Shown here: positions 1 to 64,000 of the stretch, one piece after another
Position numbering within the stretch: position 1 is the stretch's first letter
Layout of the letters: each line of letters opens with the position of its first letter
Source: Candidatus Cloacimonadota bacterium
GTDB lineage: Bacteria > Cloacimonadota > Cloacimonadia > G963667145
NCBI GenBank assembly: GCA_963667255.1
Contig: OY762940.1
Span: 1,344,001 to 1,408,000, forward strand
Reading direction: 5' to 3'
Length of the DNA: 64,000 nucleotides
Notes under the pieces: model-generated
The model's database searches: none
What the model saw: only the letters and a program-made list of their open reading frames with translations
What the model was told of the DNA's origin: nothing
Position numbers and translations under genes: made by a program

Positions 1-544
1 ACCCAACTCTATAAAGAATCTCGCAAGCATAAATATTCCCTATCCCCGCAAGATATTTTTGATTCATTAGAAACGCCTTAATCGCCACACCTTTGCCCAT
101 CATCAGCCTTGCCATATAAAATTTGTCAAGTCTTTTGTCAAAAGGGTCAAGCCCCAAATTTTCTATCCCCTGCACCTTGTCGTCTTCAGCATAAATTTCC
201 ATCTTGGCAAAACCCCGCACGCTTATAAACAGCAGTTTACTACCATCCTTGAAAAAGAATTCCGCCCTCAAATGAGTCTTATCATAGAAAATATTTCGCT
301 CCTCAAAAACGAGCTTGCCTGTCATCCGCAAATGAATAACAATCTTAATCGAACTACTCAAATGAATAACTATAAATTTGCCAATTCTCTCGATTTCCTT
401 TATCATTCCCAACGAGCGTAAATCAAACTTGTGAGGGTTAAAAACGGAAGAATAGCAAGAAATATTGACATCTTCTATCTCTCTGCCGATTATTTTTTCC
501 CCAAGCTGCTTTACTATAGTCTGCACTTCCGGTAACTCTGGCAT
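1..544 (-). CDS. mutM: Formamidopyrimidine-DNA glycosylase (Fpg/MutM), 3' end outside window
   Basis: Not in the ORF track. The minus strand from ATG at 544 reads MPELPEVQTIVKQL, the Fpg N-terminus, with IHLRMTGKL and DVRGFAKM further in. Confidence 0.9.
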   Translation of the reverse strand, partial: MPELPEVQTIVKQLGEKIIGREIEDVNISCYSSVFNPHKFDLRSLGMIKEIERIGKFIVIHLSSSIKIVIHLRMTGKLVFEERNIFYDKTHLRAEFFFKDGSKLLFISVRGFAKMEIYAEDDKVQGIENLGLDPFDKRLDKFYMARLMMGKGVAIKAFLMNQKYLAGIGNIYACEILYRVG

Positions 545-613
545 ATTTCCTCTACTTCACAGGCGGAGTAAAACTCCTTATTTATTTGAAAATTTGTCGC
601 TTTTCTCAACCCT

Positions 614-1039
614 TTACTTCTCATTTTTCGCATCCATTTTATTCAGACAATTCTTACAAATCCCCTTGAATACAAGGTTGTAGTCAGTAATTTTGTGTCC
701 GTCAATCATCTGCTCTCCCTGATACACAAAATTTTCCTCCACATCATACACATTCCCGCACTTCACACATTTGAAATGCCCGTGTGGCAATCTGCAAAAA
801 TCGTAATGCTCTCGCCCATCAGACCCGCTGATAGATTTAATCACCTTTTTCTCTTCCAACAATTGCAACACATTATACACAGTAGTTTTGGACAAAGTTG
901 GCAACTCGCCTTTAATCCCCGTATAAATTTGTTCCACAGTCGGATGAGTTCTATTTTTGTCCAAATATTGCAAAACTTTCACCCTCTGTATCGAGGGTGA
1001 AATATTTTTATTTTTCAAAAGTTCCGTATATTTATCCAT
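614..1039 (-). CDS. perR: Fur-family regulator, PerR-like
   Basis: HPTVEQIY, SKTTVYNVL, HYD...HGHFKCVKCG...YD and C-terminal CxxC; lies directly downstream of a rubrerythrin. Confidence 0.75.
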   Translation of the reverse strand: MDKYTELLKNKNISPSIQRVKVLQYLDKNRTHPTVEQIYTGIKGELPTLSKTTVYNVLQLLEEKKVIKSISGSDGREHYDFCRLPHGHFKCVKCGNVYDVEENFVYQGEQMIDGHKITDYNLVFKGICKNCLNKMDAKNEK

Positions 1040-1075
1040 TTTGTCCTCCTTATCATTTTGATGAAGAACAATTTT

Positions 1076-1621
1076 TTATTTAAAATGCCTATCCAATAAA
1101 CCTTTGAAAGCCTTGCCATGACGAGCTTCATCTCTTGCCATCTCATGCACGGTGTCGTGAATAGCATCGTATCCAAGCTCCTTTGCTCTTTTTGCCAAAG
1201 CCACCTTTCCAGCTGTCGCACCACATTCCGCATCAACTCTCATCTCTAAATTTTTCTTGGTGGAGTCGCTCACCACTTCGCCCAAAAGTTCGGCAAATTT
1301 TGCAGCATGTTCCGCTTCTTCAAAAGCGATTCTTTTGTAGGCCTCAGCGACTTCCGGCAAACCTTCTCTATCGGCAACTCTGCTCATAGCAAGATACATC
1401 CCCACTTCCGTGCATTCACCCATAAAATTGTCCTTCAATCCGCAAACAACCTCTTCATCAAGCCCTTTTGCTACACCTACCACATGCTCGGCAGCCCAAA
1501 CCATCTCTTCAGATTTTTTCTCAGCAAACTTGCTCTTGTCAGCTTTACATTGAGGACATTTTTCGGGAGCAACTTCTCCTTCGTGAACATAACCGCATAT
1601 ACTACAAATAAATTTTTTCAT
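1076..1621 (-). CDS. rbr: Reverse rubrerythrin (NADH peroxidase)
   Basis: N-terminal rubredoxin CSICG...CPQC followed by a ferritin-like domain with EEAEH and DEARH. Confidence 0.9.
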
Positions 1622-1688
1622 TTTTCCTCCTTATTAATTTCAATTATGAAACTAACTTATCTCAAACAGATTTGTTGTCAAGATAAAT

Positions 1689-1703
1689 TTGTAATAATTA
1701 CAA
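1689..1703. promoter_or_regulatory. Per-box-like 7-1-7 inverted repeat
   Basis: TTGTAAT-A-ATTACAA is a perfect dyad (B. subtilis Per box TTATAATnATTATAA), 7 bp from a minus-strand TTGACA at 1676-1681, upstream of rbr-perR. Confidence 0.7.
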
Positions 1704-1711
1704 TTATGTAT

Positions 1712-1740
1712 AAAAAAAGCAGGGTCTTTTCAGACCCTGC
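1712..1740 (-). terminator. Intrinsic terminator after the catabolic cluster
   Basis: 9-bp stem GCAGGGTCT/AGACCCTGC followed by a T7 tract on the minus strand. Confidence 0.85.
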
Positions 1741-1768
1741 GATAATAAATACTTAATCTAAAGAATTA

Positions 1769-2500
1769 TTAGTTTCTTGCAAATCCAAGGATTTGAGGAT
1801 ATTCTCTAGGTATTTTCAAAGGACGAGTAGCAGCCAATTCTTCAGCAGTAGGAGTTCCATCATTTTTGCACAAATCAGCTTTTTTCTCTTCCCAAATCTC
1901 TTTTGTCAAAGAGAAGGTTGGTGAACCACCAAGTTCGTGAACAAGACCTTTACCGTTATTGTATTCGTCAGTTTTGTCCATCAAACCATACTCACCCATC
2001 CATCTGCGGAATCCATTAATAGACTCAGCAACGATAAGAACCTCTTTTTCGCCCAAATAGTCAAGGTGATGCTCCATTTTAGCAGCAAGCATATTAGCAC
2101 CAGCTCTGCAACCTCTTTTGATAGCAAGAGTGTGAAGGCTCATACCAGTATCTTTGTCTTTGTGACGAGAAGTTACGATACCAGCGATTTCGCCATCAAC
2201 AGTACCAACAAGCACGAAACAGTCAGTAATTCTTTGACGATACCAACCCAAAATTTCACTATAAACTCTGCAAGCTACGATATCATACCAGTCATCTGGA
2301 ACGAACATCAAAGGCTTAACAGCTTCCAACAATTGATTGATATCAGAGAAATCACATTCTCTGATTACCAATGTTTTCCCGTTTTTAAGATTAATTTTTT
2401 TTGGAGGGTATGGCACCATCTCCGGTGATTTTGGTGAATTCAATAACTTTTCGAGTTCTTCGTTAGAAGGAATGCTATTTTTATCAACTCTTTTTCCCAT
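1769..2500 (-). CDS. Putative GNAT-fold acyltransferase of unknown substrate
   Basis: GNAT-like pattern VLVGTVDGEIAGIV...SLHTLAIKRGCRAGANML; last gene of the cluster. Confidence 0.55.
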   Translation of the reverse strand: MGKRVDKNSIPSNEELEKLLNSPKSPEMVPYPPKKINLKNGKTLVIRECDFSDINQLLEAVKPLMFVPDDWYDIVACRVYSEILGWYRQRITDCFVLVGTVDGEIAGIVTSRHKDKDTGMSLHTLAIKRGCRAGANMLAAKMEHHLDYLGEKEVLIVAESINGFRRWMGEYGLMDKTDEYNNGKGLVHELGGSPTFSLTKEIWEEKKADLCKNDGTPTAEELAATRPLKIPREYPQILGFARN

Positions 2501-2563
2501 TTTGTAAATCTCCTTACGATTTTCTTTCTTTTTTTTTTAAGTAATTTGCACTACTCAAACTTC

Positions 2564-3382
2564 TTATTTAGGCTCCAAAGCAATGATACGACACATAGAA
2601 GATTCCATCTCTATACCACGAAGAGGGAACAATCCAAGCCATACTCTCTTGCTACCAAGAGCGTTCAACTCGCCACCAAGATTTTCAGCATGAACAAGAC
2701 CTTTTGGGAACAAGTTCAAGTGCATTACTTGATAATATTCATCCATTGGATACAACTCATCAAAGCTCTTGCCATATTTTGCCTTCATCAACTCATCAGT
2801 TTTGATGAAGTCTTTTGGATGCCAAGTTCTAATAATAGTGTTCATTGGGTGATCGGCAGAACCTGCATCAATTCCAATCCATTTGATTTTTTTCTTGATT
2901 GCCCATTTGTGGAACTCTGGAGAAGGACCGGGGTGACGCACGAAATATCTCAATTCATCAGCTCCTGGTTGATCCCAACCATAGCGGTTGTAACCGGTGT
3001 TGATTACAAGAATATCGCCTTCTTTAACCTCAACCTCTTCCTCTATCATTTCTGGGGTGTAAAAATCATAGTCTTGAACTTTCTTAGAAATATCAGCAAC
3101 AGCTGCATCTCCTACCCAAAAATCCATCGGAGTGTCACCTATAGTGCGACCGGCAGCGAAGAAGTGAACTTCACCATCGATGTGAGTCCCAACATGGTTG
3201 GAAGTGTGAACTATTTGACCATTAGCACCTTGTCCCATATGGGCTCCAGCTATTCTCTTAAAATATTGCAACCCAAGAGGCATATAACTTGGCCATGGTG
3301 GTGTGTGAATAGACAATCTCATTGTTAAATCATACATTTTGATATCTTTGGACATCATATCCATAAATTCTTTATTTGTCAT
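2564..3382 (-). CDS. Cyclase-family metal-dependent amidohydrolase (kynurenine formamidase/isatin hydrolase-like)
   Basis: HVGTHIDGEVH (HxGTHxDxxxH motif), GDILVINTG, IGID and ENL motifs. Confidence 0.85.
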   Translation of the reverse strand: MTNKEFMDMMSKDIKMYDLTMRLSIHTPPWPSYMPLGLQYFKRIAGAHMGQGANGQIVHTSNHVGTHIDGEVHFFAAGRTIGDTPMDFWVGDAAVADISKKVQDYDFYTPEMIEEEVEVKEGDILVINTGYNRYGWDQPGADELRYFVRHPGPSPEFHKWAIKKKIKWIGIDAGSADHPMNTIIRTWHPKDFIKTDELMKAKYGKSFDELYPMDEYYQVMHLNLFPKGLVHAENLGGELNALGSKRVWLGLFPLRGIEMESSMCRIIALEPK

Positions 3383-3408
3383 GATTTATCTCCTTTTTTT
3401 ATTAATAT

Positions 3409-4836
3409 TTATTTAGAATATTTTTTAGCAAATGCTTCCAAAGCATCCGTAAAACATTTCATTGGTGGTTCTACCAAACCGGCACCTACCATTCCTACAC
3501 CAGGAGTTTTGTGAGCGATACCTGTATTGATAGCAGGTAAAATTCCTGTTTCAATAATTTTGATTAAGTTGATACCTGTCGGTGTGCCACGGAAGTCCAA
3601 AATAGGAATTTGGAACACACTATTTTCACCATCAGTAATTTCATACATTCTCTTGGTGAATGTAAGAGCGTCATCAGGAGAACCTCCCACAAACTTAACA
3701 ATAGCAGGAGCGGCAGCCATAGCAAATCCACCAAATCCCGCAGTCTCGGTAATGGTAGAGTCACCAATATCACGAGCAGCATCATCTTCGGTGTATCCTG
3801 GCAAATAAAGCCCTTCAACGATAGGAGCTTGGTCAATAAACCATTGGTCGCCGAGACCAGAAACTCTGATACCAAAATCCGTGCCATTTCTCGCCATCAC
3901 AGTCACGATGGTAGAGCCTTCTATATTAGCAGCTGAATCGATAATCGCTTTGGCAGTAGGCATAGACAAGTTAAGGAAGAAGTGGTCATTTTCGTTAAGG
4001 AAATCAAAAACAGAAGCAATGTCTTTCTTGCTAAATTCTTCCAATTTAACCAAAGAACTGGCAAGCTCTCTAATAACGATAGAAGTCCCTGCACGGTTAC
4101 GGTTGTGAGCTTCATCGCCCATTTGCAACACTTGGGCAATGATATTTTTCATATCAAAAGGTCCATGAGCTTTCAGAGCAGCCTTCAAGACAGGAGCCAA
4201 AACATCACGCATCCAAGTCAAGCGATTGTTGACCTCCTCGCCATAAGCACCATAACGAAGCACTTTACCCAAACCTTCGTTCAGAGTAGCGTAAGCAACA
4301 TTACCAAAAGTCTCGTTCTTTATTATCCAAACAGGCATACTTGGAGTTACGATACCAGCCATAGGACCAACAGTGCTATGATGGTGACAAGGAGAAAATT
4401 CTATTGCACCAGAAGCAGCCAATTTTTCAGCCTCTTCCGGAGTAGAAGCCCAACCTTCAAAAATGATACCACCAATAACAGCACCACGAGTAGGACCACT
4501 CATTCTATCCCAAGTCACAGGAGGACCTGAATGCAAGAACATCTTCTCTTTCATTCCAGGAATATCTTTGAGTGCAACGCCAATATCCATAAGGACTGGC
4601 TTAGACTCCATAATATTTTTGATAGCCTTAGCATTAGCAGCAGCAACATCTACGCTACTCGCTTCTATAGCATCCAAAAGAGCAACAAGTTTTGGGTCGC
4701 CACCGGCAGGCGGTTTCCAAGCAATTTGAATAGCTTTTGTATCTTGCTCTCTCAAATTATCTGCAAAACTCTCAAGACCCATATTAGCAGCAACTAAATC
4801 TTGAGTAAACAATTTATTTATAGCTTTAACATCCAT
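3409..4836 (-). CDS. DUF1116 protein, YahG/YlbE(AllG)-like
   Basis: LHSGPP, PCHHHSTVGPMAG, LNEGLGKVLRYG, MGDEAHNRN, DIGDSTITE and INTGIAH; N-terminal WKPPAGG extension. Confidence 0.85.
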   Translation of the reverse strand: MDVKAINKLFTQDLVAANMGLESFADNLREQDTKAIQIAWKPPAGGDPKLVALLDAIEASSVDVAAANAKAIKNIMESKPVLMDIGVALKDIPGMKEKMFLHSGPPVTWDRMSGPTRGAVIGGIIFEGWASTPEEAEKLAASGAIEFSPCHHHSTVGPMAGIVTPSMPVWIIKNETFGNVAYATLNEGLGKVLRYGAYGEEVNNRLTWMRDVLAPVLKAALKAHGPFDMKNIIAQVLQMGDEAHNRNRAGTSIVIRELASSLVKLEEFSKKDIASVFDFLNENDHFFLNLSMPTAKAIIDSAANIEGSTIVTVMARNGTDFGIRVSGLGDQWFIDQAPIVEGLYLPGYTEDDAARDIGDSTITETAGFGGFAMAAAPAIVKFVGGSPDDALTFTKRMYEITDGENSVFQIPILDFRGTPTGINLIKIIETGILPAINTGIAHKTPGVGMVGAGLVEPPMKCFTDALEAFAKKYSK

Positions 4837-4837
4837 C

Positions 4838-6391
4838 TTATTTACCTACCTTTTCCATAATCTTAAGAGCCAACATAGAAGCCTGATAGTTAGAAGGCAT
4901 CACTACAACACCGATAGATTCCAATTTTCTCTTTTGGTCAGCAAAACCTTGATAATCTCCCTCGGTGCCTGTAATAGAAGCTACGATTGACAAATAACCA
5001 CCATTCTTTTCAGCATTATCCTTAGCCACTTTCAAACTATCCAAAATAGCTCCGGCAGGGTCAACATGTGAACCATAGCCAATCACAACATCCATCAACA
5101 TCAAAGCTATTTCTTTGTCTTTAGCTTCCAAAAGAATCCTATCATCTCTAGTCCCCGGCTCAATCATCGGATGAGGACGACCATTAGTGAAAACATCCTC
5201 TCCCAAATCCACAATTGTGTGTCTTGTAGATTTAAAAGGATCTTTCAAAATGAAATTTTTGTCAACATGGTCGAAAGAGTAAACTCCACCAAGACTGTCA
5301 TTAAGAAGAATCATAGCCTCATCAGCAAGCGTGCCACCAGTGTATAAACCTCTCAAATACTTTTGATGACTTGCAATTTTAGCAGTCTCTTTAGCAACTA
5401 TTGCGTCAACTTCACTGTCTGGAATGGTAAACAAAGTTCTTTCAAATTTTTTGTTATTCGCAAGAGCAACAGCCATCTTGGCAGCCTCTTCCAAATTTTG
5501 AGCAAAATGAACATTCTTAGTATCTTTGCCATCAAGACCAATAAAGTGAACAACACCAGGCTTTCCTGAATTTTCCAAAGCATCAATAACTTTTTTGGCA
5601 ACAGACTCTACAGGAGGCTTAGAAACGATAGTGATAACTTTAGTTTCAGGGTCGTTTTTGAGAGCTTCGATACCCATCAACATCATCGTTCCACCAATTT
5701 CTTCACTCTTCAAATCTCTACCACCAGTACCAATTCCTTGAGAAACACCAGAACCGAATTTTTCGATACTACAAGTAATCTCTTGCAAACCTGTTCCAGA
5801 AGCACCTACAACGCCGATAGGTCCTTTTTTCACTACATTGGCAAAGCACAACGGTTTACCATTAATGATAGCAGTTCCACAGTCAGGCCCCATCATCAAC
5901 AAGCCTTTTTCTTTAGCCAATTTCTTCAGAGAAATCTCTTGCTCAAGAGGAATGTTGTCAGAGAAAAGCATCACATGTCTGCCGTTATTAAGGGCTTTAC
6001 GCACTTGAGAAGGTGCAAAAGCACCCGGCAAAGAAATCACAACCATATTAATATCGGAATAGGTATTGATTGCAGCTTCCAATGTAGCAGGTTTATAGGT
6101 TTCCCCTTCTTGAGCCGAACCTTTCTCGTTCAGCTTTTTCTTGGCTATTTCCATAGCTTCAGCCAAGATAGCTTCGTCATCAGATTCGATAGCAATGATT
6201 AAATCGTTGGGCGTAGCACTTTTAACATCATCGTTAACCATTTTCAAATCGTTCAGCAAATCCAAGTTCATAGGTGTGCCCATAGCCACCACAGCCTCGG
6301 AAATGCCATCGATTTTTTTGACTTCACGATTGATAAGCATCAACACAACAGAATCAAAATACGAATCTTTTTCTACATAGATTTCTTTCAT
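4838..6391 (-). CDS. fdrA: FdrA/YahF(AllF)-like acyl-CoA synthetase-family protein
   Basis: YFDSVVLM, MLFSDNI, LMMGPDCGT, ASGTGLQE, GTGGRDL, GLYTGGTL and GRPHPMI. Confidence 0.9.
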   Translation of the reverse strand: MKEIYVEKDSYFDSVVLMLINREVKKIDGISEAVVAMGTPMNLDLLNDLKMVNDDVKSATPNDLIIAIESDDEAILAEAMEIAKKKLNEKGSAQEGETYKPATLEAAINTYSDINMVVISLPGAFAPSQVRKALNNGRHVMLFSDNIPLEQEISLKKLAKEKGLLMMGPDCGTAIINGKPLCFANVVKKGPIGVVGASGTGLQEITCSIEKFGSGVSQGIGTGGRDLKSEEIGGTMMLMGIEALKNDPETKVITIVSKPPVESVAKKVIDALENSGKPGVVHFIGLDGKDTKNVHFAQNLEEAAKMAVALANNKKFERTLFTIPDSEVDAIVAKETAKIASHQKYLRGLYTGGTLADEAMILLNDSLGGVYSFDHVDKNFILKDPFKSTRHTIVDLGEDVFTNGRPHPMIEPGTRDDRILLEAKDKEIALMLMDVVIGYGSHVDPAGAILDSLKVAKDNAEKNGGYLSIVASITGTEGDYQGFADQKRKLESIGVVVMPSNYQASMLALKIMEKVGK

Positions 6392-7182
6392 CGTCTTTTC
6401 CTTTCATTATATTTTTTTAAAACCCAACAGAACCCACTAACAAAATCAGTTCCTGAAGTGGACCCAAAATTAAATATCTTATTGTCTAAACGCCCCTTAC
6501 CAACACCACAAACAAAATCCCTAAAAGCGAGCGGATACTCCTTTTGCAAAGCACCCAAAAGAAGACTCCTACCACCCAAACTCGTTCTCTGCAAATCCAA
6601 ACAAGAAACCAAATCCTCAAACTCATCTTCCCTACCCAACGCATCAAGTCCCAAAAGCACTCCGCACACAAAATCGTCCCCACTCGGAGTAAACCCTATC
6701 CCTAATCCAACCAGTCCAGCACAATTCCCCAAATTTTCATCTCCCAACACCCTCAAAGCCTTGTCACTCCACACAGAAGAAACAGTCCTATCTACAACTC
6801 CCAATAAACCTTCAGGTTTACCATAGACACTTATAAACTCTATTAATTTGCGAACATCAAAACTAAATTCGGTTTCGGTTTCACTTGCACCCCGAAGAGA
6901 CATATCAACCGTCTCTCTCTGCAACTCAATCTCCACCAACTCCCCTATTTTCACCTTATCTTGTTGAAAATAAACCAGTTGGTTTTTCAAATCAACCTTA
7001 CTATCAAATAAAGTTTTAACTAAAAGCGAATAAGGGGAAAGCAAATTTTCGTCTCGGAGCAATGTATAATACTGATTATCTACCAGTATATTTATCGCCT
7101 TACCAAAGATGGTATGCACACTGCCAACCATCTCCTCCCGAGCAAAAAGCCTTCCTCTTATTTCGCCTTTAAGTCTAGTCAA
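6388..7182 (-). CDS. DUF2877 protein, YahE/YlbF(AllH)-like
   Basis: LVGLGIGFTPSGDDFVCG and FGSTSGTD motifs; overlaps the fdrA start. Confidence 0.8.
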   Translation of the reverse strand: MTRLKGEIRGRLFAREEMVGSVHTIFGKAINILVDNQYYTLLRDENLLSPYSLLVKTLFDSKVDLKNQLVYFQQDKVKIGELVEIELQRETVDMSLRGASETETEFSFDVRKLIEFISVYGKPEGLLGVVDRTVSSVWSDKALRVLGDENLGNCAGLVGLGIGFTPSGDDFVCGVLLGLDALGREDEFEDLVSCLDLQRTSLGGRSLLLGALQKEYPLAFRDFVCGVGKGRLDNKIFNFGSTSGTDFVSGFCWVLKKYNERKRR

Positions 7183-7192
7183 TTAAAAATTA

Positions 7193-8410
7193 CTAATCAC
7201 CAAGCTTTTTGATAGGTTCTTTAGTGGTAATCAAGAAAATAGCATTCAAAAGAATACCAACCAAAGCTCCCAAACCAAGACCTTGGAAAGTAACACTACC
7301 TACACAAATACTAGCTCCCCCAAGACCAATAACCAAAATAGTAGCTGCGGTCATCAAAGGTCTAGGATCTGCAAAGTCAATTTTAGCTTGAACCATATTG
7401 CTGATGCCGATAGAAGAAATCATACCAAAAAGCAAGATAGAAATACCACCGATAACAGGACCTGGAATTGTGCTAATAATAGAGGTAAACTTAGGAATAA
7501 AAGCAAGCAAAATAGCAAAACAAGCAGCAATTCTCATGATAACAGGATTTCTTGCTCCTGTAAGAGCAACAGCACCGGTATTCTCAGAATATGTAGTGTT
7601 AGCAGGACCACCGAAAAAGGCAGACAAACTGGTTGCAAGCCCATCACCAAGAGCAGTTCTGTGAACACCAGGTTCTTTGATGAAATCTTTTCCAACAACA
7701 TTACCAATAGCAAGGACATCACCAAAGTGTTCAACAAGTGTAACGATAGCGATAGGAATGATAATAGCAGCACTACGACCTGAGAAAGTAGCCATGGTAA
7801 ATTTAGGAATACCAAACCAAGCAGCATCATTGATAGCAGTATAATCCACCAAACCGAAGATCATACTAACAACATATCCACAAATCAAAGCAGTAAGAAC
7901 TGGCAGCATGGAAAGCAATTTGTTTCTCTTTTCAAAGAAAATTTTGACAAAAGCTGCAACAGCAAAAGTGAACAAAGCCAAAGGCCAATTAGCTTGAGCA
8001 CTACCAATAGCTACAGGAGCCAAAAGAAGACCAATCAAAATAATAACCGGTCCGGTAACATGAGGAGGAAGAATCTTATGAAGATTTTCATGACCAACTA
8101 TCTTAAAGATAATAGCAGCCAAAACATACACAAGACCAGCTAATACGATACCTCCGCATGCCTCTGATAAAGTACCACCTTCCATTTTAACAACTGCAAA
8201 TATTCCCGGCATGAAAGCAAACGAACTTCCCAAAAATACGGGAACCTCAAACTTGGTTAAAATGTGAAATAACCAAGTACCAATACCTGCCATAAACAAG
8301 GTTACACCAACATCCAATCCGGTAAGGATTGGCACAAGCACAGTAGCACCAAACATCACGAATGTGTGTTGCAAACCAAGAATAACAGTTTTTCCATCAA
8401 CTTTTTGCAT
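7193..8410 (-). CDS. NCS2 nucleobase permease, UraA/PyrP-like
   Basis: LGLQHTFVMFGATVLVP, FLGSSFAF, EHFGD and the PANTTYSENTG NAT signature; hydrophobic throughout. Confidence 0.9.
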   Translation of the reverse strand: MQKVDGKTVILGLQHTFVMFGATVLVPILTGLDVGVTLFMAGIGTWLFHILTKFEVPVFLGSSFAFMPGIFAVVKMEGGTLSEACGGIVLAGLVYVLAAIIFKIVGHENLHKILPPHVTGPVIILIGLLLAPVAIGSAQANWPLALFTFAVAAFVKIFFEKRNKLLSMLPVLTALICGYVVSMIFGLVDYTAINDAAWFGIPKFTMATFSGRSAAIIIPIAIVTLVEHFGDVLAIGNVVGKDFIKEPGVHRTALGDGLATSLSAFFGGPANTTYSENTGAVALTGARNPVIMRIAACFAILLAFIPKFTSIISTIPGPVIGGISILLFGMISSIGISNMVQAKIDFADPRPLMTAATILVIGLGGASICVGSVTFQGLGLGALVGILLNAIFLITTKEPIKKLGD

Positions 8411-8434
8411 AATTTCTCCTTTTTTTGTGAGTTT

Positions 8435-10822
8435 TTATTTTTTTGTTACATAGTCAGCAATGTTGAATTTATCTTTTTCAGCAATTGCTTCCCAAACATT
8501 TTCAGCTTTTATAGGCAAATTAAGAAGTTCTATCCCCAAAGCATCTTTGAGTGCATTACCTATACCGGCAGCAACAGACACCATAGGTGGCTCTCCAATA
8601 CCTCTGGCACCATAAGGACCATCAAGTTGCGGAGTCTCTATCGGATAAAATTCCATCTCAAGAGGCATATCTTTGGAAGTAGGGATTTTGTTATCGGTGA
8701 AGTTAGGGTTCATCAAAACGCCTTTATCATTGTAGATGTAGCCTTCGCAAACACCTGTTCCCATTCCTTGGATAACAGCACCAAAAGTTTGACCTTTAGC
8801 ACAACCAAGATTGATAACCTTGCCCAAATCCATAGCAGTGGCAATCTTGCGGATAGTATATTCGCCTGATTCTGGGTCAGCTTCCACTATCACACCGTGA
8901 ACACCCATAGTCCAATCCAAAGCAGGATAGCCTTGTCCGGTAGTTTTTTCCAAGTTAGTAAGACCTTGAGCAATGTAGCTTCCCACACCAAACAAAGGAC
9001 CACCAATACCGTTTCCGTTAGGATAAGCATATCCAACAGACAGTTGTGCGAAAGTAACGAAAGATTTAGTGTGGTGTTTGATAAAAATTTTGCCGTCTTG
9101 GTGATCCAAGTCAACAACATCACATCTCAACACTTCAGCAGCAACCTTGTAAGCTTTAGCCAACAAATCATCAGCAGCTTTGATAGAAGCATTTCCACTC
9201 ATGAACAAACCTTTGGAAGCCACTGTTTGCCAATCGTATGGGTCGTGCTCAGTATCACAATAAAGTGTAACATTTACATCTTCATAAGGAATGCGAAGTC
9301 TCTCGGCAATCATTCCAGCCATAGCAGTGTAAGCACCTTGACCTATCTCGGTAAGAGTAAGGTTAGCGTTAACCGTTCCGTCTTCGTTCATTCTGATAGT
9401 AGTAGTAGAGCCAGTAAACGCAGGCATAGCAGGAGCTTTTTTGAATGTCACCATAGCTTTACCAATTTTCAAGCCTTTAGCCTCAGCAGCTTTTTCTTCA
9501 GCACTCAACTTACCATAACCGATAGCTTCCTTAACTGTCTCCATACATTTGCGGACATCACCAGAGTTAGCAGTAATCTCTTCGCCTGTAATAGTAGTAG
9601 AACCGGGTTTATACATATTCACTTTACGGAATTCATACGGGTCCATTTTCAATGCTTGTGCACATAAGTCCATATGCCTCTCAAGACCCCACGAAAACTC
9701 AACATGACCAAATCCTCTATAGGCTGTAGAATATGGCAAGTTGGTATAAACAGTGTAACCATCAAGCCAAGCATCAGGAATATGATAAGGACCGTTAGCT
9801 GAATAACCAGTCGCTCTAGTCACATTCACAGCATAATCGGCATAAGCTCCGGCATCCCAATAGAGAGTCATTTTTTGACCTAAAATCCTACCGTCCTTAG
9901 CAAGACCAGTTTTGATGTTATAAGTAAGACCAGTTCTTCTTGGCAACATATAAAACTCTTCTTCACGAGAAGCAACAAACTTAACAGGACGACCACCAGC
10001 TTTCTTGGAAAGGCAAGCCACGAGAGGCTCAATACCAACGCCAGCTTTACCACCAAATCCACCACCAACATTAGGAATGGTAACTTTGATTTTTGAATGA
10101 GGCAAATTAAAAGAGTTAGCCATCAAATTCCTAACAGTGAAAGCAGATTGAGCGGAAGACCAAATCTGAATATTGTCGTTGGTTTTCCATTGAACGATAG
10201 CAGCGTGAGTTTCCATCGGCACATGTTGCACTGCAGGATTAGTATATTCTCGTTCTACTATCAAGTCGGAATTTGCAAAAGCCTTGTCAACATCACCCTT
10301 TCTTGTTTTGGTGTGATTTGCGATATTAGTTCCCGGTTGAGGAGTAAAGCAAGGCTCAAAATAATCGTATTTGCCCAAATCAGGATGGATAACAGGAGCA
10401 TCTTTTTTGAGAGCGTCTTTAACATTCAGGACAGGTGTCAACTCTTTGTATTCAACTTCGATAAGGTCAATAGCTTTTTGAGCAGTCTTCAAATCATCCG
10501 CAGCTACAGCTGCTACAGCCTCGCCATAGTGTCTAACAAAATCTTTGGCAATAACATCTTTATCTACCAAGTAGAGACCAATTTTGTAACTCAGCTCTTT
10601 ACCGGTCAAAATGCCTCTTACTCCAGGCAAAGCCTCAGCTTTGCTCGTGTCTATTTTCAAAATCTTTGCACTTGCATAAGGACTAACTTTTACCAAGCCA
10701 TGAAGCATACCCGGAACTACCATATCGGTAACATAAAGAGCCTCGCCAGAAATCTTGGCAACGGTGTCTTTACGCGGGATATTTTTACCTACATACTTGA
10801 GATTTTTATCATTTTCGTACAT
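8435..10822 (-). CDS. Xanthine dehydrogenase-family molybdopterin-binding subunit
   Basis: QHVPMETH, VGGGFGGK, TAYRGFG, EIGQG and GPYGARGIGEPP. Confidence 0.9.
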   Translation of the reverse strand: MYENDKNLKYVGKNIPRKDTVAKISGEALYVTDMVVPGMLHGLVKVSPYASAKILKIDTSKAEALPGVRGILTGKELSYKIGLYLVDKDVIAKDFVRHYGEAVAAVAADDLKTAQKAIDLIEVEYKELTPVLNVKDALKKDAPVIHPDLGKYDYFEPCFTPQPGTNIANHTKTRKGDVDKAFANSDLIVEREYTNPAVQHVPMETHAAIVQWKTNDNIQIWSSAQSAFTVRNLMANSFNLPHSKIKVTIPNVGGGFGGKAGVGIEPLVACLSKKAGGRPVKFVASREEEFYMLPRRTGLTYNIKTGLAKDGRILGQKMTLYWDAGAYADYAVNVTRATGYSANGPYHIPDAWLDGYTVYTNLPYSTAYRGFGHVEFSWGLERHMDLCAQALKMDPYEFRKVNMYKPGSTTITGEEITANSGDVRKCMETVKEAIGYGKLSAEEKAAEAKGLKIGKAMVTFKKAPAMPAFTGSTTTIRMNEDGTVNANLTLTEIGQGAYTAMAGMIAERLRIPYEDVNVTLYCDTEHDPYDWQTVASKGLFMSGNASIKAADDLLAKAYKVAAEVLRCDVVDLDHQDGKIFIKHHTKSFVTFAQLSVGYAYPNGNGIGGPLFGVGSYIAQGLTNLEKTTGQGYPALDWTMGVHGVIVEADPESGEYTIRKIATAMDLGKVINLGCAKGQTFGAVIQGMGTGVCEGYIYNDKGVLMNPNFTDNKIPTSKDMPLEMEFYPIETPQLDGPYGARGIGEPPMVSVAAGIGNALKDALGIELLNLPIKAENVWEAIAEKDKFNIADYVTKK

Positions 10823-10841
10823 AACAATATTCTCCCTTTTC

Positions 10842-11309
10842 CTATTTATCCAACTGTCCAGTTACATCCAAAACAGCGTCTATAATTTGACTATATCCGG
10901 TACAACGACAGAAGTTTCCTTCAATTTGTTCCTTAATTTGGTCAACAGACGGCTTTGAATTACGAAGCAAAAGCTCTTTTACAGACATTATCATTCCGGC
11001 TGTGCAATATCCACATTGAACAGCTTGATGCTTTTGGAAAGCCTTTTGCAACTCAGACAATTCCCCGTTTTTAGACTCATTTTCCAAAGTAATAATCTCA
11101 GCACCATCAGCCTCAGCAGCGAAAACAAGACATGCATTAACAACTCTGCCATTCATAAAAATAGTGCAAGCTCCGCACTCCCCAGCACCACAACCCTCTT
11201 TGGCAGCAGTAAACCCAAGATCTTCTCTCAAAAAGTGCAATAGAATGCGACTATCGGCTACATCTTTGGTATATAAATCACCATTAATTTTTACAGAAAT
11301 AGTTTTCAT
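10842..11309 (-). CDS. XDH-family 2x[2Fe-2S] subunit
   Basis: KEGCGAGECGACT, QCGYCTAG and GNFCRCTGY. Confidence 0.92.
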   Translation of the reverse strand: MKTISVKINGDLYTKDVADSRILLHFLREDLGFTAAKEGCGAGECGACTIFMNGRVVNACLVFAAEADGAEIITLENESKNGELSELQKAFQKHQAVQCGYCTAGMIMSVKELLLRNSKPSVDQIKEQIEGNFCRCTGYSQIIDAVLDVTGQLDK

Positions 11310-12118
11310 TATGCAATCTCCTTCATAATATCTTTAGCATATTTCTTAGCCATAAACATCCTATACTCTTTGCTACAACGAACATCATCAATAGGAGATA
11401 TTTTACTTGAGATTTCATCCAACACCTTATCAGCCTTGGTATCAGCAGAATATTTGCCAACCAACACGGGTGTCGGAGCAGCAGCATTCACTGACACAGC
11501 AAGGAAATCTTTACCTTTGGCAATAGCCACACCAAGCAAAGACAAGTCGTGTCCTTTAATTCTGGTAAGTTTCTTATAATCGCCTTTAGCATTTGCACTG
11601 CTTGCAGGCACGATAATCTCTTTAGCCCACTCATTAGGTGTAATCACGGTCTTCTTAACGCCAGTGAAAAAATCTTTCAAAGGAACAACTCTTTCGCCTT
11701 TCTTGCTAACCAATTTAATAGAGGCATCCAAAACCAAGAACACAGGAGGCAAATCACCAGATGGAGAGGCATTAACCACATTACCTATAACAGTAGCCCT
11801 GTTACGAAGTTGATGAGAAGCCAAAGCATGACACGCATTAGCCAAAATAGGATATTTCTCTTTCACAACTTTGTTTTCCAACAGCTCGTTAACGGTAGCA
11901 CCTGCACCAATAACCAACCCTTTATCAGAAAATTCAATCTTATTGCAACCGGCTATTTTTTTAAAGTCGATAACAGCAGCAGGCTTTTTGAGCCCTGCCC
12001 TCATGTTCACTATCAAATCCGTTCCACCGCCCAAAATAACTGCATCATTAATATCGGCTAAAAGATTCAAAAGTTCACTTTCTGATTTTGGGGCATAATA
12101 ATCAAAATCAAACTTCAT
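11309..12118 (-). CDS. XDH-family FAD-binding subunit
   Basis: LGGGTDL, IGAGAT, QLRNRATVIGN and PIDDVR. Confidence 0.9.
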   Translation of the reverse strand: MKFDFDYYAPKSESELLNLLADINDAVILGGGTDLIVNMRAGLKKPAAVIDFKKIAGCNKIEFSDKGLVIGAGATVNELLENKVVKEKYPILANACHALASHQLRNRATVIGNVVNASPSGDLPPVFLVLDASIKLVSKKGERVVPLKDFFTGVKKTVITPNEWAKEIIVPASSANAKGDYKKLTRIKGHDLSLLGVAIAKGKDFLAVSVNAAAPTPVLVGKYSADTKADKVLDEISSKISPIDDVRCSKEYRMFMAKKYAKDIMKEIA

Positions 12119-12149
12119 TACTAACTCCTAATTTTTAATTTAAACTCAA

Positions 12150-13694
12150 TTAAAGCGGAATATTACCATGCTTTTTAGCAGGCAACTCAGCTTTTTTGTT
12201 TGCTAATTGCTCCAAAGTTTTGATAAGATAGTGTCTTGTATCAGCAGGAAGAATAACTCCATCAATATAAGATTTGGAAGCTGCATCATAAGGATTGGCA
12301 AACATCTCTTGATATTCTGCTTCTTTCTCAGCCAAGAACGCTTTAGGATCTTCTTGATCCTTGGAAGCTCTTCTAAATAAAATTTCCACAGCTCCCTTAG
12401 AACCCATAACAGCAATCTCGGCAGAAGGCCAAGCAATCACTCTGTCGGCATAAAGATGGCGAGAATTCATCACGATATACGCTCCACCATAAGCCTTTCG
12501 CAAAATAAGTGTGATTTTGGGAACAGTAGCCTCAGAGAACGCATACATCAGCTTAGCACCATTTCTGATAATGCCATTATGCTCTTGTGTAGAGCCTGGC
12601 ATAAATCCCGGAACATCCTCAAAAACTACAAGCGGGATATTAAAGCTATCGCAGAATCTCACAAATCTAGCAGCTTTTACAGATGCGTTGATATCCAAGC
12701 AACCAGCCAAGAATGCAGGTTGGTTAGCCACGATGCCAACTGTTTTCCCATTCATACGAGCGTAACCGATAACTATATTTCTTGCGTAATCTTTGGAAAC
12801 CTCAAAAAACTCACCTTCGTCAACAATTTCAGTTATAACATCTTTGATGTCATAACCTTTATTGATGTTATCGGGGATAATATCCTCAAGACCAACATTT
12901 TCCCTATCAATTGGGTCAGTGCATTCATACTCTGGAGGATTATCCTCAAAGCTGGAAGGAATATAGCTAAGCAAATACTTGATATGGTCCAAAGTATCTT
13001 GCTCCCCTTCTCCTTTGAAATGAGCAACACCAGATTTTTGCATATGAACATCGGCTCCACCCAAATTTTCGGTAGTAATATCTTCAAAAAGGACAGTTTT
13101 TACAACTTTAGGACCTGTAATAAACATAAAAGAATTTTCGTTGTTCATGAGGACAAAGTCGGTAATAGCCGGAGAATAAACGGCTCCACCTGCACACGGA
13201 CCCAAAATCGCTGAAATCTGAGGAATTACTCCGGAAGCCATTACATTGCGAACAAAAATTTCGCCAAAACCGGCCAAAGAATCAATACCTTCTTGCACTC
13301 TGGCTCCACCAGAATCCAATAGACCTATTACCGGTGCTCCAACCTTCATAGCCTCGTCCATAACCTTACAAATTTTGTCGGCATGAACCTTAGATAAAGA
13401 CCCACCGTTTACGGTAAAATCTTGTGCAAACAAATAAACGAGACGACCATCTATTTCCCCTGAACCTGTAACAACGCTATCCCCAATAGTCTTGTCATTC
13501 TCCATTCCAAAATTGTGACAATTATGTGTCACAAACATATCCATTTCGGAAAAACTACCCTCGTCCAAAAGATAGTCTATACGCTCTCTCGCTGTCCACT
13601 TACCTTTCTCATGTTGATCATCAATTCTTTTTTGACCACCACCAAGGTGTGCTTGAGCAATTTTCTCTTGTAAAGCCTGGATTTTTTCTTTCAT
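12150..13694 (-). CDS. Acyl-CoA carboxyltransferase (methylmalonyl-CoA decarboxylase alpha / PccB-like)
   Basis: [44 protein letters not shown] and C-terminal KKHGNIPL. Confidence 0.9.
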
Positions 13695-13880
13695 TATTTT
13701 ACTCCTGAATAAATTGAATCTATTCTAAGCTCCCAACTCTCCAACCACAAGCCATATGTTTCTCAAATCCAGAAAAGAGATAACAACAAGCCTCGCTCAT
13801 TTCCAATGCCCATAGAGCAAACACCCAAACCATCTTAGCTCCACCTTTTCAGTCAATAAATTTTTAGGTTTTTTTAGAAT

Positions 13881-13906
13881 TTAATTGTTAAATTAATGAC
13901 AATTAA
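13881..13906. promoter_or_regulatory. Dyad-symmetric operator candidate (Rex-like)
   Basis: TTAATTGT-N10-ACAATTAA; the core TTGTTAA-ATTA-ATGACAA resembles Rex TTGTGAA-n4-TTCACAA. Confidence 0.4.
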
Positions 13907-13966
13907 TTTTGCTTTCTCTCCTTTTCTCAATAAAATACACACATTGTAAAAAATTGTAGAAATAAC

Positions 13967-13997
13967 AAAAGCTATCCCAAATTTTGAGATAGCTTTT
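13967..13997 (-). terminator. Intrinsic terminator
   Basis: AAAAGCTATC...GATAGCTTTT hairpin just after the Mo-subunit stop. Confidence 0.75.
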
Positions 13998-14006
13998 AGT
14001 CAAAAT

Positions 14007-16343
14007 TTACCTATTTTTCATTCCCAACAAAATCTTTTCGGGGAAAAGTGGAAGAGTTTTTATTCGCACTCCTGTTGCTTTGTAAATTGCATTGGCAATC
14101 GCTGCCATAGGTGTATCCACTCCGATTTCTCCTATGGATTTTGCTCCGTAAGGACCTGTCGGGTCGTAAGATTCGGCAAACTCAACGGTAATTTTGGGCA
14201 CTTCCTTTCTGGCTGGCAATTTGTAGTTGAAAAGATTATTGGTAATCATCTGTCCACCTGCGGAATAAACCACATCTTCGTAGCAAGCCATTCCTATTCC
14301 TTGCACCAGTCCGCCCTCGCCTTGCACTTGCACCAAAGACGGATTGATAATTCCTCCGCAATCGATAGTCGCAAAATAATCATTTATGTTATAATGACCA
14401 GTAGATTTATCTATCGTAATATCAGCAATAGCAACCATATACGGCGGAGGTGAAACCTCTGGCACAAAAGACTCGCAAACCATCAATTGCTCTTGACCAC
14501 CACACATTTTGTAGAACATATCCGAACTAAACTCTTCGATGGAAATCGAATTTTTGCCGTCAGCCGACTTGATGAATTGTCCGTCAAACTCCACATTTTT
14601 CGGCTCAATATTCCATAAAGATGCGACTTTACTTTCGATTTTCGCTTTCATAGCTTTAGCAGCTTTGATGACCGCATTGCCGGTAACATAAGTGGTTTTG
14701 GAAGCATAAGCTCCCGGGTCAAAAGGAGTTGTGTCCGTATCGGAAGAGTAAACGATTATTTTGGAAACATCAACATTCAAAACATCGGCGGCAATTTGGC
14801 TCAAAATCGTGTCCGAGCCTTGCCCGATTTCCGTAGCACCGATGAGAAGATTGAAAAATCCGTCGTCATTCAATTTGAGAACCGCCGAAGCCATATCGAT
14901 ATCTTGAATGCCCGAACCTTGCATGGCAATCGCCATTCCTTGAGCTCGCACCTTGTTATCGCCAAGGTCAATCACCTGACTTTCATCGTTCCACTTAGCA
15001 AGCTCTTTGGTCCTTTTCATGCAATAATCAAGTTTACAAGACTCAATATTCATCGCTTTGCCTTCCGTTCCTTCTCCCATCAGTTTGAACAAAGGCGAAG
15101 TTTGTCCCTCTTTTATCATATTGATTTCACGGATTTTAGCTGGAGAAACTCCGACTTTTTCCGCCAAAATATCCATCATAGATTCCAAAGCAAAATTGCC
15201 TTGCATCGCTCCATAACCGCGATAAGCTCCGCCTGGAGTTTTGTTTGTATAGACAACCTTTCCGCCAAATTTAACCGCTTTGCTTTGCCCTTCCACGATA
15301 TAAAGAGGCAAGGTTTTCCCACCGGCAAGCATAAACACGGTGAGAGCATGTTCGCCGTAAGCTCCTGTATTGGACAAAACATTCATATCTATGGCATTGA
15401 TAGAGCCGTCTTTATTCGCTCCAATTTTCACCTTAATTCGCATTTGATGTCGCGAGAATGTGGACTCAAAAACCTCTTTTCTGCTAAAATTGCAAATTGC
15501 GGATTTTCCTGTTCTGAGAGTGGTGAGGCATGCAAGCATTTCGCCGTGAATTTGTTGTTTTCCGCCATAGCCTCCGCCAACTTTGGGTTTGTGGACTCTT
15601 ATCCGAGAGCGGTCAAATCCCAAGGCTTTGGAGATAATCCGTCTGATATGATGAGGAACTTGGGTGGAACTGATGACATTGAGCCGCTCATGTCCGTCCA
15701 TATAAGTGTAGCAATTGTGGGTCTCGGCACAATAGTGAGCCTGTGCTTGAGTGTAAAAAGTGTCTTCGACAACTATCTCGCTTTTGGACATTTCCAAATC
15801 GGTATCGCCATCTTCGCAAGAGTAAGAACAAGCCAAATTGTTTTTGGGGTCAAAGCCTATGGGAAACATCTCGTGAGCTTCCGGCTCAGGGTGAATAACA
15901 CTTTTATGACCTTCTGCTTTTTCAAAATCAAGAACCGGCTCCAGCACCTCAAACTCCACTTTGATAGCTTTGATAGCCTCTTTCGCCGTTCTGGCATCTA
16001 CAGCCGCCACCGCCAACACCTCATCGCCCACATATCTAACATATTCGTCCAAGATAAATTTATCGTGAGGAGACGGCTCAGGGAAGCCTTGCCCTGCACG
16101 AGTGTAAATGGTTCTGGGGACATCGGCATCCAAATGAGTGATGATTGTTGCCACACCTTCCATCTTTTCCGCAACAGATTTATTGATAGATTTTATCCGT
16201 GCAAAAGGATGAGGCGACCTCATAATCTTGACCACCAAAGCATCGGGATCTCGCATCGCCATATCGTTGGTATAGAGAGGTTTACCTTTTATCATTCCTT
16301 CGCCGTCTTTTTTGGGAACGGCAATTCCGACAACTTTACTCAT
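14007..16343 (-). CDS. XDH-family molybdopterin-binding subunit, XdhD(YgfN)-like
   Basis: STQVPH, VGGGYGGKQ, GAYRGYG, FDPGAYAS and GPYGAKSIGE. Start reassigned to the ATG at 16343 (ATGA overlap with the upstream stop). Confidence 0.88.
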   Translation of the reverse strand: MSKVVGIAVPKKDGEGMIKGKPLYTNDMAMRDPDALVVKIMRSPHPFARIKSINKSVAEKMEGVATIITHLDADVPRTIYTRAGQGFPEPSPHDKFILDEYVRYVGDEVLAVAAVDARTAKEAIKAIKVEFEVLEPVLDFEKAEGHKSVIHPEPEAHEMFPIGFDPKNNLACSYSCEDGDTDLEMSKSEIVVEDTFYTQAQAHYCAETHNCYTYMDGHERLNVISSTQVPHHIRRIISKALGFDRSRIRVHKPKVGGGYGGKQQIHGEMLACLTTLRTGKSAICNFSRKEVFESTFSRHQMRIKVKIGANKDGSINAIDMNVLSNTGAYGEHALTVFMLAGGKTLPLYIVEGQSKAVKFGGKVVYTNKTPGGAYRGYGAMQGNFALESMMDILAEKVGVSPAKIREINMIKEGQTSPLFKLMGEGTEGKAMNIESCKLDYCMKRTKELAKWNDESQVIDLGDNKVRAQGMAIAMQGSGIQDIDMASAVLKLNDDGFFNLLIGATEIGQGSDTILSQIAADVLNVDVSKIIVYSSDTDTTPFDPGAYASKTTYVTGNAVIKAAKAMKAKIESKVASLWNIEPKNVEFDGQFIKSADGKNSISIEEFSSDMFYKMCGGQEQLMVCESFVPEVSPPPYMVAIADITIDKSTGHYNINDYFATIDCGGIINPSLVQVQGEGGLVQGIGMACYEDVVYSAGGQMITNNLFNYKLPARKEVPKITVEFAESYDPTGPYGAKSIGEIGVDTPMAAIANAIYKATGVRIKTLPLFPEKILLGMKNR

Positions 16344-16795
16344 TTCAAACCTCCCAAAAATGTTTTTATGGCTCGCATTTGGCTCATATAACCTGAACAA
16401 CGACAAACATTTCCGTTGATATAATGTCTGATTTGCTCATCGCTCAAATCCGTTCCAAGCTCTTTTATCATCGCATAAACGGTCACCGCCAAAGCAGAAT
16501 CACAATATCCGCATTGGATAGCACCCTCTTGGTTCATCGCTTTAAAAAACTCCGCCACTTCGTCTTTGATGCCCTCAACTGTGGTAATCGCTTTCCCTTG
16601 AGCACGAGCAGCCAAAAACGAACAGGAAAGAATCGGCTTGCCGTCCAACAAAACCGTGCACATAGCACAAGAAGAGGAGTCGCAACTTCTTTTCACACTG
16701 GCAATGCCGTTATTTCGCAAAACATCTAAAAGATATTCGTCTTCTTTTATGAGGTAAGATTTCGGCTCTCCATTCAAAATAAGGTCTAATTTCAT
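16340..16795 (-). CDS. XDH-family [2Fe-2S] subunit
   Basis: CDSSSCAMCT, QCGYC and GNVCRCSGY. Confidence 0.88.
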   Translation of the reverse strand: MKLDLILNGEPKSYLIKEDEYLLDVLRNNGIASVKRSCDSSSCAMCTVLLDGKPILSCSFLAARAQGKAITTVEGIKDEVAEFFKAMNQEGAIQCGYCDSALAVTVYAMIKELGTDLSDEQIRHYINGNVCRCSGYMSQMRAIKTFLGGLK

Positions 16796-17562
16796 TTGCT
16801 CACCTCCAAAATTGCTTTTTCTATCAAACTGCCTGCAAGTGCCTTGCGATACTCTCCGCTACCTCTGACATCTTTGCCAAACTGAATTTCCTCCACCGCA
16901 ACTTTGGCAGCAGTCAAAATATCTCCGCTCTCGGCAAATTTCTTTTCAGCCAACTTTGCTCGAACGGCAATTTGCGGTCTGGCACCCACACTAATATTTA
17001 TCTCTTTGCCTTTTTTGGCAGTGCAAACATTCAAAACCGCAATGTCCAGCGAAGTGTGTTGCAAAAGCTGAAAACTGACTTTATCAAAATTATCCTCGAC
17101 AACAATCTTTTCCAACAACTCTTTTTCAACCTTATTTTCAATAAAATCCAGCAGAGAAACGATTTTTCCTGAAGCAAAAACCAGTTTGGCATCCAAGCCC
17201 AACAAAACAGTAATCAAATTGGAAAATCCGTGTTTTGCCATAACTGCTCCGCCGATAGTCGCCAAGTTTCTAAACTGAACTCCCAAAATATGGGAAGCGG
17301 CAATGCTCAAAGCACCATCAAAATAGCTTGCGGTCTCCAACTCAATTTTTCGCAAAGGAGTAGTTGCTCCTATCTCCACACTATCACCGTTTTTTTTGAT
17401 AAAGTCCAATCCTAACTCGGACAAATCCACGACTTTTCGGCATTTGGCTTTTGCAAGTCGCAAAAAAAGTCCACCAGAAACAGGAACACTGCCAACTTCA
17501 GTCAGCAATTCACAAGCCTCCGACAGACTCTTTGGGATTGCAATTTCTTCGAATCTAAACAT
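16792..17562 (-). CDS. XDH-family FAD-binding subunit, YgfM-like
   Basis: VDLSELGLDFI, IGATT, QFRNLATIGG and DVRGSGEYR. Confidence 0.85.
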   Translation of the reverse strand: MFRFEEIAIPKSLSEACELLTEVGSVPVSGGLFLRLAKAKCRKVVDLSELGLDFIKKNGDSVEIGATTPLRKIELETASYFDGALSIAASHILGVQFRNLATIGGAVMAKHGFSNLITVLLGLDAKLVFASGKIVSLLDFIENKVEKELLEKIVVEDNFDKVSFQLLQHTSLDIAVLNVCTAKKGKEINISVGARPQIAVRAKLAEKKFAESGDILTAAKVAVEEIQFGKDVRGSGEYRKALAGSLIEKAILEVSK

Positions 17563-17650
17563 TCAATCCTCCAAAAAAATTTAATATGTTGTATCTCTAC
17601 GATTGCTTAAAATTTATGTCAAACTCTTTTGTGACCTTTTGTTATTAAAT

Positions 17651-17686
17651 AAAAAAGCATCAGGTCAAATCAGACCTAATGCTTTT
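17651..17686 (-). terminator. Intrinsic terminator after thiolase
   Basis: AAAAGCAT-AGGTC...GACCT-ATGCTTTT hairpin with a T-tract on the minus strand. Confidence 0.7.
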
Positions 17687-17733
17687 ATAATTTTCTAAGT
17701 AAAACTAACTATCAATTTAGATTTTCAGTTCTC

Positions 17734-18939
17734 TTACACATTTTTTACAATTATAGCTGTGCCCATTCCTCCACCGATACACAAAGAAGCAAGACCAAGT
17801 TTTGCCTTGGTTTTTTTCATTTCATGAATCAGGGTAACGGCAATTCTATTACCGCTGGCACCAACTGGATGACCAAGAGCTATAGCACCCCCATTAACAT
17901 TGCAAATTCTCAAAAAATCTTCCTTTTTCACGCCATGCTCTTCTTCGAGTTCATTAATCACGCCTATACTTTGACCAGCAAAAGCCTCATTCAACTCAAT
18001 AAGCTCCATATCTTTCAAGCTAAGATCGGCAAATTTAAGAGCGTTTCTAATAGCGAGAACAGGACCAAGACCCATAACTGAAGGGTCTACACCACCTTGA
18101 CCAATGCCAATAAGCTCTACCAAAGGAGTAAGATTATATTTTTTGAGAGCCTCTTCACTTACTACCAACATAAAACTTGCACCATCGTTGATTCCTGAAC
18201 TATTACCGGCAGTAACGCTTCCGTCTTTTTTGAAAGCTGGACGAAGTTTACCAAGTTTCTCAAGATTTGTAGCACGATTTGGATATTCATCTTGATCAAC
18301 TACAACATCACCTTTCCTGGTTTTTACAACAACCTCAACAATTTCATCTTTGAAACGACCACTATCTATAGCTTTGATGGCTTTGGATTGAGAAGTGAAA
18401 GCAAATTCATCTTGTTCTTCTCTAGAAATATTGTGCTTTGCAACAACATTTTCCGCAGTAATCCCCATATGATATTTGTTATAAACATCTGTAAGAGCGT
18501 CATTAATCATATGATCTACCAAAGTCATATCACCCATTTTCATTCCAGCTCTTACTTTTGAAGGTATCAACATCGGAGCCAAACTCATAGACTCGGTGCC
18601 TCCGGCAATTATCAAATGACTAATACCAGCTTTAATACTGGCATAAGCGTTCATAACAGCTTTCATACCACTACCACAGACCATGTTAATGCTATGACCT
18701 GTAACCTCTTTGGGGATACCGGACAAAAGAGCTACCTGTCTTCCTATCCCTTGACCATGACCTGCAGGCAAAATATTACCGGCAATAACTTCATCGATAT
18801 CTTCTTTGGGGACACCTGTTTCTTCCAAAATATTTTTTACAACTATAGCACCCATCTCTCCAGGTGAAACTGTGGACAACGAACCCATGAACGAACCTAT
18901 AGCTGTTCTTTTAGCAGATACAATAAATACTCTACTCAT
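17734..18939 (-). CDS. thlA: Acetyl-CoA C-acetyltransferase (thiolase)
   Basis: NMVCGSG, NEAFA, GGAIALGHPVGASG and LCIGGGMG. The ATG at 18939 has an upstream GGAG. Confidence 0.92.
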   Translation of the reverse strand: MSRVFIVSAKRTAIGSFMGSLSTVSPGEMGAIVVKNILEETGVPKEDIDEVIAGNILPAGHGQGIGRQVALLSGIPKEVTGHSINMVCGSGMKAVMNAYASIKAGISHLIIAGGTESMSLAPMLIPSKVRAGMKMGDMTLVDHMINDALTDVYNKYHMGITAENVVAKHNISREEQDEFAFTSQSKAIKAIDSGRFKDEIVEVVVKTRKGDVVVDQDEYPNRATNLEKLGKLRPAFKKDGSVTAGNSSGINDGASFMLVVSEEALKKYNLTPLVELIGIGQGGVDPSVMGLGPVLAIRNALKFADLSLKDMELIELNEAFAGQSIGVINELEEEHGVKKEDFLRICNVNGGAIALGHPVGASGNRIAVTLIHEMKKTKAKLGLASLCIGGGMGTAIIVKNV

Positions 18940-19089
18940 TTTTTTTATCTCCATTTTAAATACAATTATAACTCACACAAAATTTCACTAATGCACAATT
19001 GCTTAATAAATTCTTAATTTTTGCAAATTTTGTAGCAAAAAATCTTCTGACAATCTAATTTTTTCTAAGAAATCGTTAAATTTTTATCC

Positions 19090-19127
19090 AAAAAAAGACG
19101 CATTCTCCACTGAGAAGAACGCGTCTT
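19090..19127 (-). terminator. Intrinsic terminator after permease
   Basis: AAGACGC-TTCT...AGAA-GCGTCTT hairpin with a T7 tract on the minus strand. Confidence 0.7.
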
Positions 19128-19141
19128 CCAGTGTATTAAAT

Positions 19142-20467
19142 TTAAGCAATACCCATTGAGCCCAGAATAATACCAACAACAGTAGCGACAAATGGAACAC
19201 CGATAGTACACATAGCCAAGTTAAGATAAGATTGTTTGTGGTCCAATTTACAAACTGAAAGCAAAGTGATAACAGCACCGCAGTGTGGCAAACTATCCAA
19301 CACGCCAGCAGCTATAATCATTACCCTGTGAACAACACCTGCGTTCATTCCGTTGGCAACAATAATTTGGTTAAAGGTCTCTCCCAAAGCTTCGAGAGTG
19401 AGAGCTGTACCACCTGAAGCCGAACCGATAACACCTGCCAAAGCGGTAGTTGCAAAAGAGATAGATATCAGTGGAGGACCAGGCAAAGACATAACAGCAG
19501 CTTTAAGGATAGCAAAAGCAGACAAAGCTTTGATAACACTACCGTAACCAACCTCGCAAGATGTGTTCATGATTGGTAAAAGAGATCCAATGGCACCGGC
19601 ATTAACTTCGCCTTTGATATCATCAATATAAGATCTGAAGATGATAATACAATAAACGATAGTAATAGCCAAAGCTAAAACTACAGGCCAAATACCTTTA
19701 AAAAGTCCTGATTTAGTAGCAGCAAAGTTAATGATGAAAACAAGAATAATAGGTGAAAGAGCTAACCAGAAGGAAGGAATTTTTTCATGACTTGTTTCTA
19801 CACCTTCATTAGTATGGTCACCATAAAATTCTCCTTTAGCATTAGCTTTTCTTGCTCTACTATTAAGCCACATAACGCCTAAAACATACTCAACTGCACC
19901 ACAGATAATTCCCAAAATCGGAGCCGCAAAAGTATCAGTTCCAAAATAAGGGATTGGGATAGTGTTGATGTATTGAGGTGAACCAGGCAGGGCTGTCATA
20001 GCAAAAGTAAACGCACCCAAAGCGATAGATGCAGGCAATAATCTTTTTGGCACACCGGCTTCTCTATAGAGAGTAGCACCGAGAGGGTAAATAGCAAACA
20101 CAACAACAAACAAAGAAACACCTCCATAAACCAAAAGACCTGTAGCAGTAACTACTGCAAGGATAGCCTTGTCTTTCCCTAATTTTTCTGATATAAAGTG
20201 TGAAACAGACTTAGCAGCCCCAGACACTCCCATCAGCTTACCAAAGATAGCACCGGTAATAAATACTGGGAAATAACTAGCAAAATATTTTGCAGCACCT
20301 GGCATAAATTTAGTACCGTATGCCTCAAAAAGTCCAAATTCACCTCCTGTTAAGATAATGGCGAGCATAGCCATCAGTGGTGCCAATACCAACACCGTGA
20401 TTCCACGATATGCAAAGAACATAAGACAAGCCAAAGAAATAATAATTCCTATAACATGCATATTCAA
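19142..20467 (-). CDS. GntP-family short-chain organic acid permease
   Basis: YGGVSLFVVVF, ALPGSPQ, GSASGG and LDSLPHCGAVIT; many transmembrane segments. Confidence 0.8.
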   Translation of the reverse strand: MNMHVIGIIISLACLMFFAYRGITVLVLAPLMAMLAIILTGGEFGLFEAYGTKFMPGAAKYFASYFPVFITGAIFGKLMGVSGAAKSVSHFISEKLGKDKAILAVVTATGLLVYGGVSLFVVVFAIYPLGATLYREAGVPKRLLPASIALGAFTFAMTALPGSPQYINTIPIPYFGTDTFAAPILGIICGAVEYVLGVMWLNSRARKANAKGEFYGDHTNEGVETSHEKIPSFWLALSPIILVFIINFAATKSGLFKGIWPVVLALAITIVYCIIIFRSYIDDIKGEVNAGAIGSLLPIMNTSCEVGYGSVIKALSAFAILKAAVMSLPGPPLISISFATTALAGVIGSASGGTALTLEALGETFNQIIVANGMNAGVVHRVMIIAAGVLDSLPHCGAVITLLSVCKLDHKQSYLNLAMCTIGVPFVATVVGIILGSMGIA

Positions 20468-20520
20468 TTCCTCCTGTTTTTTTTGTTTTTAAGCTAAGTA
20501 AGCTTAAATTTCTTCTTTAA

Positions 20521-22074
20521 TTATATTTCCAATTTCATTAATTCATCTTTGAAAATTCTGGCATCCATCTCTTTCAAATCATCTGAAATAGCAGGTTTGA
20601 ACTCCATCAAGTCCAAGACATCTTTTTGCAAATCAATCCCGGGAGCAATCTCAGTAAGAGTTATACCTTTTTTAGTCAACTCGAACACAGCTCTCTCAGT
20701 GATGTATTTGACAGGTTGTCCTTTCTCGATAGCGTAATCACCACTAAAAGTAACTTGCTCAACTTCTTTGATGAATTTTTTAACTTTACCTTCATTTTCA
20801 ATAACAAGCTTGCCATTGTCAGCTTTCACTTTCAATCCACCTGCAGTAAAACTACCGCAATAAGCAACTACCTTAGCATTTTGAGTAATGTTGATGAAAC
20901 CCCCACAACCGGCAATTTTAGGACCAAATTTAGAAACATTTATATTTCCTTTAGCGTCACATTGAGCCAACCCAAGAAAAGCCAAATCTAAACCACCACC
21001 ATCATAGAAATCAAATTGATAAGGTTGATCCAAAATAGCTTCAGGATGGGCAGCAGCACCAAAACTTTTGCCACCAGCGGGAACACCACCGATAGGTCCA
21101 GCTTCTACAGTAAGCACCATTTTGTCGCCTTGACCTTCTTCGTTAGCAACAACAGCTACTCCCTCAGGGACACCAATGCCAAGATTAACAATTGCATTAG
21201 GAATGAGTTCCATAGCACCTCTTCTGGCAATGATTTTCCTCATATCAAGAGGCATAGGTTGAATGGTAGCACTCGTTCCAGGTTTGTTTTCACAATACTC
21301 TTTATTAAAAGCTTCGGCATAGGTTTGCATATGATTTGCTTCATCCTTGCTCACAACAACAGTATCTACATAAATACCAGGAATTTTAATAAGTTTTGGA
21401 TCCAATTCACCAACTTTCACAACCTTTTTAACTTGCACAATTACTTTGCCACCGGAGTTTTTGCAAGCAGCAGCTATAGACAAGTTTTCGCCTGTGATAG
21501 CTTCTTCTTCCATGGTAATGTTACCGTTTTCATCAGCAAAACTTCCTCTCAAGAAAGCTACATCAATCGGGAGAAGTTTATATTTCAAATACTCTTTCCC
21601 ATCAATCTCAATAACATCTACCACATCTTCTTTGGTAATGCTGTTGATTTTACCACCTTCAACCCTGGGATCAACAAAAGTCTTCAAACCAACATGAGTA
21701 ATAGTAGCAGGTTTTTTGGCAGCAATATCTCTAAACATATGAGAAATAACGCCTTGAGGCAAATTGTATCCCTCAATCTTCTCTTCAAGAGCAAGAGCCT
21801 GAACCTTGGGTATCAATCCCCAGTGACCACCAATTACTCTTTTCAAAAGTCCTTGATGTCCGAAATAGTTTAAGCCTTTGTTACCACCATCTCCTTGACC
21901 CGCAGCAAAAATAAGAGTCAAATTTTCAGGCTTACCTTCACTCAAAAATCTTTTTTCCAAAGCCATTTCCAACTCTTCAGGCACACAGCTTCCAACAAAA
22001 CCACCGGTAGCAATAACCGCATTGTCTGGAACTAATTTTGCAGCCTCTTCGGCACTAACAATATTAACTTTCAT
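20521..22074 (-). CDS. Family I CoA-transferase (propionate CoA-transferase/YdiF-like)
   Basis: AAGQGD, YNLPQG, GLKTFVDPR, VNLGIGVP, catalytic TVEAG and QFDFYDGGGLD. Confidence 0.9.
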   Translation of the reverse strand: MKVNIVSAEEAAKLVPDNAVIATGGFVGSCVPEELEMALEKRFLSEGKPENLTLIFAAGQGDGGNKGLNYFGHQGLLKRVIGGHWGLIPKVQALALEEKIEGYNLPQGVISHMFRDIAAKKPATITHVGLKTFVDPRVEGGKINSITKEDVVDVIEIDGKEYLKYKLLPIDVAFLRGSFADENGNITMEEEAITGENLSIAAACKNSGGKVIVQVKKVVKVGELDPKLIKIPGIYVDTVVVSKDEANHMQTYAEAFNKEYCENKPGTSATIQPMPLDMRKIIARRGAMELIPNAIVNLGIGVPEGVAVVANEEGQGDKMVLTVEAGPIGGVPAGGKSFGAAAHPEAILDQPYQFDFYDGGGLDLAFLGLAQCDAKGNINVSKFGPKIAGCGGFINITQNAKVVAYCGSFTAGGLKVKADNGKLVIENEGKVKKFIKEVEQVTFSGDYAIEKGQPVKYITERAVFELTKKGITLTEIAPGIDLQKDVLDLMEFKPAISDDLKEMDARIFKDELMKLEI

Positions 22075-22120
22075 AGTACTCCCCTTATATTTTTTTTATT
22101 TTTTAAGAATTAAAAGCTAA

Positions 22121-22975
22121 TTATTTGTAATCGTAAAACCCTTTACCGGTCTTTCTACCAAGCCAACCAGCTTCGACATATTTCTTCAAAAGAGGACAAG
22201 GTCTATATTTGGAATCTCCAAATCCATCATACAAAACATTCATAATAGCAAGACAAGTATCAAGACCTATCAAATCGGCAAGAGCAAGAGGACCCATAGG
22301 ATGATTGGCACCAAATCTCATAATATTATCAATATCTTCTTTGGAGCCTACACCATGATACAAAGCATAAATAGCTTCGTTCAGCATAGGAATGAGTATT
22401 CTATTTAAGGCAAATCCGGGATAGTCGTTAGCCAATCCGGGAACTTTGTTCAACTTTTCACTCAATTTCCAGACAATATCAAATGTTTCATCACTGGTAG
22501 CCAAACCTCTGATGATCTCAATCAACTTCATCACAGGCACAGGATTCATAAAGTGCATACCAATAACTTTTTCCGGTCTGCTGGTAATTTTAGCAATTCT
22601 TCCGATAGGAATGGACGAAGTATTAGTAGCAAGAATAGCATCTTTTTTACAAATTTCATCCAAATTTTTGAAAATAGCAAATTTGATCTCTTCTACTTCA
22701 CTAGCAGCCTCTACCACAATATCAACATCTTTCATAGCAGAAATATCTGTAGTGACAGCAATTCTGCTCAAAATCTCTTTCTTTTGCTCTTCAGTTATTT
22801 TCTCTTTGCTCACCATTCTAGACAAATTTTTATCAATAGTAGCAAGACCTCTTTGAACAAATTCGTCTTTTATATCACACATTATAACATTAAGAGCACC
22901 TTCATTTGCAGAAACTTGAGCAATGCCATTACCCATTTGTCCTGCACCAACAACTCCAATCGTTTTTATCTCCAT
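22121..22975 (-). CDS. hbd: 3-hydroxybutyryl-CoA dehydrogenase
   Basis: [23 protein letters not shown] and [15 protein letters not shown]. Confidence 0.93.
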
Positions 22976-23112
22976 AATTAATCCCTCCTAAAATTTTCAA
23001 TAGTTTAATCCTGCAAATAGGATAAATTCAATCCCACATTATACAGGAATTAGTAGCAATTTAGCTACAACACAAGTGTTCTAAACACAATCTTCTTTAT
23101 AATTTTCAGATA

Positions 23113-23141
23113 GCTTGCTTCCCAATTTTTGGGAAGCAAGC
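23113..23141. terminator. Strong hairpin between etfA and hbd (terminator or mRNA stabiliser)
   Basis: 13-bp perfect stem GCTTGCTTCCCAA/TTGGGAAGCAAGC; no clear minus-strand T-tract. Confidence 0.55.
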
Positions 23142-23154
23142 ACAATTTTACGAA

Positions 23155-24168
23155 TTAAGCACTCTTATCAGCTTTAATTTTTTTGATTTTTTCTGTTACC
23201 AAAGGAATAACTTTGAACAAATCACCAACAATACCCAAGTCTGCATTATTAAAAATAGCAGCACCCTTATCCTTATTGATAGCAATGATGAATTCAGATT
23301 CTTCCATACCGGCAACATGTTGAATAGCTCCAGAAATTCCGCAGGCAAAATAAACATTAGGTCTAACAGTTTTACCTGTTTGTCCAACTTGTCTATCGTG
23401 AGGCATCCATCCTGAGTCAACAGCAGCTCTGGAAGAAGAAACAACAGCATCAATCTCACCAGCTAATCCTTCCAACAAGTTAAAGTTCTCAGGACCACCC
23501 ATTCCTCTACCACCAGAAACCAAAATATTAGCCTCTGTAATATCAATTTTGTTGGCAGCTTCTTTTACAATATCCAAAACCTTTACTTTCATTTTGGCTT
23601 CGTCTAAGCTAACAGCAAGTTTTTCAATATCACCTTTTCTTGCCTCATCTTTTTCGTTCTTAGGCATAACACCAGGACGAACCGTAGACATCTGAGGTCT
23701 GTGATTAGGGCACATAATGGTAGCCATGAGGTTACCACCAAAAGCAGGTCTAGTCATAAGAAGACCCATATCTTCGCCAATATCCAACTTGGTACAATCA
23801 GCTGTCAAACCTGTTCCCAATCTAGAAGAAACTCTAGGAGCAAGGTCTCTACCCAAAGTGGTAGCACCCATGAGAACGATTTCCGGTTTCTTTTCGTTAA
23901 TAACTTTAGTAAAAATTTGGGCATAAGCTTCAGTATCATAAATACCCAATTTTTTATCATCTGCAACTATTACTTTGTCAGCACCGTATGCTATTAAATC
24001 TTTTGCCAATCCTCCAATATTATCACCCAAAAGAAGAGCAGAAACTTCTACATTTAAAGGTTCAGCAAGTTCTCTAGCTTTTCCTATAAGCTCTAAAGCA
24101 ACATTTTGTATTTTACATTCTCTTTGTTCTGCAAAGACAAGAATTCCTTTATAATCTTTAATGTTCAT
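23155..24168 (-). CDS. etfA: Electron transfer flavoprotein alpha
   Basis: GLTADCT, TRPAFGGN, QVGQTGKTV and GISGAIQH. Confidence 0.93.
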   Translation of the reverse strand: MNIKDYKGILVFAEQRECKIQNVALELIGKARELAEPLNVEVSALLLGDNIGGLAKDLIAYGADKVIVADDKKLGIYDTEAYAQIFTKVINEKKPEIVLMGATTLGRDLAPRVSSRLGTGLTADCTKLDIGEDMGLLMTRPAFGGNLMATIMCPNHRPQMSTVRPGVMPKNEKDEARKGDIEKLAVSLDEAKMKVKVLDIVKEAANKIDITEANILVSGGRGMGGPENFNLLEGLAGEIDAVVSSSRAAVDSGWMPHDRQVGQTGKTVRPNVYFACGISGAIQHVAGMEESEFIIAINKDKGAAIFNNADLGIVGDLFKVIPLVTEKIKKIKADKSA

Positions 24169-24179
24169 TGTAATCTCCG

Positions 24180-24962
24180 TTATATTATAAACATTTCTTT
24201 CAATTTGTCTACGATGATGTCAGCTGCAACTTTAGGCTCAACTTCGTGTACCTTACCAGCTTGTTTCGCACCCTTTGTGAAAGATTTTTTCACTTTGGTC
24301 GGAGAACCATCAAGCCCTAATTTAGTCTCATCAACAGTGATATTATCCACTGTCCAAATCTCAACTTCTTTATCAAAAGCTTCTACAATCCCTCTGATAT
24401 GCATATATCTTGGTTTGTTAGCTTCCGACAATACAGTAAGCAGACATGGAGCTTTAACCTCTACCAAATAATAACCGTCTTCTATAGCTCTTTTGATTTT
24501 CAGAACATTATCTTTTCCAAACTCCAACTCTTTGACATATGATACTTGTGGCAAATCAAGATGCTCTGCTATTTGAGGTCCCACTTGTGCAGTATCGCCA
24601 TCAATAGCTTGTCTACCCGCAATGATAATATCATATTCAAGACCTTTGATAGCAGCAGCCAAAGCTGTAGAGGTAGCCAAAGTATCTGAACCGGCAAATT
24701 TTCTATCGGTTAACAAAATTCCTCTATCAGCACCCATAGCAAACGCTTCTCTCAAGATAGCATCAGCTTGAGGAGGACCCATTGTTATCGCTGTAATATG
24801 TGCACCATATTTATCTTTAAGAACTAAGGCCTCTTCCAAAGCTGCCTTATCATCCGGATTCATAATACTAGGAACACCATCCCTTATCAATGTACCTGTC
24901 ACAGGATCTAGTCTGATTTCAGTTGTATCAGGAACCTGTTTCATACAAACTACTATTTTCAT
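24180..24962 (-). CDS. etfB: Electron transfer flavoprotein beta
   Basis: CMKQVPDT, FAGSDTLAT and AIDGDTAQVGP. Confidence 0.93.
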   Translation of the reverse strand: MKIVVCMKQVPDTTEIRLDPVTGTLIRDGVPSIMNPDDKAALEEALVLKDKYGAHITAITMGPPQADAILREAFAMGADRGILLTDRKFAGSDTLATSTALAAAIKGLEYDIIIAGRQAIDGDTAQVGPQIAEHLDLPQVSYVKELEFGKDNVLKIKRAIEDGYYLVEVKAPCLLTVLSEANKPRYMHIRGIVEAFDKEVEIWTVDNITVDETKLGLDGSPTKVKKSFTKGAKQAGKVHEVEPKVAADIIVDKLKEMFII

Positions 24963-25008
24963 TATTTCTCCCCTAAAATTTCATTATTAGTTCAAGCATA
25001 TTAAGATA

Positions 25009-26157
25009 CTAACTTAATATTGATCCTGCTATTACCATTCTTTGAACTTCAGATGTGCCTTCATAAATTTCAGTAATCTTAGCATCTCTCATCATTCTCT
25101 CCAACGGATACTCTCTTGTGTATCCATAACCACCGTGAAGCTGAACAGCTTTAGTGGTAACTTCCATAGCAGTTTCTGCAGCAAACAACTTTGCTGTAGC
25201 AGCATCTACGGAATAAGGAATGTGATTAGTTTTTTTCCAGGCAGCTTTATAAACTAATAATCTTGCAGCTTCCACTTTGGCATACATATCTGCAAGTTGG
25301 AATTGAGTATTTTGGAATTTAGCGATTGCTTTACCAAATTGTTTTCTTTCCTTAACATAACTGACAGTTTCGTCCAAAGCTCCTTGAGCAAGACCCAAAG
25401 CTTGAGCGGCAATACCAATTCTACCACCATCAAGTGTCATCATAGCGATTTTGAAACCTTTACCTTCTTGTCCAAGAAGATTCTCTTTGGGAAGTCTACA
25501 ATCTTCCATAATCAGCTCGCAAGTTGCAGAACCTCTAATTCCCATTTTTTTCTCTTTTTTGCCAACACTAAATCCGGGAGTATCAGCTTCAAGAATAAAA
25601 GCAGAAATACCTTTTAACCCTTTAGACCTGTCGGTCATTCCGATTATAATATAAATGTGAGCATAGCCTGAATTGGTAATAAAAATTTTAGACCCATTCA
25701 AAACCCACTCGTTTGTTTTTTCATCAAAATAAGCTGTAGTTTGTTGTCCGGCAGCATCAGTTCCTGCATTAGGTTCAGTCAAACCAAAAGCACCTAACCA
25801 TTCACCACTAGCCATTTTAGGCAGATACTTATCTTTTTGCTCTTGGGTGCCAAATTCCAAAATAGGACCCATTCCCAAAGAGGTGTGTGCTGATAAAATA
25901 ACTCCTGTAGTTCCACAAGCTTTTGATAACTCTTCTACTGCCATAGCATACATCAAGTTATCTCCACCTGCTCCGCCATATTCTTTCGGAATTGGGACAG
26001 ACATCAATCCCATTTTACTCATTTTCTCGACAGTCTCTATGGGGAATCTTTCTTCTTCGTCAATTTCTTCAGCTATTGGCTTAACCTCTTTCTCTACGAA
26101 TTCCCTTATACATTGCCTAAATAGTTCATGTGTTTTTGGAATCTCAAAATGCATCAT
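25009..26157 (-). CDS. bcd: Butyryl-CoA dehydrogenase
   Basis: AFGLTEPNAGTDA, GSKIFITN, TLDGGRIGIA and IYEGTSEVQ; adjacent to etfBA. Confidence 0.92.
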   Translation of the reverse strand: MMHFEIPKTHELFRQCIREFVEKEVKPIAEEIDEEERFPIETVEKMSKMGLMSVPIPKEYGGAGGDNLMYAMAVEELSKACGTTGVILSAHTSLGMGPILEFGTQEQKDKYLPKMASGEWLGAFGLTEPNAGTDAAGQQTTAYFDEKTNEWVLNGSKIFITNSGYAHIYIIIGMTDRSKGLKGISAFILEADTPGFSVGKKEKKMGIRGSATCELIMEDCRLPKENLLGQEGKGFKIAMMTLDGGRIGIAAQALGLAQGALDETVSYVKERKQFGKAIAKFQNTQFQLADMYAKVEAARLLVYKAAWKKTNHIPYSVDAATAKLFAAETAMEVTTKAVQLHGGYGYTREYPLERMMRDAKITEIYEGTSEVQRMVIAGSILS

Positions 26158-26209
26158 TTCCTCCTATTACTTCTCTTTTTTTTCTAAAATATTTCGCAAA
26201 AGCAGAAAA

Positions 26210-26617
26210 CTAAGCTTTTTGCATAATGGTAGCTTTACCTTTGATTAAAACCGTATCATCTTGATTATAGCAATTAGTTTCCAAAATAACAAAATTTTTC
26301 TCAGGAATAAGCTCAATAACCTTGGCTTTAGCTGTTACAGTATCGCCAATGCGTACAGGAGCCACAAATTTGAGCTCTTGACCCAAATAAATACACCCTT
26401 CACCCGGCAATTTAGTGCCCAAAACAGCAGAAATAAAACCAGCACTCAACATTCCGTGTGCAATTCTAGTCTTAAACATAGTTTTCTTAGCATGTTCTTC
26501 GTTCAGGTGAGCCGGATTGGTATCCAAAGTGATACCAGCGTACATAACAACATCAGTTTCAGTAACAGTTTTGGTAACTGAAGCTTCCATTCCTAATTTA
26601 ATATCCTCAAATTTCAT
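26210..26617 (-). CDS. MaoC-family (R)-specific enoyl-CoA hydratase
   Basis: DTNPAHLN, RIAHGML and LPGEG motifs. Confidence 0.88.
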   Translation of the reverse strand: MKFEDIKLGMEASVTKTVTETDVVMYAGITLDTNPAHLNEEHAKKTMFKTRIAHGMLSAGFISAVLGTKLPGEGCIYLGQELKFVAPVRIGDTVTAKAKVIELIPEKNFVILETNCYNQDDTVLIKGKATIMQKA

Positions 26618-27004
26618 TTCGAGACCTCCTCAATCTCACGACAAAACGCAGATATTCCCTTCCGTTTCAAAGAAACAACCTTTGTTTTATCCTCTATTTT
26701 ATTTTTTTTGTACACATTATAAAGAACACAGGCAAAATACAACCACAACTACTCTGAACGAAAAAATAAAATGAAACAATCAATAGTTTTTAAACCATGG
26801 AATTCTAAGCCGTGTGAACGATCACCCTTCTAATATTTGCTTTTTTTTTTGTCAATAGTTAAATTATACTTATTTTTATTTCACCAATAGAAACTTTTCA
26901 AGAATCCCTTTTCTCGTTGTAATCATAAGCAATTAGCTTTGTCGTATCTTCTCATAAAATTTAATTTTCCATATTAAAAAATTAGAAAAATGGAAATTTT
27001 GAAC

Positions 27005-27037
27005 AAAAAAAAAGGCGTATCTAAAAAAATACACCTT
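27005..27037 (-). terminator. Intrinsic terminator after cinA
   Basis: AAGG(C)GTAT...ATAC(A)CCTT hairpin with a T9 tract on the minus strand. Confidence 0.65.
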
Positions 27038-27067
27038 ACAAAATTATTTTCTTATTGTAATTAAATT

Positions 27068-28300
27068 CTATAAAACTTCTTTACCTTTTAAAAAAATCAA
27101 AAGTTTTCCAGCAAAGAAATTGGAAGCAAACATTCGCACTGTGTTTCTGTCGCCTCTGAACACTCTGCTAAACGAAAAAACCTCTTCATCGTAGTAAATA
27201 GCAAACCAAACCAAGCCGACCGGCTTTTCCGCAGAACCTCCGTCAGGACCGGCGATTCCCGTGATAGCTCCTGCAAGCCTTGTGCCAAATTTCACAGCAA
27301 CGCCACAAGCCATAGCTTCCGCTACTTCTTGACTAACAGCACCCTTTGCCTGCAATAGCTCCTCATCAACACATAGAATATTCTTCTTAATCTCGTTGCT
27401 GTAGCTGACAACTCCACCAACAAAATAAGCAGAACTTCCAGGAATATTTACAACTGACGAAGAAAAAAGTCCGCCCGTGCAAGACTCTGCCATAGCAAAA
27501 GTTAACTTACTATCAATCAATTTACTGTGCAGTGAAGAAAACAAATCTTGTTCTCCCCGAGCAACAATATTTGCGGAAAATTTGTCTTCGATTGTTCTCA
27601 ACAATTCGGCACAATCTGCAAAATTTTCTCCATAAACTCGCAAGATAATAGAACCACCCTGTGGCAAATAAGCTAAGTTCACACCTTCTTTGATGATAAT
27701 TTCTTCCATCTTTTCGGCTATCAAAGCCTCGGGCAAACCAAACATTCTCACAGAGTTCAAATAAAATTTTTGAGGAGGAGAGATAAGTTTAATTTTCGGC
27801 AGAACAAGAGTATCCATAAAATATTTCATCTCGGAAGGCACACCGGGCAAAATAAAAATTTTCTTCTCATCGTCAACCTTGTATAGAGCAGGAGCAGTTC
27901 CAACTTCGTTTGGAAATACTTGAAAACTCTCAGGAACAAGAGCTTGAGCTTTATTATTTTTTGGAGGAATTTGCCCCGTAAATTTCATATACATATCACT
28001 TATTTGTAGCCAGATTTTATCATCAAAAAGCAATTTTCTCCCAAAATATTCGGAAATCGCTCCTCGGGTAATATCATCGTCGGTAGGTCCCAATCCTCCG
28101 GTGCACACCACTACCGAAGCCAAACTGTAAGAGTAATCCAAAATTTTTAAGATATCCTCTTTTTTATCTCTGCAAACCAAATTCGCAACAACACTATACC
28201 CAAACTCAGTTAATTTTTCGCCGATGAAACAGACATTTGTATTTACTGTTTTGCCCATCAACAGTTCATTGCCAATAGACAAAATGACTATTTTTAGCAT
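27068..28300 (-). CDS. cinA: CinA (MoCF-like domain plus NMN deamidase PncC)
   Basis: IGNELLMG, TGGLGPTDDDIT, LPGVPSEM, AESCTGG and TGIAGPDGG. Confidence 0.92.
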   Translation of the reverse strand: MLKIVILSIGNELLMGKTVNTNVCFIGEKLTEFGYSVVANLVCRDKKEDILKILDYSYSLASVVVCTGGLGPTDDDITRGAISEYFGRKLLFDDKIWLQISDMYMKFTGQIPPKNNKAQALVPESFQVFPNEVGTAPALYKVDDEKKIFILPGVPSEMKYFMDTLVLPKIKLISPPQKFYLNSVRMFGLPEALIAEKMEEIIIKEGVNLAYLPQGGSIILRVYGENFADCAELLRTIEDKFSANIVARGEQDLFSSLHSKLIDSKLTFAMAESCTGGLFSSSVVNIPGSSAYFVGGVVSYSNEIKKNILCVDEELLQAKGAVSQEVAEAMACGVAVKFGTRLAGAITGIAGPDGGSAEKPVGLVWFAIYYDEEVFSFSRVFRGDRNTVRMFASNFFAGKLLIFLKGKEVL

Positions 28301-28309
28301 ATGACCTCT

Positions 28310-29539
28310 TTATTTTTGATGCACATCAACCTGAGGATAGGGAATCTCAATTTTGTTCTCTTTGAGTGCCTGCCAAATATCCAAAAGAACTTGCTCTTTG
28401 GCCTGATGAATCTCTCCAGAAATATCTTGCACCCAAAAGAAAACCGTAAAATCAACGGAACTGTCACCAAATTGAGATAAATAGGCTTTGGGGCTCGGAT
28501 TTTTCGAGATGAAGCTATTTTTATCAAGAACAGCCTGCAAAATTTTTCTCACCTCTATTGGTTCAGAATTGTAACTAACTCCTATTTTTGCCTTGAAACG
28601 AATTTGTCTATCAGAAAGCGTCAGATTAACAACTTTATCGCTTATAAATTTCTCGTTGGGAATCAAAATCTCTTTGCCGTCAAAACTCTTAACAATCGTA
28701 TTTCGCACACCAATACTGGTAATTGTCCCTGAAATATCCTCAATCTCAACAACAGAACCTTTTTGAATAGTTTTGTCCATAAGCAAAATAAACCCGCTGA
28801 CAAAATTTGCAAGAATACTTTTCAAACCAAAACCGACACCAATACCGATAGCTCCGGTAAGGAACGCAAATCGCGTCAAATCAAGTCCGAGGATATTCAA
28901 AGCGACCAGTGCAAAAACCAAAATTATGCATATGTTGCTGACTTTTACCAAAAGTTCTTTGGAGTTTGGAGGCAAATTCCATTGCTGATGAATAAATCTC
29001 TCTACCCGACGATTAATCTGAAAAAACAACCAAATTAAAAAACAGAACAGTCCAAGACTTTTAAAAAAATCGTAGAGGCTGATAGAAAATTTGCCAAGCT
29101 GAAAAGTGAGCAATTTTTGGTCAACATCCAAGATGGAAAGAACAGTTAAGCTAATGATAGAAAAAGAGATAATTGTGAAAAAGATATTATTGTTAGGAAA
29201 AATCTTAATCGCCCTGATTACCAACCACAATAAACACAATTTAAAGCAAATTAGCAAAATATAAGAATGGGAAAAAAATCTTTCGTTAATCAAATATACA
29301 ATAGCCAAACCCAAAACAGTGAATAACGGGAAAAGAACAATGTTGAATATGTTCAAAAATTTTTCATGTCTTTTTGCAACTTTACTCTTTTTAAAAGTTT
29401 TTAAAAAGAGTTTCACCAAAACAAAACTGAAAACAAGGACACATAAAAAAGCAAAAATTTGATAAAAATTGTTGTAATCAGATAAAACCCCTTGTGCTCT
29501 ACGCAAAAGCAAATCGAAAAACATTCCTAATTTTTGCAC
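28310..29539 (-). CDS. Small-conductance mechanosensitive channel family
   Basis: GIGVGFGLKSILANFVSG, LIPNEKFI, FGDSSVDF and IEIPYPQ. Confidence 0.9.
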   Translation of the reverse strand: MQKLGMFFDLLLRRAQGVLSDYNNFYQIFAFLCVLVFSFVLVKLFLKTFKKSKVAKRHEKFLNIFNIVLFPLFTVLGLAIVYLINERFFSHSYILLICFKLCLLWLVIRAIKIFPNNNIFFTIISFSIISLTVLSILDVDQKLLTFQLGKFSISLYDFFKSLGLFCFLIWLFFQINRRVERFIHQQWNLPPNSKELLVKVSNICIILVFALVALNILGLDLTRFAFLTGAIGIGVGFGLKSILANFVSGFILLMDKTIQKGSVVEIEDISGTITSIGVRNTIVKSFDGKEILIPNEKFISDKVVNLTLSDRQIRFKAKIGVSYNSEPIEVRKILQAVLDKNSFISKNPSPKAYLSQFGDSSVDFTVFFWVQDISGEIHQAKEQVLLDIWQALKENKIEIPYPQVDVHQK

Positions 29540-29550
29540 TTTTTCTCCTG

Positions 29551-30081
29551 TTATGCTCTATATTTTTTCTTGTAGCACTCGATAAAATGACGATGTGAAG
29601 AGAAAGGAATAAAACTAAAATCGGAATCTAAGGATACAAATTTGATACCAACAGCATCATCTCCGGCTGTAGGCACACCAGTCCAATCTTTCATCACAAA
29701 ACCAAATGAGATAACCCTATGATAAATCGGCGAACTATCTACAAAATAGCCCAAATATTCCCCAACTTCTCCACTCAATCCTGTCTCTTCCAACATCTCT
29801 TCCACAGCAGTTTCCGCAGGTGTTTGATTTATCTCGACATATCCAGAAGGAAGAGCCCATTTGCCAACAGAAGGTTCAAATTTTCTTTTGATAATACAGA
29901 TTTCGCTTTTATCATTAAAAATCAAACACGCAGAAGCAGGGACAGGGTTCAAATATCTAATCCAGCCACAATTAGGACAAATGGGTCTTATTTTATCTTC
30001 CCTATCTATCTTAATCTCGAGCTTAGTCCCACAATGCAAACAATATTTGTCTTCGTTATACAAACTTGCTTCAATCTTCAT
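29551..30081 (-). CDS. Nudix hydrolase with N-terminal zinc ribbon
   Basis: YCLHCG...CPNCG, YLNP and WALPSG...EETGL. Confidence 0.85.
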   Translation of the reverse strand: MKIEASLYNEDKYCLHCGTKLEIKIDREDKIRPICPNCGWIRYLNPVPASACLIFNDKSEICIIKRKFEPSVGKWALPSGYVEINQTPAETAVEEMLEETGLSGEVGEYLGYFVDSSPIYHRVISFGFVMKDWTGVPTAGDDAVGIKFVSLDSDFSFIPFSSHRHFIECYKKKYRA

Positions 30082-30106
30082 ACCTTTCTCCGTAACTATT
30101 CAAATC

Positions 30107-31678
30107 TTAATTAATTATACCCATCCCGTTAGCAATTTCTCCCAGAACAGTTCTCTTTTGAGAAAAAATTCGGCACACTCTTTCCACTTTACGAAAATCA
30201 ACTTTCCCACTTCCCAAAAGTGGAATCCTTTTGAAAACAAAAACAGTTTTCGGCACGGAAATATCGTTAAGGTTGGACTTTACCCACTTCTTCATTTTGA
30301 TGGTATCGATTTTTTGCGTAACAGCCAATACAATGTCAGCACCTTTCTTCTCGTTAGGGATGTCCACGGCACAATACAAAATCTCTTCGCCTTTAAAAAA
30401 CTCCTCCAAAACATCCTCAAGAGCCACCAAACTTACCATCTCTCCGCCAATTTTGACAAATCGTCTTAGTCTCCCTTTGAGCCATAAAAATCCGTCTTCG
30501 TCAAAATATCCCATATCTCCCGTGTCATACCATCCATAACGAAAATGCAAATCCGTAGCTTCCACATCGTTGTAATAGCCCTTCATCACATTTTCGCCTT
30601 TGACCAAAATCTTTCCTGTTTTGCCAATATTCAGCTCTTCGCCAGAAAAATTATCAATAATTTTTATTTGAACTCCCGGGAATGGCTTACCCACACTGCC
30701 AAGCCTATAATCTTCAAACCTGTTATTAGTGAGAATCGGGCTGGTCTCAGTAGCTCCATATCCCTCTATCAAAAGGAGATTGTGTTCATCCAAATATTTT
30801 TTATGCAACTCTTTGGGCAAGCGGTCTGCTCCGCTTATAGCGACTCGCACAGACTTAAATGTATCGAAACTACATTTTCGCAAATACGCCGAATAAAAAG
30901 TGGGCGTTCCCAGCATAAAAGTGATTTTATGCTCCTTGATGGAGTTACAAATAATCTTATAATCCAAAGGATTGCTATGAGTTACAATCGTGGAGCCAAG
31001 ATAAAGCGGAATGCAAAAATTGCCCTGAAAACCAAAAACATGAAACAGAGGCAATGTCCCCAAAAACCTATCTTTGCTCGTCAAATCGTAGCATTTTACC
31101 GTGTTCAAAATTTGACCTTCAACATTTTTGTTGGTAATGGGCACAGCCTTAGGGGCATTTTCACTTCCCGATGTAAACAGCAAAATAATGTTATCTTCGT
31201 TTTCGTCAGCACTATACAATAGGGACTTCAAAATAACATACGGAAGTTTGGACAGAAAAACAGCTTTGAGTTTTGCGAAGAGAGAAAAATTTTTGAAAAT
31301 TGTTTCCAACAACTCCATATCTTCGCTCTTTTTTACGCCCAATTTTGTGAGTAAAGCCTGTGCGGTAATTATTTTTTTTATGTCACAGCGAACCTTGGCA
31401 TGGTCGCAATTTTTTTTCACGCCTGCCGTATAATTAATCATCACGGGAGTCTTGCCACAAGCCAATAATGCTAACATAGAGAGTATCGCTCCCGAAGAAG
31501 TGGGAACTAAAACACCAACATTTTTACCGGAATATTCCTTGAACTTTCCCCTCAGAAGTAACATAGCTACCAACGCTTTATTGTAGGAAATCTTACTTCC
31601 GGAAACACCATCAATAAAAACTGGCTTCTTCCCCAATCCCTTGGCATTTTTTACAAAATTTAACAAAACATTCATCAA
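30107..31678 (-). CDS. Adenylate-forming enzyme, Aas acyl-ACP synthetase-domain-like (paralogue 4)
   Basis: LFTSGSENAPKAV, LPLFHVFG, EGYGATE, WYDTGD, FVKIGGEMVSL and GSGKVDF. Confidence 0.85.
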   Translation of the reverse strand: MMNVLLNFVKNAKGLGKKPVFIDGVSGSKISYNKALVAMLLLRGKFKEYSGKNVGVLVPTSSGAILSMLALLACGKTPVMINYTAGVKKNCDHAKVRCDIKKIITAQALLTKLGVKKSEDMELLETIFKNFSLFAKLKAVFLSKLPYVILKSLLYSADENEDNIILLFTSGSENAPKAVPITNKNVEGQILNTVKCYDLTSKDRFLGTLPLFHVFGFQGNFCIPLYLGSTIVTHSNPLDYKIICNSIKEHKITFMLGTPTFYSAYLRKCSFDTFKSVRVAISGADRLPKELHKKYLDEHNLLLIEGYGATETSPILTNNRFEDYRLGSVGKPFPGVQIKIIDNFSGEELNIGKTGKILVKGENVMKGYYNDVEATDLHFRYGWYDTGDMGYFDEDGFLWLKGRLRRFVKIGGEMVSLVALEDVLEEFFKGEEILYCAVDIPNEKKGADIVLAVTQKIDTIKMKKWVKSNLNDISVPKTVFVFKRIPLLGSGKVDFRKVERVCRIFSQKRTVLGEIANGMGIIN

Positions 31679-33213
31679 CTCTCCTCATCCTGTGCCATTT
31701 GCTCTACCGCTCTAAAATTAATTTTCCCGTTACCCATAATCGGCAACTCCTCAGCTACTTGATATTTCTTTGGAAAATATATTTTAGAAAATCCATCCTC
31801 CGTAAGTTGATTGGCTACATCTATCTTACTAACTTTGTCATTGGTAACCAAAACAAGCTTAGCTCCTTTTTTGTCATCGGGTAAGCCAACCATACAATAT
31901 TGCAAACCTTCGGGGAAAATTTTGCCGAGCGACTCTTCTATCGCGGCAAGGCTGACCATCTCTCCACCTACTTTGACAAAACGGCGTAATCTGCCTCTGT
32001 GCCACAAATACCCATCTTCATCCAAAATTCCCATATCACCTGTATCATACCAACCATCACAAAAACGAAGCGAACTCTCTTCCTCATCGTTGTAATAACT
32101 GCTAATCACATTTTCGCCACGCACAAGAATTTTCCCCTCTTTCCCGTTAGGCAAAATCTCTCTGGTGCGGTCATCTACTATCTTCACCTCAACTCCCGGC
32201 AAAGCTCTGCCTACAGAACCAGGCTTGTCAAACCCTGGGATATTTGTGCTGATAACTGGTGAAGCCTCCGTTACTCCATATCCCTCGAACAACTCCACAC
32301 CAAAACGGTCTTTATACTCATTTTTGGTTTTGTTGCCCAGTTTGTCCGCTCCCGCTATCATCGTCTTGATATTGGCAAAAGTTCGCTCATTGGCATAACG
32401 CAAATAAGCACTGAACATATTGGGAGTTCCCATGGTAAACGAAACCTTGTATTTTTCAAAAATCTCACACAATGTTTTGAACTCCAACGGATTTGGATGT
32501 GTAACCAAAGTCGCTCCATAGTAAACGCCATACCACAACAAAACCGTATAGCCAAACACATGGAACAGCGGCAAATTAGCCATAACCACATCTTCCTTAC
32601 GCATCGGAATATAATAAGGATAAGAGTTAAGCTGACTCAACACATTTTTTTGACTGATGGGCACGCATTTCGGTTCTTTTTCACTCCCCGAAGTGAATAG
32701 CATTACGCAAGTATCTTGAATTCTAAGTTTATTAACCATCGCTTTCAAACAAGAAACAGGAAGTTTGGACTTGGCAAAAGCCAAAGCCTTGTCCAACGAA
32801 GATAGAGAAACAAAAATATCTTCCAAGAACACCATCTGTTTGGTAGGCTCCACATTGAATTTTTCCAAAAGTTTTTTGGAAGTCAAAATAAGCTCAACTC
32901 CACATTTCTCTTTGGCATATTGACAGTTTTTGATAATCCCCGTGGAGTAATTAATCATCACGGAGACTTTACCGGCGGACAAAGCAGCAATAAGAGAGAT
33001 AATCGCTCCACCTGAAGTAGGCACCATCATACCTATCTTCTTTTGCTTATAGCCTTCAAATTTCTTCTTTAGCAAAAGCACGGCTATCAAAGCTCTTCCG
33101 TAAGTAAATTCCTGTCCGCTTACCCCATCGACAAAAGCTACTTTTTTAGGATTTTTCTTCGCAATCTCAACGAATTTTCCTGCCAACAATTTATAATTTT
33201 TCATATCTATCAC
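31675..33213 (-). CDS. Adenylate-forming enzyme, Aas-like (paralogue 3)
   Basis: LFTSGSEKEPKCV, EGYGVTEASP, WYDTGD and GNGKINF. Confidence 0.85.
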   Translation of the reverse strand: MIDMKNYKLLAGKFVEIAKKNPKKVAFVDGVSGQEFTYGRALIAVLLLKKKFEGYKQKKIGMMVPTSGGAIISLIAALSAGKVSVMINYSTGIIKNCQYAKEKCGVELILTSKKLLEKFNVEPTKQMVFLEDIFVSLSSLDKALAFAKSKLPVSCLKAMVNKLRIQDTCVMLFTSGSEKEPKCVPISQKNVLSQLNSYPYYIPMRKEDVVMANLPLFHVFGYTVLLWYGVYYGATLVTHPNPLEFKTLCEIFEKYKVSFTMGTPNMFSAYLRYANERTFANIKTMIAGADKLGNKTKNEYKDRFGVELFEGYGVTEASPVISTNIPGFDKPGSVGRALPGVEVKIVDDRTREILPNGKEGKILVRGENVISSYYNDEEESSLRFCDGWYDTGDMGILDEDGYLWHRGRLRRFVKVGGEMVSLAAIEESLGKIFPEGLQYCMVGLPDDKKGAKLVLVTNDKVSKIDVANQLTEDGFSKIYFPKKYQVAEELPIMGNGKINFRAVEQMAQDEES

Positions 33214-34737
33214 CTATCTCACTTGCTCCATTTCGTCACATATTTTCTGAACTTCTCTAAAATCAACCTTACCGCTACCCATAAGCGGAATCTCTTTTAG
33301 CACTATCTGCTTTTTGGGTATATAAATCGCTGTAAACCCTTTGGAATTTAGATGTGTTCTCAACTTATTCAAATTTGTCCTTTTGGTTACAGCTATAGCC
33401 AAAGCAGACCCCTTTTTTGCAGCCAACAGCTCCACTACACAATACAAAACAGTATCGGGGAAAAAGTCTTGCAACGCATTCTCGACGGCAACCATACTTA
33501 CCATCTCTCCGCCGATTTTGACAAATCTCTTCAATCTGCCACGATGCCACAAAAAACCGTCCTCATCCAAAACTCCCATATCGCCCGTGTCATACCAGCC
33601 ATTGTGCATATGATAACTGGTCTCTTCTACATCCCGATAGTATCCTTGCATAATGTTATCGCCACGAAGCATAATCTTGCCTTCGCTCCCAACCGGCAAC
33701 TTCTCTCCAGAATCTATGCCTACTATCTTCACTTCCACTCCGGGCAACGGCTTCCCCAAACTGCCGGGCTTATGAAACTCCCTGTTATTTGTGGAAACTA
33801 CAGGCGAAGCCTCCGTCACTCCGTATCCTTGCCACACCTCTTTACCAAAACGATTAAGATATTCCAACCGCACATTTTCCGGCAGATTATCCGCTCCGGA
33901 AACCATAACTTTCAAAGAATCAAAAGTGTTGTCATCGGCTTTACTCAAATACGACCTAAAAAATGACGGAGTTGCCACTAAATAAGTAGCCTTATGTTTA
34001 GCGATGGATTTGCATATTTTCTTATATTCCAAAGGATTGGGGTGAGTAACAATCGTGCATCCAAAAGAAATCGGTAGCCAAAACATAGTGGTAAATCCGA
34101 ACACATGAAACAGAGGCAAACAAGAAAGAAAAATCTCATTTTCATCCATCTCCAACACCTGAGGGATGCTCACTAATTGTTGCGAAATATTTTTGTGGGT
34201 CAAAGGGACAGCCTTAGGAGTCTTCTCGCTACCTGAAGTAAACAAAATCACCACAATCTCATCCTCGCTACCTATGTGAATCATTTGCTTTATAAAGGAG
34301 GTGGTAAGTTTGGCAATCACTCCCGCTTTTACCTTGGAAAATAAAGAGATATTTTCAATAAACTCTTCGATAAAAATCATTCCCGGCAAAGGCTCTAACT
34401 CCAGCTTCTCTAAAAGAGCAGAAGAAGTTATTATCAAATCGAAATTACATTTTTTGCGGGCAAATACGGAATTTTTGATAGCTCCGGTCGAATAATTAAT
34501 AATCACGGGAACTTTATCCGCCATCAGAGTAGCAATAATGGCTATCATACAGCCACCAGAAGTCGGTATCATTATCCCAATATTTTTCTCTTCATACAGA
34601 GCAATTTTGTCTTTCAAGATAATACTGGCAATTAAAGCCTTGGTATAGCTGATTCCTTTACCAGTCGTCCCATCAATGAAAGCTACTTTATCCTTTTGTT
34701 TTTTAGCAACTTCAACAAACATTTCTTGCAAAATCAT
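33214..34737 (-). CDS. Adenylate-forming enzyme, Aas-like (paralogue 2)
   Basis: LFTSGSEKTPKAV, QGYGVTEASP, WYDTGD and GSGKVDF. Confidence 0.85.
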   Translation of the reverse strand: MILQEMFVEVAKKQKDKVAFIDGTTGKGISYTKALIASIILKDKIALYEEKNIGIMIPTSGGCMIAIIATLMADKVPVIINYSTGAIKNSVFARKKCNFDLIITSSALLEKLELEPLPGMIFIEEFIENISLFSKVKAGVIAKLTTSFIKQMIHIGSEDEIVVILFTSGSEKTPKAVPLTHKNISQQLVSIPQVLEMDENEIFLSCLPLFHVFGFTTMFWLPISFGCTIVTHPNPLEYKKICKSIAKHKATYLVATPSFFRSYLSKADDNTFDSLKVMVSGADNLPENVRLEYLNRFGKEVWQGYGVTEASPVVSTNNREFHKPGSLGKPLPGVEVKIVGIDSGEKLPVGSEGKIMLRGDNIMQGYYRDVEETSYHMHNGWYDTGDMGVLDEDGFLWHRGRLKRFVKIGGEMVSMVAVENALQDFFPDTVLYCVVELLAAKKGSALAIAVTKRTNLNKLRTHLNSKGFTAIYIPKKQIVLKEIPLMGSGKVDFREVQKICDEMEQVR

Positions 34738-34791
34738 TTAGACAAGCCCCCTCTCCAAAATTTCATTACTAACATAAAGTTGAACCCAATC

Positions 34792-36345
34792 CTAACTCTT
34801 CTCGTTGCACTCATTTTGAACAGACTTGAAATCAACCTTGCCACTGCCCAAGATAGGAATATCATCCAGAATAAAAAGTTTGGACGGCAAACTGATGGAA
34901 CTAATGCCGTTTTTCACCAAAAACTTTTTGATTTCCAAAAGGTTACATTCTTGGTTAACAGCCAATCCTACACAAGAACTGCCGTCTTCCTGCTTAATCT
35001 CCACCGCACAATAAGAAACTTCCGGTGGGAAAAACTTCTGCAAAGCCACCTCAACAACAACCAGACTAACCATTTCACCACCAATTTTCATAAATCTTTT
35101 AGCTCTACCTCTGTGCCAAATATAACCCTCTTCATCAATAATCGCAATATCTCCTGTGTCATACCAGCCGTCTTTTAGGGAACTTCCATCCAATTTTTCA
35201 TCAACAAGGTAACCATTCATCACATTCTCGCCCTTTACCAAAAGCCTACCTTCCTGACCATTGGGGAGCTCATTCTCAGACTCTCTCCCCACAACTTTGA
35301 CCTGCACACCAGGCAATTGCCTGCCGATACTACCAGGCTTGTGATAAGCAGATGTGTTCGTGCTGATAACAGGCGAAGCCTCGGTCACTCCGTATCCTTC
35401 GCAAAGAGTTTTCCCAAATTTATCATAATAAGCCATACGAACGCCCTCAGGCAATTTGTCGGCACCGCAAATCATTATGCGGACAGTATCAAAAGTGTCG
35501 GAATTGGATTTGGGCAAATACGCTTTAAAAAACACAGGTGTTCCCGTCATAAAAGAAATTTTGTATTGGGGCACAGTCTGACATACCAATTTATAATCCA
35601 AGGGGTTAGCCACAGTTACCATCGTAGCACCCAAGGAGATAGGCAACCAAAAATTAGTGGTAAATCCGAAACTGTGAAACAACGGAAGAGAAGACAAAAA
35701 GATATCCTTGTCGGTTAAATCAAGTATCTTGGGAATCGCTACCAACTGAGAAACAATATTATTGTGAGAAAGCGGAACAACTTTCGGTTCGGACTCACTA
35801 CCTGTCGTCAAGAGCATCACCGCCCAATCTTCACCGCCTCTTCTGTGAAACTCAGACAAAATTTTTCTCGAAGATTTTTTGCTTTTCCAAAGAGCTTTGA
35901 TTTTGTCCATAAAAGTAACATTGCCAAGGAAATCCTCAACCATAACCATCTTATCTATCGGCTCAATCTCCAATTTTTCCAAAAGTTTCTCGGAAGTGAT
36001 GACCACATCCAATTTGCACTTTTTAATTGCATACAAACTATTAGCAATCGCACCCGTTGAATAATTAATCAGCACAGGCACTTTGCCCGACAAAAGAACA
36101 GCAATACAGACCAACATTCCACCTGGAGATGTCGGTATCATCACGCCTACCCTCTTCCCCGAGAGCTTTTCTATCTCTTTTGCCAACATCAACACGGCTA
36201 CCAAAGATTTGGAATAACTAAGTTTTTTGCCACTCGTTGTATCAATGAAAGCTGTTTTGCTCCCAAATTTTTTTACAGTTTCTAAATAAATTTCTACCAA
36301 TGAATTATTCAAAATATCTCCCTTTTTGGACACGCCACTATCCAT
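34792..36345 (-). CDS. Adenylate-forming enzyme, Aas-like (paralogue 1)
   Basis: LLTTGSESEPKVV, EGYGVTEASP, WYDTGD and GSGKVDF. Confidence 0.85.
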   Translation of the reverse strand: MDSGVSKKGDILNNSLVEIYLETVKKFGSKTAFIDTTSGKKLSYSKSLVAVLMLAKEIEKLSGKRVGVMIPTSPGGMLVCIAVLLSGKVPVLINYSTGAIANSLYAIKKCKLDVVITSEKLLEKLEIEPIDKMVMVEDFLGNVTFMDKIKALWKSKKSSRKILSEFHRRGGEDWAVMLLTTGSESEPKVVPLSHNNIVSQLVAIPKILDLTDKDIFLSSLPLFHSFGFTTNFWLPISLGATMVTVANPLDYKLVCQTVPQYKISFMTGTPVFFKAYLPKSNSDTFDTVRIMICGADKLPEGVRMAYYDKFGKTLCEGYGVTEASPVISTNTSAYHKPGSIGRQLPGVQVKVVGRESENELPNGQEGRLLVKGENVMNGYLVDEKLDGSSLKDGWYDTGDIAIIDEEGYIWHRGRAKRFMKIGGEMVSLVVVEVALQKFFPPEVSYCAVEIKQEDGSSCVGLAVNQECNLLEIKKFLVKNGISSISLPSKLFILDDIPILGSGKVDFKSVQNECNEKS

Positions 36346-36354
36346 TCCCTAAAA

Positions 36355-38190
36355 TTATTCGACAGTCACACTCTTGGCAAGATTACGAGGTTGATCAATA
36401 TTCAGACCTTTCCCATAAGCCACATAATACGCCAACAATTGCAACGGAATGCTCGCCAATATTGGCATTAGCGACCAAGTAGTTTGCGGTATGTAAAATA
36501 CCCTCTGACAAATCGCTTCCAAATTCGCATCTCTATTAGAAGCAACCGCATATATCTTCCCCTTTCGAGACCTAACCTCTTCCAAATTGGAAATAACCTT
36601 ATGATAGATGATGTCGGAAGGAGCTATAGCCAAAATGGGCATATTTTCGTCAATCAAGGCAATCGGACCGTGCTTCATCTCGGCAGCCGGATAGCCCTCT
36701 GCATGAATATAAGAAATTTCCTTGAGCTTCAGAGCACCTTCCAGAGCCGTAGGGAAGTTAACATCTCTTCCCAAAAATAAAGCGTTCGAAGCACCAACAA
36801 TAAGCCCAGCCACCTCTTTGACCTCATCTTTGCACTTCAACACTTCGTCAATTTTGGCAGGCAAAGACTCCAACTCCAAGATGAATTTCATTATCTGTTC
36901 ACTATCGGCAAACCCTCTGACTTGCCCGAAATGGTGAGCCAAAAGGACCAAAACAGTTACCTGTGATGTAAAAGCTTTGGTGGAAGCGACACCAATCTCC
37001 GGTCCAGCGTGCAGATATGTCCCTCCGTCAGACTCGCGAGCAATCTCACTTCCCACAACATTGGTAATGCTATAAACTCTCGCTCCTCTATTTTTAGCCT
37101 CTCGTATCGCCGCCAAAGTGTCGGCAGTAGAGCCAGATTGGCTGATGGCTATCACTATTGTGTGTCTGGGGATTATCGGATTGCGATAGCGATATTCACT
37201 GGCATACTCCACACTTACGGGTATTTTCGCGATTTTCTCCAACAAATATTTCCCAACTAAACCAGCATGCCACGAAGTGCCACAAGCAACAATTTGAATA
37301 TTCTCAAGGTCTCGTATCTCTTTTGATGTAAGGTTAAAGCCACCCAACCTAACCAAACATTCCGACTTGTTGATTCGCCCTCTGAAAGCGTTCCTAACCG
37401 TTTCCGCCTGTTCACAAATCTCCTTGAGCATAAAATGCTCATATCCATTCTTGGTAATGGAAGAGATGTCCCAATCGACAACATCAATTTTCTTTTCTAT
37501 CGGCTCATCGTCCAAAGTGGTAATCTCAAAATCGTCTTTACTAATGCTAACCATCTGGAAATCGTCCAAATAGATAACATTAGAAGTGTGAATCATAATA
37601 GCACTAACATCGGAAGCAACAAAATTTTCATCGTCTCCCACACCGATTACCAAAGGACTTCCACATCTGGCAGCATACAAAACTTCGGGATTTTCAGTGT
37701 CCAAAACAGCGATACCATAAGTGCCTTCAACTTTCTTCAACGCAATCTGAATCGCTTTTTTGGTGTCGTTTCCCTTATTTTTGAAATAACTAATCAAATT
37801 TGCCAAAACTTCCGTATCAGTCTGCGATTTGAACTCAAACCCTTTCTTACTCAGCTCTTCACGCAAAAATTTGTAATTTTCGATAATTCCGTTGTGAACC
37901 AAGCAAATTTTCCCATCCATACTACGATGAGGATGAGCGTTCTCCAAAGTAGGTTCGCCGTGAGTTGCCCAGCGAGTATGCCCAATTCCCAAATTTGACA
38001 CATTATCTTCTGTGCCCAACTTTTCTTGCAAATTGGCTATTTTGCCGACCGCCTTTGTAACCTTAATATCATTATCATGCCAAAGAGCAACACCAGCACT
38101 ATCATATCCGCGATATTCCAGCTTTTTCAAGCCGCCAATTATTATGGACAAAGCCTGTTTATCGCCAATGTATCCAACTATTCCACACAT
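36355..38190 (-). CDS. glmS: Glutamine-fructose-6-phosphate transaminase
   Basis: MCGIVG, EYRGYDSAG, GHTRWATHG and PRNLAKSVTVE. Confidence 0.97.
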   Translation of the reverse strand: MCGIVGYIGDKQALSIIIGGLKKLEYRGYDSAGVALWHDNDIKVTKAVGKIANLQEKLGTEDNVSNLGIGHTRWATHGEPTLENAHPHRSMDGKICLVHNGIIENYKFLREELSKKGFEFKSQTDTEVLANLISYFKNKGNDTKKAIQIALKKVEGTYGIAVLDTENPEVLYAARCGSPLVIGVGDDENFVASDVSAIMIHTSNVIYLDDFQMVSISKDDFEITTLDDEPIEKKIDVVDWDISSITKNGYEHFMLKEICEQAETVRNAFRGRINKSECLVRLGGFNLTSKEIRDLENIQIVACGTSWHAGLVGKYLLEKIAKIPVSVEYASEYRYRNPIIPRHTIVIAISQSGSTADTLAAIREAKNRGARVYSITNVVGSEIARESDGGTYLHAGPEIGVASTKAFTSQVTVLVLLAHHFGQVRGFADSEQIMKFILELESLPAKIDEVLKCKDEVKEVAGLIVGASNALFLGRDVNFPTALEGALKLKEISYIHAEGYPAAEMKHGPIALIDENMPILAIAPSDIIYHKVISNLEEVRSRKGKIYAVASNRDANLEAICQRVFYIPQTTWSLMPILASIPLQLLAYYVAYGKGLNIDQPRNLAKSVTVE

Positions 38191-38208
38191 ACTACCACCT
38201 AATTTTTT

Positions 38209-38451
38209 TTAACCAGCAACAACTTCTTTAATATCAGGAATGTTCTCTTTCAATATCTTTTCCACACCTTGCTTGAGGGTCAAAGTTGCCATCGGACAAC
38301 CACTACAAGCTCCGGTAAGACGCACCTTTACGACTCCATCATCACAAATCTCTATCAACTTAACATCCCCACCATCAGCTTGAATAGCAGGTCTAATCTT
38401 ATCCAAATTTTTTTCTACGAGTTCTTTACTAATCATTTTTATCTCCTTCAC
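38209..38451 (-). CDS. NifU/NfuA-like Fe-S carrier domain protein
   Basis: IRPAIQADGGDV...LTGACSGCP. Confidence 0.9.
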   Translation of the reverse strand: MKEIKMISKELVEKNLDKIRPAIQADGGDVKLIEICDDGVVKVRLTGACSGCPMATLTLKQGVEKILKENIPDIKEVVAG

Positions 38452-39864
38452 TTAAGAATTTAATTTTTCTATCTCTTTCCCAATGGAAAACAACAACTCC
38501 TCACTGAATTTGTTCCCCATCAATTGAACGCTCTGCGAAAAAGGCGAATCAGCACTAACTCTGCCGATAGGAATGCTCAGAGCAGGAATCCCTGCGATAT
38601 TAGCACTGCAAGTGAAAACATCCGTGTTATACATCGCCACGGGGTCTTCACACCTTTCGCCTATTTTGGGAGGCAACGAATTGGCAACCGGAGCAAGCAA
38701 AATGTCACACTCATTAGCGAAAATTTCGGAAAATTCTCGCTCAAAATTGCTCTTCGCCTGCAACGCCTTGCCATAATAAGCATCAAAATAACCAGCCGAC
38801 AACACATAAGTCCCAAGCATTATTCTCCGCTTTACCTCTTGTCCAAAACCCTCGGAACGCGAAGCCTTAATCATCTCCATCACTCCATCATCAACATCGG
38901 CTCTATTGGAATAACGCACGCCGTCAAATCTCGACAAATTGGAAGAAAGCTCCGCAGTCGTCAGCACATAATAGGTAGGGACAGCAAATTTACTGGAAGG
39001 AATGGAAACCGACTTGAACTGAAATCCGACAGACTTCATCTTCTCAATAAAATTCAAAATTCCCTCGGACAAATTTTCATCCAAAACATCAAAATACTCT
39101 TTGGGCAAACCAATCACAATCTCTTTGATATTCTTGTTAGAAACTTCGCTTTTATAAGGCTTGCTCGTCATATCGTTTTTGTCCTGACCCTTGATAATGT
39201 CAAAAATAAGCTGATTCTCCTGAACGGTTTTGCTCAAAACTCCTATCTGGTCTAAGGACGAAGAAAAGGCTGTCAACCCATAGCGAGAGACACTCCCATA
39301 AGTTGGCTTTAATCCGACCAATCCGCAATAACTCGCCGGCAAACGAATGGAGCCTCCGGTCTCACTGCCCAAAGCCACCGGCACCATATCTCCGGCAACA
39401 CTCACAGCCGAACCGCTACTGGAGCCTCCTGCCACATACGAACTGTCCAAAGGATTTTTCGCCACTCCAAAATGAGAGTACTCGCCAGTGGCACCCATAG
39501 CAAACTCATCAAGATTTGTCTTACCCACGATGATGGCATCTTCTTGCTCCAACTTCTCTATCACAGTAGCATCAAAGGGACTTATGTAATCTTGCAAACT
39601 CGCCGAAGCACAAGTCATCTTCTGCCCTGCAATCGCAATATTGTCCTTGACCGCAATCGGCAACCCAGCCAATTTTCCGACTTTTTGCCCTTTGCTAATC
39701 CTATCATCAATGTCTTTTGCTTTAGACAACGCTCGCTCTTGCAAAACGGTGATAAAAGCGTTCAACTCTTCTTTCTCGCTAATTTTGGCAAAAACATTTT
39801 CAACCACGGAAACAGCCGAAGTCTTTCGCTCCAAAATCCCGTCAATTATCTCAAAACTTTTCAA
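38452..39864 (-). CDS. gatA: Asp/Glu-tRNA amidotransferase subunit A
   Basis: AVKDNI, GKTNLDEFAMG, GGSSSGS, SSNLSRFDGVRY and EVKRRIMLGTYVLSAGY. Confidence 0.92.
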   Translation of the reverse strand: MKSFEIIDGILERKTSAVSVVENVFAKISEKEELNAFITVLQERALSKAKDIDDRISKGQKVGKLAGLPIAVKDNIAIAGQKMTCASASLQDYISPFDATVIEKLEQEDAIIVGKTNLDEFAMGATGEYSHFGVAKNPLDSSYVAGGSSSGSAVSVAGDMVPVALGSETGGSIRLPASYCGLVGLKPTYGSVSRYGLTAFSSSLDQIGVLSKTVQENQLIFDIIKGQDKNDMTSKPYKSEVSNKNIKEIVIGLPKEYFDVLDENLSEGILNFIEKMKSVGFQFKSVSIPSSKFAVPTYYVLTTAELSSNLSRFDGVRYSNRADVDDGVMEMIKASRSEGFGQEVKRRIMLGTYVLSAGYFDAYYGKALQAKSNFEREFSEIFANECDILLAPVANSLPPKIGERCEDPVAMYNTDVFTCSANIAGIPALSIPIGRVSADSPFSQSVQLMGNKFSEELLFSIGKEIEKLNS

Positions 39865-39878
39865 AACTCTCTCTCAAT

Positions 39879-41396
39879 CTATGATTTTAATAAACTATTT
39901 CCCGTCATTTCAGCGGGTTTATCAATTCCCATCAACTCCAAAATCGTCGGAGCAATATCTCCCAACTTGCCGTCAGTCAACCTGTCTCTGCCATTACCAG
40001 CCAAGATAATCTTAACCGGAGAAGTGGTATGAGCAGTAAAAACTTCGCCATTTTCGTTCAACATCTTCTCCGCATTACCGTGGTCGGCAGTGATAAGCAC
40101 TTCGTATTCATGGCTCAAAGCCGTAGGAATAATCTTGCTCAAAACATCGTCCACAGTTTCTACAGCCCTTTTTGTCGCCTCGAAGTCGCCCGTATGACCG
40201 ACCATATCACAATTCGCCAGATTGCAAATAACCATCTGATATTTCTCTGCTTGCAACTGCTCAAGCAAAGCATCCGCAACCTCATAAGCACTCATCTCAG
40301 GTTGCAAATCGTAGGAAGCGACCTTGGGAGACGGTATCAAAATTCTGTCCTCGCCAGCAAAAGGCTCTTCCCGTGTTCCATTGAAGAAAAAAGTTACATG
40401 AGCATATTTTTCCGTTTCGGCAATCCTCAACTGCTTTAATCCACAATCCCCCACAACTTCACCCAAAATATTTTTGAGTGCCGGCAAACGAAACGCTACA
40501 CTCAAATAATCTTCCAAATGAACATCGTAAGGCGACATACTTACAAAACACAAATTTTTAAATTCGTTTCGCTCAAAATTGCCAAACTCAGGCAACAAGA
40601 AACTGTAAGAAATCTGTCTTGCTCTATCCGCTCTGAAATTAAAGAAAAACAAGGAATCGTCATCTTTTACCCCAGGCGTGTTGTCAATGACACAAGGCTT
40701 TATAAACTCGTCAGTTACCTTGTCAGCGTAGCTACTCTCCACAGCATCAACAGGATTGTCAAAATACTTGCCTTGCCTATTCACAAAGCAGTTATAAGCC
40801 TTTTCCACTCTGTCCCAACGATTGTCTCTATCCATCGCCCAATAACGCCCACACACACTGGCAACTTGACACAAATCTTTGGTTTCATCCAAAAACTCTT
40901 GCACAAAACCTTTCCCAGAATTGGGCAAAGTATCCCTACCGTCAGTAATCAAATGGTAAAAAATCTTGTCGGAAGACAAACCGCGAGAGTTCGCCAATTT
41001 CAGAAAAGCAAGCAAATGTTTGGGATTAGAATGCACCTTGCCATCGGACAACAAACCCATTATGTGAAGATTGCTACCGCTTTTTAGACAATTGTCAATC
41101 GCCTTGTTCAGAGCCTCATTCTTGTCAAATTCACCCGTGGCAATTGCTTTATCTATCAGAGTATTCAGCTGGTAAACGATGCGACCTGCACCAATATTCA
41201 GATGACCAACTTCGGAATTTCCCATAGTGCCATCTTCCAGACCGACAGCCAAACCAGAAGGCAAAAGAAACGAGCTACCATACTTAGATTCAAGGGCATC
41301 CAAAAATGGAGTTTTCGCATCAGCAACAGCGTTTCCAACCCTATTTGTTGAGTATCCCCATCCATCTAAAATCATCAATAAAACTTTCTTTTTCAT
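39879..41396 (-). CDS. gpmI: 2,3-BPG-independent phosphoglycerate mutase
   Basis: ILDGWG, MGNSEVGH, AETEKYAHVT, DMVGHTG and ADHGNAE. Start reassigned to MKKKVLL at 41396. Confidence 0.95.
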   Translation of the reverse strand: MKKKVLLMILDGWGYSTNRVGNAVADAKTPFLDALESKYGSSFLLPSGLAVGLEDGTMGNSEVGHLNIGAGRIVYQLNTLIDKAIATGEFDKNEALNKAIDNCLKSGSNLHIMGLLSDGKVHSNPKHLLAFLKLANSRGLSSDKIFYHLITDGRDTLPNSGKGFVQEFLDETKDLCQVASVCGRYWAMDRDNRWDRVEKAYNCFVNRQGKYFDNPVDAVESSYADKVTDEFIKPCVIDNTPGVKDDDSLFFFNFRADRARQISYSFLLPEFGNFERNEFKNLCFVSMSPYDVHLEDYLSVAFRLPALKNILGEVVGDCGLKQLRIAETEKYAHVTFFFNGTREEPFAGEDRILIPSPKVASYDLQPEMSAYEVADALLEQLQAEKYQMVICNLANCDMVGHTGDFEATKRAVETVDDVLSKIIPTALSHEYEVLITADHGNAEKMLNENGEVFTAHTTSPVKIILAGNGRDRLTDGKLGDIAPTILELMGIDKPAEMTGNSLLKS

Positions 41397-41699
41397 AAAG
41401 CATCTCACTTGAAAAAATTTGACATCAAGATTTAGTAAAGCAAGGTTTTGTCCAACTTTTTTGCCAAAAACTTGAATAAGAGAAATAAAATCATAGATGG
41501 TTTTCATATGGCGAAGTTTAAAACAAATATTTCAAATAATTTTCAAGGTCAGACTTTTATTTCTGAAACATATGTCAAAGGCTATAAACACAAAATACAA
41601 AAACAAACCAATTGGTAGGCTTTGTGTAATTTATAATTGGAAATGAATAATTATTGTCATCTGCCCGCCAAGCCACTGATAACTTACCAATATTTCAAT

Positions 41700-41725
41700 A
41701 AAAAAGCCTCCAAAATTGGAGGCTT
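41700..41725 (-). terminator. Intrinsic terminator closing the lipoprotein operon
   Basis: AAGCCTCCAA/TTGGAGGCTT stem with a T6 tract on the minus strand. Confidence 0.85.
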
Positions 41726-41776
41726 AATTTCTTCTTTAGTAATTTTTTTATTTTCTTCTCCTCAATTCCATAGAAT

Positions 41777-42229
41777 CTATTGCTTCGTATAAACATATGC
41801 ACCTGTCCAGCTGGAAGAACTCGCTGAAAGATACAATTTTGAATTCTCAACCTTATAATAACAAAAATATGCAGAAGAGCCACTTGATGGAGTTCCAGCA
41901 ACACCATTAGTATATTTTGTTCTAGTATAAGTATAAGATCCTTGCCCAATTTTCGGACTGGAACTTGTGTTGACAGTATATGTTCCAGTTTGAGTTTCTA
42001 AAGTATAATTATTATCATCTGTAATAGATGTTTTGAGAGAATTTGTAAAAGACATATTGCTATTGTAAGTTACTTTTTCATACTCACTACTTGATGAGCG
42101 AACCCAAGTCCCAACTAACTCATTTGTAGAGCTACTGGTGCTACTATCGTCATCATCGTTCTCAAAAATATTACATCCACAGATACCCAACACCATCATC
42201 AACATTCCTAAAATTATTACTTTCTTCAT
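41777..42229 (-). CDS. Small lipoprotein (lipocalin-like, LVGTW motif)
   Basis: Signal peptide II MKKVIILGMLMMVLGICGC, then an acidic/Ser linker and ELVGTW. Confidence 0.7.
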   Translation of the reverse strand: MKKVIILGMLMMVLGICGCNIFENDDDDSSTSSSTNELVGTWVRSSSSEYEKVTYNSNMSFTNSLKTSITDDNNYTLETQTGTYTVNTSSSPKIGQGSYTYTRTKYTNGVAGTPSSGSSAYFCYYKVENSKLYLSASSSSWTGAYVYTKQ

Positions 42230-42308
42230 TTTTTTCTCCTTTTATTTTAAAAATTTTATTCTTTACTTAGTGCTAAAAGAACATCTCAAAATTTTTCACA
42301 ACTATATG

Positions 42309-44957
42309 CTACTTCTCCATAACTATACGGAAACCGTCGTAGTAGAGGCGGTAACTCGGATTGGTACCGCGACGGTCGACAACACGGCAATAGGGGTCGT
42401 TGACGAGCCAAAAGCCACCACGACACACGCGATACGAGCCTCTGCTTGCTCCCGTAGGGTCGCTTACTGCGGCACTGCTATAAGCTCCATACAAATCAGA
42501 GCACCATTCCCCAACATTACCACTCATATCATATATCCCCAATTCATTAGCTTTTTTTGTCCCCACCTCGTGCGTTTTGCCACCTGCATTATCCTCATAC
42601 CAAGCTATTTCACCTATACTATTGCTCCCAGAGTAAGTATAGCCTTTGCTTTTATTGCCTCCTCTGGCAACAAACTCCCACTCAGCTTCTGTAGGTAGTC
42701 TGTATTTATCTGTGCCTTCCTTTTGGTTGAGTTTGGTGATAAACTCTTGAATATCGTTCCAAGAAACTTGTTCCACAGGTAAATTATCGCCTTTCCAATT
42801 AGAAGGATTAGAACCCATCACTGCTACCCATTGCTTTTGGGTTACTTCATATTTGCCTATGTAATAATCTTTAGTAAGTGTCACTTGATGAACTGGTTTT
42901 TCGTCGCTATCCCCTGAGGTAGATCCCATCATAAAAGTGCCTGCTTCTACCAAAACAAATTCCATACCGATGGAGTTGACCATTTTAGTGCTAAAATTCC
43001 TCACAGAACTTTCAGTGATTTTACTATCTTTTTTGCCAATCACTTTCCAATAATATGTAGTTCCATAATTCAAACTGCTTAAAATGTAATTGTTAGCAGT
43101 AATGTTTGTAGCAATTTTGCTATAACTACCAAGAGAAGTTCCCAAATAGACCTCATAATATTCTGCATTGCCTGTCCAAGATAAATTAATACTCAAATCT
43201 TGATTGGTAGCACCATTGGTTGGTGAAGTTAGATTAACATCAATTTCTTCAGTTTTTGTAGTAAAACTTCTTATCTCGCTTTCTCCGCTTTTACCATCTT
43301 TTTTGCCAATCACTTTCCAATAATAAGTAGTTCCATAATTCAAACCTGTTTTAGTATAACTGTTTCCTGAAAGTCCACTAGCTATTCTGCTAAGGCTTGA
43401 CGAAGTTGTTCCCATATAAACATCATAAGTAGAGGCTGTGCCAGTCCATGTTAGAGTAACATTAGTGGATTGATTGGTAGCAGCATTGGCTGGAGAGGAA
43501 GCAAATACAGAAACACCATCTTTTGCACAAGCAAGTCTAAATCCTACACCATTTTCACTCTCTAAAGATGAAGAACCATAACGAAAATCAAAGCGACAAC
43601 TAACACTAGAATTAACAAAACAACCCCCTCTACGGACTCGAGTTGTTCCGCTATTTGGACCAGTTGGGTCTATTTGACTACCGCTGCTATAGCTATTATA
43701 CCAATCTGAACACAGTTCCCAAACATTACCACTCATATCATAAATTCCCAGTTCATTGGCATTTTTTTGTCCTACCTTATTTGTTGAACTTGTATTTTCT
43801 TTATACCAAGCAACATTTCCAATAGTGTTACTGCCTGAATAAGTATATCCTTTACTATTATTTCCACCTCGGAAAGCAAATTCCCATTCTGCTTCAGTAG
43901 GTAATTTATATTTGTTAGTTCCAAATAAAACATTTAAAAAATCAGCATAAGCTTTTGCTCCATACCAAGTAATTTCAACAGCAGGATATTTTTCCTTATA
44001 GTTTTTTACATATAAATAACCATTTGAAAGCCCTATTTGACATCCACCATCATTTAAATCTAATAATTCATTACCATTATAACTGACAGATGACGAGCTA
44101 AAACTTAACCCACTAATATTATTTCTAGCCCAATTATATACTTTCACAACCTCCTCATTAGTTACTTCATATTTTCCTATATAAAAATCATTACTAATAG
44201 TTACTGTGTGAATAGGAGAAGAATAATAAGAACTAATTGAGGAGCCCATCTGAAAAGATCCAGCTTTCACCAGAACTAAATTTAAATCAATATTTATTGA
44301 ATTCCCCTCTTTTTTCGTGGTAAAACTCCAAATATCACTTGTTTTATTTTCATCCCCTTTGGCTACGACTTTCCAATAGTAAGTTGTAAGATAGTTTAAA
44401 TTACTTTTTGTGTAACTATTACTGGTAATATTACTAGATATTCTACTCAAACTTGAGGAACTTGTCCCAAAATAAACATCATATTTTTCGGCATTCCCCG
44501 TCCAAGTTAATGTTATGCTTGTTGTTTGGTTGGTTGCCCCATTAGTGGGAGAAGATAAATTTACACTTGTCTCATTGTTCTCAGTAGTAAAATTTCTAAT
44601 AGAACTCTCGTTACTCTCACTTCCTTTTTTCCCCACCACTTTCCAATAATATTTAGTTTTATAGTCCAAATTGTATTTTGTATAACTCGTATTGGACAAA
44701 TTACTAGCTATTTTGCTGAGATTATACGAGCTATTCCCCAAATACAAATCATAAGTAGTAGCTGTTCCAGTCCATTGAAAAGTCACATTTATAGGTTGAT
44801 TAGTTGCTCCTGAAATAGGAGAGTTTAAATAAATTGCTATATTTTCATTTGTTTGCTCTTCATTGTGATCGTCATCATCACTACCGAAAATATCCTTACA
44901 CCCCAAGAATGCAAAAAGTAGTGTAGTAATTATACATAAACCAAGTATTTTTTTCAC
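42309..44957 (-). CDS. Lipoprotein with (FN3-like)2-FGE-sulfatase-(FN3-like)2-FGE-sulfatase architecture; candidate DGR target
   Basis: Lipobox FAFLGC; four SPxxGATNQ...YYWKV repeats; two copies of FQMG/FMMG...IGKYEVT...LPTEAEWEF...GIYDMSGNV...RGG...GFR. Confidence 0.85.
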   Translation of the reverse strand: MKKILGLCIITTLLFAFLGCKDIFGSDDDDHNEEQTNENIAIYLNSPISGATNQPINVTFQWTGTATTYDLYLGNSSYNLSKIASNLSNTSYTKYNLDYKTKYYWKVVGKKGSESNESSIRNFTTENNETSVNLSSPTNGATNQTTSITLTWTGNAEKYDVYFGTSSSSLSRISSNITSNSYTKSNLNYLTTYYWKVVAKGDENKTSDIWSFTTKKEGNSINIDLNLVLVKAGSFQMGSSISSYYSSPIHTVTISNDFYIGKYEVTNEEVVKVYNWARNNISGLSFSSSSVSYNGNELLDLNDGGCQIGLSNGYLYVKNYKEKYPAVEITWYGAKAYADFLNVLFGTNKYKLPTEAEWEFAFRGGNNSKGYTYSGSNTIGNVAWYKENTSSTNKVGQKNANELGIYDMSGNVWELCSDWYNSYSSGSQIDPTGPNSGTTRVRRGGCFVNSSVSCRFDFRYGSSSLESENGVGFRLACAKDGVSVFASSPANAATNQSTNVTLTWTGTASTYDVYMGTTSSSLSRIASGLSGNSYTKTGLNYGTTYYWKVIGKKDGKSGESEIRSFTTKTEEIDVNLTSPTNGATNQDLSINLSWTGNAEYYEVYLGTSLGSYSKIATNITANNYILSSLNYGTTYYWKVIGKKDSKITESSVRNFSTKMVNSIGMEFVLVEAGTFMMGSTSGDSDEKPVHQVTLTKDYYIGKYEVTQKQWVAVMGSNPSNWKGDNLPVEQVSWNDIQEFITKLNQKEGTDKYRLPTEAEWEFVARGGNKSKGYTYSGSNSIGEIAWYEDNAGGKTHEVGTKKANELGIYDMSGNVGEWCSDLYGAYSSAAVSDPTGASRGSYRVCRGGFWLVNDPYCRVVDRRGTNPSYRLYYDGFRIVMEK
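42327..42440 (-). other. Candidate DGR variable region (VR)
   Basis: About 57% GC in an approximately 30% GC gene; 33 of 36 codons end in C/T and none ends in A, at the C-terminal RGGxW...GFR segment of a CLec/FGE fold. Confidence 0.65.
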
Positions 44958-46711
44958 CTTCCCTCCTCTTTTGAATTAATTTGTTTTTTGTCTTTGCAGT
45001 CTATTGTATTAGCCTCAATGATGCTACTACTGGATACTTGAGTAGGTATAGAGGTAGAATAAGAATTTATGCCACTAATCACTCCCGTAGTTCCATCAAT
45101 AGAAAATACATGCCAATAGTATTTACTGGAAGCAGTTCCTGAAGGAGCAGTAAAGGTTTTTAGCAAGGCATTATCTCCATACACTTTTACACAAGCACCA
45201 GAATATGGCAAGGAACTACTGCCAGCGTAGTGATGAACAGAAAAATAATATTTACCTTCAACCATTTTGTAAATAGTTATAGTCTCTGGACCGTAGGAAG
45301 AAATATCATCAACATCCAAACTATTATAAGGGACTGTAGAACTATTACTACTCGAATATTTACTACGATAGTAAGTATGATAAATAGTTCCATTAATTCT
45401 TGGTGTCCAAAGATGAGCATCCAAATCACTTGGATTTTGACCCCAAGATAAAACAATCCTAATTTCCTTTAAACTACTAGTTGTACCACCAACAGAAGAA
45501 AATTCAATATTATAGACAGAAAGAGAATTATTCTTTACTTTTTTTAACACTTTCACATAATAATATCCTGGCGTAGAACCAGAATTAAAAGTGATTTTCT
45601 CACTATCCGAACTAGTCGAATTAGATCTTTGTAACAGCATTCCAGATGGAGAATACAATTCTAAGTCTAAATCTCCATTACTATTTTTAAAATCAATTTT
45701 TACAGATATTTCATTATTGGCATTGGCATAAGTTTTAAAATAATCAACATCATCATCAAAAATAATAAGTGAATTTTCTTTGTTTCTCGATAATTCTGTA
45801 GCTTTTCCCATTGAATTATTAGGTTCATATGGATCACATGCTGACGAAGGAACAACTTTAAAAATGGTTAGAGCTCTTTTTATGCGAGTATTAGCTTCTT
45901 TCACATAAAAATAGCCATCCAAATCTATATTACTCAAATTCTCTTTTTCTATTATTTTTGAAATCAAATTATTAATATATTCTTCGCTTACCATTGTTCC
46001 AATACCAATAATAGCACTTGATACTGACGGAGTAAGAGTGGCAACACTTATTGCAATACTTGTTCCAGATACTAAATTGGCTAATTTAAGTTTAACAAGC
46101 TCAGTAAATTCAGCCAAATTAAGCCTATACCAAGTATAACTTTCTGATACATTAGCTTCATTTCCCATCTCCAACTTTGCCATTTTATACTGATTAAAGG
46201 CAATATCTATTTGTGACTTAGCTATCATAACAACACTAAAAAGAGCAATTGTTGTTCCTAATATGAAAATCTCTCGGGGAGCATTAATAGAACTTGCATT
46301 TATGTTTCTATTCCCCAAAATGGAAGAATTAGCCTCAACAACTGGATCCCCCATATAAATATAAGGTGCATAAGTATCTGTTTCATCATATACCATAATC
46401 ATAGTTCTTCCATTTTTTGCGACTGCAGAAACCTCAATATTTTGCAGTTTTTCGCCAGATGCATTAGTAACCGTTACCTTTACTGGCTTACTTAATTCTG
46501 AAGAAGTAAATTGATAACTTCCCAACTCATCTGTTTTACCTTGAAAAGATTGTACTCCTTCTTGAGTAAAAGTCCCAGATGTTCCACTACTTCCGCCAGT
46601 TCCATCAGTACCACTTCCTGCATCATTCCCTACAGGACTAACACTCTTCTCACCACAAGCCATAAGCAATACCACTAAAATTAACAAAACTAAATTCAAA
46701 CCCTTTTTCAT
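44954..46711 (-). CDS. Lipoprotein with a PPC-like domain and a C-terminal YfaP/DUF2135-like domain
   Basis: Lipobox LLMAC; DPYEPNNS...DVDYF...DLDLELY (PPC-like); IVLSWGQNPSDLDAHL...LDVDDISSYGPETITI. The ATG at 46711 has an AGGAG RBS. Confidence 0.7.
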   Translation of the reverse strand: MKKGLNLVLLILVVLLMACGEKSVSPVGNDAGSGTDGTGGSSGTSGTFTQEGVQSFQGKTDELGSYQFTSSELSKPVKVTVTNASGEKLQNIEVSAVAKNGRTMIMVYDETDTYAPYIYMGDPVVEANSSILGNRNINASSINAPREIFILGTTIALFSVVMIAKSQIDIAFNQYKMAKLEMGNEANVSESYTWYRLNLAEFTELVKLKLANLVSGTSIAISVATLTPSVSSAIIGIGTMVSEEYINNLISKIIEKENLSNIDLDGYFYVKEANTRIKRALTIFKVVPSSACDPYEPNNSMGKATELSRNKENSLIIFDDDVDYFKTYANANNEISVKIDFKNSNGDLDLELYSPSGMLLQRSNSTSSDSEKITFNSGSTPGYYYVKVLKKVKNNSLSVYNIEFSSVGGTTSSLKEIRIVLSWGQNPSDLDAHLWTPRINGTIYHTYYRSKYSSSNSSTVPYNSLDVDDISSYGPETITIYKMVEGKYYFSVHHYAGSSSLPYSGACVKVYGDNALLKTFTAPSGTASSKYYWHVFSIDGTTGVISGINSYSTSIPTQVSSSSIIEANTIDCKDKKQINSKEEGR

Positions 46712-46735
46712 TCTTTTATCTCCTATTTTAAACAC

Positions 46736-46773
46736 AAAAAAAGAGACAGCTCGGTAAAACCGAACTATCTCTT
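46736..46773 (-). terminator. Leader (attenuator-type) intrinsic terminator just upstream of the lipoprotein operon
   Basis: Minus strand AAGAGATAGTTCGGT-TTT-ACCGAGCTGTCTCTT-TTTTT: a 15-bp stem with 2 G-U pairs and a U7 tract, ending 24 nt before the ATG. Confidence 0.8.
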
Positions 46774-46798
46774 AAACTATATAAATTTAGTTGACCTG

Positions 46799-46909
46799 CT
46801 AAGCCACCAGTCCCTTGACTGACCAACTGACCAACTGACCAACTGACCAACTGACCAACTGACCAACTGACCAACTGACCAACTGACCAACTGATTTTTT
46901 TATTTTCAT
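46799..46909 (-). CDS. Putative leader peptide spanning the 8-bp repeat (36 aa)
   Basis: MKIKKS(VGQLVSWS)3VKGLVA*. No SD is visible, so translation is unproven. Confidence 0.35.
   Translation of the reverse strand: MKIKKSVGQLVSWSVGQLVSWSVGQLVSWSVKGLVA
46819..46894. repeat. Perfect tandem repeat (CTGACCAA)9.5
   Basis: Nine perfect 8-bp units plus CTGA, read directly from the sequence. Confidence 0.97.
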
Positions 46910-47340
46910 AACGACAGGAGTTAAAAATTTTTTAAATATGTCAACCCAGAATTGCGAAAAATTTACAATGTTGTATCAACACTGTGTTTGGGCTTCCTGC
47001 TACTCTCTCCTCATCCTCATGCCCGTTGTCTATCAAGCACAACGCCTATCTAATTGCTTTACCACTCTTGTGCTTGGGAAATGGGGATTTATTCTTGTTT
47101 TCGTTCTTACCTGTCCTTTTTTTGCCGTAATCTGACCACATAAATTAAGTCTCAAATGATTAGCCGTATTTATGTGTTCAGATGCTATCGTTATGCCAAA
47201 AGATAGACCTACCTCACCAAGCAACTGCTTGACTCCTCTGCAAAAAAACAATCTCGCTATTTGATTAACTACTGCTCATTTATTTATTTATTGTATGCAT
47301 TGGGATAAAGCGTGGCGGTATCTTCTTGCTCCTGCTCTCC

Positions 47341-47447
47341 CTCATCCTCACACAAGTGGGGATCCATTCTTCCTTATCTTCTCAAAAGAAGCAGGTGCTG
47401 ATGTCCCAACCAGTCTCACCGTAGATTCCCGCGTTCGCGAGAATGAG
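47341..47447. repeat. Inverted pair of REP-like 25-bp palindromes
   Basis: CTCATCCTCACACAAGTGGGGATCC (47341-47365) and the reverse complement of 47423-47447, CTCATTCTCGCGAACGCGGGAATCT. Confidence 0.55.
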
Positions 47448-47450
47448 AGG

Positions 47451-47530
47451 GCGGTGATGTGGAAATGAGTGCGGTGGTGCGAGAACAAGAGTGGTGATGC
47501 GAGAATGTAGGTGGTGATGCGGAATAAGGA
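47451..47530. repeat. Degenerate 20-bp tandem repeat x4
   Basis: GYGGTGRTGY-GRRA... units begin at 47451, 47471, 47491 and 47511. Confidence 0.6.
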
Positions 47531-47749
47531 GGATACCAAACCCAAAGCGTGTTTCGTATGGGGTTAGTTGGCAACAAATCCATAAGTCGAGGCTCGTAAA
47601 AATAGAAAACGACTGATGTCAATTATTGTGCGATGCCTGTAGTCTCTTCCTTAATTGCTAATCGGACATTACAGGTTGAGCATACAATAATGACGAGGGA
47701 GTTGAATATTTTAGAGGCGAGGCTTCGGATTTTGAGTTTTTTCTTTGGC

Positions 47750-47790
47750 GTTACTCTTTCTTTTTTTATCACGAAAAAAAGAAAGGTAAC
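47750..47790. terminator. AT-rich hairpin after rluB
   Basis: GTTAC(T)CTTTCTTTTTTT...AAAAAAAGAAAGGTAAC. Confidence 0.5.
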
Positions 47791-47796
47791 ATAAAA

Positions 47797-48522
47797 TCAA
47801 TTAGACCTCTTCTCTCTCAAAGAAAAAATCTTCCTAATCTGCCTCTCATCCAAAAACTTCCACATCCCCATAGGCAAAGAACCGAGCTGCAAACCGCCAA
47901 TCTGCAATCTAGTCAGCTTCGTCACATTCAAACCGACACTGGAAATCATCCTACGAATTTGTCGCTTCCGACCTTCTTGGATGATTATTTTTAGGACACT
48001 ACCGCCATTAGTAGCCTTATTGATAAAAACCTTGGCAGGAAAAGTCTTGATGCCATCTATCTCCACACCAGCACGCAAAGTGCTCGCCATCTCATTGCTG
48101 AAATAACCGTCAACCTCAACCTTATAAACCTTCTCCAATTTATAACTGGGATGAATGACTTTGTTGGCAAAATCGCCGTCACTCGTGAGGAGCAAAAGTC
48201 CTTGAGACATAAAATCAAGTCGCCCCACAGCAAACAGATGAACACCGAAATCAGGCACCAAGTCGTAAACCAGTTTCCGCCCAAATTCATCGCTATGCGA
48301 CACCAAATATCCGGGAGGCTTATTAATCATCAGATAGATTTTCTCGTCTTTGTATTCGGCAACTTTCCCGTCAACTTCGACCTTATCTTCTTTCGGATCA
48401 ATCCGCCAATTGAACTCCTTGCAATCTTCGCCATTGACCTTCACCTTGCCGTCCAAAATCAACGACTCGACACTTCGTCTAGAGCCAAACCCGCAAAAAG
48501 CCAAAAATTTGTTTATTCTCAA
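47797..48522 (-). CDS. rluB: rRNA pseudouridine synthase, RsuA/RluB family
   Basis: S4 domain RINKFLA...SRR, NKPPG, VGRLD and EGRKRQIRRM. Confidence 0.85.
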   Translation of the reverse strand: MRINKFLAFCGFGSRRSVESLILDGKVKVNGEDCKEFNWRIDPKEDKVEVDGKVAEYKDEKIYLMINKPPGYLVSHSDEFGRKLVYDLVPDFGVHLFAVGRLDFMSQGLLLLTSDGDFANKVIHPSYKLEKVYKVEVDGYFSNEMASTLRAGVEIDGIKTFPAKVFINKATNGGSVLKIIIQEGRKRQIRRMISSVGLNVTKLTRLQIGGLQLGSLPMGMWKFLDERQIRKIFSLREKRSN

Positions 48523-48532
48523 GTGTTACCTA

Positions 48533-49075
48533 TTACCAAGACTCGAAAGTAGAGTTGTTAATCTCATCGAACAACTCTTTAAAAATCTTGGGCTTAATAA
48601 TCTGCTCATACTTATCGCGATTATTGTTTTGAGCTTTAGTGATAGTAACATCCACATTTATATCGGTCTTATCGCTAATAGCATAAGTGATATTGTAAGA
48701 TTTACTACTTACAGAATAAAGAGTCTTGTTCTTCACCAAGTCGTAAAAAGTGACCTTGAAACTCATCATAATGTGATAACTCTCTATATTATCGTCAGAA
48801 TCGTATTTGTAAACTTCGTCCGTATAAGTCAAAATTTCGCCTTTCAATATACAATCCGCATTTTTTGTCTGTGTCTTCAAATCACTGTTGGAATTGAATT
48901 GCGTAGAAAAGTAGGTCAGCAAATCCTCGTCCAGCCAATCTTCGTCCGTAGAGTTAGCAAAAGTCTGAACCGTAATCGTGTTAAGATGCGACAAACTCCG
49001 ACCACTGACACTGTATGCACAACCGAAAATCACAAAAGGCAAAAACAGAAATAAAATCTTTTTAATTTTTTTCAA
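48533..49075 (-). CDS. LptE-like lipoprotein
   Basis: Lipobox VIFGC-AYS, TITVQTFAN, ADCILKGEI and a C-terminal helix ending in W. Confidence 0.65.
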   Translation of the reverse strand: MKKIKKILFLFLPFVIFGCAYSVSGRSLSHLNTITVQTFANSTDEDWLDEDLLTYFSTQFNSNSDLKTQTKNADCILKGEILTYTDEVYKYDSDDNIESYHIMMSFKVTFYDLVKNKTLYSVSSKSYNITYAISDKTDINVDVTITKAQNNNRDKYEQIIKPKIFKELFDEINNSTFESW

Positions 49076-49096
49076 AATATCTCCAAAAACAACTCG

Positions 49097-50245
49097 CTAA
49101 AAAAAATCTTTTACTTTATCCAAAAAAGATTTCTTGGGGCTTAGCTCTCGCTTTTCATCAAATTTGGCAAGTTTTTCATACAGTTTTTTCTCATCCTTGT
49201 CCAATTTTGTCGGTATCTTCACGGACAATTTTACAAATAAATCTCCCTTGTAATCACGATTTACCACAGGCAAACCTTGCCCTTTGACCCGCAAAATCTT
49301 TCCCGTTTCAGTGCCCTCTTTGACATTCAATTTGAGCTTACCACCGTAGATGGAGTCTATCATCAAACTCCCACCCAAGACGGCTGTCGAAACATTGATA
49401 GGGAAATCAACATAAAGATTCTCCCCATCTCTAACGAACAAATCGTGCTCTTTCTCAGAAATAACGACAATCAAATCTCCGCTTTGTCCGCCATTGTGAC
49501 CAGCATTTCCTTGTCCGTCCAACCGCAAATATTGCCCCTCTTCGACACCAGCGGGGATTTTGACCAAAACAGTTTTTTGCTCATCCACTCTTCCTGTCCC
49601 TAAGCAATTGGGGCAAGGATTTTCGATTTTTTGACCAGTGCCACCACAACTCGGGCAATCAACTATGGTCTGCATTCTCCCGAAAATAGAGTTCTGCACT
49701 TGTCGCACCTGACCAGTGCCACCGCATTGTGAGCAAGTAGCTTTCTTGCCGTCTTTGGCACCACTGCCACCACATTTGGGACAAGCAACTTTGACTTTGA
49801 TTTTTATCTTCTTTTCGCACCCCTCGGCAATCTCTTTGAGTGTCAGGTGCACTCCAACTTTCAAATCTTCGCCTCTGTTGCTTCTGCGACCTGAGCGACG
49901 ACCTCCACCAAAAATATTCCCGAAAAACGAAGAAAATCCCTCAGAACCGAAAATATCCGAAAAATCTCCCGAATGCGAAAAGTCTGACCAACGAAATCCA
50001 CCTTGATGCCCAAAAGCTCCGTCCATTCCTGCATGACCAAACTGGTCATAACGAGACTTTTTGTCGTTATCCGACAACACCTCATACGCTTCCGAAGCCT
50101 CTTTGAATTTCTCTTCAGCCTCTTTGTCGCCCTGATTTTTATCGGGATGATACTTCATCGCCAATTTGCGATAAGCTTTCTTTATATCCGCAGCACTGGC
50201 ACTTTTATCAATGCCCAGCACCTCATAATAATCTCTCTTTGCCAT
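49097..50245 (-). CDS. dnaJ: Chaperone DnaJ
   Basis: J-domain HPD, G/F-rich region and four CxxCxGxG repeats. Confidence 0.97.
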
Positions 50246-50364
50246 AATCTATATTTGTCTCCAAAATTTTAATAATCTCTTTCGCTTCTTCAATTTTTAT
50301 TTGGCTCAATCTGTTTTCATTCATGTCACATTAAACCAAGTAAAAATTGACCTTTTGCCAAATC

Positions 50365-50394
50365 AGAAGGCGAAGAATAATTTCCTCGCCTTCT
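50365..50394. terminator. Hairpin between dnaK and dnaJ
   Basis: AGAAGGCGA...TCGCCTTCT stem. Confidence 0.55.
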
Positions 50395-50422
50395 TCACAA
50401 CACATTTTAAATAAATATCACA

Positions 50423-52363
50423 CTATTTTTTGTCGTCATCGTCAACGACTTCAAAATCAGCATCAACAGGACCGTTTTCAGATTTTGCATTGTTATCACC
50501 TGCACTTGCATTCTCAGCACCAGCACCAGCGTTTTCATTAGCTTGATTTTTTTGCATTTCCGCCTGCAAAATCTCGCCAATCTTTTGAGCTTTGGCAGCC
50601 AATTCATCACGAGCAGCAGTCACTTCTTCCTTGGACATTGCCTTATCTTTTTTCTCTTTAGCATCCTTAATAGCGTCCTCAATCTTTTTCTTCTCATCGT
50701 CCGCCAATTTGTCGCTATACTCTTTCAAAGATTTTTCCGTAGAGAAAATCAAAGTATCCAACTCGTTCTTCGCATCGATAAGCTCTTTGCGTTTGTCGTC
50801 ATCAGCTTTGTGAGCCTCAGCATCCTTGACCATCTTTTCTATCTCTTCTTCCGAAAGTGAACCCGGTCTCTCAATCTTAATCGATTGCTCTTTGCCAGTT
50901 CCCTTATCTTTGGCGGTAACATGCAAAATTCCGTTGGCATCAATGTCAAAAGTAACTTCGATTTGCGGAACACCTCTTGGTGCAGGTGGAATGCCCACAA
51001 GGTCAAAATTGCCAAGCACTCTATTGTCGGCAGCCATCGGTCTCTCGCCTTGCAACACCTTGATGTTCACGGCAGGTTGATTGTCAGCGGCAGTAGAGAA
51101 AACTTGCGATTTTTTGGTCGGAATAGTCGTGTTTCTCTCGATAAGAGCGGTCATCACACCACCAAGAGTCTCTATACCCAAAGTAAGCGGTGTAACATCC
51201 AAAAGCAAAACATCGTCTACGCTCTCGTCTCCACTGAGGATTCCGCCTTGGATACCAGCTCCCGTAGCTACAACTTCGTCAGGGTTGACAGACTTGTTGG
51301 CTTTTTTCCCAAAATATTTTTCCACAGCCTCTACCACAGCCGGAATACGAGTTGAGCCTCCTACCAAAAGAACCTCGTCAATATCGGAAGTCGATAATTT
51401 GGCATCACTCATAGCTTTGCGACACGGCTCTATGCTTTTGGCAATCAAATCCGCAACCATAGAATCAAACTCCGCTCTATTCAACGACAAATCCAAGTGC
51501 TTGGGACCGGTAGCATCAGCAGTGATGAACGGCAAATTAATAGAAGCAGTTGTTGTCCCAGAAAGTTCAATTTTCGCCTTCTCCGCTGCCTCTTTCAATC
51601 GTTGCATCACAGTCGGGTCGTTACCCAAATCTATACCTTCTTGCTCTTTGAATTTCTTCAAAATCCAAGCTATAATCTTTTGGTCAAAGTCGTCACCACC
51701 AAGGTGAGTATCGCCATTAGTTGACAAAACCTCAATCACTCCATCTGAAATATCCAAGATAGAGATATCAAAAGTTCCACCACCAAGGTCATAAACAGCG
51801 ACCTTTTCCTCTTTTTTGGAGTTCACCCCATAAGCCAAAGCGGCAGCCGTAGGCTCGTTGATAATCCTCTTCACATCCAAACCGGCAATCTTCCCGGCAT
51901 CTTTGGTAGCTTGTCTTTGAGCATCGTTAAAATAAGCTGGAACTGTAATCACAGCTTCGGTCACTTTTTGCCCCAAATAAGACTCGGCGGTCTCTTTCAT
52001 CTTGGTAAGCACCATAGCCGAAATCTCTTGCGGAGTGTAATCCTTATTTTCCACATCAATATGAAAAACCGCTTCGCTCTTGCCTTGCTTTACCTCATAC
52101 GGAACAGTCTTAATCTCTTCGGCAAGTTCGTTCAATTGCCTACCGATAAATCTTTTAGCAGAAAAAATCGTGTTCTTCGGATTGGTCACCGCTTGTCTTT
52201 TCGCCAAAAGTCCCACAAGCCTTTGATTATCCTTAGAAAATCCGACCACGGAAGGAGTAGTTCTGTTACCTTCCGAATTTGTAATAACAACAGGTTTACC
52301 ACCTTCCATCACGGTTACGCATGAGTTAGTGGTTCCCAAATCTATACCTATAATCTTTCCCAT
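50423..52363 (-). CDS. dnaK: Chaperone DnaK
   Basis: [17 protein letters not shown] and DLGGGTFD. Confidence 0.98.
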
Positions 52364-52411
52364 AATATCTCTCCTTAAAACTTTTTAATTTTATTTATTA
52401 ATTTATTTTTG

Positions 52412-53563
52412 TTAATACGCAGCGTTCAATATATTTAGCACATCTTCTTGATTCAATTTCATAAATCCTCCTATGGAAGACCGCCCCAACATAGTTCTCT
52501 CAGCCATCAAAGACAAATCTTCTTTTTTAATTCCCACTTGAGCAAGTTTGGCTGGCATACCTATAGATGCAAAGAATTGACCGAGCATCAAAACAAATCG
52601 CAAAGCCAGATCTTTCCCTTCTAAACCAAACAACTCTTTGCCCAAAATCTCAAATTTTTTGACATCGGCACCTTTGGAAATGACATAATTCATCCAAGCT
52701 GGAAAAATAATGGCAAGTCCAACACCATGAGTAATGTCGGAAATAGCGGAAACTCCATGCTCAATCTGGTGACTCGCCCAGTCGGTAACCTTGCCCGCTG
52801 TCAACAATGTGTTCAAAGCCATTGTGGACGACCACATCAGATTTGCCCGAGCCTCATAATTGTCAGGTTTCATCAAGCCAACAGGTGCATATTTCATACA
52901 AGTTTTCAAGATTCCTATGGCAAATTGGTCAGCCACCATCGCATCCGAATTTGCGGAAAAATATTGCTCGAAAACATGTGCCATAATGTCCACCGTGCCG
53001 GCAGCAGTCTGATAAGCATCCACGGAATAAGTAAACTCGGGATTGAGAATAGCAAATTTCGGAAGATGAAGCCGGCTGTAGCTCGGGATTTTCTCCGCTG
53101 TTTCATCATTGGAAATTACCGAATTAATATTGCTTTCTGTGCCAGTAGCCGACAAAGTCAAAACACAGCCAAGAGGAATGGCATTTTCCACTTCCAAGCT
53201 GTCTTTTACCATTTGCCATGGGTCGCCGTCGTAATACACAGCTCTAGCGATACATTTACTGCAATCTATTACACTGCCACCGCCTACAGCCAAGATAAAG
53301 TCTAACCCTTTCTCTTTGATAATCTTAACACCATCTCGCACACTGCTAATCTTCGGATTTGGTGCTATCCCCGACAATTCCGCATAAACAGGACACTCTT
53401 TCCGCAAAACCTTAACAACCTCGTCATACAATCCCATTTTTTTTATACTACCAAATCCATAAGTCAATAGCACTTTCTTTCCTTTGACAAGACTTGCCAA
53501 ATTGTCCAAAGCCTTCTTGCCAAAGAAAATTTCCGTAGGAAGTTGAAATCTAAAATCTACCAC
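52412..53563 (-). CDS. Iron-containing alcohol dehydrogenase (BdhA/YqhD-like)
   Basis: AVGGGSVID, TLSATGTE, DIMAHVFEQY, WASHQIEH and THGVGLA. Confidence 0.9.
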   Translation of the reverse strand: MVDFRFQLPTEIFFGKKALDNLASLVKGKKVLLTYGFGSIKKMGLYDEVVKVLRKECPVYAELSGIAPNPKISSVRDGVKIIKEKGLDFILAVGGGSVIDCSKCIARAVYYDGDPWQMVKDSLEVENAIPLGCVLTLSATGTESNINSVISNDETAEKIPSYSRLHLPKFAILNPEFTYSVDAYQTAAGTVDIMAHVFEQYFSANSDAMVADQFAIGILKTCMKYAPVGLMKPDNYEARANLMWSSTMALNTLLTAGKVTDWASHQIEHGVSAISDITHGVGLAIIFPAWMNYVISKGADVKKFEILGKELFGLEGKDLALRFVLMLGQFFASIGMPAKLAQVGIKKEDLSLMAERTMLGRSSIGGFMKLNQEDVLNILNAAY

Positions 53564-54156
53564 TATCTCCTCCTTTTTTCAGGAGAACTCAGCTTTTGAG
53601 CCAAATGAGCAATATTTTCTCCCAAATTCTCCATATTCTTCATACCCTCGCCATCGCTTTCCACCTCTCCAATATTGTTGCCCATACCGAAATTCCAGTA
53701 GGTCGAGCCAACCGTAAACATCTGCTGAATTGCAAAAAAGTGGTTCATCATATCCACGGCAGGCAACGCTCCAGCTCTCCTCATAGCGACAATGGAAGCA
53801 CCAATTTTGTGCTTGAGAAGAAATCCATTAGCCCTGCAAACCAAAGCTGCTCTATCCAAAAAAGCCTTCATCTGTGCGGTAATGCCGGCTACATACACCG
53901 GAGAACCGAGAATTATCACATCAGCCTCTGCCATTTTTTCTATCAAACCGTTAATCTTATCATCAGCTATCACACATTTTCTATCTTTATTTTCGGCACA
54001 TTTTCTACATCCAAGACAAACCCTAACCGCACCATTACCAAGCCAAATCTTCTCACAATCAAACCCGCTTTTTTGCAGTGGTTGCAACACCCTATCCAAT
54101 AAAATACTGGTGTTACCATTCTCTCTCGAACTTCCGTTTATTGCCAAAACTTTCAT
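53563..54156 (-). CDS. Iron-sulfur flavoprotein (Isf/flavodoxin-like)
   Basis: INGSSRENGNT, CLGCRKC...KC and GSPVY. Confidence 0.85.
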   Translation of the reverse strand: MKVLAINGSSRENGNTSILLDRVLQPLQKSGFDCEKIWLGNGAVRVCLGCRKCAENKDRKCVIADDKINGLIEKMAEADVIILGSPVYVAGITAQMKAFLDRAALVCRANGFLLKHKIGASIVAMRRAGALPAVDMMNHFFAIQQMFTVGSTYWNFGMGNNIGEVESDGEGMKNMENLGENIAHLAQKLSSPEKRRR

Positions 54157-54171
54157 CTTCTCTCCAAAACT

Positions 54172-54804
54172 TTACACTTCTTCTTTCTCTTCTTTTGGTG
54201 CTCCACTGGAGACCAAAACTCTTGCCGGTCTGATGACTTTGTCGTTCATCATATAGCCATTTTGCACAACAGCAGCAATCTTGTTTTCCTCAAAATCAGC
54301 GGACGGCATATGCGATAGAGCTTCGTGAAATTCAGGATTGAAATCTTTTCCCAAACAATCAATCTTGCAAACATCCTCTTTCTTCAAGACATTGCCAAGT
54401 TGGGAAAAAATCATATCCATCCCTTTTTTGAAATCGTCAAATTGATGTTCCTTCACTCCGGACTCGATGGCTCTCTCAAAATTGTCCAAAACCTCACACA
54501 CTTCCAAAACAATTCTCTCCGTCGCCATCTTTATCCATCTTTCTCTTTCTTGGATATTTCTTCGTCTAAAATTCTCAAATTCTGCCAAATTTCTCGCCAA
54601 CTTATCTTTGAGTTTCAAAATTTCCAAATGACTTTCCGCCAATTTCTCTTTGTCAGACAGCTTCTTCACTTTCTTCTTTTCAGTCGTTTTTTCTTGAGAA
54701 TCGTCAGCCTCTTTTTCATTGGAAATTTCCTCATTTAGCTCAGAATCGACAACTTTTTCCGTTTCATCAATCTTATTTTTATCTTTATTTTCTTTATTGC
54801 TCAT
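54172..54804 (-). CDS. grpE: Nucleotide exchange factor GrpE
   Basis: AEFENFRRR, VLDNFERA, FNPEFHEA and GY...VIRPARV. Confidence 0.95.
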   Translation of the reverse strand: MSNKENKDKNKIDETEKVVDSELNEEISNEKEADDSQEKTTEKKKVKKLSDKEKLAESHLEILKLKDKLARNLAEFENFRRRNIQERERWIKMATERIVLEVCEVLDNFERAIESGVKEHQFDDFKKGMDMIFSQLGNVLKKEDVCKIDCLGKDFNPEFHEALSHMPSADFEENKIAAVVQNGYMMNDKVIRPARVLVSSGAPKEEKEEV

Positions 54805-54834
54805 TTGCCAAAATCTCCCTAAAACAATATCATT

Positions 54835-54861
54835 TTAGCAGTCACATTTAGTGAGTGCCAA
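54835..54861. promoter_or_regulatory. CIRCE element (HrcA operator)
   Basis: TTAGCAGTC-N9-GAGTGCCAA versus the consensus TTAGCACTC-N9-GAGTGCTAA, 30 bp upstream of grpE. Confidence 0.9.
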
Positions 54862-54892
54862 TTACAAGGTCATTTTTTTACCATTAATAAAG

Positions 54893-54919
54893 TTGTCAAA
54901 CTATTTCTTTGAGTGCTAA
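54893..54919 (-). promoter_or_regulatory. Second, degenerate CIRCE overlapping a -35 TTGACA
   Basis: Minus strand reads TTAGCACTC-N9-GTTTGACAA. Confidence 0.6.
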
Positions 54920-54929
54920 ATTCCCATAT

Positions 54930-54958
54930 AAAAAGCCTCCCAAAAAGTTTAGGAGGCT
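54930..54958 (-). terminator. Intrinsic terminator after nifJ
   Basis: AGCCTCC...GGAGGCT stem with a T-tract on the minus strand. Confidence 0.75.
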
Positions 54959-54976
54959 CTCTATCGTTGTATAAAT

Positions 54977-57900
54977 CTAGTCGGCTAACTTCTTGTAATG
55001 GTCGTAACGAGCATTCACAAAATCTTGTGCCGCTTTCCAATACTTCTCTGCCTTTTCTTTGTTCATAGCCATCAGAGATGTGTAGCGTTTCTCGTTTTGC
55101 AAGAACTCTTTGACATCTTTTACAGGAGGTTTGCTCTCCAATATGAAAGGATTTTTTCCTTCGGCTGTCAACGCAGGATTGTATCTGTAAAGAGGCCAAT
55201 AACCGGTATCAACTGCCAATTTTTCCTCGGCTTGAGCGTTGCTCATATCGATACCGTGATTGATACAAGGGGAGTAAACGAACAAAATGGATGGTCCGTC
55301 ATAAGCCTCTGCCTCACGCATAGCCTTAATCAACTGATTGCGGTCGGCACCCATAGCACATGAAGCCACATATACATATCCGTAACTCATCATCATTTGA
55401 CCCAAGTCTTTCTTGTTCAGAGGTTTACCTGCTTCTGCAAATTTGGCAATAGCACCTATCGGAGTAGCTTTGGAAGCTTGTCCGCCTGTATTGGAATACA
55501 CCTCGGTGTCCATCACCAAAATATTGATGTTTTTGCCTGTGGCAAGTGCATGGTCCAATCCACCAAAGCCAATGTCATAAGCCCAACCATCTCCACCAAA
55601 AGCCCAAACAGATTTGTCAACAAAGTAATGTTGCAACTCAATAACACGAGACAGACTATCGCTCTTGCTCTCGGAAGGCAAAAGTTCTCTAATCTTAGCA
55701 GCTCTGCTCATAGCATCTTCGTCTTTTGCATCAAAATTAGCCAACGCATCTTTCAGCAATTTAGCAAGTTCACTCGTGCTATCCTCTTGCAAATACGCCT
55801 CAATATTAAATTTCAAATTGGCTCTGTTGGAGTTGACAGCCAATCTAAAACCAAGCCCGTATTCTGCATTATCCTCAAATAGAGAGTTCGCCCAAGCAGG
55901 ACCGTATCCGTCTTTATTCTTGCAATAAGGAATAGACGGGAAAGTTCCGCCCCAAATGGAAGAACAACCGGTAGCATTGGCGATAAGCATTCTGTTGCCG
56001 AAAAGTTGAGTAAGCAATTTCACATACGGAGTCTCGCCACAGCCAGCACAAGCACCAGAGAACTCCAAAAGTGGTTGCTTGAATTGCGAACCTTTGATAG
56101 TGGTAGGAGCGATAACATCTCCGCAAACATCTTCTGGCTTGCTTTGGAAATATTTCAAGTTCTCTCGTTGCACCAACTCTTCTTCGACAGGCTTGAACAC
56201 CAAAGCACCTTTGGGACAAGAGTTAATACAAGCTCCACACTCAAGGCAATCGTCCACAAACACTTGCATTCTGTATTCGTATTTATCGCCATCTTTGCCC
56301 ATAGCAGTGATTGTCGTAAATTCAGCAGGTTTATCAGCCAAACTGTCTTTGGCAATCAACTTGGGACGAATAGCTGCGTGAGGACAAACCAAAGAGCAAG
56401 CGTTACATTGGATACAATTTTCGGCTATCCAACTCGGAACTTGTGCGGCAACACCTCGTTTTTCCATAGCGGCAGTGCCGGAATACATACATCCGTCCAA
56501 AGGCATTTTTGAAACTGGAATCTCATCGCCCTTTTCGTGCATAATCGGTTCGATTACACTCTTGGTAAAGTCATCAGCATCAGCAGGAACCAACCTCTTA
56601 GGCTCAACCCATACACTGGCACTGGCAGGAACATCTATCTGTGTCAACGCCTTGCTTGCCTCGTCCACAGCTTTCCAGTTCATATCCACGACTGCCTGAC
56701 CTTTTTTCTTGAGATAGGTTTTCTTGATAGCCTCTTTTATCAGAGTAATCGCTTCCTCTCTCGGCAAAATCTCGGAAATCGCAAAGAACGCCGCTTGCAT
56801 CACGGTGTTAATCCTACCACCCAAACCGCACTCTCTGGCAATTTTCAACGCATTTACATTATAAAATCTGATTTTCTTCTTTATAATCGTTTCTTGCATA
56901 TCCTTGGTCAATTTGGAAAAAACTTCCTCTTGGCTGAATTGAGAGTTAAGGAGGAAAATTCCACCCTCTTTTATTCCTTCCAAAAGGTCGTATCTGCCTA
57001 TGTAAGCAGGATTATGACAAGCGATAAAATCGGCATTAACAATAAGATACTCCGCCAAAATAGGAGTTTTCCCAAATCTCAAATGACTTCTGGTAACGCC
57101 ACCGGATTTTTTGGAATCGTATTGGAAATAACCTTGAGCATACATATCGGTGTTGTCACCAATAATTTTGATGGAGTTTTTGTTAGCACCAACAGTTCCG
57201 TCTGCTCCAAGTCCCCAAAATTTACAACTAACAGTTCCTTTGGTAAGAGTATTGATATGCTTCTCCACCTTGATGGAAGTCCCGCTCAAATCGTCATCAA
57301 TACCAACAGTAAAGCCGTGTTTCAAACCGTTACCGGCTTTGTCAAAAATAGCGTTAACCATAGAAGGTGTGAACTCTTTGGAAGACAGTCCGTAGCGACC
57401 GCCAACAACCTTGATGTCAGAGCCAACAAGAGCAGCAACAACATCCATATAGAGAGGCTCGCCTATTGACCCCGGCTCTTTCGTTCTATCCAAAGCAACT
57501 ATTTCTTTTACCGTAGATGGCAAAGCATCTTTGAAATGTTTGATGGAGAAAGGACGATACAAACGGATTTTCACGAGTCCGACTTTTTCTCCCTTATCAA
57601 CCAAATAGTTAACGGTCTCTTCCACTGTAGCAGCACCGGAGCCCATACAAATTATTACCTTGGTAGCATCGGGAGCACCTACATAATCAAAAAGTTTATA
57701 GCTTCTTCCTGACAATTTGGCAACTTTATCCATATATTCCAAAACAATTTCCGGCAATTTAGCGTAATAATTGTTAACAGTCTCTCTTCCTTGGAAATAT
57801 ACATCAGGATTTTGTGCAGCAACCTTCACCATCGGCTTTTGAGGGTTTAAAGCCAAACTTCTAAACTCTTTCACATATTTCATCTCCAAGAGACCCTTGA

Positions 57901-58468
57901 TTTCATCGTAATCAAAAACATCTAACTTGGATATTTCGTGAGAGTTGCGGAAACCATCAAAGAAATTGAGGAAAGGAACTCTTCCCTTGAGCGTAGCCAA
58001 GTGCGAAACAACTGCCAAATCCATAATTTCCTGACAGTTAGATGCAGCCATCAGAGCAAATCCTGTATTCCTTGCCGACATTACATCGGAATGGTCTCCG
58101 AAGATAGACAAAGACTGACATGCTAAAGAACGAGCAGAAACATGAAAAACCGTGGGAAGCATCTCGCCGGCAATTTTATGCATATTCGGCAACATCAAAA
58201 GTAGACCTTGTGAGGCGGTAAAAGTAGTGGTAAAAGCTCCAGCAGAAAGTGCCCCATGCACAGCTCCTGCAGCACCGGCTTCCGATTGCATCTCAGTTAC
58301 ATTTAAAATTTGTCCAAAAACATTTTTTCTCCCTTGAGAAGCCCACAAATCCGCATATTGACCCATATCTGATGACGGTGTAATGGGATAAATCGCAGCC
58401 ACATCAGAAAAAGCATAAGCGACATGAGCCGCTGCCATATTTCCATCCATCGTTAATTTTTTCGACAT
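54977..58468 (-). CDS. nifJ: Pyruvate:ferredoxin (flavodoxin) oxidoreductase
   Basis: YPITPS, two 4Fe-4S CxxCxxCxxxCP motifs, EFSGACAGCGE and GGDGWAYDIG...YSNTGGQ. Confidence 0.97.
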   Translation of the reverse strand: MSKKLTMDGNMAAAHVAYAFSDVAAIYPITPSSDMGQYADLWASQGRKNVFGQILNVTEMQSEAGAAGAVHGALSAGAFTTTFTASQGLLLMLPNMHKIAGEMLPTVFHVSARSLACQSLSIFGDHSDVMSARNTGFALMAASNCQEIMDLAVVSHLATLKGRVPFLNFFDGFRNSHEISKLDVFDYDEIKGLLEMKYVKEFRSLALNPQKPMVKVAAQNPDVYFQGRETVNNYYAKLPEIVLEYMDKVAKLSGRSYKLFDYVGAPDATKVIICMGSGAATVEETVNYLVDKGEKVGLVKIRLYRPFSIKHFKDALPSTVKEIVALDRTKEPGSIGEPLYMDVVAALVGSDIKVVGGRYGLSSKEFTPSMVNAIFDKAGNGLKHGFTVGIDDDLSGTSIKVEKHINTLTKGTVSCKFWGLGADGTVGANKNSIKIIGDNTDMYAQGYFQYDSKKSGGVTRSHLRFGKTPILAEYLIVNADFIACHNPAYIGRYDLLEGIKEGGIFLLNSQFSQEEVFSKLTKDMQETIIKKKIRFYNVNALKIARECGLGGRINTVMQAAFFAISEILPREEAITLIKEAIKKTYLKKKGQAVVDMNWKAVDEASKALTQIDVPASASVWVEPKRLVPADADDFTKSVIEPIMHEKGDEIPVSKMPLDGCMYSGTAAMEKRGVAAQVPSWIAENCIQCNACSLVCPHAAIRPKLIAKDSLADKPAEFTTITAMGKDGDKYEYRMQVFVDDCLECGACINSCPKGALVFKPVEEELVQRENLKYFQSKPEDVCGDVIAPTTIKGSQFKQPLLEFSGACAGCGETPYVKLLTQLFGNRMLIANATGCSSIWGGTFPSIPYCKNKDGYGPAWANSLFEDNAEYGLGFRLAVNSNRANLKFNIEAYLQEDSTSELAKLLKDALANFDAKDEDAMSRAAKIRELLPSESKSDSLSRVIELQHYFVDKSVWAFGGDGWAYDIGFGGLDHALATGKNINILVMDTEVYSNTGGQASKATPIGAIAKFAEAGKPLNKKDLGQMMMSYGYVYVASCAMGADRNQLIKAMREAEAYDGPSILFVYSPCINHGIDMSNAQAEEKLAVDTGYWPLYRYNPALTAEGKNPFILESKPPVKDVKEFLQNEKRYTSLMAMNKEKAEKYWKAAQDFVNARYDHYKKLAD

Positions 58469-58529
58469 TATTGTCCTCCTATATTAAAATTCTTCTATAC
58501 ATAAAGCTCAAAATTTAGCCTTGATATTT

Positions 58530-59243
58530 TTATATTGCTTCCTCTCCTAAATAAGCTTTCTTCACATCTTCATTATTCGCAAGCTCTTTACCAGTGCCAT
58601 GCATAGTGACTCTACCAGTTTCCAGCACGAAAGCATAATCAGAAATTTCCAAAGCCGCCTTGGCATTTTGCTCAATTAACAAGACAGTAACACCACCCTC
58701 ATTAATCCTCTGAATAACCTGCAAAATATCTTTTACAATCAAAGGAGCCAATCCAAGACTCGGCTCATCCATCATAATCAACTTCGGCTTAGTCATCAAA
58801 GCCCTACCCACGGCAAGCATCTGTTGTTCCCCTCCGGAGAGAGTTCCCGCCTCTTGCCACTGTCTCTCTTCCAATCTGGGGAAAACCTCAAAAACATACT
58901 TCATTAAATCCAAAATAACGGGCTTGCTTTTAATATTATAAGCACCCATAATCAAATTCTCTTTAACGGACAAATTAGCAAAAACTCTTCGCCCTTCAGG
59001 AACTAAAACCACACCGGATTTGACAATGTCCACAACGCTTTTGCCCAAAATTTCGTTTCCGTCATACACAACACTGCCGCTTCTAGCCTTTTCCAAGCCG
59101 ACAACTGTTCTGAGAGTCGTGGATTTCCCTGCTCCATTTGCTCCGATTAGAGAGATTATTTTGCCCTTGGGCACCTCAAAACTTATACCATCAATAGCTG
59201 TAATACCACCGAAATTCACACTGAGATTTGTAACTTTTAACAT
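58530..59243 (-). CDS. livF: Branched-chain amino acid ABC ATPase
   Basis: GANGAGKS, LSGGEQQM and DEPSLGLAP. Confidence 0.92.
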   Translation of the reverse strand: MLKVTNLSVNFGGITAIDGISFEVPKGKIISLIGANGAGKSTTLRTVVGLEKARSGSVVYDGNEILGKSVVDIVKSGVVLVPEGRRVFANLSVKENLIMGAYNIKSKPVILDLMKYVFEVFPRLEERQWQEAGTLSGGEQQMLAVGRALMTKPKLIMMDEPSLGLAPLIVKDILQVIQRINEGGVTVLLIEQNAKAALEISDYAFVLETGRVTMHGTGKELANNEDVKKAYLGEEAI

Positions 59244-59244
59244 A

Positions 59245-60012
59245 TTAATCAACCCCCAAATAAGCTTCTATCACTTTAGGATTTTTCTGAATTTCACTAG
59301 GAACACCCTTAGCTATCGTTTCCCCGTAATCTATCACATACACTCTATCGCAAACACCCATAACCACCTGCATATGATGCTCTATCAAAAAAATAGTAAC
59401 GCCAAATTTATCCCTAATCTGATGAATAAACTCCATCAATTCAACTGACTCCTGAGGATTCATACCAGCTGCAGGCTCATCCAAAAGCAAAACCTTAGGC
59501 TTGGTAGCCAAAGCTCTGGCAATTTCCAATCTTCTTTGTTTTCCGTAAGGCAAACTCGAAGCCTTATACTCAGCAAACTGCTCTAATCCAACTTCTTTCA
59601 AGAGTAACATCGCATTCTCGAACATTTTACTCTCTTCTGCACGATAACCCTTTGTCCGCAAAATAGAAGCAAAAATATTGGAGCTAATATTCATTTGTTG
59701 GGCGATAAAAACATTTTCCAAAACGCTCATATCATCAAAAAGGCGAATATTTTGAAAAGTTCTAACAACACCCTTTTTCACAATTTCTTCGATTTTCAAA
59801 CCGTCTATTTTTTCTCCGTTCAAGTAAACTTCGCCGTTAGTAGGAAGATACACTCCGGTAATCATATTGAAAATAGTGGTTTTCCCTGCCCCATTAGGAC
59901 CAATCAAACCAACAATCTCCCCCTGTTCAATCTCCATATTGTAAGTATCAACAGCGGTAAGTCCACCGAATTTTATCGTTAAATCTCTGCAACTCAATAT
60001 ACTGCTCATCAT
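59245..60012 (-). CDS. livG: Branched-chain amino acid ABC ATPase
   Basis: GPNGAGKT, RTFQNIRLF, LPYGKQRRLE and DEPAAG. Confidence 0.92.
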   Translation of the reverse strand: MMSSILSCRDLTIKFGGLTAVDTYNMEIEQGEIVGLIGPNGAGKTTIFNMITGVYLPTNGEVYLNGEKIDGLKIEEIVKKGVVRTFQNIRLFDDMSVLENVFIAQQMNISSNIFASILRTKGYRAEESKMFENAMLLLKEVGLEQFAEYKASSLPYGKQRRLEIARALATKPKVLLLDEPAAGMNPQESVELMEFIHQIRDKFGVTIFLIEHHMQVVMGVCDRVYVIDYGETIAKGVPSEIQKNPKVIEAYLGVD

Positions 60013-61052
60013 TTGCTCCTTTTAAATCTGCTTTTAACAGAGCAAACTTTTTCCCAAGACAACTCTTGCCTTCCCATGATTCCTTTGCGATAAAAAAGAA
60101 TAATAAAAAGTAAAATGGCAGAAAATACCACCATGCGAGTCCCGGGGACACCAGGTATAGTGAACAATCCAAAATTCATCGGAGCATCCAAGAAACGAAG
60201 CCCTTCCAAAGCTATAACAAAAATAATAGAACCTATAATACTTCCGGAAACGCTACCAAGTCCACCCAAAACGATAATCAAAACGATATTAAAAGTAAGA
60301 ATAAACCGGAACATCAAAGGGTCAATAGTTCCGATAAGATGGGCCAAAAGACCACCACCTATTCCCGTGAAAAAAGCCGAGATTACAAAAGCCATCAGCT
60401 TGTATTTCATGACATTAATCCCGACAGCTTTAGCGGCAATTTCGTTTTCCCGAATTGCTTTAAAGGATTTGCCGTAACTTCCTTTTATCAAAAATCCGAT
60501 AACTATCACCGTAAAAACAGCCCAACCCCAGCTCCAATAAATATTGGTATAGTCGGGCAATCCTTTTAACCCCAAAGGTCCGTTAGTTATAGATTGCAAA
60601 TTTGTGAAAACAACTCTGATAATCTCTCCGAAGCCAAGAGTAGCAATAGCCAAATAGTCGTCGGTAAGTTTCAATACTGGAAATCCAATCAAAAAAGCAA
60701 CGAAAGCAGACAAAATTCCGCCTATCAAAAGAGCAACTATAAAAGGTAGCTCCACATTAGCCAAAATCGGAACAATCGGTGTCAAAAAGAAATTCATCTC
60801 TTTAACTTGTGCGGACATAGTCAAAAGAGCACTTGCGTAAGCTCCCAAAGCCATAAATCCTGCTGAGCCCAAAGACAACATCCCGATATAGCCGTTTATC
60901 AAATTTAAACTCACAGCCAAAACTATATAGATAGCACACAGATTAAGGATTCTCACTTGATAAGACCCGAAAATAGATTCGGACAAGGACAAAAACAAGA
61001 TGCCAATTATCACCAACACAATATTCAACTTTAATTTAAGCTTTTTGTCCAT
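60009..61052 (-). CDS. livM: Branched-chain amino acid ABC permease
   Basis: DYLAIATLGFGEI and AIRENEIAAKAVG. Confidence 0.9.
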   Translation of the reverse strand: MDKKLKLKLNIVLVIIGILFLSLSESIFGSYQVRILNLCAIYIVLAVSLNLINGYIGMLSLGSAGFMALGAYASALLTMSAQVKEMNFFLTPIVPILANVELPFIVALLIGGILSAFVAFLIGFPVLKLTDDYLAIATLGFGEIIRVVFTNLQSITNGPLGLKGLPDYTNIYWSWGWAVFTVIVIGFLIKGSYGKSFKAIRENEIAAKAVGINVMKYKLMAFVISAFFTGIGGGLLAHLIGTIDPLMFRFILTFNIVLIIVLGGLGSVSGSIIGSIIFVIALEGLRFLDAPMNFGLFTIPGVPGTRMVVFSAILLFIILFYRKGIMGRQELSWEKVCSVKSRFKRSK

Positions 61053-61055
61053 AAT

Positions 61056-61943
61056 CTACACCTTCTCTATAGCGTTAGAGCCAAAAATACCAGTTGGTTT
61101 AATCATCAAAATAGCAATCAAAAGCACAAAAGCAAAAGCGTCCCTAAATCCTGATAATGAAGGAGATAAAGCGACAATAGCAATTTCCCCAAACCCAATA
61201 ACCAAACCTCCAACAACCGCACCTTTAATCTTACCAATTCCACCGACGACAGCAGCAATAAAACACTTAAGCCCGGGAATAAGTCCCATCACGGGCATCA
61301 ACTGAGGATAACGCATGCTCCACATAATACCACCTACAGCTGCCAAACCCGAACCAATAGCAAAAGTGATAGACACAACTTTGTTTACACTAATTCCCAT
61401 CAGACTTGTAGTCTCTATGTCCAAACTGGACGCTCTCATAGCCATGCCTATTTTTGTTTTGTAAATTATATGTAATAACGCCAAAAGTGCCAAAATAGTA
61501 ACAACAGGAATGTAAGCGGAAACTCCTACAAATTGCACGGAAGCAATCTTAACAATCTTACCAAAAATTTCAGGAACCGGAAAAGCCTTCGGTCTGCCTC
61601 CGAAAACAACAATACCCAAATTTTGCAAGAAAAAAGAGACACCAATCGCAGAAATCATCACCGAAACTCGAGGATAATTACGAAGAGGCTTGTAAGCAAT
61701 TTTTTCCACAAAAATTCCGGTCAATATAGTCAGCAAGATGGCCAATAAAAAACTCAGCCACCATGGCAACAAAAACACTCCAAATAAATAAAATGCAAAA
61801 TAAGCACTTATCATGAAAATCTCACCGTGAGCAAAATTTATCAGCCTTATAATCCCGTAGACCATCGTGTATCCGATAGCTATCAAGGCATAAAGGCTAC
61901 CCAAAGAAAGAGCGTTAATCAAGTGTTGAAAAAAAATATCCAA
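61056..61943 (-). CDS. livH: Branched-chain amino acid ABC permease
   Basis: YALIAIGYTMVYGIIRLINFAHGE. Confidence 0.92.
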   Translation of the reverse strand: MDIFFQHLINALSLGSLYALIAIGYTMVYGIIRLINFAHGEIFMISAYFAFYLFGVFLLPWWLSFLLAILLTILTGIFVEKIAYKPLRNYPRVSVMISAIGVSFFLQNLGIVVFGGRPKAFPVPEIFGKIVKIASVQFVGVSAYIPVVTILALLALLHIIYKTKIGMAMRASSLDIETTSLMGISVNKVVSITFAIGSGLAAVGGIMWSMRYPQLMPVMGLIPGLKCFIAAVVGGIGKIKGAVVGGLVIGFGEIAIVALSPSLSGFRDAFAFVLLIAILMIKPTGIFGSNAIEKV

Positions 61944-61999
61944 TTTATTAATTCTCCTCTACAAAATATAACAAAAGCAACAAGTAAAGCCACATTCAT

Positions 62000-62047
62000 A
62001 AAAAGACTCTTTAATCCGAAGAAAAAATCAAAGCAGATTAAAGAGTC
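62000..62047 (-). terminator. Hairpin/partial terminator between livK and livH
   Basis: GACTCTTTAATC...GATTAAAGAGTC 12-bp stem with T5 on the minus strand. Confidence 0.65.
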
Positions 62048-62064
62048 GTTAAAATAAACAAAAC

Positions 62065-63207
62065 TTATCTAGCTTCTACTGTAGTAAGATAAGTGAATTT
62101 ACCGTCTTTTATTTGTTTGATAATCGCAGGTTTGATAGCATCACCGTTAGCATCCAAAGTAACTATGCCGGCAGCACCCTCAAAACCTTCTGTTTTAGCA
62201 AGAGCATCTCTCAATTGGACAGGATCTGCTGTGCCAATTTTTTTGATAGTTTCATAAACCAATAAATATCCATCAAAACCAAGAGCAGTAACAGCAGCAG
62301 GCTCTTTGCCATATTTTTCTCTATAAGCTTTCAAGAAAACTTCAGAAGTTTTGGTAATAGGAGTCTCGGAAGTGAAGAAAGTAGACAAAACAGCACCTTC
62401 TGCAGCAGGTCCAGCTATCTCGATTAACTCTGGAGTTTCCCAAGTATCACCACCGAGCATAGGAATATCAAGACCAATTTCTTTGAGTTGTTTCATTACC
62501 AAAGCTGATTCGGTATAATTTCCGGGAGCAAAAATGGCATCAATTTTTTTACCCTTCAAAGAGGTCAATTGAGAAGTAAAATCTTGGTCTCCTGTATTAT
62601 AATCCAAAACAGTAACGATAGCATTCTCATCACTGGTAAGTTTGATGAAATCATCTGTGAAGAACTTAGCCAAAGCAACGGAATAATCGTTGGAAATCTC
62701 ACGAACTATTGCAACTTTGCGAGCACTAAGATTTGTATAAGCGTAATTTGCCATTACAGAACCTTGGAAGGGGTCTATAAAACAAGCTCTGAAATAAAAA
62801 TCGTTGCCTCTGGTAACCAAAGGATTGGTGCAAGAAATACCAATAGCTGGCACTTGAGCTTTGGCCACGATAGGACCAGCAGCCATAGAGAAAGAAGAAC
62901 CCCAGCTACCCAAGATAGCAGATACTTTCTCTTTGTCAGTCAAACGAACGGCAGCATTAGCAGCTTCTACTTTGTCAGATTTGTTATCAACAATTACCAA
63001 CTCAATCTTCTTACCCAAAACTTCCGGATACATCTCGTTAGCCATTTTAATACCCTCAACCTCCAACTCGCCACCGGCAGCATTGGCTCCAGTCAAAGGC
63101 TCAAAAACACCTATTTTGATAACTTTTGATTCGACTTTTTCTTCTTTACATCCCCAAAAAGAAAAAACTAATACAGCAAGAAATAGCAATTTAACTACTT
63201 TTAACAT
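62065..63207 (-). CDS. livK: Branched-chain amino acid ABC substrate-binding lipoprotein
   Basis: Lipobox SFWGC, IKIGVFEPLTG, TNPLVT and FRACFIDPFQG. ATG at 63207 follows GGAGG. Confidence 0.88.
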   Translation of the reverse strand: MLKVVKLLFLAVLVFSFWGCKEEKVESKVIKIGVFEPLTGANAAGGELEVEGIKMANEMYPEVLGKKIELVIVDNKSDKVEAANAAVRLTDKEKVSAILGSWGSSFSMAAGPIVAKAQVPAIGISCTNPLVTRGNDFYFRACFIDPFQGSVMANYAYTNLSARKVAIVREISNDYSVALAKFFTDDFIKLTSDENAIVTVLDYNTGDQDFTSQLTSLKGKKIDAIFAPGNYTESALVMKQLKEIGLDIPMLGGDTWETPELIEIAGPAAEGAVLSTFFTSETPITKTSEVFLKAYREKYGKEPAAVTALGFDGYLLVYETIKKIGTADPVQLRDALAKTEGFEGAAGIVTLDANGDAIKPAIIKQIKDGKFTYLTTVEAR

Positions 63208-63327
63208 ATTACCTCCCAATTCAATATTAATCGTGTTTGACTTAAATTAATCAGAGATTTATCGTCAAGATTTTTTTATGTAGCTTTTTCTTTTGAAAAA
63301 CAGCCACACAGAATAATTGACTATATA

Positions 63328-64000
63328 TTAAAAAATACCTTTGAATCTATCTAACAAATTTTCTGTCAATCTGCTACTGCCCATGGTGAATAGATGTATC
63401 CCTGGAACGCCAAAATCGAGTAACTCTTCTATCATTTTAGTTACATAATCCAGACCGAATGTTTTCTCCTCTTCGCGACTACCAGCTTCGAACAAACCAT
63501 GCACCAACTCTTTGGGAACATCAAAATAGAAAGCTCTGGGAAGAGTCATCAAAATCTTGTGCGAACCTATCGGCTTAATCCCCGGTATTATCGGAATATC
63601 TATGCCCTCAGCTCTAACCAAATTGACGAACTCCTTGAATTTTTGCACATCATAAAACATCTGTGTGATGATATAATCCGCACCCGAAGCAACTTTTTGT
63701 TTCAGATAAAACAAATCTCTCTCCATGTTCAAGGCTTCAAAATGCTTTTCGGGATAAGCTGCAATTCCAATGCAAAAATCGCTCTTCCCCGCATTATCTA
63801 CGGGAAAAAGATACTGCCCTTCGTTCATCCGCTTAATCTGAGCCACCATCTGATCGGCATGCTCAAATCCATCCTCATTGGCAACAAAAACTCGGGCACC
63901 CATCTGTGGGTCGCCTCTGATTACATAAAGATTTTTGATACCCAAGAAATTCAAATTTATAAGCAAATCTTCCAATTCATATTTGTCAACACCGCCACAA
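63328..64000 (-). CDS. metF: Methylenetetrahydrofolate reductase, 5' end outside window
   Basis: IRGD, AAYPEKH, GADYIITQMFYD, IPGIKP and IHLFTM; the frame stays open to the window end. Confidence 0.88.
   Translation of the reverse strand, partial: CGGVDKYELEDLLINLNFLGIKNLYVIRGDPQMGARVFVANEDGFEHADQMVAQIKRMNEGQYLFPVDNAGKSDFCIGIAAYPEKHFEALNMERDLFYLKQKVASGADYIITQMFYDVQKFKEFVNLVRAEGIDIPIIPGIKPIGSHKILMTLPRAFYFDVPKELVHGLFEAGSREEEKTFGLDYVTKMIEELLDFGVPGIHLFTMGSSRLTENLLDRFKGIF

Follow-up and report, generated by a model that had tools for sequence, protein, structure and literature searches.

A conserved operon in Candidatus Cloacimonadota and a predicted anaerobic route by way of barbiturate that turns uracil or thymine into malonyl-CoA

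The closest described counterpart for the opening steps considered here is the oxidative pyrimidine pathway of Rhodococcus, which comprises uracil/thymine dehydrogenase, barbiturase (EC 3.5.2.1) and ureidomalonase; this barbiturate route has so far come from aerobic actinobacteria and has been termed rare (PMC3758960). For the step that follows, the nearest model is a three-subunit enzyme of E. coli, AllFGH, which frees oxamate from allantoin almost 1:1 (PMC11326118). A route leading from uracil through barbiturate to malonyl-CoA was not found in the literature searched. The operon described here, which belongs to an uncultured bacterium that is itself probably an anaerobe and whose relatives are hosted by mostly uncultured lineages regarded as anaerobic, probably degrades uracil or thymine anaerobically via barbiturate to (methyl)malonyl-CoA, as judged from comparison of sequences.

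Layout and conservation of the operon

The window, that is the whole stretch of 64,000 nucleotides analysed, holds ten tightly packed open reading frames on the minus strand, confirmed at 1769..13694. With their flanking elements they are:

13695..14006, minus strand, intergenic region of 312 bp, 5' of the carboxyltransferase gene; a hairpin at 13966-13998 ends the upstream Mo-enzyme unit
12150..13694, minus strand, acyl-CoA carboxyltransferase of MmdA/PccB type, 514 aa (PF01039, E 7e-195)
11309..12118, minus strand, Mo-hydroxylase FAD subunit, 269 aa (PF00941)
10842..11309, minus strand, Mo-hydroxylase 2Fe-2S subunit, 155 aa (PF01799, PF00111)
8435..10822, minus strand, Mo-hydroxylase large subunit, 795 aa, predicted uracil/thymine dehydrogenase (PF02738, PF20256, PF01315)
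7193..8410, minus strand, NCS2 permease on the UraA/RutG side, 405 aa, predicted uracil/thymine importer (profile and structure matches)
6388..7182, minus strand, DUF2877/AllH/YahE-like subunit, 264 aa (PF11392)
4838..6391, minus strand, FdrA/YahF-like subunit, 517 aa (NF004760, above cut-off)
3409..4836, minus strand, DUF1116/YahG-like subunit, 475 aa (PF06545)
2564..3382, minus strand, cyclase-family metal amidohydrolase, 272 aa, predicted barbiturate ring opener (PF04199)
1769..2500, minus strand, GNAT-fold protein of an unnamed family, 243 aa, predicted to turn a three-carbon amide into a CoA thioester (modelled fold)
1712..1740, minus strand, terminator-like hairpin and T run of intrinsic type after the last gene (9-pair hairpin at 1719-1740)

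The sequence-only reading had described ten co-oriented genes with small gaps and one terminator, and this layout is confirmed: from carboxyltransferase to GNAT the gaps are 31, -1, 19, 24, 10, -4, 1, 26 and 63 bp, the last being the largest, and a purine-rich ribosome-binding stretch lies 5' of nine of the ten genes, the exception being the AllH-like gene. Its family labels are upheld for the carboxyltransferase (PF01039), the three XDH-family subunits, the NCS2 permease, the trio (PF11392, PF00549, PF06545) and the cyclase (PF04199). The 312-bp region is the likely promoter site, with promoter-like matches across it at the level of chance (42 vs 38.0 +/- 6.5). The neighbourhood survey that the same reading called for was made on two sets of 80 loci (here given L-numbers), survey 1 with the GNAT subtype of the window and survey 2 with a second subtype. 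Nine of the ten genes form a cluster that is co-conserved across many phyla, and the grouping is not due to chance because it recurs in unrelated ones. Where relatives carry thiolase-like and DUF35 genes, the window has its terminator-like hairpin.

Each reaction of the proposed route is one that we infer from gene content, family membership, conservation and the swaps seen between lineages. The permease would import uracil or thymine, which the Mo enzyme would oxidise, with no need of oxygen, to (methyl)barbiturate; the cyclase would open barbiturate to ureidomalonate, and the YahEFG-like trio would convert this to malonamate and carbamoyl phosphate, the latter giving ATP through a carbamate kinase encoded elsewhere in the genome. 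The GNAT protein would then convert malonamate to malonyl-CoA. In most relatives, decarboxylation of malonyl-CoA would fall to a cysteine-less thiolase/DUF35 pair. In this genus malonyl-CoA would pass to the sole carboxyltransferase, working with the biotinyl domain of OadA, with either sodium-pumping decarboxylation via OadB or carboxyl transfer to pyruvate as the outcome, or else it might go straight into fatty-acid synthesis.

Uptake, oxidation and ring opening of the pyrimidine

What is it that points to barbiturate? The cyclase itself is a clear member of PF04199 (113 bits, cut-off 23) with an HxGTHxD metal motif at residues 63-69. It was rejected as kynurenine formamidase KynB (TIGR03035, 41 bits against a cut-off of 223), and its place in PF04199 also removes it from the Toblerone-fold AtzD/Bar family; this membership makes it less credible that the protein is a barbiturase, not that it works like one. 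A ring-opening amidohydrolase occurs in 16 of the 80 survey-2 loci; its E-value against Rhodococcus barbiturase (5HWE) is 8e-177, compared with 8.5e-91 against the top cyanuric acid hydrolase. Of the 16, 13 carry every residue of the Bar signature given in PMC3758960 (N, H, K, V, S/A), the other three being two partial sequences and one missed at one site by the search pattern. Among the 21 survey-2 loci with a Mo large subunit, twelve carry the cyclase, eight the barbiturase and none both: barbiturase takes the place of the cyclase in otherwise equal clusters, and the two are mutually exclusive. With a barbiturase gene at the cyclase position in related clusters, the predicted steps become directly testable. 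The barbiturase loci form five groups at 90% GNAT identity, all in one clade, so the swap may have been a single event. In two cyclase-anchored YahFG clusters (L200, L203) GNAT was not seen within 20 kb. The cyclase can be put forward with good confidence as the ring opener, although as a prediction from sequence.

All three hydroxylase subunits carry the respective domains of the XDH family, and the large one has the motifs GGGFGGK (253), YRGFG (368) and ARGIGEP (739), while scoring under every named equivalog cut-off of that family (XdhA, PucD, HcrA, CoxL; best 498 vs 780 bits). Its phylogenetic placement, suggested earlier as a check, groups it with barbiturase-linked subunits: it shares 59-62% identity with its counterparts in barbiturase loci and joins them in one clade (support 0.97), where they nest inside the window's own clade. 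Two actinomycete barbiturase loci yielded one partial Mo subunit only, at 32% identity. Together with the exclusivity of cyclase and barbiturase, this placement strengthens the sequence-only claim of a pyrimidine route, and breakdown via barbiturate now appears very probable.

The permease, for which UraA and XanQ/UacT had been left as options, falls on the UraA side by profile (uracil permease 328 bits, below the cut-off of 477 though over that of the NCS2 family; xanthine permease 190) and by structure (UraA E 5e-69; UapA-type 3e-9). It keeps E227 and E276, but Asp231, as in xanthine-type carriers, replaces UraA His245, one of the UraA binding residues (Glu241, His245 and Glu290). The full UraA-type motif pair is found in 7 of 29 cluster permeases. 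The source genome (G000) lacks pyrF and has upp, and must therefore import a pyrimidine; against this argument from need, two congeners that lack the cluster (G003 and G005) retain the permease and have pyrF. Other pyrimidine genes lie near the clusters: reductive-pathway genes in the same run in L082, uridine phosphorylase in L081 and in 6 of the 80 survey-2 loci, and cytosine deaminase-like genes adjoining the cyclase in L102, L203 and L204.

From the ureide to malonyl-CoA

The window holds the three subunits that mark the AllFGH oxamate carbamoyltransferase (FdrA, DUF1116 and DUF2877). By sequence, nonetheless, the trio is YahEFG-like and not AllFGH-like: the FdrA subunit is closer to YahF (44%, 410 bits) than to AllF (38%, 337 bits), and the DUF1116 subunit closer to YahG (434 bits) than to AllG (375), with a YahG-type N-terminal segment that E. 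coli has at the end of AllF, while the third subunit matches YahE (E 3.5e-11) and gives no match to E. coli AllH. An AllFGH fed with oxalurate from allantoin was rejected for this closeness and because AllC, AllD and AllE have no match in the source genome at E<1e-8. The absence of allantoate amidohydrolase and barbiturase, claimed earlier for the window, holds for the genome, in which neither AllC nor, by tblastn, barbiturase was found; nor do the ten genes include an obvious ureidomalonase. Carbamate kinase is encoded in the genome, unlinked to the operon, and is rare within clusters (9/80 and 1/80 loci in the two surveys). Release of carbamoyl phosphate by the trio is predicted and likely.

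The GNAT protein has no Pfam or NCBIfam match, but its model (pLDDT 92) matches the GNAT fold (best Z 13.2, rmsd 3.1, 161 aligned, 14% identity); 543 homologues were found, and the family spans more than a thousand clusters. The residues that are constant across the two subtypes are kept in it, as is a variant form of the CoA pyrophosphate loop. GNAT-fold malonyl-CoA decarboxylases are known (MCD, CurA GNAT, MadA), although no decarboxylase such as MCD or CurA GNAT is among the structure matches listed. The thiolase/DUF35 pair follows GNAT in 79 of the 80 survey-1 loci and in none of survey 2, and is absent from the source genome and genus; its thiolase-like proteins lack the cysteine, with ENGPASG in 78 of 79. 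Since GNAT is paired there with a likely decarboxylase of another kind, it would have a different job. Left without a role in the sequence-only reading, it is now the most probable link from the YahEFG product to malonyl-CoA, yet this step is the least certain of the route: malonamate:CoA acyltransferase activity is a tentative prediction, rated a little below an even chance. Exchanging an amide for a thioester costs some 15-20 kJ/mol, and the following reaction would have to draw it forward. An observation against the route is that GNAT also accompanies a nitrilase and a monocarboxylate transporter in 4/80 loci, where YahEFG is absent. About as likely as the acyltransferase activity is the wider conjecture that YahEFG-type proteins are general acylurea phosphorylases and that the new GNAT family puts CoA in place of the malonamate amide nitrogen, pulled by the malonyl-CoA decarboxylase of each lineage, with energy saved twice in a widespread, undescribed anaerobic pathway. 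Candidates for that decarboxylase are a sodium pump, a fused AccD/AccA-like enzyme, the thiolase/DUF35 pair and, in this genus, the resident carboxyltransferase.

That carboxyltransferase scores 778 bits against an mmdA cut-off of 999. The sequence-only reading counted it with the pathway, but the genomes do not bear out a dedicated gene: it is the only copy in the source genome, occurs in 5/5 congeners (AllG in 3/5) and, among loci that share the GNAT subtype of the window, in just 1/80; its identity to homologues linked to clusters (54-58%) does not exceed that to unlinked ones (up to 63%). As a single-copy resident kept by both cluster-less congeners, it is probably shared. Carboxyltransferases lie in 20/80 survey-2 loci, six with a biotin carrier and a sodium-pump beta subunit, though these 20 are only four groups at 90% GNAT identity; 60/80 have neither decarboxylase within the sequence available, many contigs being short. 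Two other kinds of carboxyltransferase recur in relatives, MdcA is found in L062 and L164, and a malonyl-CoA-synthetase-like gene adjoins the cyclase in 3/20 cyclase-anchored loci. Among genomes with the thiolase-like gene, a carboxyltransferase match occurs in 6/7 class relatives and 7/13 survey genomes, so the two often co-occur and are not strictly complementary. A complete sodium-pumping methylmalonyl-CoA decarboxylase in the run was rejected, as only the alpha-like gene is there; the genome's only biotinyl domain is on OadA, beside OadB, ~92 kb off. Participation of the carboxyltransferase in the pathway is nevertheless favoured, if modestly.

An unlikely alternative, the best supported of the rivals, would have the carboxyltransferase as a bystander, with the cluster placed behind a housekeeping gene and its last two genes lost, so that the genus excretes malonamate or malonate, or uses malonyl-CoA solely to make fatty acids, its chief gain being carbamoyl phosphate and reducing power. 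Besides its retention without the cluster, the long branch of the window's GNAT (0.70) fits this, as do fabD and other FAS II genes in a genome without biotin carboxylase, which imply that the carboxyltransferase has its own job. On the other side stand the 31 bp, free of terminator-like sites, that separate the carboxyltransferase from the Mo subunit, the arrangement kept in four genomes of the genus, the intact invariant GNAT residues, and the carboxyltransferases placed inside the cluster by other lineages without a thiolase-like gene. Under the wider conjecture given above, uracil would also supply malonyl-CoA directly to fatty acids in this genus, in which biotin carboxylase is lacking.

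Improbable, though it keeps the pyrimidine, is a different middle: the trio makes malonamoyl-CoA and GNAT hydrolyses its amide, or GNAT attacks ureidomalonate to give malonyl-CoA and urea. The CoA-binding and CoA-ligase domains of the YahF-like subunit suit the former, as does the proposal that FdrA is an oxamate CoA ligase (PMC3364942), and the rarity of carbamate kinase would suit internal use of carbamoyl phosphate. However, E. coli AllFGH yields free oxamate, attack on the ureide would deprive YahEFG of its substrate, and the GNAT-thiolase-DUF35 units next to a nitrilase include no CoA ligase in the run.

Another N-heterocycle as substrate, for instance a triazine or some modified pyrimidine, is very improbable: AllFGH homologues do occur in biuret clusters too (PMC12625717), and the Mo subunit and cyclase fall below all named cut-offs, but the signature of the swapped-in hydrolase is that for barbiturate and not that for cyanuric acid, and the genes nearby encode enzymes acting on uracil, uridine and cytosine. 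Least probable is the purine alternative of the sequence-only reading, in which the cyclase opens parabanate and the trio is oxamate carbamoyltransferase acting on oxalurate: homology to AllFGH, the xanthine-type Asp of the permease and another Mo enzyme directly upstream are outweighed by the barbiturase that substitutes for the cyclase, the nearness to YahEFG, the malonyl-type enzymes recurring in relatives, the thiamine enzyme that oxalyl-CoA would require, and the other genes that the source genome has for purines: ygeY, a ygeW-like gene, carbamate kinase and three additional Mo large subunits.

Significance and comparison with described systems

If the route is correct, anaerobes gain ATP from uracil and thymine via barbiturate, and functions follow for four orphan groups, namely the cyclase subfamily (a second, unrelated barbiturate hydrolase), the YahEFG-like proteins (perhaps including those of E. 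coli), the unnamed GNAT family and the cysteine-less thiolase/DUF35 pair. The window, having no such pair, is a natural experiment on its role, and every step is open to assay with purified enzyme and simple substrates.

The cyclase shares PF04199 and the HxGTHxD metal motif with KynB and isatin hydrolase, to which it is distantly related (E 2e-7 to 7e-4), and we know of no member of that type that acts on barbiturate. With GNAT acyltransferases and malonyl-CoA decarboxylases the GNAT protein shares its fold and a variant CoA pyrophosphate loop, none of them being a close relative. The carboxyltransferase is of the MmdA type known from sodium pumps and transcarboxylase; it stands alone in the window, whereas complete pump sets lie inside sister clusters (L140, L141, L148, L162, L163) or face one (L117). 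With E. coli AllFGH and AllK (PMC11326118), and the paralogous YahEFG and YahI, the operon shares three homologous subunits and a predicted conversion of acylurea and phosphate to amide and carbamoyl phosphate; it differs from AllFGH in that sequence, gene order and subunit boundary are nearer the uncharacterised YahEFG, allC, allD and allE are absent from the genome, carbamate kinase is unlinked and the predicted substrate is one carbon longer. With the Rhodococcus pathway it would share the first two steps and the intermediates barbiturate and ureidomalonate, and sister clusters with an orthologous Mo subunit carry a true barbiturase. In contrast to that pathway, the window has a cyclase-family enzyme in place of the Toblerone-fold barbiturase, and the predicted cleavage of the ureide uses phosphate, giving carbamoyl phosphate and malonamate, and not water, which would give urea and malonate.

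The ten-gene run and the proposed route

The operon is real and conserved, and has apparently gone undescribed so far. An open reading frame check of the window found the ten minus-strand genes of the sequence-only reading, and upheld both their tight packing, with a widest intergenic gap of 63 bp, and the terminator that closes the run. The genome (G000) is a single 1.59-Mb contig of 98.9% completeness, and the GC content of the operon genes (0.39-0.42) is in line with the 0.39 of the genome.

Features of the operon and its borders, in window coordinates
13966-13998, hairpin ending the upstream unit, upstream of the carboxyltransferase
12150-13694, minus strand, carboxyltransferase (Pfam and NCBIfam)
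8435-12118, minus strand, Mo-hydroxylase FAD, 2Fe-2S and large subunits (Pfam and NCBIfam)
7193-8410, minus strand, NCS2 permease (Pfam and NCBIfam)
3409-7182, minus strand, DUF2877, FdrA and DUF1116 homologues (Pfam and NCBIfam)
2564-3382, minus strand, cyclase (Pfam and NCBIfam)
1769-2500, minus strand, 243-aa orphan, putative GNAT (no Pfam or NCBIfam label; structure model)
1712-1740, terminator-like hairpin with T run, after the last gene

Beyond the terminator, at 614-1621, lie rubrerythrin-like and Fur/PerR-like genes (by eye) that are unrelated to the pathway. Directly upstream, a second three-subunit enzyme of the XDH family (14007-17562) is kept in the congeners read, G003 and G005 included. 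Also in the window are a butyrate-type cluster at 17734-26157 (thiolase, permease, CoA transferase-like gene, 3-hydroxybutyryl-CoA dehydrogenase, an ETF pair recognised by eye, and acyl-CoA dehydrogenase) and, at 30107-36345, four tandem stand-alone genes resembling the Aas acyl-ACP synthetase domain, possibly for fatty-acid scavenging.

In the proposed route a pyrimidine would be imported and hydroxylated to (methyl)barbiturate, the ring of which would then be opened to give ureido(methyl)malonate. On the model of AllFGH (PMC11326118), phosphorolysis would split this product into (methyl)malonamate and carbamoyl phosphate. The carbamoyl phosphate would yield ATP through an unlinked carbamate kinase (G000 79627-80574), and the GNAT would convert the amide of (methyl)malonamate into a CoA thioester, which could end in decarboxylation, carboxyl transfer or fatty-acid synthesis. 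All of these steps we infer, with the GNAT conversion the weakest among them.

The three homologues at 3409-7182, related to both YahEFG and AllFGH of E. coli, are on their matches best described as YahEFG-like. The FdrA-like subunit scores 44% and 410 bits against YahF versus 38% and 337 bits against AllF, the DUF1116 subunit 434 bits against YahG versus 375 bits against AllG, and the DUF2877 subunit matches YahE with no match to AllH. The permease falls on the UraA side by family scores and structure match, keeping both binding glutamates and having Asp in place of His245; the second NCS2 carrier of G000 has the xanthine-type FSQN motif. A single-sequence fold model of the cyclase (pLDDT 39) was set aside. 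For the orphan, a high-confidence model (pLDDT 92) built from a 110-row alignment shows a GNAT fold without a standout relative, the structure matches reaching E 2e-6 in Foldseek and a best Z of 13.2 (rmsd 3.1, 161 aligned). Its invariant residues are Asp73, Arg78, Glu82, His123, Glu159, His188 and Glu189. A profile search of PDB sequences with the family returned zero matches, the clusters matched in the ESM Atlas either had no name or bore a weak GNAT label, and a GNAT-fold decarboxylase is absent among the fold matches listed.

Carboxyltransferase and pyrimidine supply in the genus

Is the carboxyltransferase a dedicated part of the pathway? Such a role was rejected, the gene being the sole copy in G000 and retained in congeners without the cluster: it occurs in 5/5 congeners, the YahG-like and GNAT genes in 3/5. 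In G003 and G005 the order runs from the upstream Mo enzyme through carboxyltransferase and permease to the downstream flank, with the catabolic genes absent. G000 has FAS II genes (plsX, fabD, fabG, acpP and fabF, some by eye; C1:103963-108383 and C1:1261351-1264435), biotin carboxylase gave no match in G000 or in 5/5 congeners, and the one biotinyl domain of G000 is on OadA, beside OadB. Together with the single copy and the congener retention, these features make a housekeeping role likely, in which malonyl-CoA would be formed by carboxyl transfer from oxaloacetate; the carboxyltransferase and OadA may thus supply it in an ATP-independent manner. The same enzyme could also consume uracil-derived malonyl-CoA. 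Since many genomes hold both a carboxyltransferase and the thiolase-like/DUF35 pair that follows the GNAT gene in relatives, the adjacency of carboxyltransferase and cluster here may still be chance.

With pyrF missing and upp present in G000, the permease likely serves pyrimidine salvage as well. pyrF was not found in three of the six genus genomes (G000, G001 and G002), all of which carry the catabolic cluster. An inability to make pyrimidines does not explain the retained permease of G003 and G005, since pyrF is present in both. As for purines, G000 has ygeY over the cut-off, a ygeW-like gene by motif and three more Mo large subunits, so that a separate purine route seems to exist; the upstream Mo enzyme suggests a dispersed anaerobic one when taken together with ygeY, the ygeW-like gene and the carbamate kinase gene, which lie at scattered sites.

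The proposed GNAT step and the cysteine-less partner protein

Loci anchored on the GNAT subtype of the window (survey 1) contain GNAT by construction, and gene presence was scored by tblastn. Of 277 genome loci the best 80 were taken, 47 of them with at least 9 kb of upstream sequence; within this set of 80 the thiolase-like gene occurs in 79 and DUF35 in 75, followed by cyclase (52), YahG-like (50), YahF-like (48), Mo large subunit (45), permease (31) and carbamate kinase (9), with YahF and YahG fused in about 14; a carboxyltransferase is present in one, the closest relative (L009), and barbiturase in none. The hosts of these 80 include Spirochaetota, Verrucomicrobiota, Acidobacteriota, Eisenbacteria and Caldiserica. 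Sphaerochaeta sp. PS (L057) is an example of a carrier in culture. Within the phylum of the window, GNAT is found in 11 of 232 genomes. Six of these have the thiolase-like gene next to it; the gene is missing from the 4 genomes of this genus and from the locus of G167. G000 lacks both the thiolase-like gene and DUF35. Loss of the pair for want of biotin carboxylase is not supported, as the pair is kept by five relatives from the class in which biotin carboxylase gave no match, and G167 has such a match yet no pair at the locus.

The partner protein of relatives was rejected as a true thiolase because the nucleophilic cysteine is missing: ENGPASG stands at its position in 78 of the 79 thiolase-like proteins from the best 80 of 277 loci, and both histidine motifs are kept in 72. 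By analogy with cysteine-less condensing enzymes, the protein is better read as a decarboxylase or aldolase than as a thiolase. PDB 4YZO, a solved thiolase-like structure also without a cysteine at this position, is a possible model for it.

The assignment of the amide-to-thioester conversion to the GNAT rests on parsimony, in that the cluster conserves no amidase or CoA ligase. It is further suggested by one case (L200, a cyclase-anchored locus) where YahFG stand with an amidase-family gene and GNAT was not found at the locus, and by how tightly GNAT is tied to likely decarboxylases, a link that would be required of an uphill step. Exchange of an amide for a thioester is such a step.

Two other arrangements of the GNAT were seen. 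Four loci (L010, L045, L052 and L084) begin with a nitrilase, DUF485 and a monocarboxylate symporter of ActP type and continue with GNAT, the Cys-less thiolase and DUF35, with Mo enzyme and YahEFG absent at the locus; such units may serve the use of cyanoacetate or a related nitrile. In 10 of the best 80 of 277 loci, of Verrucomicrobiota type (L037, L042, L047, L053, L055, L056, L062, L063, L064 and L067), GNAT, thiolase-like gene and DUF35 are divergent from a carbon-nitrogen hydrolase with 44% identity to one near the barbiturase of an Embleya locus (L193), and toxin-deaminase-domain genes come after many of them.

Barbiturase loci and comparison with other carriers

Loci anchored on a second GNAT subtype, that of G167 (survey 2; again with GNAT by construction), were the best 80 of at least 566 metagenome stretches, 67 with at least 500 bases of downstream sequence. 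Among these 80 the thiolase-like gene and DUF35 occur in none, a carboxyltransferase in 20 (6 of MmdA type, accompanied by a biotin carrier and the beta subunit of a sodium pump, and 14 of fused AccD/AccA type) and barbiturase in 16. The decarboxylation of (methyl)malonyl-CoA put forward by the sequence-only reading thus gains support, because lineages without the pair carry carboxyltransferases in the cluster. The barbiturase matches that of Rhodococcus (5HWE) at E 8e-177, with the Bar residues given in PMC3758960 present. Within the best 80 of at least 566, no locus has both cyclase and barbiturase: the 21 loci with a Mo subunit have cyclase in 12 and barbiturase in 8, and the 31 with YahF or YahG have them in 15 and 10. 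Grouped at 90% GNAT identity, the barbiturase loci form 5 groups in one clade and the carboxyltransferase loci 4 groups, and reflect few independent events.

The Mo subunit of the window, earlier proposed to form (methyl)barbiturate, shares 59-62% identity with its counterparts at barbiturase loci and about 40-50% with those at survey 2 cyclase loci. In a FastTree phylogeny the barbiturase-linked subunits nest within its clade (support 0.97; 54 large subunits, comprising about half of the full-length survey 1 ones and all survey 2 ones of at least 670 aa, some trimmed).

The cyclase was also found in 3/401 and 26/401 genomes of two other phyla, and 20 of 32 places were examined in a cyclase-anchored check. 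At three of the 20 (L196-L198) the cluster is complete, GNAT, DUF35 and the thiolase-like gene included. At L203, YahFG and cyclase are joined by a cytosine deaminase-like gene, with GNAT not found within 20 kb. Fused double cyclase genes occur at L199:9210-10781 and L200:9294-10967. In haloarchaea a 45% cyclase homologue adjoins a Mo enzyme in 2 of 3 regions read, one with cytosine deaminase and cytosine permease; these Mo subunits (26-28% identity) are not orthologous to that of the window. No close relative of the Mo subunit turned up in a plasmid search, where the best match reached 37%.

A literature search covering few subscription papers found none in which pyrimidine breakdown is linked to the cyclase, YahEFG, this GNAT or the thiolase-like pair; the supplements of PMC12625717, which treat allFGH contexts, may bear on novelty. 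YahFG and GNAT had no match at two barbiturase loci of actinomycetes. In Embleya (L193:7989-10101) barbiturase is immediately preceded by a carbamate kinase gene, a layout which hints that an actinomycete, too, may form carbamoyl phosphate. Ten more distant cyclases (about 40% identity; L206-L215, in the phylum of G239) mostly lie with Mo enzyme, NCS1 carrier and amidase, three with a malonyl-CoA-synthetase-like gene, and these clusters are likely a hydrolytic version of the pathway. The operon of the window is most likely an energy-conserving variant of the oxidative pyrimidine pathway, this genus most likely having a truncated form of the cluster beside a shared carboxyltransferase.

Follow-up and report, generated by a model that had tools for sequence, protein, structure and literature searches.

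Orphan VRs are already in print for Treponema: T. denticola isolates that have no core DGR, RT and template both being absent, keep 'leftover' target genes (Nimkulrat et al. 2016, PMC4891356), and a VR signature is by itself no proof of an active DGR. DGRs of Cloacimonadota are mentioned in PMC11661182, and contig-based surveys are described as missing remote DGR targets (PMC8144416). A system of a different kind, the pil1 attenuator of S. gallolyticus, has a tandem repeat in a leader ORF followed by a terminator hairpin; one of its reading frames ends well ahead of the hairpin and the other two on or past it (Danne et al. 2014, PMC3894217). Among open-licence papers, we found none on the present genus and none that places repeat-leader attenuators ahead of DGR targets.

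The window analysed here, by which we mean the whole stretch of 64,000 nucleotides from a bacterium of the Cloacimonadota (positions 1,344,001 to 1,408,000 of contig OY762940.1, assembly GCA_963667255.1, hereafter G000, with its contig as C1), carries a three-gene block of predicted lipoproteins located between rluB and gpmI (Table 1). The middle gene, predicted to encode a surface protein, is built, in order, of a signal peptide, Ig/FN3-like repeats, a first FGE domain, further repeats and a second FGE domain that ends in a VR; the domain search returns two PF03781 (FGE-sulfatase) stretches. The closest solved structure to the C-terminal domain found in a search of the PDB is TvpA (2y3c, E 6e-33), as expected from the FGE-type, TvpA-like fold that an earlier note, made from the letters of this DNA only, had proposed; the VR is, by sequence, the C-terminal part of this C-type-lectin-fold domain. 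The domain belongs to the fold family of SUMF1/FGE (PF03781) and differs from it in that the first Cys of the FGE Cys pair is missing in the alignment to 6s07. In the formylglycine-generating enzyme this Cys pair has a role in catalysis and, since its first member is absent, a binding role, presumably lectin-like, is more likely for the C-terminal domain than a catalytic one. A motif ahead of the VR at 42513-42505 on the minus strand, GNVGEW, reads GNVGEL in a paralogue at 902 kb and GNVWEW in another at 62.5 kb.

Table 1. Coordinates of the features of the lipoprotein block and its leader (window numbering).
Feature	Position	Strand	Basis or remark
First gene of the block, predicted lipoprotein	44954..46711	-	ATG at 46711
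Lipoprotein gene, predicted, 882 aa	42309..44957	-	lipoprotein-like N-terminal signal read from sequence
First FGE domain, aa 227-476	43530..44279	-	ordinary codon use in tail; internal negative control
C-terminal FGE-type (C-type-lectin fold) domain	42312..42992	-	PDB match and alignment to 6s07
DGR-type variable region (VR), 38 codons	42327..42440	-	codon pattern, template comparison
Constant 3' end past the VR	42309..42326	-	16 of 18 bases identical to the paralogue at G000:C1:62535-62552
Third gene of the block, 150-aa predicted lipoprotein	41777..42229	-	followed by terminator-like hairpin at 41725-41704
Leader ORF, 36 codons	46799..46909	-	nine copies of an 8-base repeat at 46818-46894
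15-pair hairpin with T run, predicted attenuator terminator	46741..46773	-	between leader and first gene

The resemblance to T. denticola is close in several respects. As for TvpA and the leftover targets, the product is a lipoprotein with an FGE-type lectin fold and a C-terminal VR, and there are several targets per genome; as for the leftovers, the VRs differ from the templates of relatives mostly at adenines, in a genome without RT and template. The genus departs from T. denticola in that the core is missing from all six genomes searched and no within-genus template is known. Unlike TvpA, the window protein has two FGE domains with the VR on the last only, and it is encoded in a block that is missing from this site in the congeners and that stands behind a repeat-bearing leader. 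With the intact FGE-target DGRs of the class (loci L094 and L019, with target, HRDC-type gene, RT and template) the locus shares template layout, register and kind of target domain, whereas their template is not cognate (18 of 71 non-adenine sites differ) and the cassette is absent from G000. The leader resembles that of pil1 in repeat, hairpin and frames, but its units are of 8 or 4 bases and not 5, it guards lipoprotein genes, it is present in four copies in G000, and its function is predicted. Slightly uncommon are the genus-wide occurrence of young-looking VRs without machinery and their pairing with a predicted on/off leader. The reading that we favour, and hold to be probable, is that of an orphan VR, written fairly recently and now frozen, in a gene whose expression is likely phase-varied.

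Codon signature of the tail and its fit to DGR templates

The 36 tail codons at 42434-42327 (minus strand), which encode YRVCRGGFWLVNDPYCRVVDRRGTNPSYRLYYDGFR, end in C (19), T (14) or G (3) and never in A, in a gene in which 248 of the 883 codons are A-ending. The GC content is 92/160 (about 57%) at 42321-42480 and 17/60 at 43021-43080. All these counts, including the 33 codons ending in C or T, had been given in the earlier note and were reproduced here, and the codon pattern also exceeds chance on resampling: synonymous draws with the amino acids fixed and the codon usage of the genome yield a probability of about 1e-4 for no A at the third position and of about 6e-5 for 19 or more C, while 33 or more pyrimidine endings came up in none of 200,000 draws. 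Among 334,245 windows of 36 codons in 683 long ORFs, the tail is the sole one with no A and at least 33 pyrimidines at third positions, a threshold that was set from the tail itself. The contrast is equally visible within the gene, since the 150 upstream codons of the same domain contain 46 that end in A, as compared to 0 of 36 in the tail (Fisher p 1.8e-5), and the equivalent 36 codons of the first FGE domain contain 8 ending in A and 2 in C. The codon pattern of the tail is thus confirmed as genuine.

Comparison with templates of relatives relates this pattern to adenine mutagenesis. Of 30 in-register templates, the best-fitting one, from class relative L019, differs from the tail at 26 of 37 adenines and at 18 of 71 other sites; the corresponding Fisher value for adenine bias, about 1e-5, is a best-of-30 value and is partly due to conserved protein positions. 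Where at least 70% of the templates have an Asn codon, the tail has a codon ending in C or T in 15 of 15 columns, and at the sites with a consensus adenine 24 of 36 are changed in the tail, all of them at codon positions 1 and 2. Nine control FGE tails (three others from G000 and six from congeners) show 32-38 differences per about 68 non-adenine sites; the tail of the 62.5-kb paralogue and that of L029 were excluded from the comparison owing to indels. The template motif is present in 38 of 232 genomes of the phylum, and class relatives carry intact cassettes of FGE target, RT and template, as in L094, which has an FGE target, a gene apparently of HRDC type, a 346-aa RT and a template. A VR/template pair of its own was found in 14 of the 182 related loci examined, and no cognate template for the window gene was among the matches listed in the related-locus scans, the first two of which covered 10 and 7 of 64 parts. 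The AAC/AAT-rich layout that the earlier note had predicted for the template is the Asn-codon layout of true templates of the same phylum, and its proposal that DGR-type adenine mutagenesis produced the tail gains support from the adenine-biased fit to real templates. Judged from these comparisons, the tail is a genuine DGR-written region.

The constant 3' end past the VR would be IMH-like, as judged by position only. The hairpin 3' of the VR is weak and A/T-rich (z -1.9), and 9 of 200 shuffled sequences fold equally well.

DGR machinery and the age of the tails

The G000 assembly is a single contig of 1,587,896 bases, 98.86% complete, with an overlap of 17 bases between its ends. Profile searches of this one genome gave no match to RVT_1 and none to the bAvd accessory, and an HRDC-type accessory was not found on the contig either; the same RVT_1 search matched 16 of 41 relatives, including DGR-type RTs in class relatives. 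A profile of five DGR-type RTs against the six frames of G000 reached a best E of 1.7. With tblastn, 16 RT frames of relatives matched G000 solely beside the CRISPR array; the matching segments are the C-terminal ends of two long fusion proteins with an RT, and we read these matches as an apparent Cas1. A G000-wide scan for a template differing from the VR solely at adenines returned just A-rich noise; weak template matches at 703.6 kb and 1,054 kb proved to be A/C-rich noise within other genes. Outside the chromosome, neither viral nor metagenome contigs contained the VR family or a compatible template in exact-pattern scans, phage records gave no match, and plasmid records matched 7 distant FGE genes, none covering the VR. 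The 64-kb window contains no tRNA, and its part at 38000-52000 matches no Rfam family, hence there is no tRNA integration site.

The tail does not belong to a complete DGR in this assembly. The earlier note was right that the window contains no RT or template, which holds for the entire assembled genome too. Its further suggestion, that a DGR located elsewhere in the genome diversifies the gene in trans at present, does not stand up on a single contig that lacks RT, Avd, HRDC accessory and template, and the absence of RT and template largely leads to the alternative it had named for such a case, a relic. The in-trans idea could be saved by nothing but an element that the assembly lacks. With no such retroelement on the assembled chromosome, the tip is therefore likely frozen today.

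The search was extended to five congeners (G001-G005), each assembled in one contig and 97-99% complete. The template motif and bAvd were found in 0/5, as were matches to the DGR RT query, in a search that had no positive control. An HRDC query gave one weak match in G004 (E 0.007, 25% identity, within a 357-aa frame). G005 is the only congener with an RT, a lone protein of 514 aa (L020:871-2415) that the DGR RT query did not match and that we take to be 'Abi-like', possibly a defence RT. VR-like FGE tails occur in G001, G003, G004 and G005 and not in G002, so that young-looking VRs are present in 5 of 6 genomes of the genus and the machinery in 0 of 6 assemblies. G000 itself has a second VR-bearing FGE lipoprotein, of 265 aa, at G000:C1:62535-63332 (L004:7536-8333, minus strand), whose tail is two codons shorter, has 4 codons ending in A and is partly eroded, and whose stop codon is followed by a perfect 11-pair hairpin. 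Two near-duplicate lipoproteins of G005 (L147:3345-5564 and L148:7239-9470) lie at separate sites and bear differing VR-like tails on a scaffold type that is VR-less in G000, which suggests grafting or retargeting. The best short protein match, P0121 (73%), is another genus-like lipoprotein.

As to the age of the tails, G000 has 36-55% identity to its congeners at four-fold sites of core genes (55% with G001). Were the tail as old as the genus root, the probability of finding no A at third positions would be about 0.03-0.04; the tails of G000 and G001 both have 0/36, for which the joint probability is about 0.01 if the two were written no later than the split; for the G000 tail by itself the value is 0.12. 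The tails of G003 and G004 share 34 of 39 third bases, as compared to 0.64 in core genes (p 0.001), but just 25 of 39 first and 30 of 39 second bases. Such young-looking tails, which do not sit easily with a simple relic, imply either that DGR writing continued after the species split, or that slow-evolving templates were lost several times. To assume a number of independent recent losses is less economical than to assume an element that single-contig assemblies omit.

In the favoured reading of an orphan VR, the sequence points to past retrohoming, in which an RT would have copied an Asn-codon-rich template, altering adenines at codon positions 1 and 2 and leaving C or T at position 3. RT, accessory gene and template are off the assembled chromosome; the DGR may since have been lost, or may have departed with the mobile element that carried it. 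The tail would since have been passed on as an unchanging binding surface, and the cell would alternate between a small number of fixed lectin-like tips instead of making new ones.

Other possible sources of the tail

A DGR on a plasmid, a phage or a missing segment in the same cells, outside the assembly, could still be diversifying the gene in trans. We regard this as unlikely, with a chance that is nevertheless appreciable. The source sample was inspected through two runs (X1 and X2), the only ones found to contain the stretch, which, coming from one sample, are not independent. In both, a contig of 57,042 bases extends across the VR and is identical to it in every letter (depth 58 and 62), and that no variant contig at the VR was found speaks against an active element, although a single allele in contigs does not show absence of variation because contigs drop rare variants. 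Template-like contigs do occur in the sample, a point in favour of such an element: comparison of the runs with the L094 cassette gave at least four, among the 16 of 118 pieces listed. However, their depth is 7-30, not 55-75, and their letters differ from the VR at non-adenine sites. None of the 16 of 118 pieces listed has the cognate letters, two shorter pieces inferred from depth columns (about 38-51) do not fit the VR either, and the RT bins among these listed pieces have a depth of at most 2, at the 80% floor against a distant RT. The expected identity of a true template is about 79% to the VR, which lies under the 80% floor of the VR contig search, and about 80% to the template of L094, so the sensitivity of the L094-based comparison is borderline. 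The lack of a strong hairpin after the VR also counts against ongoing writing, since BPP-1 requires one (PMC3240598).

What keeps an unbinned DGR-carrying element under consideration is the combination of tails that look young in several congeners, although none of the six single-contig assemblies carries a DGR, and a third FGE paralogue that is present in the sample and absent from G000. This paralogue is represented by pieces of 760 and 106 bases that align at window 42473-42909 (85% identity over 357 bases), with depths of 50-54 and 63-67 that resemble those of G000's own pieces (55-59 and 62-77); it was not returned by protein searches. The sample contigs are interrupted at 42880-42929 and within the gene at 62.5 kb, where G000 has no repeated 31-mer, and from these breaks it follows that the third paralogue has exact stretches in common with this gene as well as with that of the window. 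The lengths of two contigs, 57,042 and 3,857, exactly match the next internal repeats of G000. The paralogue may belong to another organism, which weakens its weight here; lying in the sample but outside G000, it nonetheless indicates that the assembly is not the whole story. A wider scheme, in which a mobile-element DGR circulating in the genus rewrites, in trans or in passing, chromosomal surface lipoproteins switched by repeat-leader attenuators, appears to us similarly doubtful. If it were true, hypermutation would be outsourced to a visitor, the host (genomes of 1.5-1.6 Mb) retaining the targets and the switches, and surveys confined to chromosomes would be overlooking a class of in-trans DGR activity, should the RT come from an unbinned element.

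Less probable still is that the tail arrived ready-made, as an FGE domain or a whole block imported or gene-converted from a DGR-carrying strain, no DGR having acted at this locus. The block is missing between rluB and gpmI in 5 of 5 congeners (the two genes are adjacent in four, and a different gene lies between them in G003), and the VR gene of each congener is found at a different site. The GC content of the C-terminal domain (about 41%), which is higher than that of the remainder of the gene, and the VR-like tails that the two G005 copies bear on the other type of FGE scaffold also fit an import. The relatives of the domain argue otherwise: among the matches listed, the closest are from the same genus (70-71% identity, as compared to at most about 64% outside), and in a quick tree the VR-bearing domains of G000, G001, G003 and G004 cluster with moderate support (SH-aLRT 87), which makes any donor a relative. 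A frozen tip would moreover be the result here just as for the orphan VR.

A DGR elsewhere on the G000 chromosome, for which the remote targets known in Treponema (PMC4891356) could provide a precedent, is very improbable given a single contig without RT, Avd, HRDC accessory or template and an RVT_1 search able to detect the RTs of class relatives. An origin of the pattern unrelated to DGRs, be it chance, amino-acid selection or RNA structure, has next to no likelihood in our view, because, although Tyr, Cys, Asn, Asp and Phe codons naturally end in C or T, resampling with these amino acids fixed still leaves the value near 1e-4, the template fit is adenine-biased and the control tails fail.

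Leader attenuator and other features of the genome

The region upstream of the block has the layout of a pil1-type attenuator: a repeat lies within a leader ORF, and the distance between stop codon and terminator depends on the reading frame. The three frames stop 24, 46 and 95 bases past the repeat, and the hairpin begins at about 50; the ORF lister starts the first gene at a GTG (46735) within the terminator tail. The frame now in use stops 26 bases before the hairpin, and the block is accordingly predicted to be OFF. The same leader and terminator precede three other lipoprotein loci of G000 (G000:C1:63582, 898142 and 1480373) and an FGE gene of G001 (L139:6956). The states predicted from their frames are OFF at the window, at 1,480 kb and in G001, and ON at 62.5 kb and 898 kb; at 62.5 kb the leader reads through the hairpin. 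A promoter scan picked no site at the leader. For the orphan VR, this layout makes phase variation of block expression likely: slippage in the 8-base repeat would shift the stop of the leader ORF from 26 bases before the terminator to 4 before it, or beyond, and so turn the block ON.

Further long simple repeats are found at G000:C1:131256 (18 copies of a 5-base unit), 983710 (22 copies of a 5-base unit) and 1329830 (7 copies of a 9-base unit), the first two of which may be additional leader switches. The CRISPR array (G000:C1:836247-844273) comprises 124 repeats of 29 bases and 123 spacers, and is large for a 1.6-Mb genome; against the related loci examined, the 123 spacers gave just matches of 16-20 bases, at chance level. 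Within the window at 33214-36345 and upstream of it (G000:C1:1374107-1380345) lie four tandem paralogues of about 510 aa, presumably acyl-ACP synthetase-like, which are in tandem in G004 too. Finally, short intergenic repeats at window 47130-47181 and 47320-47516 recur at many other sites of G000 and in the congeners, and are possibly miniature mobile or REP-like elements.
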